Of a stretch of DNA of 42,114 nucleotides, positions 1 to 42,114 are shown in pieces. Source of the stretch: a virus (lineage: Duplodnaviria; Heunggongvirae; Uroviricota; Caudoviricetes). The notes under the pieces are model-generated. The model saw only the letters and a program-made list of their open reading frames with translations. It searched no databases and had not been told where the DNA came from. Each line of letters begins with the position of its first letter. Position 1 is the stretch's first letter. A program made the position numbers and the translations under genes. The DNA lies in IMG/VR virus record IMGVR_UViG_2585427728_000007; one strand, 5' to 3'.

Positions 1-1158
1 ATGCTCACCGTTAAGCAGATTGAAGCAGCAAAGCCGAAAGAAAAACCATACCGCCTTCTCGATGGTAATGGCCTGTACCTTTATGTCCCTGTATCCGGGA
101 AAAAGGTATGGCAGCTTCGCTACAAGATTGACGGTAAGGAGAAAATCCTGACCGTAGGAAAATATCCGCTTATGACTTTGCAGGAAGCAAGGGATAAAGC
201 ATGGACCGCGAGGAAAGACATCTCGGTTGGCATCGATCCGGTAAAGGCGAAAAAGGCTTCGTCTAACAACAATTCATTTAGTGCGATTTACAAGGAATGG
301 TACGAGCACAAGAAGCAAGTCTGGTCAGTAGGCTATGCAACTGAACTTGCCAAAATGTTTGATGACGACATTTTACCCATCATCGGCGGCCTTGAGATTC
401 AGGATATTGAGCCGATGCAACTGCTGGAAGTAATCCGCAGATTTGAAGATCGCGGTGCAATGGAGCGAGCCAACAAAGCCCGCAGAAGATGCGGCGAGGT
501 TTTCCGTTACGCTATTGTCACCGGCAGGGCTAAATATAACCCAGCACCTGACCTTGCTGACGCCATGAAGGGATACCGCAAGAAGAACTTCCCGTTTCTT
601 CCTGCAGACCAGATCCCGGCATTTAACAAAGCACTGGCAACATTTTCAGGAAGTATCGTATCGCTCATTGCGACCAAAGTTTTACGCTACACAGCCCTCA
701 GAACAAAAGAGCTTCGTTCCATGCTATGGAAGAACGTCGATTTTGAAAACAGGATTATCACCATCGACGCCAATGTGATGAAGGGACGCAAGATTCATGT
801 GGTTCCGATGTCGGACCAGGTGGTTGAACTTCTCACTACGCTAAGCTCCATCACTAAACCAGTATCAGAGTTTGTTTTTGCCGGACGCAACGATAAGAAA
901 AAGCCAATCTGCGAGAACGCGGTGCTACTTGTGATCAAACAAATCGGCTATGAAGGTCTGGAAAGCGGTCACGGATTCAGGCATGAATTCAGCACGATTA
1001 TGAACGAGCACGAATGGCCTGCCGACGCCATTGAAGTGCAACTGGCACATGCCAACGGCGGTTCTGTGCGTGGAATTTACAACCATGCTCAGTATCTCGA
1101 TAAGCGCAGAGAAATGATGCAGTGGTGGGCGGATTGGCTTGATGGAAAGGTGGAGTAA
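1..1158 (+). CDS. int: Tyrosine recombinase / phage integrase (P4-type N-terminus)
   Basis: 385 aa ORF; N-terminus MLTVKQIEAAKPKEKPYRLLDGNGLYL typical of P4-like integrases; C-terminal catalytic region with GHGFRHEF and terminal Tyr motif (VRGIYNHAQY). ATG at nt 1. Confidence 0.9.
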   Translation: MLTVKQIEAAKPKEKPYRLLDGNGLYLYVPVSGKKVWQLRYKIDGKEKILTVGKYPLMTLQEARDKAWTARKDISVGIDPVKAKKASSNNNSFSAIYKEWYEHKKQVWSVGYATELAKMFDDDILPIIGGLEIQDIEPMQLLEVIRRFEDRGAMERANKARRRCGEVFRYAIVTGRAKYNPAPDLADAMKGYRKKNFPFLPADQIPAFNKALATFSGSIVSLIATKVLRYTALRTKELRSMLWKNVDFENRIITIDANVMKGRKIHVVPMSDQVVELLTTLSSITKPVSEFVFAGRNDKKKPICENAVLLVIKQIGYEGLESGHGFRHEFSTIMNEHEWPADAIEVQLAHANGGSVRGIYNHAQYLDKRREMMQWWADWLDGKVE

Positions 1159-1341
1159 TACTCCTTAACCACTATCGAAGAGCACAAAGCCTTGCAATCC
1201 AGTGCAAAGATTTGTGTGCCTCAGTTTTGTCTAAGTGTTCTACTGAAAACATAGTAAAATCGGCAACAGTTGGAAATCATTCAATACTCGCACTATCGAA
1301 AGTTCGCCAGCCAGCCGCAGCACGTTCTTGCATACGACGTG

Positions 1342-1724
<383 letters not shown>

Positions 1725-2159
1725 CTACGCATCCGGAGGATCAGGCCAGTTAATGTTTGGCGCGCTGGAGGTGTCTACTACTTCCAGCGCATCCAGGTAA
1801 TCCAGCCAAAGGTTATATCGTTCCAGTTCATCCGCCTTTAAACGGCCTATCGCTGCTTTTCCCGGCCACTGACGTTTGTTTATATAAACATTTGCCTCAT
1901 CAATGAGCTGCTGTCTCATATTCTCTGCATTCGATGCCATTTCCTCTGCGGTGGGTGGAGGAATTTCAAGCCAGCAGGGCATACCTGCATCATCCACTCC
2001 ACGATACTTACCTGCTGGCGGCTCATCGATAAACTCAAGATAAAGACTTTCGTCAACCTCCAAGGCATCAGAAGGCCATGAGTCTGCAGCAATATAGCTT
2101 TCCTTAAGCTCCCCGGCATAAAACGCATTTTCTGATGGAGAAAAATATTTCAGATTCAT
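1725..2159 (-). CDS. Tail fiber assembly protein (chaperone)
   Basis: 144 aa; C-terminal region ...MRQQLIDEANVYINKRQWPGKAAIGRLKADELERYNLWLDYLDALEVVD... is the conserved caudoviral tail-fiber assembly (Tfa) domain; sits immediately downstream of the tail fiber gene (stop TGA, one base, then ATG). Confidence 0.8.
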   Translation of the reverse strand: MNLKYFSPSENAFYAGELKESYIAADSWPSDALEVDESLYLEFIDEPPAGKYRGVDDAGMPCWLEIPPPTAEEMASNAENMRQQLIDEANVYINKRQWPGKAAIGRLKADELERYNLWLDYLDALEVVDTSSAPNINWPDPPDA

Positions 2160-2160
2160 T

Positions 2161-2877
2161 TCAGTACCCTATTGCAAGATAACGACCGTAACACAAATCA
2201 CTGTCACTACTGCGCGTCACTGCAGCACCCACTGAGTCAGCACGTAAGCTCATCGCCGTCGCAGTGATAGTGGTTCGGCTTGTTGGGGCAATTGCATATA
2301 CTGTCGGTCGTGCGGTTTGTATCACATTATCATGTGTTGCATATGCCTGCATAACCATAGTAGGAAAAGCAATCGGCAGATTAATATCCACAGTGCCGCC
2401 TGATCTCAGAGATGTCATTACTCCCCATTGCATAATAAGCGTCTTACGCGTACCGCCAATCATCATCGGAAATATGGCATATCCGGTTTCGCCCATACTA
2501 CCTGTCGCAACACCTGTAGCACTGATATCTCCTAAACCAAGGTTTTCGAGAGCCGTTTTCACCGTGCCATCCGATTTGATATCGCCAAACGGATTCTTGC
2601 GGCTCAGGTATTCAACAGCAAACCCCGATCCCAGCAATTCAACAAAACCGGGCAGATCACCATTATCAAGCACATCCCGTTGCGTTTTGTCACTTACAAA
2701 CTGGGCCAGAGCTGCAGCAATAAAGCTGGCCTGCCGAATAACCTTATTGACTTGCGCACTGGATGCTTTCCCTGCTGTAAATCCGGATAAAAGCGCAGGC
2801 AACGCTTCCCATTCCTCCTGCGACATAACATTGGCATTCCGATCAGTTGCAAACGCTTTAAAGTCATTTTTCGCCAT
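2161..2877 (-). CDS. Tail fiber protein
   Basis: Start taken at ATG 2877 (MAKNDFKAFATDRNANVMSQEEWEALPALLSGF...), which overlaps the stop of the upstream baseplate gene as TGATG; conserved tail-fiber N-terminal region followed by a variable C-terminal part; followed by a Tfa gene. Confidence 0.7.
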   Translation of the reverse strand: MAKNDFKAFATDRNANVMSQEEWEALPALLSGFTAGKASSAQVNKVIRQASFIAAALAQFVSDKTQRDVLDNGDLPGFVELLGSGFAVEYLSRKNPFGDIKSDGTVKTALENLGLGDISATGVATGSMGETGYAIFPMMIGGTRKTLIMQWGVMTSLRSGGTVDINLPIAFPTMVMQAYATHDNVIQTARPTVYAIAPTSRTTITATAMSLRADSVGAAVTRSSDSDLCYGRYLAIGY

Positions 2878-3557
2878 CAGAGTAATACTCCCCATGCCCC
2901 TACATCAAAACCACTGATGAATTCGTTATCCATATCAAAACCAAAAAATTTTGAACCTTCCGATGGAGTTTCCACCGAAGGTGTTTCAACGCTGCCAGCC
3001 CATACACCAGCAGCTTTAACGGTGAGATAACCCTGTTTGATAGCGGCTATCAGTTCGAGTGACACATCAGAAATATCAGTCTCAGGGAATACCCAGACCG
3101 ATATCGTCATGTCCTGGTTATCGACGATCTGCATCTTCAGTCCAGAGCCTGCGGTAGCAGCGTCAAGGATGGGAGGCAGAGAGTCGTTCCGACCATCCCA
3201 GTTGTTGATAGCGATTTTCGCTTTCAGAATGATGCGGTACGTCTCATCACTCAGCGTCGTATAGCCAGAATCAGGATCATATGGCCCTTGCCAGATGCCC
3301 TGGTCATATCCGAGCCCGTCAGTGTCCCAGCTGAAATAAACGCCGCTAATTGGCTGGCTGACTATACGACTACGCCCAATCCACAGGCCGAGGATATCGA
3401 GTTGCACGCCAACCGCCGTATCGATATCGAAGGCTGTTACAAGCCCTGACATAGTGCTGGACACATCAATCAGCGGGCGGGTGCTCAGATCTATATGGTC
3501 AAAAAAGAGTGGCTTGGTAGCATGGTAGTTAGTGATCAGTTCGGTGTATTTGCTCAT
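2877..3557 (-). CDS. Baseplate protein (Mu gp48 / P2 gpI-like position)
   Basis: Start taken at internal ATG 3557 (MSKYTELITNYH...), which forms an ATGA overlap with the stop of the J-like gene; position between baseplate J-like gene and tail fiber. Confidence 0.55.
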   Translation of the reverse strand: MSKYTELITNYHATKPLFFDHIDLSTRPLIDVSSTMSGLVTAFDIDTAVGVQLDILGLWIGRSRIVSQPISGVYFSWDTDGLGYDQGIWQGPYDPDSGYTTLSDETYRIILKAKIAINNWDGRNDSLPPILDAATAGSGLKMQIVDNQDMTISVWVFPETDISDVSLELIAAIKQGYLTVKAAGVWAGSVETPSVETPSEGSKFFGFDMDNEFISGFDVGAWGVLL

Positions 3558-4753
3558 GAGGTCACCGTGATAGTGACGTGACTCGCAACGCATGACGCAG
3601 ATTCGTCATAAGCAATATCGATATTTCCGCTTGCGACTGAGTCAGAGGATTTGCCGATGAGCAGCTCCTGAATGTCGTAATAGCGAGCACTGCCTCCGCT
3701 TACCACGCCAAGGTTTGCCGGGGAATAAATACGACTCAGCAGAACGTCATCGCCAATTGCCAGGCCATTTATATAATCGGCAACAGCCTGTTTAATCTGC
3801 TCGCCGATTTGAGAGGTATAGCCGGTAAAAACTTTCAGGGTAATGGCTACGAAAATTGGCACATCGGTAGAGCGCGAAAAACTGATGACGTGTGGATTAC
3901 CGTAAGTATCCGGCACCGTGACAGAAGTTTTACCGTAAGTTGCGGTTCCCTGCCCTTTACTCCCCCGGATTGTTTGGGCTATCTCGGTAACATCCCCTCC
4001 ATCGACGATGGCGGAAATAGAGTGTGGCGGCAGCCCGTTGCTGTCGGTTGCCCCAGTGTCGTTCTCATATAGTTTGTGACGTGTCACGCCAGCAACATTA
4101 GCGATAGCACCGTCGACACCTTCAAACGGTGTGATCGATGGTAGCGCGACGCTTTGCCCCTGCCGAATGCGCAGCTCTGCGTCGGTTTCGGCTGGTGAAC
4201 CGACAGTAGCCGCAACTGGATTGGTTACCGACACCCAACCTCGGGTCGGGGTGTTGATAGTGGTAATAGTCCCGGCCAGCGCCGCAACCGAACCGCTATT
4301 CGCACATGTGGCCGTCACCAGCACAGTACCATCAACGCCGATCGCCACACTCGCTGGAAAATTCCAGATAATGCCGTTTTTATCCCGTGCGGAGCCATTC
4401 GTGATAGTCGTGCCTGCCGTACCGGTTAACAGAAGGTCAGCAGTAGAGTTTGTCGCTACTTTTCGCGTGATCCCGTTAATTTTCACATTGTTGCTAAGCG
4501 CTGCGGCCTGCGCTGTCGTCGGTGAAAAAGAGTTGTAGATCTCGATAGCGGTATTGTTAGCGTCATGCACCGCAAGAGCCACCAGCGCGACCATTTGCCC
4601 ATCTTTGCTGTCTGGTTCGAGGTAGGCATCACTACCGTAAATCTGCCTGAAATAGCTGGTCAGTGTATCAAGGATTGTCTGGTAATCAGGCGCACTAATC
4701 CCCTGGGCGGTTACCGTTGCCGATAGCCCCAGCGTGTCGAGGTTCAAAGCCAT
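3554..4753 (-). CDS. Baseplate J-like protein (Mu gp47 / P2 gpJ family)
   Basis: 399 aa; size, composition and position (after W-like, before I-like and fiber) typical of baseplate J family proteins of contractile-tail phages. Confidence 0.7.
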   Translation of the reverse strand: MALNLDTLGLSATVTAQGISAPDYQTILDTLTSYFRQIYGSDAYLEPDSKDGQMVALVALAVHDANNTAIEIYNSFSPTTAQAAALSNNVKINGITRKVATNSTADLLLTGTAGTTITNGSARDKNGIIWNFPASVAIGVDGTVLVTATCANSGSVAALAGTITTINTPTRGWVSVTNPVAATVGSPAETDAELRIRQGQSVALPSITPFEGVDGAIANVAGVTRHKLYENDTGATDSNGLPPHSISAIVDGGDVTEIAQTIRGSKGQGTATYGKTSVTVPDTYGNPHVISFSRSTDVPIFVAITLKVFTGYTSQIGEQIKQAVADYINGLAIGDDVLLSRIYSPANLGVVSGGSARYYDIQELLIGKSSDSVASGNIDIAYDESASCVASHVTITVTS

Positions 4754-5107
4754 TTATGCCTCGCTTGTTACAGTCGTCTGGCCGTAGATTGTGTCAATGG
4801 AGGAAGTGAAGGTGACGCGACGGCTGGTGCCGTCATAATTGGTATCGAAGGAAAGAATCGACAGAACGCCCGGTGTATCCTGTATGCGTTCGCGTATAGC
4901 CAGGATGTAGACATCTGATCGCTGCTTCCCAAGCACTGACTGAACATACGGCGTGCCTTCCGTCAGATCGAGAAACCACTGACCGCGCCACAGCTCGAAA
5001 CGGGTTTTTACGGCCTGGGCGACACATTCCGGACTGTCGATAAGGAAAGTATCGTCACCCTGGCCGAAAGTGTAATCGCCTTCAGTATCTTCGCGACGGT
5101 ATCGCAT
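4754..5107 (-). CDS. Baseplate wedge protein (gp46 / W-like)
   Basis: 117 aa ORF directly upstream of the J-like gene; size and position as for P2 gpW / Mu gp46 family. Confidence 0.55.
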   Translation of the reverse strand: MRYRREDTEGDYTFGQGDDTFLIDSPECVAQAVKTRFELWRGQWFLDLTEGTPYVQSVLGKQRSDVYILAIRERIQDTPGVLSILSFDTNYDGTSRRVTFTSSIDTIYGQTTVTSEA

Positions 5108-5110
5108 AGA

Positions 5111-5749
5111 TTAACCTCCCAGCGGCTTAGTATTGCTTCCGCCGCTCTCAACGCCGCCATGGGTATGCTTATCCACGATAGAACCGTCCACCAGCTGCAA
5201 GTGACCGTCAGGCAGGATTTTGAGCCCGTTAAGGTTAAATCCGCCCGGTGCAGTGCCATTTATTGCCCCGCTGGATGGGTTAAGGCTTAACTTTGTGCCG
5301 CCGTCATCGCTGCGCAGCTCTACCGAACTGGTACTGATACCGCTGATTTTCCGTGCTTGCGACTGCGGGCCAACGATGGCGAACGCATCAGATAAGTCAT
5401 GCTGTCGAGGGTCGACTGTCTCCTGAACGCCGCCGCTCTGCCACCAGAAATCGATGCAACGGTCGGCAAAGATAAGCAGGCATTCGTCGCCTTCTTTTAC
5501 CGGAAAGGTCAGCGTGCAACCACCGCCGCGAGGAAAGATAACCGGCACATCCACCAGCGGTTTTAATTCGGTGGAGCCGTCGCCAACAATACCGCGAAGC
5601 GCCACCTCTGCTGTGCAGGTAACAGTATCAGGATCGAACGACTGAATGATGCCAGGCATCGCTACGCGCATCTGGGTAGACACCGAATCGGCAATGGCCT
5701 GCGCGGTCTGCTGCTCGCCGCCGATCTGTGATTGAGTTGGAATTGGCAT
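5111..5749 (-). CDS. Baseplate central spike / assembly protein (Mu gp45 / P2 gpV-like)
   Basis: Start taken at ATG 5749 (MPIPTQSQ...) preceded by GGAG; the 16-codon N-terminal extension in the ORF track would have to encode a terminator hairpin plus T-tract. Gly-rich C-terminus typical of spike proteins. Confidence 0.55.
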   Translation of the reverse strand: MPIPTQSQIGGEQQTAQAIADSVSTQMRVAMPGIIQSFDPDTVTCTAEVALRGIVGDGSTELKPLVDVPVIFPRGGGCTLTFPVKEGDECLLIFADRCIDFWWQSGGVQETVDPRQHDLSDAFAIVGPQSQARKISGISTSSVELRSDDGGTKLSLNPSSGAINGTAPGGFNLNGLKILPDGHLQLVDGSIVDKHTHGGVESGGSNTKPLGG

Positions 5750-5758
5750 AAAAACTCC

Positions 5759-5785
5759 ATAAAAAAACCCGCTCGGCGGCGGGTT
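5759..5785 (-). terminator. Rho-independent terminator (minus strand)
   Basis: Minus-strand reading AACCCGC-CGCCGA-GCGGGTT followed by TTTTTTTAT; 7 bp GC-rich stem. Lies at the lower-coordinate edge of the moron, just before the spike gene start. Confidence 0.6.
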
Positions 5786-5964
5786 ACTGTTCAAATGTCA
5801 GGGTTTGAGGGCTGATTTGTCCGTGCTATTTATCTTCTTTGCAGCCCTGAATGTAGGTCTTGCTTAAAACCACGGTAACGTCGTGGTTCGTAGCGAGATA
5901 CAGGCTGCCAAGAAAAAGCCGCAAGGCAATTTTTAGCTTCTCACGATAGGGGCCGGATACCTTT

Positions 5965-6315
5965 ATGCCAAAATCAGAAACAACCATAAAATTTACTCCA
6001 GCAATAGGCAAAGAATTGCTCTCCATAATCCAGGATAACATACCTGAAAGCGACTATAAAATACGCAGACGAATCAGAACTGCTGACTCAATTAATGCGG
6101 TTGGCACGCTCGTCGACATAACTATCATCGTAGCCACGTCGTCACCAGCTTGTATAGCCATTGCATCTATCGCAAGAAAATGGATACAGACCAGATCATC
6201 CAAAAAAATAACAATGACCACAGAGAAAGGTAAAATCGAAGTAGAAAACCTGACGTCAAAAGAACTGATTGAAGTAATGGAGCAGTGCAAGAACATCAGC
6301 TTCAAAGAGGAATAA
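5965..6315 (+). CDS. Hypothetical small membrane protein (moron gene, antisense to the tail operon)
   Basis: 116 aa ORF on the opposite strand to all flanking structural genes, in an AT-rich block; central hydrophobic segment AVGTLVDITIIVATSSPACIAIASIA; followed by a strong terminator. No recognisable family. Confidence 0.5.
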   Translation: MPKSETTIKFTPAIGKELLSIIQDNIPESDYKIRRRIRTADSINAVGTLVDITIIVATSSPACIAIASIARKWIQTRSSKKITMTTEKGKIEVENLTSKELIEVMEQCKNISFKEE

Positions 6316-6320
6316 CTTGG

Positions 6321-6349
6321 CGCGCCGGTCAACCCGGCGCTTTTTCTTT
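6321..6349. terminator. Rho-independent terminator between convergent moron genes
   Basis: CGCGCCGG-TCAAC-CCGGCGC followed by TTTTTCTTT on the plus strand; sits in the 38 bp gap between the plus-strand ORF (stop 6315) and the minus-strand ORF (stop 6354). Confidence 0.65.
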
Positions 6350-6353
6350 ATAC

Positions 6354-6704
6354 CTACTTCACCTTCACGCAGTCGTATGTTGCATACTGACGTGGTGCAT
6401 CCATGCTGGCTTGCAACCACTGTGCGTTGAGAATGGCTTTGCCGTTGCGCTTGATGTACTCAAGCCCAACCCAGCGGCCTGGTTGATTAGTTGCAACCGT
6501 CCATTCCATCTTGAGATTTTGATAATCTTCCTTGGCTTTCAGAAAGGTCATTTTCTGGTTTTCTGGCTTTACACCATTAATATGCATAAAACCGTCATTA
6601 CCTGCGGTGAGGCGATATGGCCCGCATTGGGTATCAGCCGTTGCAGTTGAAACTCCGACCAACGAAAGAACGGCTCCGCAGATAACATTCCTAATTTTTG
6701 TCAT
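6354..6704 (-). CDS. Hypothetical secreted (periplasmic) protein with Sec signal peptide
   Basis: 116 aa; N-terminus MTKIRNVICGAVLSLVGVSTATA/DTQ has the basic n-region, hydrophobic core and A-x-A cleavage site of an SPase I signal peptide; mature part has two Cys; ATG lies 1 nt after the stop of the upstream hub gene and follows a GGTG Shine-Dalgarno. Confidence 0.6.
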   Translation of the reverse strand: MTKIRNVICGAVLSLVGVSTATADTQCGPYRLTAGNDGFMHINGVKPENQKMTFLKAKEDYQNLKMEWTVATNQPGRWVGLEYIKRNGKAILNAQWLQASMDAPRQYATYDCVKVK

Positions 6705-6705
6705 A

Positions 6706-7770
6706 TCACACCTGTACTTTTAGGAGCGTCGACTGACTATATAATTCACGACTGCCACGCGCGAAACACATCAAATCCATGTACCACGCCTGACCTCTGG
6801 TGTCGCCAGTATAGTCGATAGCTTTGACGATATAAACGCCATCCGTCGCAATGCTGGCAGCCTGTGACGTCGTGCCGGTCAGCACACGGTTGCCGTTCTC
6901 TTCTGTTTCGGTGATACGCCCGGGCGACTGTGCGATTTCGCTATTGCCGAGCGCGGCGCGGTACACCGAAGCCTGATCGAGCTGGATAAGACCATTAATA
7001 CGGATGTTTGGGTTTATCAGGCACCGCACGTTTACTCCGCCGCCCATCGTTTGTTGCGGCATACCGATCAGGCCAGTATCGGCATTCAACACAATGGCTT
7101 CGTGAATATATTTATCCTCCGGCACCATCTGGACCTGACCATCCACCAGCTGCCATGTCGCTTTGCACTGCGCAGCAATATTATCCATCACGTTACGGGT
7201 GGATGAATAAATCGCACGGCCACGAGGAAACACGGTATCAGGAAAGTCACCGGTAATGCCCTGCGTCACGCCGAACGCGTTGAAATCCTGCATAGTCGCC
7301 CGGTGCAGGTCCGCAACGGTATAACCAGCGGCAAGCGTGGTGATGGTAGTCGCGTAGAGGAACGCTTCGTGGTTACTGATGGCCTGAATCAGCACCCAGG
7401 AATCGGTGATGTTGTCCTTCCCGGTGACGGTGAAGCGAATATCACCGTCAAATATCAGGCCGTAGTTCTGACCGTTCACCTGCCCTACCTGGTCTGGTGA
7501 AATCTCCCGGGCGACACCAACCTGGCTCGCATCAACATCCGGCGCAATACCGTCATACCCGGCAATGATGCGAATTTTTGCAAACTCCTGCCCCAGTATC
7601 TTGTTCGTGGTATCGGTCGAAAGGTTGTAAATTTTCACGTTCGCCACTCGCGGCCAGCGTGTATCTGCCCACTCGATCTGGAACGTGACCTTAAAGTTAG
7701 ACAGGGAAACGCCCTGCCCGTTCTGGTCCAACAGTTGCAGCTCAAAATGGCGCATCCAGTTAAGAGACAT
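6706..7770 (-). CDS. Baseplate hub protein (Mu gp44 / P2 gpD-like position)
   Basis: 354 aa ORF downstream of tape measure and two small tail genes; size and order as for Mu gp44 / P2 gpD. Confidence 0.55.
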   Translation of the reverse strand: MSLNWMRHFELQLLDQNGQGVSLSNFKVTFQIEWADTRWPRVANVKIYNLSTDTTNKILGQEFAKIRIIAGYDGIAPDVDASQVGVAREISPDQVGQVNGQNYGLIFDGDIRFTVTGKDNITDSWVLIQAISNHEAFLYATTITTLAAGYTVADLHRATMQDFNAFGVTQGITGDFPDTVFPRGRAIYSSTRNVMDNIAAQCKATWQLVDGQVQMVPEDKYIHEAIVLNADTGLIGMPQQTMGGGVNVRCLINPNIRINGLIQLDQASVYRAALGNSEIAQSPGRITETEENGNRVLTGTTSQAASIATDGVYIVKAIDYTGDTRGQAWYMDLMCFARGSRELYSQSTLLKVQV

Positions 7771-7772
7771 TT

Positions 7773-8078
7773 CTACTCCTGTACGAAAATGAGGTGGCTG
7801 TATGTGCCGAGGTTGGTTTTGGTGGGCTCGTCTGGTGCGCCCTTATCGGTCGCCACCACCAGCGCGCCATCAATGCCAAGCTGTGGATATTGTCGTAAAA
7901 GGTTTACGCCGGTCAGTAGAGGTACGCCAGAGAGAAGCGCGGCACCGCCGCTATCCATCACGTCCATAATCCAGCCAGCCGCATCACGCCAGATGATCCT
8001 GAGTGTATACGTGGTATTGCCCAGCAAAACGCGGAACTGCTGATTGTCAGGAGAAAGCGGTATTTCGTTAAACTGCAT
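7773..8078 (-). CDS. Hypothetical tail protein
   Basis: 101 aa ORF tightly packed between tail genes; no recognisable motif. Confidence 0.45.
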   Translation of the reverse strand: MQFNEIPLSPDNQQFRVLLGNTTYTLRIIWRDAAGWIMDVMDSGGAALLSGVPLLTGVNLLRQYPQLGIDGALVVATDKGAPDEPTKTNLGTYSHLIFVQE

Positions 8079-8079
8079 A

Positions 8080-8682
8080 TCATCCCCCGAATGCTGATGT
8101 AACGCTTCCGCCCAGCTGGCTCAGCAAGGATTCGTTTGGCGGTGTAGTGGATTTCATCCCGGAATTCTGCACCGCCGATGTGCTGACGCCATCCTGCATA
8201 TCTGATTTATCTGCAACGCTAACGCTCTGCGTCTGCGACATGATCACTTCACGCAGGGTAAGCGTGCAGTTCAGCACGTTCTCGCTGGTTTTATCCGTTG
8301 TCACCTCGATGGCTCGCACCAGCATATTGCTGTAAACCCGCTTTCCGGTCACTACATCGAACGGCACCCGAGAGGACTGTAGATCCAGTAGTTGCTGATA
8401 GGTCTCTTTCGGGCTAAGTCCGGCGCTGAGGCCGATTGACAATGTATCAATGAAGTCCAGCAACGAACCGCCACCAGCGAAGCCGCATTCCATTGTGACT
8501 TCGCTGGGGCGCTTATACGCATGATCGGCGATGAAGCCCGAAGCGCTATTCGTTGTTGGCTTCTCCACCGGGTGCTCAGTAATTTCGAGCGCATCAGAAT
8601 GCTTTTCGGAGACGACCACGCTGGGGATCAGCAGGCCAATTCGCCGGGATTGCTGGCGAAAAATCGCTGATAAAATATCCAT
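8080..8682 (-). CDS. Hypothetical tail protein (downstream of tape measure)
   Basis: 200 aa ORF whose start is adjacent to the tape measure stop; position comparable to Mu gp43. Confidence 0.45.
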   Translation of the reverse strand: MDILSAIFRQQSRRIGLLIPSVVVSEKHSDALEITEHPVEKPTTNSASGFIADHAYKRPSEVTMECGFAGGGSLLDFIDTLSIGLSAGLSPKETYQQLLDLQSSRVPFDVVTGKRVYSNMLVRAIEVTTDKTSENVLNCTLTLREVIMSQTQSVSVADKSDMQDGVSTSAVQNSGMKSTTPPNESLLSQLGGSVTSAFGG

Positions 8683-10697
8683 TATCTCGGTCCTGCGGGG
8701 AGTTGCTGGGTTAACTGTGAATTCACGCCCTTTTGACGATCAACAGTCAAACGGGCAGCCTCGCGCGGATCGGAAACGCCGTGGATGTTAATATTCGTTT
8801 CCTGCTGAATCACCGGGGCGCTGGTGGGCATGTTGCTCATTACTTTCGGAATGTAGTTACGCGTTTCCTGCGGCATTAACCCCATGCCATAGCGCTTAAC
8901 ATTCCCGATCCCCCAGTTATATGATGCCAGTGCTTTGCTAAGGTCTCCGCCGTTCTGCCGCAACAGCTGGCTGAGGTACTTAGCTGCGGCCTGAGCTGAC
9001 TTTTGCGGGTCGAATACATCGTTTCCGCGAAGGCCCATGTCGCGCGCCGTACCATCCATAAACTGAAACAGACCTTTAGCGCCAGCGCCTGAAACGGCGA
9101 ACTGATTACCGCCAGATTCCGTTATGGCCACACTGCGCAATAACCCCTCCGGAAGCCGGTAGAGCTGTTCCAGGTTGGTAAGCATCGGCTGCATCCATCC
9201 CAGCAGTTCAGAGCCTGCTTTGGTTGGCTGTGGCCGCTTAACTGACTGGCCGAGCTGTTCAGGCTCATCATCACCGAACCAGCCGCGCACCGTTCGGCCC
9301 ACGCTGCGAGGATCGAATCCCCAGTGCTCTTTAATCCAGTCGGCGGTACCGTTGGCGCTGTCTGTTACCATCGGCATCGCTGACGGATTTTCGCTGCCCT
9401 GATTTAGCAGCTGTTTGCCTATACTAGCGGCCTGCGCCCAGTTGCCATCTTTTATGGCATTCAGCAAATCAGCGATCATGTTCAGCATCTTGCCGAACTC
9501 ACCCATTTGCGAAATGAAGTTGCTAAAATCCCACTTTAGGGACCATGACTTGGGGTCAATACCGAGCAACTTAGCCAGCGCTTTTGTCAGGTCCGTAACA
9601 GTCTTTTTCAGGTCACCAATCATTTTGACGGCCTGATCAATTTCAGTCTTCCATTTCCCCCAGTCAATCAGGCTTTTGCCACCTTCTTTCCACGTCTGGT
9701 AATCATCCAAGAGCAGACCAAGTGCAATAATAAGCGTCGTTATCATGCCCAAGGGTGATGACATGAAAGCGGTATTTAGCAGCCGCCATGCAACCAACAG
9801 CCCACTGAACAATGCGATAAGCTGCTGCGTGGCTGGGTTCAGCTTTTTGAACCAGGCGATCACACCCTCAACAGCTTGCCCAGTTCGCCATAACACGCGG
9901 GTAATCGCGTCACCTGCCCAGAGAATTCCTTTGATGATCTTCGTGATGACCGCTTCAATCTTCGGCCAGTTGTCGAGTATCTGCCTGCGGAAGTTATCAA
10001 TACTGCCAGCAAGGCCACCAGCTAGGTTAGAGCCAATCTTGTCTTTCGCCTGTCCAAGCGTCATCGTCAGATTACGCATGGAGGTCATGAAAATATTGGA
10101 CTGTTTAGCCGCTGACTCAGCATTAAAACCAATACGCTTTGCCGTCAACGCGTACTCAGAACTGAGCTGCCCCATCCCTCTGCGCATCGCCATCAGCGTG
10201 TTTTCATCGATGCCAAGCATCTGCGCGTATTGTTTCGCGCGGTAATACGGCATGTTGTTGAGCTTTTGCCCAACGCCAGTAAAGATGGCCGCAGTATCAC
10301 GCATCTTTCCGCTGGCATCGCGGGTCTGTACGCCCAGACGGTTCAGGAACCCTTCCGCCCCCGGATTGCTACGCATGAAACCAGCCAACCCTTCAAGAGA
10401 GGACATGGCCGACTCGGCGCTGGCACCGGTTTGCGATGCGGCATAGCCCAGCGCTTTGATGCCCTGGACGCTGGCCCCCGTCCGCTGGGATGCCCAGTAA
10501 ATTTTATCCAGACCATTCGCGATCTGGGTGGTAAATCCGACAATGCTAAGCGCTGAGCCTTTCACCACCGCGCCGACCTTCAGAACGTTCGCGGTAACGC
10601 CTTTCAGCACGGCTTCAAACTTATTAGCGCCAGCCTGATCGATATCGAATCCCAGCGAAACAAGGAAATCTTTAATCGTATCTGCGTTACCGCTCAT
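8682..10697 (-). CDS. Tail tape measure protein with C-terminal lytic transglycosylase (SLT) domain
   Basis: 671 aa; long helical Ala/Gly-rich N-terminal part with hydrophobic segments; C-terminal ...SVAITESGGNQFAVSGAGAKGLFQFMDGTARDMGL...YNWG... carries the catalytic E-S and GLFQ motifs of soluble lytic transglycosylases; preceded by the chaperone gene with a frameshift window. Confidence 0.8.
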   Translation of the reverse strand: MSGNADTIKDFLVSLGFDIDQAGANKFEAVLKGVTANVLKVGAVVKGSALSIVGFTTQIANGLDKIYWASQRTGASVQGIKALGYAASQTGASAESAMSSLEGLAGFMRSNPGAEGFLNRLGVQTRDASGKMRDTAAIFTGVGQKLNNMPYYRAKQYAQMLGIDENTLMAMRRGMGQLSSEYALTAKRIGFNAESAAKQSNIFMTSMRNLTMTLGQAKDKIGSNLAGGLAGSIDNFRRQILDNWPKIEAVITKIIKGILWAGDAITRVLWRTGQAVEGVIAWFKKLNPATQQLIALFSGLLVAWRLLNTAFMSSPLGMITTLIIALGLLLDDYQTWKEGGKSLIDWGKWKTEIDQAVKMIGDLKKTVTDLTKALAKLLGIDPKSWSLKWDFSNFISQMGEFGKMLNMIADLLNAIKDGNWAQAASIGKQLLNQGSENPSAMPMVTDSANGTADWIKEHWGFDPRSVGRTVRGWFGDDEPEQLGQSVKRPQPTKAGSELLGWMQPMLTNLEQLYRLPEGLLRSVAITESGGNQFAVSGAGAKGLFQFMDGTARDMGLRGNDVFDPQKSAQAAAKYLSQLLRQNGGDLSKALASYNWGIGNVKRYGMGLMPQETRNYIPKVMSNMPTSAPVIQQETNINIHGVSDPREAARLTVDRQKGVNSQLTQQLPAGPR

Positions 10698-10874
10698 TGG
10701 CCGCTCTCCATTTATCTACCCGGGCGTCGTTATCCTCGCGCATGTCGAGGTAGTCATTGAGAAGCGCGATACGGCAGAGGTCTACCGCACCGCTGTTAAG
10801 GTCTTTCTGGTCAATATGGAAGGCAAGCGCCGGACGAAGAATAAAGTCTTCACCGCCCGGCAGGCTGTTGAAGG

Positions 10875-11300
10875 TTATTCCGCTGGCGGGGGGGGCGTCT
10901 CGCTGGTAGGGAGTCCTTGCAAAAAATTTCCCAGAGAGTCGGCGACCACCCGCGCCACCAGTTGCAGCATGGTCAGCAGGTCGATATCGTCAAACGCCAT
11001 TTCGCCATGCTGGCAGACCGGCACCCAGCCTTTCATGTGCTCGCGTGAAACAACGGAAAGGCAGGGGAACAGGATAGCGTCCACGTCGCCATCGCTCAGA
11101 TCGGACACAGCATTGGCAATCTTTGGCAGGATGGTAGCCATCGCGCCTTCGGTGTCTTTGCTGCTGATCTTCTCCTGAACGCTCCGGAAGTCAGAAACCA
11201 TCCCGGCCAGCACCGGCAACAGCTTGCGGGACACCTTCAGCTGTTCGAAAACGCTGAGCTTTGCGGTGCGATATTTCACGCCTTTAATTTCGAATTCCAT
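10875..11300 (-). CDS. Tail assembly chaperone (short form; see frameshift finding)
   Basis: 141 aa ORF between tail tube and tape measure; ends ...ETPPPPAE just after a run of eight C; the -1 frame stays open through the following 177 nt up to the tape measure start. Confidence 0.6.
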   Translation of the reverse strand: MEFEIKGVKYRTAKLSVFEQLKVSRKLLPVLAGMVSDFRSVQEKISSKDTEGAMATILPKIANAVSDLSDGDVDAILFPCLSVVSREHMKGWVPVCQHGEMAFDDIDLLTMLQLVARVVADSLGNFLQGLPTSETPPPPAE

Positions 11301-11303
11301 GCG

Positions 11304-11744
11304 TTAAAACTCCCCGAGAAGCTGGTCAATCTTGCCGCAGTCGAATACCCAGGCGACGGTTCCGCCCTCTTCAGCGTTATTGAAATCAGGCTGTTTCTGG
11401 AATGCACACGAACGCGCAGTAGAAATATCACCCGATGCCGTGTTGCGAATGACGATCACGTTATTGCCCCAGGTGGCAGAGGACTGGCTTTGCGCGTTAT
11501 ACGCCAGAGACAGCTTTTTATTCACCGGGGAGGTTTTGAGTAGCGTCACCGTAATGGTGCCTGACTTATCGGCGTGCAGGCTGTGCATCACCTCGCCATC
11601 GGCACCGATGGTCATGGTGTTTTTGTTGCCGCCCATGGTCTGGGTGATACCTTCCTCAGAGTTCGCAGAACCCTGACCAAGATCGATAACGCCGGTCGGC
11701 CCGGTGAGCGACGCGGTTACATCGAGAAAAGAATAAGTTGCCAT
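11304..11744 (-). CDS. Tail tube protein (contractile tail)
   Basis: 146 aa ORF immediately downstream of the sheath-like gene and upstream of the chaperone; size and order typical for tube proteins. Confidence 0.6.
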   Translation of the reverse strand: MATYSFLDVTASLTGPTGVIDLGQGSANSEEGITQTMGGNKNTMTIGADGEVMHSLHADKSGTITVTLLKTSPVNKKLSLAYNAQSQSSATWGNNVIVIRNTASGDISTARSCAFQKQPDFNNAEEGGTVAWVFDCGKIDQLLGEF

Positions 11745-11754
11745 TTATCGCTCC

Positions 11755-12915
11755 TTAGCGAACCACGTTGATCTGCACATCGGCATAATGAACTGCGCCA
11801 GCCAGCTTACAGGCCACCTGGATTAACGGTGCTTTGCGCGCTTCGCGGTCGGCCTGCGCCTGTTCGGACAGCGGTTGCGCATACACGTAATAGCCTTTGG
11901 TCAGCGTATCGCCGGAATTCAGTTGCCCGATAGGGCCACCATTCCACACGCCAGCCGCTACCAGACCGTTCGTGACGGACTGATCCATAGACTGTTCAAC
12001 GTTGGAAAGCAGACGGGTCACACCGGCATCAGTCTGCGGAATTTTGGTGGTGCTGGTGTAAAGCAGGTTATAGAGGTTGGTCTGAACGTAGTTCTGCAAC
12101 CAGTCGAGCCCGTGGCGCTCGTCGAAGAAGTCACCGTTCGCCATGACACCCTGTTGCAGGATCGCCGTGTCGTTGGCGTAGTACACGAACACGTTCGCAT
12201 TCTTCGTATCCACCGCAGCCGCCTGGCCTACCGTCAACGTTTCGTAGGTTACGCTCGGTTCCTGTTTGAATTTCAGGGTAATGGTGGTATTGCTGCCGTT
12301 GAAATTGACAGTAAACGCGCGACCGAAAGCTGAAACCGCCGCATAAGGGCTGCTGGTGGAATATTGAATAAAGGTACGGGAATACTTACCGGCCTTTAAT
12401 TTAGACGCAACATCGGTCGTCGAAGTCGTGCTGATGATCTCAGCGTCGGCTGACGTTACCCCGAAAATGCGGCTCAGGCTGGACGCTTCGATGAGTTTAG
12501 CAACCTCAATCACGTCGTCAGCATCAAGCACATCATCGCCATCAGCAACATCATCAGCGACAACCAGCCCATACCAGTTGGTATACTGCAGGCAGGCATT
12601 AACAGCTTGCACGATGGTTTCCACGCTTCCACCTTCGGAAGAGGTCAGCGTCTTCGCCCAGCGGCCAACATAAACCTGCGTCGGCTTCGGCGACTGGCTG
12701 AAGAAAACCTGCGCCGCTTCATATTCCGGGCTGTCGACTCCGAAGTCCTCGCCAATGTCCTCAACGGACGCATAAAGGCGGACGCGTTCCTGCACTGGAA
12801 TGACAGTGGAAGAACCGAGGATCAGCAGCGCGCCGAAGTTACGACCAGTAGCCGCTTTCGGCGAGATGATCACATCAACGTTTACAACGTTGGATACAGG
12901 TAAGCCCTGCGTCAT
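11755..12915 (-). CDS. Tail sheath protein (contractile tail)
   Basis: 386 aa ORF at the head of the sheath-tube-chaperone-tape measure block; baseplate V/W/J-like genes downstream support a contractile tail. Confidence 0.65.
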
Positions 12916-12918
12916 AGT

Positions 12919-13482
12919 TTATTCTCCAAAAAAGGTGACTGGCGCTTCCACCAGCGATTTAATACCGTACTCGCGCACAACCTTCCGGCGCAGGCGCACC
13001 GTCATGTCGTAGCGGCGAACCCATTGCTGGTTGATAAGTTCGGGGAAAGGGGTCAGACCGGTATAGTCGCCCAGAGACAAACCAAGCGCGTTCAGCTCAG
13101 CATTGTTTTGCGGGACAGATATGCCATCGCGAAAACGGGACGCATAAGACATACCAGCCGGGCCATAGAACGACGCCATGCACTCGAACGTTTCATGCCG
13201 CCAGAGCTGAGCGCCCTCGTCGGTCTGATTGGTGAATGCAGGGTTGTTATCAATGAGCAACCCGGTAACGCCAAACGCGCACCAGTTCGTTTCAACGGGT
13301 GGCAGTGGCGGCTGATTTTTCTGCCAGCGCGGACGAACCATTCCAGACGGCAAGCCGGAAACATTGCGCATCCACTGGCTTAACAGCCTGTCTAGCGCTT
13401 CGTCATAATCCGGATCGCCGCTGGTGGGTGTCAGCCAGCCGCGCTCTGTGCTGGTGTTATTGCTCAACGGGAGTTCCCCCAT
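12919..13482 (-). CDS. Hypothetical virion protein (head-tail joining region)
   Basis: ORF-track ORF 12919..13545 begins at a non-ATG codon and overlaps the upstream gene; first in-frame ATG is at 13482 (MGELPLSNN...). Start is uncertain. Confidence 0.4.
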   Translation of the reverse strand: MGELPLSNNTSTERGWLTPTSGDPDYDEALDRLLSQWMRNVSGLPSGMVRPRWQKNQPPLPPVETNWCAFGVTGLLIDNNPAFTNQTDEGAQLWRHETFECMASFYGPAGMSYASRFRDGISVPQNNAELNALGLSLGDYTGLTPFPELINQQWVRRYDMTVRLRRKVVREYGIKSLVEAPVTFFGE

Positions 13483-13846
13483 CAAACGGCAGTAATTCGC
13501 AATGTGCCTGGACGAAGCCAGCACCGTAAGCCGTGTACGGGTCAACGAATGTCACACGATAATCACGGTTCTGGTACGTCACGATATCGGCGTCACGGCC
13601 AGTCTGCCCCTGCGTCAGCCGCTCAGTTGTCACGATGAGAATCGCGCCACTGATAACCTGGCCGGACTGCATACGTCGGTTTTCGAGAGAGCGGTCAACG
13701 GTAACAACTCCGGCAAACTGCGTTTTAACTTCGCTGTCGCTGCCGATCCCGTCCTCGTCCACCGTTTGCGCGCGACGCGTTACCCACAGGTTGAAGTCGC
13801 AAAAATCGGGGTCAAAAAGTACGTCCGTCACATCAAGATTCGGCAT
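13457..13846 (-). CDS. Hypothetical virion protein (head-tail joining region)
   Basis: 129 aa ORF in the structural operon; no recognisable motif. Confidence 0.45.
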   Translation of the reverse strand: MPNLDVTDVLFDPDFCDFNLWVTRRAQTVDEDGIGSDSEVKTQFAGVVTVDRSLENRRMQSGQVISGAILIVTTERLTQGQTGRDADIVTYQNRDYRVTFVDPYTAYGAGFVQAHCELLPFDGGTPVEQ

Positions 13847-14420
13847 CTTTATCCCTCACAATATGGGTAATGGCTCTGCGGTACTGTCCGGTATCAATCA
13901 ACGGCCTTACATTCTCATTGCTTATCAATTGACCAGAATCTGGGTTGATAGCATTAAGCTTTCCGTCTGCCGATCTGCGTGCTAACTCAGCTTTCGCCCC
14001 TTTGCGCCCTCGACGCGCGCGGGCTTCAACGGTGCTATCAGCAAGCGGTGTAAAGCCGGTAATGGTCATGTAACGCCTGACGCCATTCGCGGCCAGCGTT
14101 CCGGCGCGGTTAAGCGCTCTTTCCGCCCCCGCCGCATTTCCATCAAGCGCAGCCTGCGCCGCTGCTTTGAGCTGCGGCACCGTCTGTTCCTCTACGGATT
14201 TAACGCCGGGGATCAGGTGCGGGCGTGGGGGGATGTTTTGCGCTGGTGAGCCGTATTCGTTGACGTAACCGATCCCGGCATTACCAAACGGAACATCCTC
14301 ACGCTCGCTGTCTTCTTCCGGGATGCCCACCAGCACATCCTTTTTGGTTAGCGACCGGAGCGCATCCAGAATGGCCTGAGCGTTATCAACCCTCGTTGTT
14401 ACACCACTTTTGAAACTCAT
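13833..14420 (-). CDS. Hypothetical virion protein
   Basis: 195 aa ORF in the structural operon; short overlaps with neighbours consistent with translational coupling. Confidence 0.45.
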
Positions 14421-14860
14421 AGCTGGCGACCGCCCGCACCGAACATCGTGATCAGCTGATAAAATTCAGCGCCATATCGGGTGTTATTCCAGAAGCCTGC
14501 GTCAGGGTTTAGCGTCGCGCTGGTGTCATAGCTGACGCTTACCTTGTCAACGGACTTGGAGGACTGAACACCATTGGTTGAGCCACCCGGGCCGCCGACG
14601 AGCATTGCCCGGCTATCTGCCGCCCAGAGCGTCATGTAGTGAGCCACGAACAACTCGACAAAGTACAGAAACAACTCTTTGCCGGTGACGTTTTCGCTCA
14701 GCAGCACATCAGCCAGATTCAGACGAAACTGGATTTGTGCTTCGGGATATTTGGCAGGGTCAGCAAACTGTGGAAAGTCGCGCCGAAAATCACTTACTGT
14801 TGGCAGGCTTTGATTCTTTGGCATCTTTCGCCCCATTACCGCCAGTCTGGGCGGCAGCAA
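14417..14860 (-). CDS. Hypothetical virion protein (possible head-tail connector component)
   Basis: 147 aa ORF; overlaps the upstream ORF by about 70 nt, so the true start may be an internal Met (MGRKMPKNQ...). Confidence 0.45.
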
Positions 14861-15179
14861 TCTGCGCTTGCAGGCTGTCTTTCTGCTCTTGCAGCTTGAG
14901 CAGCGCTTCTTTCAGATCGGCAATCAGCTGATCTTTATCGACAATCTGCTTATCTTTGTCGGCAATCTGCGCTTGCAGGCTGTCGATAATGGGTTGCAGA
15001 TCATCGGTGTCGCTAATCACGCTTTCGGAAAGCTCAGAGTGCGCCTGGGTGAACCAGTGAGACGCGACCTCTTCCGGTACGTTATGCCGCCCCCGGCCAA
15101 ACTCCTGTTTTGACTGATCGCCGAGCGTCAGCGTAAACGGGGTGTGAACATGGATGGTAACCAGCTTTTCTTTCGCCAT
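14790..15179 (-). CDS. Hypothetical coiled-coil protein downstream of the major capsid gene
   Basis: 129 aa; C-terminal half is heptad-like and repetitive ([43 protein letters not shown]), encoded by a 23 bp perfect direct repeat at 14857 and 14962. Confidence 0.5.
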
Positions 15180-15220
15180 TTTCAGTTTCCTTCTGGCCCC
15201 TTTCGGGGCCGTTCTGGTTA

Positions 15221-16162
15221 TCAGATACCGTCCACGTAGGACAGGGTTTCTTTGTACACTGGCTCAACCGCACCGAGCTTGCCGTAATAGGTCGCAATCT
15301 GGTACAGACCGCGATACTGGACAGGAACGCTTTGCAACGGCACCAGCGGATAGCGCACGTATTTCTTGTCGTTGGTGTAGGCGACCATACGGTCTTTACC
15401 GCCAACTCCGCGCCCTTTCAGCCATTTGACCGCTTTGATTTCCAGCGGAACGCCGTTCTGGTGGAAAGCGATAGTGTTCACGGCCAGATAGGTCAGCAGT
15501 GACTGGTTACCCGCTTCGGAAACCTTACGGCTCGCCAGCAGTGAATACTGCTCTGGCGGAATGCGCAGATCAGAAGGCACGACGGAATAACCGGATGCTG
15601 CCCAGGCATTCGACAGAATGCTGTTCACGCTATCGAGAATCTCGTCGTTGGTGGAGTTCGCCCAGGTCTTCGGCGCATTGTTCAGCGTCACACCGACAAG
15701 GTTTGCCAGCCCTTTCAGGCCGAGCGCATCATCGCCAATGTAAACCTGCTCGTCGTTGTCCATCTGCCATTTGAGCTGCATCCCGTCGTACTTCTGGGTA
15801 TCAATCGGGCGACCTACCTGCTGAGCTGCTGCCAGCTCTACAACGGTCCAGCCCAGTTCCATGCCCCAGAGGTTCAGCGGATTGCCGTCTTTGCCGATAT
15901 CAACATTCACGCCAGCAATAGCAGTGGAGTCTTTGCCTACCCAGTTTTTACCGTTCGGATTTGCGCCAGTACCCGCAGCGCCAAAACTGGTGTTAGTCCA
16001 GCTGGAAATGTCATCTGCGATAGAAACGTCTTCACGCAGCTGAATATCGCGGGTCCAGGTGTAACCCACCAGCGGCAGGTTCAACGTCTGGTCGAGTCGC
16101 TCCAGCTCCCCGATGAGAAAGGCACCAGAGCTATCAACGGTTGCCTGATCAAAAGTAATCAT
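15221..16162 (-). CDS. Major capsid protein
   Basis: 313 aa ORF at the expected position after the scaffold/protease-like and small head genes; size typical of Mu-type major head subunits. Confidence 0.65.
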   Translation of the reverse strand: MITFDQATVDSSGAFLIGELERLDQTLNLPLVGYTWTRDIQLREDVSIADDISSWTNTSFGAAGTGANPNGKNWVGKDSTAIAGVNVDIGKDGNPLNLWGMELGWTVVELAAAQQVGRPIDTQKYDGMQLKWQMDNDEQVYIGDDALGLKGLANLVGVTLNNAPKTWANSTNDEILDSVNSILSNAWAASGYSVVPSDLRIPPEQYSLLASRKVSEAGNQSLLTYLAVNTIAFHQNGVPLEIKAVKWLKGRGVGGKDRMVAYTNDKKYVRYPLVPLQSVPVQYRGLYQIATYYGKLGAVEPVYKETLSYVDGI

Positions 16163-16173
16163 TCGTCTGTTCC

Positions 16174-16677
16174 TTAAATCTTCCAGGAGATTTCTGCATT
16201 GCCGTTAGCGTCACCGGCCCCTGTGAATTCGGCGTTGGTCAGCGCCACGTTTTTGCCACTGACGGACGTGGACATGAAGCCGCCCAGCGGCACTTTGATG
16301 GATTCATCAGTGGAGACGACAACGTATACCGGGTCGCCTTTTTTGATGGTGCTGGCATCAAAATCAGAACCGAGATTAACGGTCATGTAGCCACGCTTCA
16401 TGGCGTCACCCGGGAAGTTCTTATCCGTCCCCACCTGGCGAACCATGTCTGGCTGCGATGTGGTCGGATACGGACGAACGTAGATCCCCTTCACCTTGTC
16501 GGCGGTGTCACCGTCCGCCAGCGGCACGAAAAAGCCGTCAGCGTCATATTTGCCAGCCAGACCATAGGCAGCGAAGGCGTTAGCGGATTTAAGGATCACC
16601 GGTTCGACGGTTAAGTCCTGCGGGCGAGAGATAGCCCCGGCAATGCCAACAGGCATCCGGTACAGATATGCAGTCAT
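16174..16677 (-). CDS. Head protein (decoration or scaffold-like)
   Basis: 167 aa ORF between the protease/scaffold-like gene and the major capsid gene. Confidence 0.45.
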   Translation of the reverse strand: MTAYLYRMPVGIAGAISRPQDLTVEPVILKSANAFAAYGLAGKYDADGFFVPLADGDTADKVKGIYVRPYPTTSQPDMVRQVGTDKNFPGDAMKRGYMTVNLGSDFDASTIKKGDPVYVVVSTDESIKVPLGGFMSTSVSGKNVALTNAEFTGAGDANGNAEISWKI

Positions 16678-16681
16678 TGGA

Positions 16682-17914
16682 TTATCCTTTGCGGTTAGAC
16701 CAGAAGTCGGCGTTTTGTTTGTTCAGGGAAGCGATGCTGGTCATGCCCATATTTGGACGTTGTGCATCGCCCGTGGTGCTGCGGGTGTTTCGCCCTTTGG
16801 CAATCTCAGACACGGCGTTAAACGCCATATCGACCGATTGCTTGGGCAATTTGCGGATATCTGCATCACCGACAACCTGGCGAACCAGTGTTTTGTCAGC
16901 GGCGGACAGCACATCACGTTTGAACGCGGTCGGTTTCACCTTACGGCTCAGATCGATACCCGGAACGATAACTTCGGCACGATAAGCAGCGTCACCGGTA
17001 ATCGTGGTTTCCTCTTCGTCGTCCTCACCGTCGCCGGTAGGGTCTTTGTTATCTTTGCCGTCAGGCTTATCGTCGTTATCGCCCGTTGCAGTACCTTCCA
17101 GCTTAGCCAGCAGGGCTTTGAGCAAGGTTTTGATATCGTCCTCGCCGTCGCCGGTTGGCTCTCCGCCCATTTCCGGCTTTTTGTCCGGCAATGGTTGCTG
17201 CGGTGAAAGGTTAATGTTGAGGTTAACGCCGCTCGGCAGATCCCCTTCGTCACCCGTTACCGCCGCTGGCGCAGAGTCCAGCAGTTCGTTCATGGTGTCA
17301 GCGTCACCCGTTTTGATGGCCGTGCGCATGCGGGTCCACCAGCTTTTCTTTTGATTTGCCATTGTGTCTCTGTCTCCAATTGCACAACGATTTCCGGCTC
17401 TGCCTTTAGGGACAAGAGCCACATGGTTTCCGGTGATATCGACCTGCTCGGCTTTTCCGGGTTCGGTCTGCTCGTACTCAGCGTCATAGCCGCACGACAC
17501 TTCGCGCAGACCATCTTCGATCAGCTGAATGGCGCTTTCGTCTTTGACGATAAGGTCAGCCAGCATCCAATCAGACTGATCACCTGTCCCGCGCCGAACG
17601 TTCTGAAGATGCCCGACCGCAAGCTCTTTCCAGTTCTCGGGGTTGACCAGCCGCACATTCCCGTTTTCATCTTCAGGATGCAGGATCGTGATGCTCATCC
17701 CTTCGAATGAGGCGAGCGTGGCCGGATGGAATACCTGCTCAGGAGAACGCGTGACGACTATTTCACCGAACTTATCGGGTTTCAGTTTTGGCAGGTCATC
17801 AGCACCATAGAGCTGCTTACCTGTTCGTCCTATCGGCACGTCTTTGCACAGCAACGAGCCGTCAGCCAGCTGATAGCGGGTTTCCCCCAGCCGGGTATTG
17901 AAAAAATATTTCAT
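16682..17914 (-). CDS. Prohead protease / scaffolding-like protein
   Basis: 410 aa; highly acidic low-complexity segment (TGDGEDD...DKPDGKDNKDPTGDGEDDEEE) typical of scaffolding proteins; sits between the head morphogenesis and capsid genes. Confidence 0.5.
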   Translation of the reverse strand: MKYFFNTRLGETRYQLADGSLLCKDVPIGRTGKQLYGADDLPKLKPDKFGEIVVTRSPEQVFHPATLASFEGMSITILHPEDENGNVRLVNPENWKELAVGHLQNVRRGTGDQSDWMLADLIVKDESAIQLIEDGLREVSCGYDAEYEQTEPGKAEQVDITGNHVALVPKGRAGNRCAIGDRDTMANQKKSWWTRMRTAIKTGDADTMNELLDSAPAAVTGDEGDLPSGVNLNINLSPQQPLPDKKPEMGGEPTGDGEDDIKTLLKALLAKLEGTATGDNDDKPDGKDNKDPTGDGEDDEEETTITGDAAYRAEVIVPGIDLSRKVKPTAFKRDVLSAADKTLVRQVVGDADIRKLPKQSVDMAFNAVSEIAKGRNTRSTTGDAQRPNMGMTSIASLNKQNADFWSNRKG

Positions 17915-17928
17915 GGTTTACCTGCGAT

Positions 17929-18702
17929 TCAGGCGAGATAAGAATGAGGGTTGGGGAAGACGATTTCTTTGTAACAGCGGCAGTTCGGGAGCTCGCCAGC
18001 GTGACCGGTCATGCCGTCAAGCGTTGGAGGTCGGCCCCATTCGACAAACTTCCCTTCCATCTCTCGATGAGAATGCCGGACGTCGCCATCTTCGGCTGTA
18101 CGCCAGATATAACCATTCGAGCCGATTGACAGCGCACGCGCCTGATCCAGTGCACCGGTTGCGCGCCCAAGCTCAGTCCGGGCGATAAGGTTCGCTCGTG
18201 AGCGTGACACGTCACCGGAAGCAGCTATCTCTTTCGCGAATGGCTCAGCGCGGCCACCAGTTACTACAGCCTCGATGGCCTTGTTCTGAATGTCATACAC
18301 CCGATCGGCGGCCTCAAGAGGCAGAGATTTGATGTACTTAATTTGCTCGGCGACGATGGATTTCATCACCTGGCCTACCGGGGCGCGGTCGACCATGTTG
18401 CGTAGTTCTGCGCTGATGTTCCGACTGTGCTGACGCCACTGCTTTTCATTCTGGCGCGCAATGTCGGCGGTGAAGCTCTCAGCAACCTTAGTCGCCCAGG
18501 GAGTGATGATTTCGCTGTAGCGCTCCAGCGCATCCATTATTTCGGTGACGCTATCGTTTGAACCATCGTAGCGACCATTTACGATATCCCCGACCGCCCG
18601 CGCTATCTGCCGTAGGCTCGTTCGATATCGGATCTCCGCCTGGCGGCTCTGGCGGTTTGTCGCCAAGTTCGCCGATGCCTGGCGGCGCTTCGTCTTCGGC
18701 AT
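17929..18702 (-). CDS. Head morphogenesis protein (Mu F / SPP1 gp7-like)
   Basis: 257 aa; C-terminal ...NGYIWRTAEDGDVRHSHREMEGKFVEWG...CRCY... matches the conserved core of the Mu gpF-like family; ATG at 18702 has a GAGGA Shine-Dalgarno and lies 152 nt inside the portal gene 3' end. Confidence 0.7.
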   Translation of the reverse strand: MPKTKRRQASANLATNRQSRQAEIRYRTSLRQIARAVGDIVNGRYDGSNDSVTEIMDALERYSEIITPWATKVAESFTADIARQNEKQWRQHSRNISAELRNMVDRAPVGQVMKSIVAEQIKYIKSLPLEAADRVYDIQNKAIEAVVTGGRAEPFAKEIAASGDVSRSRANLIARTELGRATGALDQARALSIGSNGYIWRTAEDGDVRHSHREMEGKFVEWGRPPTLDGMTGHAGELPNCRCYKEIVFPNPHSYLA

Positions 18703-20020
18703 TCTCGATATCCTCGTCGGTAATGGATGCCCCGATGCCGGTGACGTCAGAGTTTTCGCGCAGGTCGGTCATCGCCGCCTTACGCGTCATCAATCCGTCG
18801 CCCAGCGCGGTACTGATCGCGTTGGTGGTGTTTACGGCCACCGTTGATCGGTCAACGTCTGACATTTGCCATAGCGGGTTAAACTCAAACGTGAAATCGT
18901 CCGGCAGCGGCTTTCCGAGTTCCGAGCGGTGCATAATGTCCAGTATCCGGCGCATCGGCAGTCGTAAGCGGCGCTCCTGCAATGAGCTCACCCGGTCGTA
19001 ATAGTTGGCGAGGTCTGCATCACCAGTAGAGAAGCCTTTCGGGGATTGACCGAACAGGCGTACCAGCGGGATACCAACGGCACCGCTGATCTGCTCAGCA
19101 AACTGCGAAAGAATGTCATCCAGACCACTAAAGCTGTACTGGTGGGTTTCGAACTTATCCCGCGAGTCCATGAGCGTCATACCTTCATTGCTCTGGAACT
19201 GGCGGATCAGGTCGATGTTCTTCAGCAACGCTTCGAACGCCGGGCCTCCAAGCGCGATAAGCTCGCGCAACTTCTCCACGCTATAGGTACGCAGATGCGC
19301 TTTATAGACCAGCTGCGCCGCGCCGACAGTAGCGCTATCGAACGCAGTAAGCCGATCCCAGATACGCTCTACAACCGACATTCCCCATTCGTTTTCGGTC
19401 ATCTTCTGCTGGAATGGCAGCGTGACGCCATCAAAGCGGATCAGGCGGCTGTGATGGATGCGCCAGGCCGGAATGCCCGTTGCGGTGGTCACCACGTCGT
19501 AAAACTCAGGCTTGCCGAGGTCCGGCCCCATCTCTTTAATGCGGCGTGTCAGCACCGGGTTAATCATCCAGCGGTCGAGCGGGAGAATGCCCTTAAACTT
19601 GCCCTCGCCAATGGTTTCGAGTCGCAGCGGGGTCATTGGTGCTTGCCCCTCGATCATGATGAAGCCGACCGCGCCGCCGTAGAGGCGCGACCATTTCAGC
19701 ACGTCGTTCAGCGCATCCCAGATCTGCAACTCATCCAGTTGCGCTTCGAGGGTGCCACGGTCTTTGGCGTCAATCTCCGAAGTGATGCGAATGCCCTTTC
19801 GGGTCATATCGTCCGGGATAGCGTCGACCGCTTCACCGATAACCCACGAACCGCGATATGACCATTCCACCAGCATGCGGTTGCGGCTGGGGAAGTTCGC
19901 CCGGTAGGTCGATGCTGAATGCTGGTTAGGCGTCTGCATCCCAACGCGGGCGACGAAGTTCTCGTAGCCGTCAGCGGTGGCCTGTGCCGTTCGCTGAGAG
20001 GATTGCTTGTTTCGTGCCAT
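18551..20020 (-). CDS. Portal protein
   Basis: 489 aa ORF immediately after the terminase large subunit (start overlaps its stop) and before the head morphogenesis gene; size and order as for portal proteins. Confidence 0.7.
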   Translation of the reverse strand: MARNKQSSQRTAQATADGYENFVARVGMQTPNQHSASTYRANFPSRNRMLVEWSYRGSWVIGEAVDAIPDDMTRKGIRITSEIDAKDRGTLEAQLDELQIWDALNDVLKWSRLYGGAVGFIMIEGQAPMTPLRLETIGEGKFKGILPLDRWMINPVLTRRIKEMGPDLGKPEFYDVVTTATGIPAWRIHHSRLIRFDGVTLPFQQKMTENEWGMSVVERIWDRLTAFDSATVGAAQLVYKAHLRTYSVEKLRELIALGGPAFEALLKNIDLIRQFQSNEGMTLMDSRDKFETHQYSFSGLDDILSQFAEQISGAVGIPLVRLFGQSPKGFSTGDADLANYYDRVSSLQERRLRLPMRRILDIMHRSELGKPLPDDFTFEFNPLWQMSDVDRSTVAVNTTNAISTALGDGLMTRKAAMTDLRENSDVTGIGASITDEDIENAEDEAPPGIGELGDKPPEPPGGDPISNEPTADSAGGRGYRKWSLRWFKR

Positions 20021-21642
20021 CAGGCCTGTCTCCCTAGCAGCTCCCAGATGTTCAGGGCTGAATTCATTGGCGCGTAGCTGATCATCACCGAGTCGGCGAG
20101 GTTCGGCGACTTGGTGCCATCAGGCTGTTTATCAACAACGATTTTCCCCACGCCATTAATGGAGTAGGTCGGCTGCGACAGCTCAATGATGAGTTTGTCT
20201 TTGCTCGCCATGGCGCTGCTGATTGAGATGATTTCGTCCGGGTTGTAGGCCATGCCCTCAACCACGGCGCGATAGGTGTTCTGGAAAAGCTTGCGTAGCC
20301 ACCACCAGCTCTGGGCTTTGGCGTTGGCGAAGAAGTCCTTGTTCAGGCGTGCGGCCTGTCCGTTGTCCCCGCGCACCGCTTCATCGTCCGGATCAAATAC
20401 CGCGCCGCTACCACGAAACGGTGTGGCGAGTATTGACGGTCGGCGCGCTGCGTAACGCAGTTCGTTGATGGCGCGCGCATCGCCGCGAACGCCAGCACCC
20501 AGGCCGTCCTCGTCGAAGCGAAACTCTTCGAGGTTGTCCTGTTCGCAAAAGCCGAAGACCTTCTCAACAGACTGGTAAATGTCGCTGCCAACGCCGGACC
20601 ATTCACGCACGTTCTCCAGGAGGAAGCCGTGACGGGTCGAAAAGGCGTTTTTGTCCCGGCCTTCGTCGGCGACGTCCATCGCGCCCAGGCGTTTGCCCGT
20701 TGGCTGGATGCCCAGCTTAATATGAGCGTCGACGGCAGCCTGTACCCAGTCGGACGGGATCAGGACGCCTTCCGCAGATGCGCTGTAGTTCAGGTCAAGT
20801 TCCTGCGCTACCACCACCGGATTGTCGATTTTCTCGCATTCCCTGCGATACCACTCTTCATCCTTGCGCGGGTCATTTCGCCAGTGGAATGTGAATACCG
20901 GTATCTTCCCGCCGTGACGCTTCTGCGCGAACGGGTTCGCCATGCCGTTAACCGAACTCAGGTCGATACGGCAGCGAGTGGTTTGCGACAGCGCCGCATC
21001 AATCAGCAGAGGGCGCTGGAGGAATGCGGCCTCATCCACCAGGTAGAGCGTGGTACGGTCACCACGACCAATATTATCGCCAGCCTCGCCTTTGATAACG
21101 GCACCAGTTTCAGGAAACTCAACACGCATATATGGCGCGTGCTTCTTCTCGCTCCACGAACCGCGAAACTCTACAGGTAGTGTTTCCACGAACTTGCGCG
21201 CCTTCCAGAACAATGCTTTCGGGTCACCAGTGCTGTCGACGTATTCCTCTTTACGGGAGCCGAAACCGATAACCATTTCTTTGTTGAAGAGACAAAGCGA
21301 GCAGGCCAGTCCGATCGCGGTCCAACTGAGCCCCATTTCACGGGATTTTTCGGTAATACCATTCTCCCGATTACCCCAGCGTTCCATAATCCAGTGGATC
21401 CACTCCTCCTGCTTAGGGAATAGTAAAAACGGAATGGTCACCGGCAGGCCATAATCAATATTACGCGGGTCCGTTGTCATGCCCCAGTCGATGATGAACT
21501 GAGCCGGATTGGTTCGGTAAAACTGTTTTAGTGCAGGCAATATTTCAGGATTCTGGCGAATGCGCTGTAAGCGTTCCATCCGCCATTCAAAAACCATCTG
21601 GTAATCAGGATGTTTAAAATCGAAGGGGAATGGTAACGGCAT
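20020..21642 (-). CDS. Terminase large subunit
   Basis: 540 aa; N-terminal ATPase region followed by a nuclease region with acidic motifs ([14 protein letters not shown]); directly downstream of the small subunit gene. Confidence 0.85.
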
Positions 21643-21644
21643 AC

Positions 21645-22199
21645 TTAGCCCATCATTTTTCTATACGCCTCTGCAGCCTGCTCCGGCGTTAAGTTGGTAA
21701 TTTCTGTTCTGACTGGTCCTCCATCAGCGCCAGTCACTTCATTTTTGACGTTGTCTTTAAACGCCTGAACAGAAACATGACGCCCAAGCAACTCAAGGTT
21801 TTTAACCTTATCAGGCCATTTGATTTTCTTCAGAAGTGCGGCGCTATCTGCGGATACCATCTCGACGACATCCATACCCGATAGAGTCGTTCTCCATACT
21901 TTGGGCCAGTCTTTAATCGGCTTCAGTTCGCCATTGGCAAGCAGGATATCCAGCACGTCCATCTGGTCTATTTCAGTCAGCCGTCGCAATACATAGGCAG
22001 CGTCTATACCTACCTCTTCATTGCGTTCAGCCTTTAGCTCAGCAATGCGATCTGCTATGTCAGGTTTTGACAGGTTCTCGCTACCAGTGGCGCGAGCAGT
22101 TTTTTCGCTGTAACCCGCCCTGATAGCTGCCTGAGTGGCGTTTAAATCTTTCAGGTACTCACGGGCAAACAGCTCTTGTTTGTCTGTGAGCTTTGCCAT
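21645..22199 (-). CDS. Terminase small subunit
   Basis: 184 aa; N-terminus [35 protein letters not shown] is the characteristic helix-turn-helix of phage small terminase subunits; preceded by GGAG. Confidence 0.8.
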
Positions 22200-22493
22200 T
22201 GTTGGCTCCGTTTATCCGTTAAAAGGGATATCAGTTAAGTTATCCCGTGCAGGGTATAAGCCATTGTCGAGACCACTCATTGAATGGTCTCTGCAATAAC
22301 CGATGTCTTTCCATCAGTCCGCCACCACAAAGAATCTTTTTTGCCATAAGGCTGGAGGTTCATCTTTCAGTGGCTGCCAGTGTTATTTCCCCACTTACTG
22401 GCTTGGGGTGTTTCGCTGTACTGCCGTAACTGGTTGCCCAGAATAAATTCCGGTTTCATTATCAAGCCCACCCGTAGATAGGCTTTGTAATGG

Positions 22494-22781
22494 CTACTTC
22501 TTCAGAAATGATTCGATGAATTCACGTCGGGGATGACGATAGTTCAGAATATCTTCTGGCATCCTCATAAAGCGGTTGTTGCCGTCTTTGGCAGTAACAA
22601 AACAGCTGTGAACTCCGCAGACATCCGTTTTTATTGTGTCGCTATACTCAAAAAGCAACTGAGCCATCTTCTCTTGCCATTCTGGCGGCATAGCCTCCAT
22701 GAATACTCGCGGCATCACGCAGAACGGCGCATGCGTAAGACCAAACCACAGTTGCAGGTCTTTACGATATTCTTCATCCAT
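22494..22781 (-). CDS. Hypothetical protein downstream of the lysis cassette
   Basis: Start taken at internal ATG 22781 (MDEEYRKDLQLWFG...); the longer ORF-track version has an implausible N-terminus. No recognisable family. Confidence 0.4.
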   Translation of the reverse strand: MDEEYRKDLQLWFGLTHAPFCVMPRVFMEAMPPEWQEKMAQLLFEYSDTIKTDVCGVHSCFVTAKDGNNRFMRMPEDILNYRHPRREFIESFLKK

Positions 22782-23000
22782 CGTCTTTACCTTTGTTGCA
22801 ATAAAAAGCCCCGCAAATGCGAGGCTAAATCCTGGTATTTGTAATGAACTGACTCTTATCTCAACGCAGCCCCTTACTGCGCGCCAGATGCTCAATATCA
22901 AGCATCAGCAATGAGATGTTTAATCTGGATTTACTCCAGAAGTGATCACCACCCTGTCTACAGAGCCAGATGTGAAGGATGATGAGTAAAATTATCGCTA

Positions 23001-23438
23001 TCATCGAAGGCATTGCGTCCTGATGTACTCCTGCAGGTAGTTAACCTGCGCGGTTATCCTGTCTATTCCACTTCGGAGACGGTAATAATTGAGTTCAGCA
23101 TCTGCTGTAAGTCTTGGGCTTTCTCCATCGCCCATGCTGCTGGCTCCGGTCGTTGACTTTGCACAGGTGGCGGCGACTTGCAGGCGCTTACGCCCAGCAG
23201 AAACATCAGCACGGAGACTTTCGATAGTCGCGTTAGCATCAGCAAGCTCCTTTGTGTATCTGGCGTCTAGTTCTGCTACATCACGTTGACGCTTCTGCAT
23301 GTCAGCGATGATGGATGCGGCTTTGTCGCGCTGCTCTTTGTAGGCGATGGCGTTATCACGGTAATGATTAACAGCCCATAACAGGCAAACGATGATGCAG
23401 ATAACCAGAGCGGAAATAATCGCGGTGACTCTGCTCAT
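23001..23438 (-). CDS. Rz: i-spanin Rz
   Basis: 145 aa; N-terminal transmembrane segment [23 protein letters not shown] as in lambda Rz, followed by a coiled-coil periplasmic domain; immediately downstream of the endolysin gene. Confidence 0.8.
23063..23245 (-). CDS. Rz1: o-spanin Rz1 (embedded in Rz in the +1 frame)
   Basis: 60 aa ORF wholly inside Rz; lipoprotein signal with lipobox LGVSAC followed by a Pro-rich region ([13 protein letters not shown]), as in lambda Rz1. Confidence 0.75.
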
Positions 23439-23911
23439 ACCTCAATCTCTCTGACCGTTCCGCCCGCTTCTTTGAATTTTGCAATCAGGCTGTCAGCCTT
23501 ATGCTCGAACTGACCATAACCAGCGCCCGGAAGTGAAGCCCAGATATTGCTGCAACGGTCAATTGCCTGACGAATATCACCGCGATCAATCATCGGTAAA
23601 GCGCCACGTTCTTTAATCTGTTGCAGTGCCACAGCGTCCTGGCTTTTCGGAGAGAAGTCTTTCAGGCCAAGCTGCTTACGATAGGCATCCCACCAACGGG
23701 AAAGAAGCTGGTAACGCCCGGCGGCTGTTGATTTGAGTTTTGGGTTTAGCGTGACAAGTTTGCGAGGGTGATCGGAGTAATCAGTGAATAGCTCTCCGCC
23801 TACAATGACGTCATAACCATGATTTCTGGTTTTTTGACGTCCGTTATCAGTTCCCTCCGACCACGCCAGCATATCGAGGAACGCCTTACGTTGATTATTG
23901 ATTTCCACCAT
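23435..23911 (-). CDS. R: Endolysin (lambda R-type lytic transglycosylase)
   Basis: 158 aa; [53 protein letters not shown]... is near-identical to the lambda R protein as recalled. Confidence 0.9.
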
Positions 23912-24218
23912 CTTCTACTCCGGCTTTTTTAGCAGCGAAGCGTTTGATAAGCGAACCAATCGAGTCAGTACCGATGTAGCCGATAAACACGCTCGTTATA
24001 TAAGCGAGATTGCTACTTAGTCCGGCGAAGTCGAGAAGGTCACGAATGAACCAGGCGATAATGGCGCACATCGTTGCGTCGATTACTGTTTTTGTAAACG
24101 CACCGCCATTATATCTGCCGCGAAGGTACGCCATTGCAAACGCAAGGATTGCCCCGATGCCTTGTTCCTTTGCCGCGAGAATGGCGGCCAACAGGTCATG
24201 TTTTTCTGGCATCTTCAT
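23895..24218 (-). CDS. S: Holin / antiholin (lambda S-type, dual start)
   Basis: 107 aa; [39 protein letters not shown]... is near-identical to lambda S, including the Met1-Lys-Met3 dual-start motif. Confidence 0.9.
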
Positions 24219-24343
24219 GTCTTACCCCCAATAAGGGGATTTGCTCTATTTAATTAGGAATAAGGTCGATTACTGATAGAACAAATCCAGGCTACTGTGT
24301 TTAGTAATCAGATTTGTTCGTGACCGATATGCACGGGCAAAAC

Positions 24344-24373
24344 GGCAGGAGGTTGTTAGCGCGACCTCCTGCC
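24344..24373 (-). terminator. Stem-loop with perfect 10 bp stem (possible terminator or processing site) between the tRNAs and S
   Basis: GGCAGGAGGT / ACCTCCTGCC with a 10 nt loop; on the minus strand followed by GTTTTGCC (short U-run). Confidence 0.4.
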
Positions 24374-24460
24374 ACCCGCTTTCACGAAGGTCATGTGTAA
24401 AAGGCCGCAGCATAACTATCACTGATGAATTCAGGATAGCCAGTGGCTACGGCTCAGTTA

Positions 24461-24536
24461 TGGTGCTGGTTAACGGACTTGAACCGCTACCCATTCGCTT
24501 ACAAGGCGACCGCTCTACCATTGGAGCTAAACCAGC
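24461..24536 (-). tRNA. tRNA, anticodon TGT (Thr) by manual fold
   Basis: Minus-strand 76 nt GCTGGTT-TA-GCTC-CAATGGTA-GAGC-G-GTCGC-CTTGTAA-GCGAA-TGGGT-AGCGG-TTCAAGT-CCGTT-AACCAGC-A-CCA; perfect 7 bp acceptor stem, GTTCAAGTC T-loop, U33 and A37 flanking TGT, encoded CCA. Confidence 0.65.
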
Positions 24537-24541
24537 ATGTT

Positions 24542-24616
24542 TGGCGGGACAGCGTGGACTCGAACCACGATAAGAAGGTTAACAGCCTTCCGTAATGACC
24601 TTTATACGACTGACCC
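24542..24616 (-). tRNA. tRNA, anticodon GTT (Asn) by manual fold; atypical D-arm
   Basis: Minus-strand 75 nt GGGTCAG-...-GAAGG-CTGTTAA-CCTTC-TTAT-CGTGG-TTCGAGT-CCACG-CTGTCCC-G-CCA; perfect anticodon and T stems, GGTTCGAGTCC T-arm, one T-T mismatch in the acceptor stem, D-loop lacks the usual GG. Confidence 0.55.
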
Positions 24617-24671
24617 AAATAAAAAAAAGCCACCGTTGCAACTTAAGAGTCACTAACGGCAGCTTACATCT

Positions 24672-25184
24672 TTAAACGGTATGATATTTCATTCTGGCTG
24701 CCTCAAAAGCCGCAGCGGCAAGTTCGGCAGTGTCATGGTATCCAAGGTTAATACACTTTCCAGACGCATTAATTCTTGCTCTCCATTTCCCGTACTTAGC
24801 ATCCCAAGACACGCCACGGTATCCAGATTTATTATTCTTCTGAATTTTCCTGTTTTGCATATTTTCGGAATGAGTGACAAGACGAAGATTTGATATCCGG
24901 TTATCTGTTCTTACCCTGTTGATGTGATCAATAAAACCATCGGGCATGGTGCCATAAACAATCAACCATGCCAGTCTGTGAGCAGGGTATGCTTTACCAT
25001 TAATCATAATCATTAAATACCCATCAGAATTTATTGATGAGCATTTCTTGAAAGCAAAACGAGAGTTCCATGTCAAAGTGGTCCTCTCTCTCCCCTGCCT
25101 CCATCTCCAGTGAAAGTCGCCTGATGATGGATTGTAATCAACAACAGAAAGCACCATTTCTGGCGTTAATTTTATTTCTTTCAT
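24672..25184 (-). CDS. HNH homing endonuclease with AP2-type DNA-binding domain
   Basis: 170 aa; HNH motif ...DGFIDHINRVRTDNRISNLRLVTHSENMQN... plus AP2-like ...GYRGVSWDAKYGKWRARI...; AT-rich gene sitting between Q/pR' and the tRNAs. Confidence 0.75.
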   Translation of the reverse strand: MKEIKLTPEMVLSVVDYNPSSGDFHWRWRQGRERTTLTWNSRFAFKKCSSINSDGYLMIMINGKAYPAHRLAWLIVYGTMPDGFIDHINRVRTDNRISNLRLVTHSENMQNRKIQKNNKSGYRGVSWDAKYGKWRARINASGKCINLGYHDTAELAAAAFEAARMKYHTV

Positions 25185-25302
25185 CGCTTTACCTTAGGGA
25201 TAGAGCCTGTTCGCGTAGATATGACAGCCAAGAGCGGAGCGATGTTTCCACCACCATATCTCAGGCCCATATCACTAAGACTCTTGTTTTGATTGCACGC
25301 GA

Positions 25303-25331
25303 ATGCAAAAAAGCCCACAGGAGGTGGGCTT
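25303..25331 (-). terminator. Rho-independent terminator (tR' candidate) downstream of pR'
   Basis: Minus-strand AAGCCCAC-CTCCT-GTGGGCTT followed by TTTTGC (six U including the stem end); about 45-60 nt downstream of the predicted pR' start. Confidence 0.6.
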
Positions 25332-25371
25332 GTGATGGTTGCTGAATGCAAAAGCAGCAGCATATGTGAAT

Positions 25372-25401
25372 ATTATGGCTAAATGGATAATTGCATGTCA
25401 A
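25372..25401 (-). promoter_or_regulatory. Late promoter pR' candidate (-35 TTGACA, 18 bp spacer, -10 CATAAT)
   Basis: Minus-strand TTGACA at 25401..25396 (inside the last codons of Q), CATAAT at 25377..25372; immediately followed by a terminator, as expected for a Q-antiterminated late promoter. Confidence 0.5.
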
Positions 25402-25897
25402 GGCCTTTAACAGCAACATGCTTAACTTTCTCAACACGTTTACGCATTTTGAAAGCATTTTGCATTGGCTGGTACAAAACAAATAACGACGCTTTCAGGA
25501 TGTCGTCAATTTCGTTTCTACAGGTTGCCAGTGAAGGTTTTCTCCATCCCTCGCCACCACGTCCACACATCTTGCGTGGCTTTGCAGTCGCGTGATAGTA
25601 GGATGCAATTGCTCGCTTAGATGAACCATGAGCGTAGTAGCTGAGGAGGATGCCAAAGGCTTTCTTGTCAATGTACATGACGGAATCGACGACCTGAGAA
25701 ATCAACATTCCATCATCATCATTGCACATTGGCCTTGTCATAACTCTTCCCGGCTCTACGCTCTCCATGAACTTAGCTATTACGCTGCTCATGCGCTTTT
25801 CCAGACGACCTGAATAAACCCATGCGCCCCACAGTTCAAGCCAGCCATTCAGCCACTCATGCTGTTCTTTGGTGAGGTTTAGTTCTCTTATGCCCAC
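25379..25897 (-). CDS. Late gene antiterminator Q-like protein
   Basis: 172 aa ORF at the canonical Q position (after the nin genes, before pR'/tR' and lysis genes); Cys/His-containing. Call rests on synteny rather than strong sequence recognition. Confidence 0.55.
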
Positions 25898-26559
25898 GCG
25901 CCTTCTCCCTGTACCTGAATCAATGTGAGGTTTCCGCAGAACACTGCGCCGGTATCGATATACATCTGGTTGGCAAATTTGAGTGGTTTCACTGCTGGCG
26001 TATGACCAAAGATGAACGTGTCCGCTCCTTTGATTTCTTTTACGATCCCGTCTTGTGAGTTGCTGATTCGTTCGCGGTTCCAGATTACCTGCTGATGATC
26101 AACTGGCTTTCCAAACTCGTATTCGTCACAAGGATAATCGGCGTGGCAGATGACATATTTTTTATCTTTGCTCACCAGTTCGATGATTAACGGAAGTTCA
26201 TCTGCTTTATGGGCAAGAGCTTTAGCCAGAATTTCTTTGTCGTAATCGAGATTAAAGAACCAGCCACCGCCATTAAGCATCCAGTGATTGACGTTTCCGC
26301 GCTCTGATAAGCCATCAATCATCATTTGCTCATGGTTTCCACGTACAGCTCTGAACCAGGGGAATGTGATTAATTCCAGGCATTCGACGTTCTCTGTACC
26401 GCGATCGACCAAATCGCCAACCGAGATAAGCAGGTCTTTTTTGGTGTCGAATCCTATCGTCTCCAGTTTTTTCATCAGGTTCGTGTAGCATCCGTGCAGA
26501 TCGCCAACTACCCAAATATTTCGGTATTTGCTGCCATCAATTCTTTCGTAGATATTCAT
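25888..26559 (-). CDS. Serine/threonine protein phosphatase (lambda NinI-type)
   Basis: 223 aa; metallophosphatase motifs GDLHGC, GDLVDRG, GNHE; closely resembles the lambda phosphatase as recalled. Confidence 0.9.
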
Positions 26560-27167
26560 GCTGCCTCACTTCTGCTGTTTCGCAGTTTTTTAAGTTTCTG
26601 TTGATACTCCGCCTTGATGGTCTTGCACTCTTCGACAGTCCAGCGATGGCGGTTATGGTTTGATTCGATTTCGTCTACTGCTTCCTGCCCGATGCGGTTA
26701 ATCAGTTCGACGCGATACGGAACGAGATTTCCGCTTTTGTGCTGGTTGCACACCACGCATTGCTTGTGAATATTGCGTTCATTAAATCGGAGTTGAGGTG
26801 CCGCAGCAGTTGTCCGGTAATGCCCGGCATCCCACTGAGCAGACGTGAGCGTTCCGCACGAGATACATGGTAAGTCGCGGTCTCTTTCTCTGATGAAGGC
26901 GTTTACGGCTTTTTGGGGTTGTTTAATCCAGTAACTGCGGGGCTTTAAGGCGAGTTTTCGAATCTTAAGTTTATCTTTCTGTTTCTGCTCGTCTCGTCGT
27001 CGTTTCTTCTCTGCTGCTTTTTCCACTTTTTCGCGTTCTTTGCTTCGTCGTTCGAGTGCTATCTTTGTTCCACACTCTGGAGAGCACCACCACTGATTAG
27101 CGAATGCAGGGTGAAACCATTCCCGACATTCATCGTTTTTACATCGTCTTCGCGCTGGTTTAGCCAT
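26556..27167 (-). CDS. ninG: NinG (Rap) recombination-associated protein
   Basis: 203 aa; [41 protein letters not shown]... with the Cys-rich N-terminus and basic stretch of lambda NinG. Confidence 0.8.
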
Positions 27168-27330
27168 CGTCTTCTTCCTCGTACATTGAGCTATTCGGAT
27201 CGCTCATCAGTTCTGCGCAGCAGTGCTCACACACGTGAACTTCCAGCACATGCAGCTTCTGACCGCAGTTAGCGCACGTTAAAGCTCGCTCGACACTTCC
27301 TTGTTCGTAACTTCGATTTTGGTCAATCAC
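27160..27330 (-). CDS. ninF: NinF-like small Cys-rich protein (GTG start; below ORF-track size cutoff)
   Basis: Manual translation gives [56 protein letters not shown] (56 aa), resembling lambda NinF as recalled; GTG overlaps the NinE stop and the stop overlaps the NinG start. Confidence 0.6.
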
Positions 27331-27509
27331 CTTGTTTTCCTCGCACGTTCTCTAAGCCACCGGATATCCCACAGGTGAGCCGTGTAGTTGAAGGTTTTTA
27401 CGTCAGATTCTTTTGGGATTGGCTTGCATTTATTTCTGGAGCGCTTCGTTGGAAGGTATTTGCAGTTTTCGCAGATGATGTCGGTGATACTTCGTCGCTG
27501 TCGTCTCAT
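27327..27509 (-). CDS. ninE: NinE-like protein
   Basis: Start taken at internal ATG 27509 ([60 protein letters not shown], 60 aa), which forms an ATGA overlap with the methyltransferase stop. Confidence 0.6.
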
Positions 27510-28069
27510 GCTGCCCTCCTGACGCCCTGCCCGATCGCCATCAATGCCGCTTTGGATACGGTAGTAAACATCCGTCGAGGACTGATGAACGGTCGCCAAA
27601 TCAGTAGCATTGAGCCTTTGCTGTTTCCCTTCTTCTCCAGCCCTGTCGATGGTTCGATAAAATTAATCCGTCCATCAGTGATGATGCGAACTTCGTCAAC
27701 ACTCTCCAGAGCCTTGCTGAACCATCCGACAGACATATCCTCTGGCACAAGCATAACTACCGTCTGTCGCTGTTGTATGCACTGCTCAGCGGCTTTTTCC
27801 ACCCACGGCCTGATATTGCTGTACGGTGGGTTATTCCAGATTGCACCGTGGCTTACCCACTCAGAATTGAGCGCGTCGTCGGCCTCAGTTAGCCAGTGAG
27901 CACACAGAGCATTTTTGTCGCTCGCTGCCGAATCCAGCCAGAATCCAAACTCAATATCCAGTGCATCAAAAAGCCAAAGCGGCGTTTGCCAGCAGTCCTT
28001 GTCGTGTGCTGGCGTATTTGATTTAATTGTCACTCTACTTGCCTCTCCTTTAGATCCCGGTACTCGCAA
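27506..28069 (-). CDS. DNA N6-adenine methyltransferase (phage orphan MTase)
   Basis: 187 aa; catalytic NPPY motif ([13 protein letters not shown]) and conserved [15 protein letters not shown]-terminal region; no adjacent restriction gene. Confidence 0.8.
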
Positions 28070-28455
28070 TTATCAGGAATAGTTAGTCGTAATCCCTTCT
28101 GATGCGCCCACTGGTCAATATCGGTCAGATACTTGTGCATATCTCCAATATCAAGCTGCCGTGTTGATTTAACGCATCGTGTAATATTAAAAATCGTCAC
28201 CCTTTTTGCCGGACAATATATATCTTTCAGCCACTCATGAACCTCTTCCGGTGTAAAACTTTCACCAGAAACAGCGGATAATTGCGCGGCTATTTCTGCA
28301 TTCCACACCCACATCAGATTGTTTTGTGACAATGTACGCTTCTCACGGTACTCAGATATTTTGATTCGCCAGCGCTTGCCGGTAGAAAGGATTTGTTTCA
28401 GAACTAACCAGAATTGTGATTTATTGGTTTCGTGCAGAATGAAATCATTCATCAT
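28030..28455 (-). CDS. ninB: NinB recombination protein
   Basis: 141 aa; MMNDFILHETNKSQFWLVLKQILSTGKRWRIKISEYREKRTLSQNNLMWVWNAEIAAQL... matches lambda NinB as recalled. Confidence 0.8.
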   Translation of the reverse strand: MMNDFILHETNKSQFWLVLKQILSTGKRWRIKISEYREKRTLSQNNLMWVWNAEIAAQLSAVSGESFTPEEVHEWLKDIYCPAKRVTIFNITRCVKSTRQLDIGDMHKYLTDIDQWAHQKGLRLTIPDNCEYRDLKERQVE

Positions 28456-28672
28456 CAGTCATCAAATCTAATTGCTGGATAATTCTGTCACACTGAAAAT
28501 CATTATCGATTTTAACCAACCGACGAAGAACACGGTCACGCGGATAGCTCCGTGGCTTAGGGGCGCTTTTCTGTCTCTCGTCAGTAGGAAGTCTGGAAGC
28601 AGACCAGTACCGCTTTGCACGGCCAATGTTCTCCTGAAAGTCGGCGCGGACAAGCTCAGCTATCGTACTCAT
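28445..28672 (-). CDS. Hypothetical protein (nin region)
   Basis: 75 aa ORF between the tR2-like terminator and ninB; basic. Confidence 0.45.
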   Translation of the reverse strand: MSTIAELVRADFQENIGRAKRYWSASRLPTDERQKSAPKPRSYPRDRVLRRLVKIDNDFQCDRIIQQLDLMTDDE

Positions 28673-28700
28673 TTCTTAAAGCCTCCAATTACTCTCCCCC

Positions 28701-28731
28701 AAATAAAAAGGCCTGCGATTACCAGCAGGCC
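28701..28731 (-). terminator. Rho-independent terminator (tR2-like) after the helicase gene
   Basis: Minus-strand GGCCTGC-(8 nt loop)-GCAGGCC followed by TTTTTATTT; located just downstream of the DnaB-like gene, the position of lambda tR2. Confidence 0.55.
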
Positions 28732-28760
28732 TGTTATTAGCTCAGTGATGTAGATGGTCA

Positions 28761-30212
28761 TCAGAATCCTCCTTTCTTCTTGGATTGCGGTTCCTCGCGT
28801 TCACGGCGGCGCATTTCAGCAGACTGTTGGTCTGTGTCATAAATAGCGCCATTTGCCTGAATGCAATACACCGTGCCGGTATTGCCATGACGATTGAGAC
28901 GAAGGATTAGTTCGGTTTCACCAGGCGGAACACTGTCATCAAAAGCACCTTCACGATGGATCCCCACCCAATAATCGCAATCCTGTTCAATCTGCCCTGT
29001 ATCGCGCGAGTCACTTGGTAATGGGCGTTTATTGGTTCGGCTTTCCAGTGCGCGGTTAAGCTGCGTCAGAAGCACAACAACGCAATCAAGCTCTTTGGCA
29101 AGGTTCTTCAGTCCTTTGGTGATCATGCCGTAAGCAAGGTCGTTACGATCGGCTTTCTCAGCGGTCATTAGTGTCAGGTAATCGACCAGAATCATGCCAA
29201 CACATCCTTTTTCTCGCTTGATTCGACGGCTTTCGCTGACGATTTGAGCCAGAGATAATCCCGGCGTGTCGTCGATGTAAAGCAGGTCGATTTCACTCAA
29301 GCGATTGGCTGTTTCGATCGCCCTGTTGAAGTCACCATCGTAATCACCCTGATAGCCGTCATCGGCGTCATTTGTCGCCGGAAGGTAAAAAATATTCGGG
29401 TTAACACCAGACTTCTGCCCTACCAGTTTTTCCAGTATCTGATCACCTGGCATTTCAAGGCTGAACATCAGAGCGGGCTTTTTCTCATGCACTGCGCAGT
29501 TGATTGCCATCTGGCTGTATAGCGTCGTTTTCCCCATCTTAGGGCGAGCGCCAATGACAAACAGAGAGCCTTTCACCAGACCTTTCGGTGACAGCATCCT
29601 GTCCAGCGATGGGATCCCTGTGCTCATTCCCCGTTGTTCGCCTGATGGGTCAAATCGCTTCTCAAGGTCGCTAACCCAGTCTTCCATGACCTCACCAAAT
29701 GAACGAAGGCCGCGACGCGATCCGGTTTTTGCATGGTCTGTCAGTTGCGTGAAAATCGACTGAATAGCTTCGTACTTCTGCGTTGCAGTCATTCCGTTGC
29801 GGGAATAGAGCAATTCCGTCGCTTCAGTCATGCGGTTGATGGCGTAGCGTTCCATTGCGGTTTCACGAACCTGCATTGCATAGGCAACGATGTTTGCTGC
29901 GCTTGGCGTGTTCTTTGCGATCTCAGCGATATAAGCAAAACCGCCAACAGACACCGTTAACGATTTACGCTCCAGTTCATCGAAAAGCGTCAGGCCATCT
30001 ACTGGCTTTTGCTCACGGTGCATTCTGGTTATTTCTTCGAAAAGGATTTTGTGTGGTCGGCTGTAAAATGAATCAGGCTTCAGCATCGCCAGAACTTTCT
30101 GGACGCGCTCACTGCTGTCATCATCCAGAAGCAATCCACCAATCACCGCCTGCTCTGCCTCGATGCTATGGGGCGGCGCATAAAAATTATCGGTCATCGT
30201 GTTCACCCTCAC
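28761..30212 (-). CDS. Replicative DNA helicase (DnaB family)
   Basis: 483 aa; N-terminal DnaB-like region and Walker A GARPKMGKTTL in a RecA-like C-terminal domain; follows the O-like initiator gene. Confidence 0.9.
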   Translation of the reverse strand: MRVNTMTDNFYAPPHSIEAEQAVIGGLLLDDDSSERVQKVLAMLKPDSFYSRPHKILFEEITRMHREQKPVDGLTLFDELERKSLTVSVGGFAYIAEIAKNTPSAANIVAYAMQVRETAMERYAINRMTEATELLYSRNGMTATQKYEAIQSIFTQLTDHAKTGSRRGLRSFGEVMEDWVSDLEKRFDPSGEQRGMSTGIPSLDRMLSPKGLVKGSLFVIGARPKMGKTTLYSQMAINCAVHEKKPALMFSLEMPGDQILEKLVGQKSGVNPNIFYLPATNDADDGYQGDYDGDFNRAIETANRLSEIDLLYIDDTPGLSLAQIVSESRRIKREKGCVGMILVDYLTLMTAEKADRNDLAYGMITKGLKNLAKELDCVVVLLTQLNRALESRTNKRPLPSDSRDTGQIEQDCDYWVGIHREGAFDDSVPPGETELILRLNRHGNTGTVYCIQANGAIYDTDQQSAEMRRREREEPQSKKKGGF

Positions 30213-31077
30213 GAACTTTCAGGTAGGTATTATCGTTAAGCAGGAAATCAAATCCCTTTTTGTGCCAGACGGTTCCGCGTTGATGGTTTGGGCGCTCTTC
30301 GAACATCCATCGGCAATTTTCGCCTACGTAGCTCAAATAATTTCTCCAGTCCTGCATCGTGAAACCATGCCCATCAAGCTGGCGGGTTATCACTCCGGCT
30401 TTGCGCCAGAACGTTCGGATCTGGTTTTTACGCTTGTCATTCAGTGCGCGGATTCTTGGCGCTTCAGGAAGGATTTCGTGGTAAGCATCGACAACATCCT
30501 GACAGCTAACGGAAGGTTTTTTCTTGTCAGACTTTTTGTCTGCTGTGGCACTCTCTAATACGTCAGTATTAGAGATATTATTTATATTATTGTTTATGGA
30601 CAACCGTTGGACAACCGTTGGACAATCTCCGCTGAGAGCCGCGCCATTACTGGTGTTTGCGTTGGACAACCGTTGGACAACCGTTGGACAATTTTTTGCC
30701 TGAAAATCGTCATATTTAACGATTGTAAACAGGCTAAATTTCTTCCCCATCGAGCAAATATTAAGCATCCCTTTCGACTCAAAAGTCCGTAATAAGCTCC
30801 GAACTTTGTTGTCGGGGATGAATGTTTCTCTGACCAGCGACGGGCGTCCAGTTATCATCTGACCGCGATCAACAGTTATCGGCCCGATATCCGTATTGAC
30901 GACAGTAGATTCGTGATTAGCCTTGAGGATTAAGTGAAGCCAAAGATGTACTGCCTGAGAGTCCTTATAGAGCCTGCTGTCCATAAACTGGCGGTGTATA
31001 GAGACATACCCCATACTGGATGCCTCCTGATGTTGTACAGGGTTATGCCTGTAATCAGCTAACTTAACGACGCCCAT
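30187..31077 (-). CDS. Replication initiator (lambda O-like), with ori iterons inside the gene
   Basis: 296 aa; position after cII and before the helicase; coding sequence contains six 11 bp iterons that encode the repeated peptide CPTVVQRLSN; the true start may be the internal Met (MGYVSIHRQF...). Confidence 0.7.
   Translation of the reverse strand: MGVVKLADYRHNPVQHQEASSMGYVSIHRQFMDSRLYKDSQAVHLWLHLILKANHESTVVNTDIGPITVDRGQMITGRPSLVRETFIPDNKVRSLLRTFESKGMLNICSMGKKFSLFTIVKYDDFQAKNCPTVVQRLSNANTSNGAALSGDCPTVVQRLSINNNINNISNTDVLESATADKKSDKKKPSVSCQDVVDAYHEILPEAPRIRALNDKRKNQIRTFWRKAGVITRQLDGHGFTMQDWRNYLSYVGENCRWMFEERPNHQRGTVWHKKGFDFLLNDNTYLKVREGEHDDR
30597..30695. repeat. Replication origin iterons: 6 copies of TGGACAACCGT-like 11 bp unit in two clusters
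   Basis: Copies begin at 30597, 30608, 30619 and 30663, 30674, 30685; the clusters are 44 bp (4 x 11) apart, so all copies are in phase; flanked on the low-coordinate side by an AT-rich stretch (30560-30596). Confidence 0.8.
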
Positions 31078-31225
31078 GTTTCACTCCTGCTTTGGCTAGT
31101 CTGTAAACACCAACAAGGCGCTCTGCGAACGCCCTGTTATTTGCTGCGGCTACCACTAATCCCTCAGGTGAATCAGGGTGTCGAATCTCTTCTTTTTCCT
31201 GGTATTTCTTACGACGTTTTGTCAT
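31064..31225 (-). CDS. Hypothetical small basic protein between cII and O (not in ORF track)
   Basis: Manual translation MTKRRKKYQEKEEIRHPDSPEGLVVAAANNRAFAERLVGVYRLAKAGVKHGRR (53 aa); AGGAG six nt upstream of the ATG; stop overlaps the O start. Confidence 0.35.
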   Translation of the reverse strand: MTKRRKKYQEKEEIRHPDSPEGLVVAAANNRAFAERLVGVYRLAKAGVKHGRR

Positions 31226-31257
31226 AATTACTCCTGTGGATTGATCCAGTAATTACC

Positions 31258-31554
31258 TCAGAATTGCATATCAATTTGCTCAGAATCCTCGGTGGCAGCC
31301 GGGGATTTTTTCTTTGCGATTCCATCCAATGCATACTTAAAAGCCCTGCTAATCGGACTGATGTCTGATGCCATTCCGAAAGCACACAAGACCGAAGCAA
31401 TAAATCTCCAGTCCGTTCTGCTTATCTTCGATTCATGACAGCCAATCATCTTTGCCAGACCGCGCTGGGTAAGCGTTGACAGGTTGATGAGTAAATCTGT
31501 TTCTGCGCGATCAACGTCGCGCTGTGATAGTTTGCTGTAACTTGTTTGTTCCAT
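31258..31554 (-). CDS. cII: CII-like transcriptional activator
   Basis: 98 aa; HTH region LTQRGLAKMIGCHESKISR and C-terminus KKKSPAATEDSEQIDMQF resemble lambda CII (C-terminus ...KKRPAATERSEQIQMEF as recalled). Confidence 0.8.
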   Translation of the reverse strand: MEQTSYSKLSQRDVDRAETDLLINLSTLTQRGLAKMIGCHESKISRTDWRFIASVLCAFGMASDISPISRAFKYALDGIAKKKSPAATEDSEQIDMQF

Positions 31555-31638
31555 TTCTTATGATTCCAATAGTGAATATTTAGCTGAAAGGTATGCGTGG
31601 AAACGCATATGACCTTAGTTGGTCAGATATCTTGGGGC

Positions 31639-31684
31639 TCGCTTTGTCAGCGACGTAGGACGAATGTCCATTGTGAAAAGAGCG
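31639..31684 (-). promoter_or_regulatory. nutR candidate: boxA (CGCTCTTTT) and boxB hairpin (UCGCU-GACAA-AGCGA)
   Basis: Minus-strand boxA-like CGCTCTTTT at 31684..31676, eight nt after the cro stop; boxB-like hairpin at 31653..31639 with a 5 bp stem and GACAA loop. The 22 nt boxA-boxB spacer is longer than in lambda. Confidence 0.55.
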
Positions 31685-31691
31685 GTGTTAC

Positions 31692-31925
31692 TTATGCTGC
31701 TGATGCTCTACGCGATACGAACACCAGGTTTTCCTTTTTCACGGGTTTATAGGCCGTGAAATTACGAGTAGCTTCTTCGATTGCATTCGCTTTATCAGGG
31801 GAAGCTCTTCGAAATCCATATGCAATCTGGTCAAGATAGCCAACTGAAGTTTTCGCTAATGCGGCGAGTCGCTTCCATTCCTCACTAGAAGCCTCTTTTC
31901 GCCAGCGTAGTAGTTCATTACTCAT
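31692..31925 (-). CDS. cro: Cro-like repressor (HTH protein divergent from cI)
   Basis: 77 aa; HTH segment KTSVGYLDQIAYGFRRASPDKANAIEEA; divergently transcribed from cI across the operator region; GGAGG Shine-Dalgarno. Confidence 0.65.
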   Translation of the reverse strand: MSNELLRWRKEASSEEWKRLAALAKTSVGYLDQIAYGFRRASPDKANAIEEATRNFTAYKPVKKENLVFVSRRASAA

Positions 31926-31936
31926 TAGTGCCTCCG

Positions 31937-32020
31937 TTTATCATACAGAATAACTTTACCATTTTGATAAATCAACCGCAATGTAAATTTATCATATTGC
32001 GTATTTATCCATTTGCTAAA
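31937..32020. promoter_or_regulatory. Right operator region (oR) with pR / pRM; repeated TTTATC-N5-GATAAA sites
   Basis: 17 bp sites TTTACCATTTTGATAAA (31955-31971) and TTTATCCATTTGCTAAA (32004-32020), plus half-sites at 31937 and 31988; candidate pR on the minus strand has -35 TTGATT (31975..31970) and -10 TATTCT (31952..31947) bracketing the first site. Confidence 0.55.
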
Positions 32021-32038
32021 TAGAGGGAAAATTGTGAG

Positions 32039-32743
32039 ATGGAAAACAAAGATATTCGCAAATCGAATCTGGCGTTTTTGCTAGATGAGCATAAAAAAAT
32101 CGCGGGTAACACTAATGCAAGCTTTGCCGATAAGCTTGGGGTTAGCCCTTCTCAACTCACGCAAGTCTCCGGTGAAAAAAGCACTCGAAACATAGGGGAT
32201 AAACTAGCAAGAAAATTTGAAGCCGCACTTGGGTTACCTAATGGGTGGCTTGATTTGGTACATGATGTAACACCAATTGCATCATGCTCAGATTCTTTAA
32301 CTTTTGTCGGTCAGGTAAGAAAAGGGTTAGTGCGCGTGGTTGGTGAGGCAATTCTTGGTGTTGATGGTGCCATCGAGATGACCGAAGAGCGCGATGGGTG
32401 GCTCAAAATTTATAGCGATGATCCAGATGCCTTTGGCCTTCGTGTGAAAGGAGACAGCATGTGGCCTAGAATAAAATCAGGAGAATATGTACTCATTGAG
32501 CCTAACACCAAAGTATTCCCGGGTGATGAGGTGTTTGTCAGAACCGTTGAAGGACACAACATGATTAAGGTTCTTGGCTATGACAGAGATGGAGAATACC
32601 AATTTACAAGCATCAACCAAGACCACAGGCCAATAACGTTGCCTTATCATCAAGTAGCAAAGGTGGAGTATGTGGCTGGTATTCTGAAGCAATCTCGCCA
32701 TCTGGATGACATCGAGGCAAGGGAGTGGCTGAAAAGTTCGTGA
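32039..32743 (+). CDS. cI: CI-type repressor (N-terminal HTH, C-terminal S24 LexA-like peptidase domain)
   Basis: 234 aa; HTH around FADKLGVSPSQLTQV; C-terminal domain with the Ser (GDSMWP) and Lys (MIKVLG) of the autocleavage dyad; divergent from cro. Confidence 0.9.
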   Translation: MENKDIRKSNLAFLLDEHKKIAGNTNASFADKLGVSPSQLTQVSGEKSTRNIGDKLARKFEAALGLPNGWLDLVHDVTPIASCSDSLTFVGQVRKGLVRVVGEAILGVDGAIEMTEERDGWLKIYSDDPDAFGLRVKGDSMWPRIKSGEYVLIEPNTKVFPGDEVFVRTVEGHNMIKVLGYDRDGEYQFTSINQDHRPITLPYHQVAKVEYVAGILKQSRHLDDIEAREWLKSS

Positions 32744-32812
32744 CTTCATCGTCCCATAGCTGATAGCCAGTGGCCTGAAGAGACGTTTGGATGATTTTAA
32801 GGAAATATCTTC

Positions 32813-33253
32813 ATGAGAGAAGAAAAAATAATAACAATCTACACAACGGCGGTAAAACCCGGGCTGGCAATCACTCCTTTTATGACACCAGATCCTATAA
32901 TAGTGTCGGAAGAATACCCTTGTTCCGGCTCATTTTACCTAACTGCAATAATGTACTTCGAGCACGAAAAAAAATACACTACCGAACTTGATGTCGTATT
33001 CAATGGAGAATCGGTTTTACCTGATATCTCTAGCAATCAAGAGCAACTGCAAACATTTATGTTTTCTCCTGTCAATGAAAAATATGTTGTGGTTGGCACA
33101 TATCTTTTCGTTAAAAACATCAAACTTATAGAAACAGGAACATATGACATAATTTATCGCATCTTTGAAGACATTGATGGTAATCTTAGCGAAGTTATTG
33201 ATGAAAAAAAATGCGCTCTTATTTCAACCACCCCGAACAGAGATAAGGAATGA
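32813..33253 (+). CDS. Hypothetical protein, first gene of the cI-adjacent accessory cassette
   Basis: 146 aa; AT-rich coding sequence; ATG preceded by AAGGA; no terminator between the cI stop and this gene; no recognisable domain. Confidence 0.6.
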   Translation: MREEKIITIYTTAVKPGLAITPFMTPDPIIVSEEYPCSGSFYLTAIMYFEHEKKYTTELDVVFNGESVLPDISSNQEQLQTFMFSPVNEKYVVVGTYLFVKNIKLIETGTYDIIYRIFEDIDGNLSEVIDEKKCALISTTPNRDKE

Positions 33254-33606
33254 AACGACATCTGTACGCTGTGCCTCTTGACAGGAGTAAAGTTGATAAT
33301 TTTCCACATAACCACCATAATGATGAGACATATGGTGGTGGTAACGGTGGAGGTGGTGACATGTTACAGCGCATAAAAATTCTTGAAGATAAAGTCGCAA
33401 CCATGGCGACCGACATCGCTGTAATTAAGTCTAACTATGCAACATCTGCCAATGTAGAATCTGTTAAAACAGACATAGCTAATGCAAAAGCAGAACTTCA
33501 CAGCGCAATGAGACTCCAAGCCATGGCTATTATTGGTTCAGTTCTTGCAGCCGTTGGAACTGGTGTTGGGTTAATAATAAAAATGATGCCATCACTACCT
33601 CACTAA
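33250..33606 (+). CDS. Hypothetical membrane-anchored coiled-coil protein, second gene of the cassette
   Basis: 118 aa; ATGA overlap with the upstream gene; Gly-rich stretch YGGGNGGGGD, predicted coiled coil (LQRIKILEDKVATMATDIAVIKSN...VKTDIANAKAELHSAMRLQ) and a single C-terminal hydrophobic helix AMAIIGSVLAAVGTGVGLIIKMM. Confidence 0.6.
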   Translation: MKRHLYAVPLDRSKVDNFPHNHHNDETYGGGNGGGGDMLQRIKILEDKVATMATDIAVIKSNYATSANVESVKTDIANAKAELHSAMRLQAMAIIGSVLAAVGTGVGLIIKMMPSLPH

Positions 33607-33616
33607 GAATCTACAC

Positions 33617-33644
33617 AACCCGGCCTCAGCGCCGGGTTTTCTTT
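33617..33644 (+). terminator. Rho-independent terminator ending the cI-cassette operon
   Basis: AACCCGGC-CTCAGC-GCCGGGTT followed by TTCTTT, beginning 11 nt after the stop of the 118 aa gene. Confidence 0.65.
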
Positions 33645-33822
33645 GCCTCTCGATCCCCCACCTAAAAAACATAACTCATTGTATTTATTGAAAAACTGAT
33701 TGATACAACTTGCTAAACCACGCAATCCAGATCTCCCTCAAATCTCTTTATTTATCCTGTCGAATTCCTACAACAAAATAAAACACCATAAGAATCAATA
33801 CGATATTTGAAAATCAAAAGAA

Positions 33823-33866
33823 TTTATCATTTTGCTATTGCCATTAATTTATCATTCCGATAAAGT
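33823..33866 (+). promoter_or_regulatory. Left operator region (oL) with pL candidate
   Basis: 17 bp site TTTATCATTCCGATAAA (33848-33864) with perfectly inverted outer hexamers, plus a weaker site at 33823-33839, same motif as at oR; candidate pL -35 TTGCCA (33838-33843), 17 bp spacer, -10 TAAAGT (33861-33866), overlapped by the operator. Confidence 0.5.
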
Positions 33867-33934
33867 TTGCCCATCAGCAGGACGCACTACTCACCAGGGC
33901 GGTGAATATACAACGATTCGAATATGAATCTACG

Positions 33935-33949
33935 GCGCTGACAAAGCGC
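33935..33949 (+). promoter_or_regulatory. nutL boxB hairpin (GCGCU-GACAA-AGCGC)
   Basis: GCGCTGACAAAGCGC: 5 bp stem with GACAA pentaloop, the P22-type boxB as recalled; lies between pL and the N-like gene. No clear boxA identified. Confidence 0.6.
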
Positions 33950-34210
33950 AATAACCAAAGTGAACTTTGGGGTGTGGTGAAGCCAGCTAGTCACTGGCAA
34001 GTGCTTACCTACTGTTGAGCGGTGAAGCGCTCCCAACGCTAGCAATAGCGTGGACGAGATGGGGAGCCGCGGGCGATAAGGCCGCCATAACGCGCACGTT
34101 GTCGCATGGAAAAATCACTGGGGTGCCGGTTATACCCCTCCGAATGAGACTCAACAAGCTGGAGCTAGACTACCAGCCACCACACCACCAAAGTTCATCA
34201 GGAGGTCTAT

Positions 34211-34594
34211 ATGACACGCAGAACTCAGTTCAAAGGCAATTCACGTTCTCGTCGTCGTGAGCGTTTAAAGGCAAAGGCATTAGCTAACGGCGTACTGGCC
34301 CGCGAAGAAGCAATAAGTTCAGAAGTATTACACCGCCCTACTCTAAGCAGAGCGCAGATTCAGGCTAAAGGTACTCACGAAACGCCTGAGCGCATAGAAG
34401 ACGCTAAGCCAATTAAGTTCATGGCACAGGACGTGATCTGGCAACAGAAAGAATACAGACGCAATCTGGAGCGAGTGGCCATTGTGTACGCGAATGAGTT
34501 TGGACATAAGCAACCAGAAACTGGTGTATGTCTTCCAAACGTAGCCATTTACGCGGCAGGCTACCGGAAATCAAAACAACTGACAGCAAGATGA
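34211..34594 (+). CDS. N: N-like transcription antiterminator (P22 gp24-type)
   Basis: 127 aa; N-terminal arginine-rich motif GNSRSRRRERLKAKALA; C-terminus LPNVAIYAAGYRKSKQLTAR resembles P22 N as recalled; first gene downstream of pL/nutL; GGAGG Shine-Dalgarno. Confidence 0.65.
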   Translation: MTRRTQFKGNSRSRRRERLKAKALANGVLAREEAISSEVLHRPTLSRAQIQAKGTHETPERIEDAKPIKFMAQDVIWQQKEYRRNLERVAIVYANEFGHKQPETGVCLPNVAIYAAGYRKSKQLTAR

Positions 34595-34653
34595 CTTGTG
34601 TTGGTCGCCAGAAAATGAAATTAGGCAGTAAGCTACTGTATGAGGGGTGAGAT

Positions 34654-34842
34654 ATGCATAAATGTCAGTTCTGTGGATACATGTTTGAATCAAATGAAAT
34701 GCAACGTATTTCGTTAAACCTTATCGGTAGGCCATACAACATTTGCCTAGGATGTAGCGAGAAATACAAAAACAAAGACATGTGGGACGACAATAAAAAC
34801 GATATCGACTGGAATAAAGTGCCATGTATTGATGATAGTTAA
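34654..34842 (+). CDS. Hypothetical small zinc-ribbon protein (early-left accessory gene)
   Basis: 62 aa with two CxxC pairs (C5/C8 and C31/C34); AT-rich; GAGGGGTGAG before the ATG. Confidence 0.5.
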   Translation: MHKCQFCGYMFESNEMQRISLNLIGRPYNICLGCSEKYKNKDMWDDNKNDIDWNKVPCIDDS

Positions 34843-34922
34843 AAATAATTATGCCGCATAGTCGGCCTTCTTTTGGCATAAACAACAGAATAAACACTGC
34901 ACTGAATTATTTGAGGTGAGAT

Positions 34923-35393
34923 ATGACAAAATCATGGAGCGTACCTTTTCCTGAATCAGAAACTGAACATGATGGAATGCCTGTTTTCTGGAGATTCCAA
35001 GCGACAGTTGAAGAAGATGGAATCAAAATATTCGCACTTCAATATATAGCTTTTCATCAGACAGAGCATTATGCATGGTTGGTTCCTGCGCATTGGATTG
35101 TTAATTTTAAACCAGCACCAAATCAGTGGTTACAGGAATGGAAACAAAGGAGAAATAGATATGCAATTAAGAAAGTAGCAAAAAATGCAGAAAGATCTTT
35201 TGCGTTCCCGACGAAGAAACTTGCCATTGAAAGTTTATTGCGCCGGAAGAAATACCATTTGATGAGAATCAAACAAGATTTGGCTGTTGTATCAACTCTT
35301 GTTGATGGGATGAAGAATATTGATACATCAACACCAGATATTGAATATAACTTTGGACACAACCAAGAAACAGAAAATTGGGTGTTTTATTAG
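34923..35393 (+). CDS. Hypothetical protein (early-left accessory gene)
   Basis: 156 aa ORF in an AT-rich block; translation-initiation region (TGAGGTGAGATATG) nearly identical to that of the preceding small gene; no recognisable domain. Confidence 0.5.
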   Translation: MTKSWSVPFPESETEHDGMPVFWRFQATVEEDGIKIFALQYIAFHQTEHYAWLVPAHWIVNFKPAPNQWLQEWKQRRNRYAIKKVAKNAERSFAFPTKKLAIESLLRRKKYHLMRIKQDLAVVSTLVDGMKNIDTSTPDIEYNFGHNQETENWVFY

Positions 35394-35497
35394 TATGAAT
35401 AAGCACTGTGTATTCATTCCAACGAGTGAATACACGGAGCAATGTCGCTCGTAACTAAACAGGAGCCGACTTGTTCTGATTATTGGAAATCTTCTTT

Positions 35498-35524
35498 GCC
35501 CTCCGATGTGAGGGCGATTTTTTT
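35498..35524 (+). terminator. Rho-independent terminator in the pL operon
   Basis: GCCCTC-CGATGT-GAGGGC followed by GATTTTTTT, ending 13 nt before the ATG of the coiled-coil gene. Confidence 0.55.
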
Positions 35525-35536
35525 GATGGAGGATAT

Positions 35537-36505
35537 ATGAGTGAAGTAACAGATTTAGTTGTTATTGAAAAAGCAAATGCAATGACTGTATTTCAGTCTG
35601 CCGACCAGATTGAAGAAATCCTTCAAAAGGTTGAACGTGAAGTTATGTCCTTTGTGCCTGATATCACAACGGCAAAGGGCAGAAAGGAGATCGCTTCTCT
35701 GGCGTATAAAGTTGCGCAGACGAAAACATATCTCGATGGTCTTGGAAAAGACCTTGTTGCTGAACTGAAGGAAATTCCAAAGCTAATTGATGCCAACCGC
35801 AAGACAGTGCGTGATCGCCTTGATGAGCTGAAATCCAAGGCACGCCAGCCTCTTACTGATTATGAGGAGGAACAGGCACGGATTAAAGCCGAAGAAGAAG
35901 CTAAGGCAGCAGCTGAAGCTCTCGCAAAGCAAATTGAGTCTGACCATGAAATAGCTATTTTGATGGATTGCGAATTTGACCGCCAAAGAGAAGAGGCAAG
36001 ACTCAAAGCGGAGCAGGAAAAGCGAGAGCATGAAGAACGCTTAAAAAGAGAAGCTGAAGAGAAAGCCAGAGCAGAAGCCGAAGCAAAGGCAAAAGCCGAA
36101 ATTGAAGCAGCAGCAAGGCGAGAAGCAGAAGCTAAGGCCGCAGCGGAACGTGCAGAGCGTGAACGTATTGAAGCCGAGCAACGAGCACAGCGCGAAGCAA
36201 AAGAGGCAGCAGAACGAGCTGAAAGAGAAAAGCAGGCGGCAATTGAAGCAGAACGCCGAAAAGCACAGGAGGAGGCTGAACGAATCCGGCGCGAGGCTGA
36301 AGCAAAAGAGCAAGCCAGAATAGCAGAAGAAAAAAGAATCAAGGAAGAAGAAGAGTGTAGAGCAAAGGATAAAGCTCACCGGAAAGAAGTAAATAACAAA
36401 ATACTTGCTGACCTTATCAAGGTTGGCGCATCAGAAGATGTTGCTAAAAATATCATAACAGCCATCGTAAAAGGCGAAGTATTCGCAACAAAAATAACCT
36501 ACTAA
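35537..36505 (+). CDS. Hypothetical charged coiled-coil protein (TolA-like Ala/Glu/Lys/Arg-rich repeat region)
   Basis: Start taken at ATG 35537 (MSEVTDLVVIEK...) with GGAGG; the longer ORF-track start would translate through the terminator; about 200 aa of AEAKAKAEIEAAARREAEAKAAAERAERE-type low-complexity helix. Confidence 0.55.
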   Translation: MSEVTDLVVIEKANAMTVFQSADQIEEILQKVEREVMSFVPDITTAKGRKEIASLAYKVAQTKTYLDGLGKDLVAELKEIPKLIDANRKTVRDRLDELKSKARQPLTDYEEEQARIKAEEEAKAAAEALAKQIESDHEIAILMDCEFDRQREEARLKAEQEKREHEERLKREAEEKARAEAEAKAKAEIEAAARREAEAKAAAERAERERIEAEQRAQREAKEAAERAEREKQAAIEAERRKAQEEAERIRREAEAKEQARIAEEKRIKEEEECRAKDKAHRKEVNNKILADLIKVGASEDVAKNIITAIVKGEVFATKITY

Positions 36506-37052
36506 TAAAACCAACATAAGGAACCACCCATGATTTACGCAATCGCGGGAGGCGCTCGCATGGGTGCCTTCCAATTAAATGAATCTTTACTTGAACGAAT
36601 CACCCGTAAATTACGTGACGGATGGAAAAGAGTTGAGGTCTTATTATGCGCAATGAAATAGCCATCAATCACCAGATGCTTCGTGCTGCACAGAACAAAG
36701 CAGTAATAGCCAGATTTATTGGTGATTCAAAAATGTGGCTTGAAGCAAATAAAGCGATGAAATCAGCTATCAACCTTCCGTGGTATCGCAGGAAATGAGT
36801 TTTACAGATAACTGGTCAGACGAAGAATTCATTCGTCAGATGAAAGAATTAATCGGTAACGAAGGAGATATTCATGTCACTTGCAACCACAGTGAAGGAG
36901 AGCAAGTTACAGAGACGCATGTACACGCAGAAAGCTCTCTGGTATCGCCATAATGGCGACCGCGAAGGAATGCGGGTATGCCTTAATTTGTCCCGAGTCG
37001 AAGTATTAAATCAGCGTTATTTCCTTGGGCCGTGTCCATTCTGAGGTGAATT

Positions 37053-37760
37053 ATGGATTTGAACAAATTCGATGATCCATTCAGCCCTGAAGATATCGAA
37101 TGGCGAATACAGCAAAGCGGTAAAACACGCGATGGCAAGGTGTGGGCTATGGTGCTGGCTTATGTCACGAACCGGGCAATCATGAAACGCCTGGACGATG
37201 TTTGCGGCAAAGCAGGATGGCGCAATGAATACCGCGATATTCCCAACAACGGCGGCGTTGAATGCGGCATATCAATAAAGATTGATTCCGAATGGGTAAC
37301 CAAATGGGATGCTGCTGAAAACACGCAGGTAGAAGCCGTCAAAGGTGGTCGTTCCGGTGCAATGAAGCGCGCTGCCGTTCAGTGGGGAATCGGTCGGTAT
37401 CTGTATAACCTTGAGGAAGGTTTCGCACAAACATCTCTCGATAAAAAGCAGGGGTGGCACAGGGCAAAACTGAAGGATGGAACAGGATTTTACTGGCTCC
37501 CTCCATCGCTGCCAGGATGGGCAATCCCAGCATCAGATAACAAACCATCACCAGAAAATACCAACCAGAAATCTCCATCGGTTGACTGCGAACAAATCCT
37601 GAAAGACTTCAGCGATTATGCATCAACAGAAACTGACAAGAAAAAACTCATCGAGCGTTATCAGCGTGACTGGCAATTAATGGCTGGCAACGAGGAGGCG
37701 CAGGCTAAATGCGTTCAGGTAATGAACATCAGAGTTAACGAACTAAAACAGGCGGCATAA
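37053..37760 (+). CDS. Single-strand annealing protein, Rad52/Sak-like
   Basis: 235 aa; ...KGGRSGAMKRAAVQWGIGRYLYNL... resembles the conserved hairpin-helix region of Rad52-family annealases; immediately followed by ssb. Confidence 0.6.
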   Translation: MDLNKFDDPFSPEDIEWRIQQSGKTRDGKVWAMVLAYVTNRAIMKRLDDVCGKAGWRNEYRDIPNNGGVECGISIKIDSEWVTKWDAAENTQVEAVKGGRSGAMKRAAVQWGIGRYLYNLEEGFAQTSLDKKQGWHRAKLKDGTGFYWLPPSLPGWAIPASDNKPSPENTNQKSPSVDCEQILKDFSDYASTETDKKKLIERYQRDWQLMAGNEEAQAKCVQVMNIRVNELKQAA

Positions 37761-38234
37761 ATGGGAAGTAGAGGCGTAAATAAGGTGATCATTATTGGTC
37801 GCCTTGGGCATGATCCAGAAATCAGATATTCACCATCAGGAACGGCATTTGCAAACCTTACAGTTGCTACGTCAGAACAATGGCGTGATAAGCAAACTGG
37901 AGAGCAAAAGGAGCAGACGGAGTGGCACCGTGTGGTAATGAGCGGGAAACTGGCAGAAATTGCCAGCGAATATCTGCGAAAAGGCTCTGAGGTTTATCTT
38001 GAAGGAAAATTGCGGACAAGAAAATGGCAGGATCAAAGCGGGCAGGATCGGTTCACTACCGAAGTCATCGTGGGCGTTGGTGGAACCATGCAAATGCTTG
38101 GTGGCAAGCAAGGAGGCAATGAACAGTCTTCACCTCAGCGAAATGACGGTCAGCAACAAAGACAGCAACCTCAGCAGCAAGGGAATCACAGCGAACCACC
38201 TATGAACTTCGACGATTCGGATATTCCGTTCTAG
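37761..38234 (+). CDS. ssb: Single-stranded DNA-binding protein
   Basis: 157 aa; OB-fold N-terminus ([18 protein letters not shown]...), Gly/Gln-rich linker and acidic tail ending DDSDIPF. Confidence 0.9.
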
Positions 38235-38243
38235 GAGCTGAAT

Positions 38244-38723
38244 ATGAAAATCTGCTCAAGATGCCATCAACAGAAGGAAGAAAGGGACTTTCAAATCAGA
38301 AGAGCATCCAGAGATGGATTAACTGCCGCTTGCCGGGCTTGCCTGGCTGAATACGACAAAGAGCGCGCGGGATTGCCACATCGAGTATCAGCAAGGAGAG
38401 AATATCAATCATCGGAACTCGGCAGAGAACGGTGTAACGCAGCCAAAAAGCGGTTCATTCAGAGCAACCCATGGAAAAGAAAAGCCCACATCATCGTGGG
38501 TAATTTTTTGCGCGACGGTAAGCTAATCCGACCACCACAATGTGAGTGCTGCGGATCAGAATGTAAACCACAGGCGCACCACTGCGACTACAGCAAACCA
38601 ACCGATGTGATGTGGCTCTGCAAGTCATGTCATGTCGAGTGGCACAAACATAACAAACCTATCTACCCAGACGAGGAGCCAGTAACTCTCCCCTTCCCTC
38701 GTCACGCTATTCACGCAATTTAA
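38244..38723 (+). CDS. Zinc-finger protein, possible HNH-type nuclease
   Basis: 159 aa; N-terminal CxxC...CxxC and C-terminal CECCGSEC...HHCDY...CKSCHVEWH arrangement; sits between ssb and the exonuclease. Confidence 0.45.
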   Translation: MKICSRCHQQKEERDFQIRRASRDGLTAACRACLAEYDKERAGLPHRVSARREYQSSELGRERCNAAKKRFIQSNPWKRKAHIIVGNFLRDGKLIRPPQCECCGSECKPQAHHCDYSKPTDVMWLCKSCHVEWHKHNKPIYPDEEPVTLPFPRHAIHAI

Positions 38724-38731
38724 GGACTTAC

Positions 38732-39280
38732 ATGAATCACTTAATGGTTGACCTTGAAACAATGGGCAACGGGCCATATGCGCCAGTTATTTCTATTGGG
38801 GCGGTATTCTTTGACCCGAATACCGGAGAAACAGGAGAAGAGTTCTCGGTAAATATCTCGCTTGAGTCATCAATGCGATATCGGGCGCGTCCTGACGCTT
38901 CAACGATTTTATGGTGGATGGAACAGAGTGAAGAAGCCAGAAAATCGCTAACCAGCAACACTCAAGAGCTTTCAACGGCTCTTTCATGGTTATCTGAATT
39001 CATCATAAAGAACGCCAACCACAAACTCGTTCAGGTTTGGGGGAATGGAGCATCATTTGACTGCGTTATTCTCCGCAACAGTTATTCGCTGACAGGGCAG
39101 CCAGTTCCGTGGCAGTGGTGGAATGACCGCGACGTAAGAACAATCGTCGAACTTGGGAAGGCAATAGGATTCGACCCTAAGCGAGATATGCCATTCAAAG
39201 GAACTCGCCACAACGCGCTTGATGATGCCATCCACCAAGCCAAATACGTTTCAGCGATCTGGAAAAAGTTAGCTAAATAA
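38732..39280 (+). CDS. 3'-5' exonuclease (DEDDh / DnaQ-like fold)
   Basis: 182 aa; Exo I motif MVDLETMG (Asp, Glu) and Exo III motif HNALDDA (His, Asp). Confidence 0.7.
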   Translation: MNHLMVDLETMGNGPYAPVISIGAVFFDPNTGETGEEFSVNISLESSMRYRARPDASTILWWMEQSEEARKSLTSNTQELSTALSWLSEFIIKNANHKLVQVWGNGASFDCVILRNSYSLTGQPVPWQWWNDRDVRTIVELGKAIGFDPKRDMPFKGTRHNALDDAIHQAKYVSAIWKKLAK

Positions 39281-39296
39281 TCAACAGGAGAAAACC

Positions 39297-39593
39297 ATGC
39301 CAGCGCCTCTATATGGTGCGGACGACGCGCGCCGCTGTTCCGGCAATTCCGTATCGGAGGTGCTGGATAAATTCAGGAAAAACTACGACCGGATAATGTC
39401 GCTACCGCAGGAAACGAAAGAGGAAAAGGAATTTCGCCATTGTATATGGCTTGCAGAGAAAGAAGAACGCGAGCGAATTTACCAGACATCAATCCGACCA
39501 TTCCGCAAAGCCACATATACCCACTTCCCTGAATATATCGACCCGCGCCTGCGTAATTACCGCTCACGCTATGGCGCTATCAGTAATGACTGA
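39297..39593 (+). CDS. Hypothetical protein
   Basis: 98 aa ORF with AGGAG Shine-Dalgarno. Confidence 0.45.
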
Positions 39594-39603
39594 GGAATTT
39601 ACC

Positions 39604-39771
39604 ATGAGAGGACTTGCATACAATCCCGGCATTCTTCCGGTAGAAATGATTATTCGCCAACGCGTAAAGCCAATGCCATCGAGAGAGGAATTGCTTAAGA
39701 GAAATTCTTTTCCATCAGTAAATCAAAACAAATATCTGAATGCGATGTGGCGCAAAGGAGGCAACCAGTGA
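39604..39771 (+). CDS. Hypothetical small protein
   Basis: 55 aa ([15 protein letters not shown]...), GAGGAA before the ATG; stop overlaps the GTG start of the next gene. Confidence 0.35.
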
Positions 39772-40112
39772 GCAAGATTGACTATCAGGCACTGCGTGAG
39801 TTAGCAAAACAGGCAACACAAGGCGAATGGGTCGCATTTATTTCGCCGGGTACTGGTACGTATGCGGTGCATACGCCCGGTGATAAACGATGTGAAGACG
39901 TTATCAAATGGACCGGCTTTGATGGACAGAAAAACGCAGAGAACAACGCTCGTTATATCGCAGCTTTCAACCCTGAAGTAGTGCAGGCGTTGCTGGACGA
40001 GCTGGAAGCCAAAGACAAGCGGATTGCTGACATGGAGGCGCGGGAGGTTGTACTGCCGCGTGCGCACGATGTTCACCCATTAGGGCCGCAGTCGGCGAAA
40101 ATTTTTTGTTAG
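39768..40112 (+). CDS. Ead/Ea22-like protein
   Basis: Start taken at GTG 39768 after AGGAGG; ...[33 protein letters not shown]...[31 protein letters not shown]... resembles the Ead/Ea22 family of lambdoid early-left proteins. Confidence 0.55.
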
Positions 40113-40194
40113 CTTCACCGGAGTATCGTGAACAGATGCGCCGATGAGATTCGCAAGGTTGGCGTCAAAGTCAGCATCAAGGGGAATTAGGGAT

Positions 40195-41079
40195 ATGGCT
40201 GAACTAACCAAAGAATGGCTGAAGCAAACTATCGCTGAATACGAAGCCAATCGTGATGAATTACCGTTTGGACTGGATACCAACAGTGCCATTGAGCTTC
40301 AGACGTTCAAGTTGGCGCTGGCATCGCTGGAAGCAGAACCGGTTGCAGTAAACGACGACATGGCTTACGCATTCCATCACGCATTGTCAGATTCATCGCT
40401 AGGCGCTGATGAAGTAGAGGAAATTAAGGCCGGTTTGCGTGCTGCCTTTGCCAACGTCACTACCCAACCAGAGCCGGTAGTGCCGGATGAAATCGAGCCA
40501 GACGATAGCAATACGTTTGATTATGTTGATGGCTGGAACGCCTGCCGCGCCGCCATGCTTCAGTCAGGAAACTTTCGGGAAAACAAGAATTCGTCAACCA
40601 ATAATTTTCGGGAAATCGCGGAAACGTCAACCAACTATCCGGTAATTCCTAGTGAGGTATTGTCCGCAATCCTGAAGGTTGCCAAGATTCGTGCCGATTT
40701 CGATGATTTTGACGGTGACAGGCGAGGTATCGGTGATTGTCTGGATGAGGCTGAGCAAGAGCTTATCGTTACCATTAACAAATATGCCAGTCAGTTGGCA
40801 GCAGAACCGATAGCGACTAATGACGTTCGAGAGCAAACAGCCGTTCCGCCAGTGCCGGTAACTCCGGATGGTTGGATAAACTGTAGTGATCGAATGCCGG
40901 AAGACACCAAAATGTTACTGGCATTTAGTCAAGGTCAAATAGTGGCAGCATATTGGAACTGGGTAATGAGTCCAATTGATTACAAAAAATATAGAGCTTT
41001 CACATATTTATCAGGAAATATCTTGGATGACGTAACCCACTGGATGCCACTACCTGAACCGCCGCAGGAGGCAAAATGA
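40195..41079 (+). CDS. Hypothetical protein with C-terminal DUF551-like domain
   Basis: Start taken at ATG 40195 (MAELTKEWLKQ...); C-terminal ...GWINCSDRMPEDTKMLLAFSQGQIVAAYWNW... resembles the DUF551 domain common in lambdoid prophages. Confidence 0.55.
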   Translation: MAELTKEWLKQTIAEYEANRDELPFGLDTNSAIELQTFKLALASLEAEPVAVNDDMAYAFHHALSDSSLGADEVEEIKAGLRAAFANVTTQPEPVVPDEIEPDDSNTFDYVDGWNACRAAMLQSGNFRENKNSSTNNFREIAETSTNYPVIPSEVLSAILKVAKIRADFDDFDGDRRGIGDCLDEAEQELIVTINKYASQLAAEPIATNDVREQTAVPPVPVTPDGWINCSDRMPEDTKMLLAFSQGQIVAAYWNWVMSPIDYKKYRAFTYLSGNILDDVTHWMPLPEPPQEAK

Positions 41080-41336
41080 TGGATGTAAAAGAGAAGGTTT
41101 TGCAGGTGATGCGTTCCCGTTCTGCCCTGCAAGAGAAAGCTCTCGGCGGGGAATATCCATTCACGATAGCAACCTGGAATCTGCGGTTGGCAATGGAGAA
41201 GGAATTTCCTGATGAAGAATGGCGTTCGGCAGATTTGCGCAAAATTCTTATGGAGCTGGCTAAAGACGGAGCAGTATCCAAAGATACCTATGCCAGCCGG
41301 ATTGGTCAGGCGGTATGGAGACTGGAGGTGCGGTAA
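41076..41336 (+). CDS. Hypothetical protein
   Basis: 86 aa ORF; ATGA overlap with the upstream gene. Confidence 0.45.
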   Translation: MMDVKEKVLQVMRSRSALQEKALGGEYPFTIATWNLRLAMEKEFPDEEWRSADLRKILMELAKDGAVSKDTYASRIGQAVWRLEVR

Positions 41337-41405
41337 TGGCTAACCTGCAACTTGCCGTCAAAGGTGAATAACAATCCTCGCATTCGCGGGGATTTCTTTT
41401 ATCTG

Positions 41406-41429
41406 AACTCGCTACGGCGAGTTTTATTT
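41406..41429 (+). terminator. Rho-independent terminator
   Basis: ACTCGC-TACG-GCGAGT followed by TTTTATTTT. Confidence 0.5.
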
Positions 41430-41443
41430 TATGGAGACAAGAA

Positions 41444-41788
41444 ATGTCAGATTTGGCTATGAAGGTTTTGAAATGGCAATCGACTGGCGATGTTGGCATC
41501 AGTAGCGCAACTCTTGCCTCAATCGCATGTGGACTGAAAAAGAATATCTATGGTCATCACTTCGGCGCTCCCCATGACGCAGCCGATTTCAGACGATGCG
41601 TTGCACTTGTTGAGCAGATCCCAGAAATCAGAGATTCATTCGACAAGGTTGCAAAGCGCGTTCCGGCATTCAAAGGCATCCTCAACGAATGGGATTCCCT
41701 CGTTGATCTGTTGAAGTCTGAAATGAAGATACACGGAAACAAAGCACCAGAGACTTACAGAAGAATTAGCGAGTTACGCAAGGACTAA
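41444..41788 (+). CDS. Hypothetical protein
   Basis: 114 aa ORF with GGAGACAAGAA before the ATG. Confidence 0.45.
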   Translation: MSDLAMKVLKWQSTGDVGISSATLASIACGLKKNIYGHHFGAPHDAADFRRCVALVEQIPEIRDSFDKVAKRVPAFKGILNEWDSLVDLLKSEMKIHGNKAPETYRRISELRKD

Positions 41789-41793
41789 CCACA

Positions 41794-41822
41794 GCCTCAC
41801 ACTCGATGAGGCATTTTCATTT
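41794..41822 (+). terminator. Rho-independent terminator (first of a tandem pair before the xis-like gene)
   Basis: GCCTCA-(7 nt loop)-TGAGGC followed by ATTTTCATTT. Confidence 0.5.
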
Positions 41823-41847
41823 ATCAAGATATCCAGACCTACCATCG

Positions 41848-41868
41848 CCGCATCAATGCGGTTTTTTT
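41848..41868 (+). terminator. Rho-independent terminator (second of the pair)
   Basis: CCGCA-TCAA-TGCGG followed by TTTTTTT. Confidence 0.55.
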
Positions 41869-41913
41869 ATTGCCTGATTTGCAGGTTCGATTCCCTATTC
41901 GGAGATAGCACTC

Positions 41914-42114
41914 ATGCAACACGAACTACAGCCTGATTCACTGGTTGATTTGAAATTCATCATGGCCGATACTGGCTTCGGTAAAACCTTCATCTATGAC
42001 CGGATTAAGTCCGGCGACCTGCCTAAAGCCAAAGTTATCCACGGTCGAGCAAGATGGTTATATCGTGACCATTGTGAATTCAAAAATAAGCTCTTAAGCC
42101 GCGCCAATGGGTAA
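41914..42114 (+). CDS. AlpA/Xis-like DNA-binding protein (excisionase-type regulator)
   Basis: 66 aa; ...LKFIMADTGFGKTFIYDRIKSGDLPKAKVIHGRARWLYRD... matches the AlpA-family helix-turn-helix found with P4-type integrases; stop codon is the last three bases of the window. Confidence 0.7.
   Translation: MQHELQPDSLVDLKFIMADTGFGKTFIYDRIKSGDLPKAKVIHGRARWLYRDHCEFKNKLLSRANG

Follow-up and report, generated by a model that had tools for sequence, protein, structure and literature searches.

[quoted passage not shown] The locus lies in a viral DNA of 42,114 nucleotides (hereafter the window). Its module class, DnaQ-like nucleases included, is already catalogued by Zheng et al. 2025 (PMC12315714), and the locus is an ordinary example of that published lambdoid class, near-identical copies being present in phages already characterised and in prophages of many E. 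coli.

Gene content and order of the locus

A first-pass annotation had described a four-gene module of annealase, SSB, zinc-finger/HNH-like protein and exonuclease. All four ORFs were recovered on the + strand at exactly the coordinates it had given (Table 1), and the gene identities held; the extent of the module did not, as it had missed abc2, a module member whose product is 92% identical to P22 Abc2. The spacers within the run from annealase to exonuclease are 0, 9 and 8 nt, and abc2 starts 16 nt past the end of the exonuclease ORF.

Table 1. ORFs of the Rec module and its flanks, in window coordinates.
Feature	Coordinates	Strand	Product and assignment
Small ORF	36780-36953	+	57 aa; PHROG 2123 ('recombinase' label), E 9e-42; HK97 gp42.1-like; occupies the P22 arf position
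Small ORF	36874-37044	+	56 aa; PHROG 1723 ('recombinase' label), E 9e-36; HK97 gp42 / Sf6 gene 29-like
SSAP	37053-37760	+	235 aa; single-strand annealing protein
SSB	37761-38234	+	157 aa
HNH-like	38244-38723	+	159 aa; optional cassette 1; zinc-ribbon + helical + HNH-like (putative beta-beta-alpha-Me) protein
DEDDh exonuclease	38732-39280	+	182 aa; optional cassette 2; Rv2179c-like / T4 DexA-like family
Abc2	39297-39593	+	predicted anti-RecBCD; module member outside the first-pass coordinates
DUF2737 / P22 orf56 homolog	39604-39771	+	75% identity to P22 orf56; PHROG 1117; synteny

The gene order is P22-like (cIII-kil-(small ORFs)-SSAP-...-abc2-orf56), with the strand-annealing, SSB, nuclease and anti-RecBCD functions contiguous between kil and orf56. 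Zheng et al. 2025 surveyed 325 lambdoid Rec modules and name both DnaQ-like and HNH nucleases as module genes; their ES18 functional type consists of an anti-RecBCD function, an SSB, a nuclease and a strand-annealing protein (Table 1 of PMC12315714), and the window module carries all of these. Its particular combination of two nucleases is not among the three double-function cases given in that survey (PMC12315714).

The flanking genes follow the same plan. The 57-aa ORF, which the 56-aa ORF overlaps, accompanies the annealase in most related loci; the synteny of the 56-aa ORF is conserved in relatives, and the DUF2737/orf56 homolog directly follows abc2 in nearly all of them. Homology of the 57-aa protein to P22 Arf was considered and is unproven, the shared stretch being only 7 aa with an SDEEFI match (E 0.014). 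No homologs of P22 arf and abc1 were detected in the window. The earlier statement that the phage lacks recognisable exo, bet and gam stands: when the whole window was searched by tblastn with the three lambda proteins, the best E was 0.3.

Annealase and SSB

The 235-aa protein had been called a Rad52/Sak-type annealase rather than a Red-beta, and its placement by profile search had been offered as the check. It falls inside the annealase families: Pfam Rad52_Rad22 (PF04098) matches aa 5-136 with 91 bits (cutoff 20.3; E 9e-26), and the same domain is carried by all of the 120 annealase homologs listed. For the AlphaFold model (pLDDT 83), the top 16 Foldseek matches in the PDB were all human RAD52 or yeast Mgm101 (probability about 1.0; E 2e-4 to 5e-3); a sequence search of the PDB gave no match.

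The C-terminal part has another affinity. Residues 157-235 align to residues 134-205 of P22 Erf (63% identical, E 2e-30), while the N-terminal parts of the two proteins have no BLASTP similarity, and the ERF domain (PF04404), which matches the proteins of P22, HK022, GZ7, EhrS_49 and IME1369_01, finds no match in the window annealase. The protein is a chimera whose Rad52/Sak-type core (aa 5-136) is followed by a linker that is disordered (about aa 162-175) and by a three-helix C-terminal domain of the Erf type. Judged by sequence, the database label 'Erf-like' is therefore only half right, as the likeness is confined to the C-terminal domain. That domain belongs to no family in Pfam (E up to 10) or NCBIfam; its relatives were sought by tblastn against phage records, a word-indexed protein search having returned almost only gene fragments. 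By analogy with Red-beta, it most likely binds a partner, such as the SSB tail. A role as a strict adaptor between Abc2-altered RecBCD and the annealase was rejected: phages that lack Abc2 (EhrS_49, GZ7, IME1369_01) carry the domain too, so it cannot be specific to Abc2 or RecBCD.

The gene directly behind the annealase encodes an SSB, as had been proposed, with strong matches to the OB-fold family PF00436 (132 bits; E 1e-38) and to TIGR00621 (181 bits; cutoff 54). Its C terminus, read directly, is ...NFDDSDIPF*, a canonical and free acidic tip.

Abc2 and the expected supply of single-stranded ends

The product of abc2 matches Pfam PF11043 with 204 bits (cutoff 25) and conserves Pro at residue 68, which in P22 Abc2 contacts the host protein PpiB (PMC9836394). 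In P22, Abc2 binds RecC and converts RecBCD into a Chi-blind helicase-nuclease with up-regulated cutting of the 5' strand, and the altered enzyme is thought to be the source of single-stranded DNA for the phage's annealase (Wilkinson 2022, PMC9836394; Murphy 2000, as cited in PMC5928155). A structure of the Abc2-RecBCD complex and a model of the hijack have been published (PMC9836394).

Given the high identity to the P22 protein, for which this step is established, Abc2 of the window would act likewise: on its binding to RecC, host RecBCD would lose its response to Chi and cut mainly the 5' strand, leaving 3' single-stranded tails at phage DNA ends. Annealase and SSB would then pair these tails with complementary single-stranded DNA, as expected from P22 Erf, the Sak4-SSB pair of HK620 and Red-beta. 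The working core would be these three genes, that is, a Rad52-fold annealase with an Erf-type C-terminal domain, an SSB with a normal DIPF tip, and Abc2. Host RecBCD altered by Abc2, rather than the phage 3'-5' exonuclease, is thus most likely the source of DNA-end processing. The genome contains 16 Chi sites and is Chi-rich despite Abc2, which is atypical for Abc2 phages.

Characterised systems resemble this arrangement in different respects. The arf-erf-abc1-abc2 locus of P22 shares its operon position and logic, and orf56 follows abc2 in both; however, the annealing core is ERF (PF04404) in P22 and of the Rad52/Sak type (PF04098) in the window, where the SSB (plus the two nuclease cassettes) stands in place of abc1. 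ST104 is intermediate, with the chimeric annealase of the window but with abc1-abc2. In HK620 (hkaM-sak4-ssb-abc2; Hutinet et al. 2018, PMC5928155), an annealase is likewise combined with its cognate SSB and Abc2, and that SSB stimulates recombineering, for which its acidic tail is needed (PMC5928155); unlike in the window, the annealase is the RecA-like Sak4, the SSB is non-canonical and nuclease cassettes are absent. Lambda Red shares the operon position and the general task, in that an annealase works on resected ends with RecBCD neutralised, yet Gam blocks RecBCD while Abc2 is expected to co-opt it. Since RecBCD would be co-opted and not blocked, no phage 5'-3' exonuclease is needed. For recombineering toolkits, pairs of Rad52-core annealases and their cognate SSBs from E. 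coli phages could repay modest follow-up.

Nuclease genes at the ssb-abc2 junction

Dispensability of the nucleases is apparent from 79 complete IMG/VR loci with an annealase that matches that of the window at 99% identity or more. SSB and Abc2 are present in all 79, yet 30 have no nuclease gene, 24 have the exonuclease without the post-ssb HNH gene, 17 have that HNH gene without the exonuclease, 6 have a third cassette (HNH_3) as sole nuclease, and only 2 combine HNH and exonuclease as in the window. The exonuclease is thus present in 26 and absent from 53. Since SSB and Abc2 are invariant, the exonuclease is found in only 26 of the 79 and 30 have no nuclease at all, the exonuclease is a dispensable cassette and not an obligatory partner. 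The two genes would then be independent optional cassettes at the ssb-abc2 junction, accessory or selfish, rather than the resection nuclease of the pathway.

The same variation is found among named phages. CurroJimenez_Bas106 (Escherichia phage, PQ850599) has the same five genes in the same order (98.3% nucleotide identity over 95% of the query), a module essentially no different from that of the window, although the remainder of the window differs; the window's structural genes are myovirus-like and closest to those of Citrobacter phage Omnitron. The annealase-SSB-Abc2 core recurs at about 89-98% nucleotide identity in Sf6 (genes 28-25), mEpX2 (gp33-30), epsilon34 (gp36-33) and HK75 (gp32-30). 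Beside this core, Sf6 carries the HNH cassette alone, mEpX2 and epsilon34 carry the exonuclease alone, and HK75 carries neither (SSAP-SSB-Abc2).

It had been proposed that an annealase paired with a 3'-5' exonuclease is less common and may reflect a different end-processing route. Neither part is supported: the adjoining abc2 had been overlooked and the exonuclease occurs in a minority of loci, while the module, catalogued in 2025 (PMC12315714), is found in some form in roughly one-fifth of the complete genomes of E. coli. Coverage of the module reaches 80% or more in 100 of these genomes, but HNH-less versions also reach that mark, so the figure is not a clean count of five-gene loci. Where Abc2 adjoins, the lack of Red genes together with a 3'-5' exonuclease should not be taken for a new resection route.

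The identity of the exonuclease as a DnaQ-like DEDDh enzyme was borne out. Pfam Rv2179c-like (PF16473) matches it over its full length with 247 bits (cutoff 27), and the five DEDDh motif positions can be read from the sequence as D7 and E9 (MVDLET), D110 (ASFD), and H160 and D165 (HNALDD). The Pfam name of the PF16473 family says exoribonuclease. The nearest solved relative is T4 DexA (PDB 8KEL/8KEN; E 1e-13), of the same DEDDh family, with 33% identity over 140 aa and matching catalytic Exo I and Exo II residues; unlike DexA, the window protein is shorter (182 versus 227 aa), has no equivalent in the alignment of the DexA tetramerisation residue D90 and is encoded in the Rec module of a temperate phage. 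As DexA is a 3'-5' DNA exonuclease that prefers single-stranded DNA, the same polarity and a DNA substrate are presumed for the window enzyme by analogy.

The exonuclease cassette is a clean insertion past the TAA of the shared tail, and cassette boundaries at the ssb-abc2 junction are sharp. Could the enzyme still be a dedicated partner of the Rad52-like annealase, providing an alternative end processing (for example, 5' tails) or trimming 3' flaps or non-homologous 3' ends after annealing? Its gene fits tightly into the space from ssb/HNH to abc2, and in each of the 79 loci that carry a close homolog (at least 90% identity) the homolog occupies this slot. Moreover, DEDDh exonucleases of two subfamilies are found in annealase-SSB modules, the ExoX-like subfamily standing at the head of Sak4-SSB-HNH modules from Pantoea and Hafnia, in which the scanned genes showed no Abc2; the DnaQ-type gene of epsilon34 is counted as a legitimate Rec module member by Zheng et al. 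(PMC12315714), and T4 DexA contributes to intron homing initiated by double-strand breaks. However, 53 of the 79 modules do without the exonuclease beside an essentially identical annealase, the invariant Abc2 supplies the resection route established in P22, and more distant homologs are found in unrelated contexts (PY54, an 826-aa fusion in Evi, T4 dexA). In addition, 3'-5' single-strand exonucleases usually inhibit such recombination (Lovett 2011, as cited by Zheng et al., PMC12315714). A dedicated partnership is therefore considered quite improbable.

A role in prophage defence or exclusion of the HREX type, in which the exonuclease would degrade the 5hmC DNA of superinfecting T-even phages as E. 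coli EcD does, is judged very unlikely. According to Kang et al. 2025 (PMC12153337), EcD is a DexA homolog that cuts 5hmC DNA and not unmodified double-stranded DNA and protects against T4, and Escherichia, Citrobacter and Klebsiella are the genera in which bacterial homologs are most frequent. In line with such a role, DexA W152 is matched by Trp (W130) in the window protein and the tetramer residue D90 has no counterpart there; the equivalent of DexA D169 falls outside the alignment. Yet EcD is another sequence type, its cloning primers giving MIDTET...TIPETY versus MNHLMVDLET...KKLAK in the window, so that identity with EcD itself is excluded, and PADLOC returned only a weak, generic DEDDh match for the window exonuclease. 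The gene also lies 8 nt behind the preceding ORF, and a search upstream of the nuclease genes found no internal promoter, promoter-like sites being fewer than in shuffled sequences. As the pL operon that contains it is repressed and no promoter-like site precedes it, the gene is not expected to be expressed in the lysogen.

The HNH-like gene and the two forms of SSB

The Cys/His-rich protein had been described as zinc-finger/HNH-like, and the description is sustained by a match to PHROG 2340 'endonuclease' (E 9e-47) and by the alignment of 30 homologs, which contains two conserved Cys4 sites and an invariant HH...D...H core (C100, C103, H112, H113, D115, H130 and H134 invariant; C126 and C129 near-invariant). 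By our reading, D121 would be an Asp at the place expected for the motif Asn. No HNH model of Pfam at E up to 10, no NCBIfam family and no PDB entry by sequence search matched the protein.

Presence of the HNH gene is tied to the end of the SSB. Over about 150 loci, and with any SSB allele, the correlation is perfect: where HNH is present the SSB ends ...DIPF*, and where it is absent the SSB is extended by 15 residues beyond DIPF (DIPF followed by APVTLPFPRHAIHAI). The extended forms are 168/171 aa long, versus 157 aa for the SSB of the window. The HNH gene invariably lies directly behind the DIPF codons of ssb, and its more distant homologs (35-83% identity) always start just past an ssb ending DIPF(N)*, beside annealases of the Rad52, ERF or Sak4 type.

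These patterns allow the nucleases to be viewed as selfish mobile cassettes, with the post-ssb HNH protein as a free-standing homing endonuclease acting on the conserved DIPF-coding 3' end of ssb. The HNH-less read-through allele would then be a deletion scar or a cleavage-resistant site, and the DexA-like exonuclease may enlarge the break in the way that DexA does during T4 intron homing. Besides the correlation with the SSB end and the constant placement of the homologs, this accords with the shared tail, which lies outside the HNH family profile, is not found in HNH homologs from elsewhere and is modelled as disordered; with a third optional cassette, a bona fide homing-type gene (HNH_3+HTH) that 9 of 80 loci carry between annealase and ssb; and with the presence or absence of nucleases varying among otherwise near-identical modules. 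However, allele comparison indicates that the ssb/HNH junction is not seamless, so the sequences fit insertion and deletion alike, and the lasting synteny with ssb could equally be explained by a functional partnership with SSB. Selfishness of the cassettes is possible although somewhat unlikely; it concerns the accessory genes only and is compatible with an annealase-SSB-Abc2 core.

A more specific and tentative proposal, held to be rather unlikely, is that the HNH protein is a homing endonuclease specialised on the DIPF-coding end of ssb whose gain and loss toggles the phage SSB between its two forms, the DexA-like exonuclease being a second cassette that aids processing of the break. One Gly added to the end of E. 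coli SSB abolishes chi binding (PMC3045619). If the proposal is true, the SSB of HNH-bearing loci has a free DIPF tip that can make contact with the interactome of host SSB and, presumably, with the annealase, the 15-residue read-through tail of HNH-less loci should mask the tip, and a selfish element rewires the choice of host proteins that the phage SSB recruits. The polymorphism at the ssb/HNH junction is a natural experiment in how much the C-terminal tip of SSB matters, and could repay modest follow-up. As a counterpoint to passenger status, the recurrent association of HNH with ssb and of DEDDh exonucleases with such modules argues that the nucleases may aid recombination; the HNH family is found behind ssb in three non-homologous types of module.

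Gene content and operon context of the module

The four genes in which a first-pass annotation had recognized a recombination module all lie on the plus strand at the positions it gave, with gaps of 0, 9 and 8 nt between consecutive ORFs, and profile searches bore out their identities. The 235-aa product is a Rad52-like annealase (Rad52_Rad22, 91 bits; Pfam cutoff 20.3), the 157-aa product a canonical SSB (PF00436, E 1e-38; TIGR00621, 181 bits) and the 182-aa product a DEDDh exonuclease (full-length Rv2179c-like match, 247 bits); the reading of the 159-aa product as zinc-finger/HNH-like agrees with its match to PHROG 2340 'endonuclease' (E 9e-47), and searches of Pfam and NCBIfam gave no family for it. 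The phage lacks lambda Red, as had been proposed: tblastn of Exo, Bet and Gam against the whole window found no match (best E 0.3). Overlooked in that annotation was Abc2 (204 bits on PF11043), 92% identical to P22 Abc2, Pro68 included.

Positions of the recombination genes and of other features of the window
Feature	Position	Strand	Length	Family or remark
Annealase	37053-37760	+	235 aa	Pfam Rad52_Rad22
Erf-type C-terminal domain of annealase	37521-37757
SSB	37761-38234	+	157 aa	PF00436, TIGR00621
3′ end of ssb plus HNH gene (presence/absence polymorphism)	38195-38723
HNH-like protein	38244-38723	+	159 aa	PHROG 2340 'endonuclease'
DEDDh exonuclease	38732-39280	+	182 aa	Rv2179c-like
Abc2	39297-39593			Pfam PF11043; 16 nt 3′ of exonuclease ORF
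Integrase gene	1-1158
Structural genes	2800-23300			Myovirus-like
Chi sites (16)	4579-20309
tRNA-Thr(TGT), tRNA-Asn(GTT)	24461-24616	-		Adjacent
Coiled-coil protein	35483-36505		340 aa	PHROG 1376 (unknown function)
Excisionase-like ORF	41914-42114

A homolog of P22 orf56 (DUF2737) directly follows abc2, and 5′ of the module are genes for an N-like antiterminator, the 340-aa coiled-coil protein, cIII and kil, plus two small ORFs in the position of P22 arf. The gene order thus parallels that of the P22 early-left operon (cIII-kil-arf-erf-abc1-abc2-orf56).

The module is a lambdoid recombination (Rec) module of an already described class. Zheng, Casjens, Davidson, Amundsen and Smith (2025; PMC12315714), who surveyed 325 lambdoid genomes, distinguished four Rec module functions (SSB, nuclease, annealing protein and anti-RecBCD), reported DnaQ-like 3′-5′ nucleases and HNH nucleases within such modules, and remarked that 3′-5′ exonucleases 'curiously' usually inhibit recombination; their 'HK75' and 'ES18' module types match the arrangements seen here. 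The sole, small difference is that the window carries two nuclease genes, a combination absent from the three cases of duplicated function given in that survey. The two-nuclease combination is also found in Escherichia phage CurroJimenez_Bas106 (PQ850599) and, at 100% coverage, in at least eight complete E. coli genomes. With the class published and the combination present elsewhere, the finding is thus already known, and the ssb/HNH junction is the one feature deserving modest follow-up.

Constant partners and optional nucleases

By megablast, the module was found in 241 phage records and in 1,107 of 5,426 complete E. coli genomes. All combinations are represented among annotated phages: HK75 has annealase-SSB-Abc2 without HNH or exonuclease cassette, Sf6 carries this core plus the HNH gene, mEpX2 and epsilon34 carry it plus the exonuclease, and Bas106 (98.3% identity to the window) has both, as does the window. 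A cassette census covered 80 IMG/VR loci selected for an annealase with 99% or higher identity to that of the window; one was truncated and 79 were scored. SSB and Abc2 were present in 79 of the 79, whereas 30 had no nuclease gene in the module, 22 the exonuclease only, 16 the post-ssb HNH gene only and two the window's pair of HNH and exonuclease; a third cassette, between annealase and ssb, occurred alone in six, with the exonuclease in two and with the HNH gene in one. Cassette edges are sharp. Therefore, the annealase is always accompanied by SSB and Abc2 but only sometimes by a nuclease, and its proposed pairing with the 3′-5′ exonuclease is not supported; the first-pass observation (the genes, and no Red) holds, yet its interpretation is only partly supported.

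The third cassette (L018:5709-6176 and eight other IMG/VR loci, hence 9 of 80 otherwise near-identical modules; absent from the window) encodes a 155-aa protein (PF13392, E 1e-13) that combines HNH_3 with a helix-turn-helix, an architecture typical of free-standing homing endonucleases.

P22 Abc2 leaves RecBCD with helicase and nuclease activities but Chi-blind and with raised 5′ strand cutting, and in the accepted model the hijacked RecBCD makes ssDNA for the phage annealase (PMC9836394); for this hijack Murphy 2000 is also cited in PMC5928155. In the analogous sak4-ssb-abc2 module of HK620, the acidic tail of SSB is needed for its stimulation of recombineering (PMC5928155). Given its identity to P22 Abc2, the Abc2 of the window would act likewise. 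Gene identities and the comparative pattern come directly from the present analysis and the biochemical steps from P22, HK620 and lambda; on this combined footing the module most likely works through Abc2-modified RecBCD, in that the modified host enzyme would resect the DNA (as in P22) and the Rad52-fold annealase, assisted by SSB, would then anneal it (as in P22, HK620 and lambda).

The exonuclease retains the DEDDh residues (D7, E9, D110, H160 and D165), and the insertion that carries its gene starts immediately 3′ of a TAA stop, 5′ of the abc2 ribosome-binding site. Relatives occur in ~1,900 phage records; the nearest solved one is T4 DexA (8KEL/8KEN; E 1e-13), a 3′-5′ DNA exonuclease that prefers ssDNA. 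Recurrent association makes an accessory recombination role, such as flap or end trimming, possible: close homologs invariably occupy the position between ssb and abc2, a different (ExoX-like) DEDDh subfamily heads a Sak4-SSB-HNH module in Pantoea and Hafnia prophages, and T4 DexA aids DSB-initiated intron homing. However, its dispensability among related modules argues against an obligatory role. A defence function is less likely: the E. coli DexA homolog EcD degrades 5hmC DNA (PMC12153337), but EcD is of a different sequence type, and the window's gene lies inside the repressed pL operon with no promoter-like site upstream.

The Pantoea (L176:909-3498) and Hafnia (L178:901-3540) modules differ from the window's but follow the same logic (ExoX-like DEDDh exonuclease, Sak4-like annealase, SSB of PHROG 743 ending DDDIPFN*, and then an HNH protein of the same family as the window's); Abc2 was not detected among the genes scanned there. 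In Escherichia phage Evi (L172:1578-4058), an 826-aa protein encoded directly after kil and labelled 'exodeoxyribonuclease of prophage CP-933P' has the DexA-like DEDDh domain at its C-terminal end (aa 642-816), and Pfam gave no match for its first 640 residues.

The ssb/HNH junction and the chimeric annealase

Wherever the HNH gene is present, the window included, SSB ends ...DIPF*, whereas in all of the >110 loci without it SSB continues past DIPF with the 15 residues APVTLPFPRHAIHAI. The correlation is perfect over ~150 loci (L007-L165) and across SSB alleles of 50-100% identity; the HNH cassette is thus an in-frame presence/absence polymorphism located exactly after the DIPF codons of ssb. 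The HNH protein ends in the same 14 residues that close APVTLPFPRHAIHAI. Three properties of this shared tail assign it to the locus and not to the HNH family: it is outside the HNH family profile, absent from HNH homologs at other loci and disordered in the HNH structure model.

In modules with ERF or Sak4 annealases, too, HNH homologs (35-83% identity) begin immediately 3′ of an ssb whose product ends DIPF(N)*. In one reading, the protein would be a homing endonuclease that targets the conserved end of ssb where DIPF is encoded, and the read-through allele would be a scar or a resistant site; alternatively, the linkage may reflect a functional partnership with SSB. The sequences fit insertion or deletion alike, and likewise homing or partnership. 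Since one extra glycine abolishes E. coli SSB binding to chi (PMC3045619), the 15-residue extension should, by analogy, mask the C-terminal tip of SSB; the SSB of the window has a free tip.

Four public gene calls (P0073, P0076, P0086 and P0114) are SSB-HNH or HNH-exonuclease fusions, and SSB proteins of 157 aa also fall into the 90% cluster of the HNH protein; deletion derivatives and an artefact of clustering at this recombination-prone junction are the probable explanation.

The annealase is, by sequence, a chimera of a Rad52 core (residues 5-136) and an Erf-type C-terminal domain: residues 157-235 are 63% identical to residues 134-205 of P22 Erf (E 2e-30), and sequence comparison shows no relationship between their N-terminal parts. 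In the AlphaFold model of the annealase (pLDDT 83), the core is rich in beta structure, residues 162-175 form a disordered linker and the C-terminal domain consists of three helices; the 16 best Foldseek PDB matches are all human RAD52 or yeast Mgm101. Such chimerism is already known, as a 2004 GenBank note on ST104 ORF13 cites similarity to ul36 Sak and P22 Erf.

The Erf-type domain was found by tblastn in 127 phage records, joined to three cores: Rad52 type (window, Sf6, ST104), P22/HK022 ERF type and divergent ERF type (GZ7, EhrS_49, IME1369_01). This indicates a shuffled, presumed partner-binding module. In Red-beta, lambda Exo and the tail of the host SSB both bind to the C-terminal domain (PMC11611040); by comparison, partner binding is also the most likely function of the Erf-type domain. 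At the compared loci (L166-L170, L006; motif EQILKDF...W..L.G...Q.KC..V..IR.NELKQAA) the domain accompanies Abc1 plus Abc2, Abc2 alone, SSB alone or none of these. A role as Abc2-specific adaptor was ruled out because some carrier phages have no Abc2.

Genome mosaicism and Chi sites

The window also encodes a CI-like repressor, a DnaB-like helicase, NinG, an integrase and an excisionase-like gene, and is a standard lambdoid temperate genome. With the integrase gene at its start and the excisionase-like ORF at its close, it looks like a complete, circularly permuted one. For the structural genes the nearest match is Citrobacter phage Omnitron, with 95% identity across 70% of the first 25 kb; the Rec module instead most resembles those of podo- and siphoviruses of E. 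coli and Shigella, so that the genome is strongly mosaic.

Sixteen Chi sites (GCTGGTGG) were found against ~1.3 expected (0 of 100 shuffles reached 16), 13 of them on the late-gene coding strand. All 16 fall among the structural genes, and a scan of the whole window found none in early regions or near the Rec module. The window is thus Chi-rich despite encoding Abc2 and fits the 'rare, exceptional' class of Zheng et al. 2025 (Fig. 7; PMC12315714), read there as recent mosaics between Chi-rich Rec-less and Chi-poor Rec-bearing lineages.

The coiled-coil protein 5′ of cIII, strongly Glu/Ala/Lys/Arg-rich, is a homolog of Sf6 gene 33 and is kept in Sf6 and Bas106; long ORFs on the opposite strand look like by-products of its biased composition. 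The two tRNA genes have the nin/late-regulator region on one side and the lysis genes on the other.
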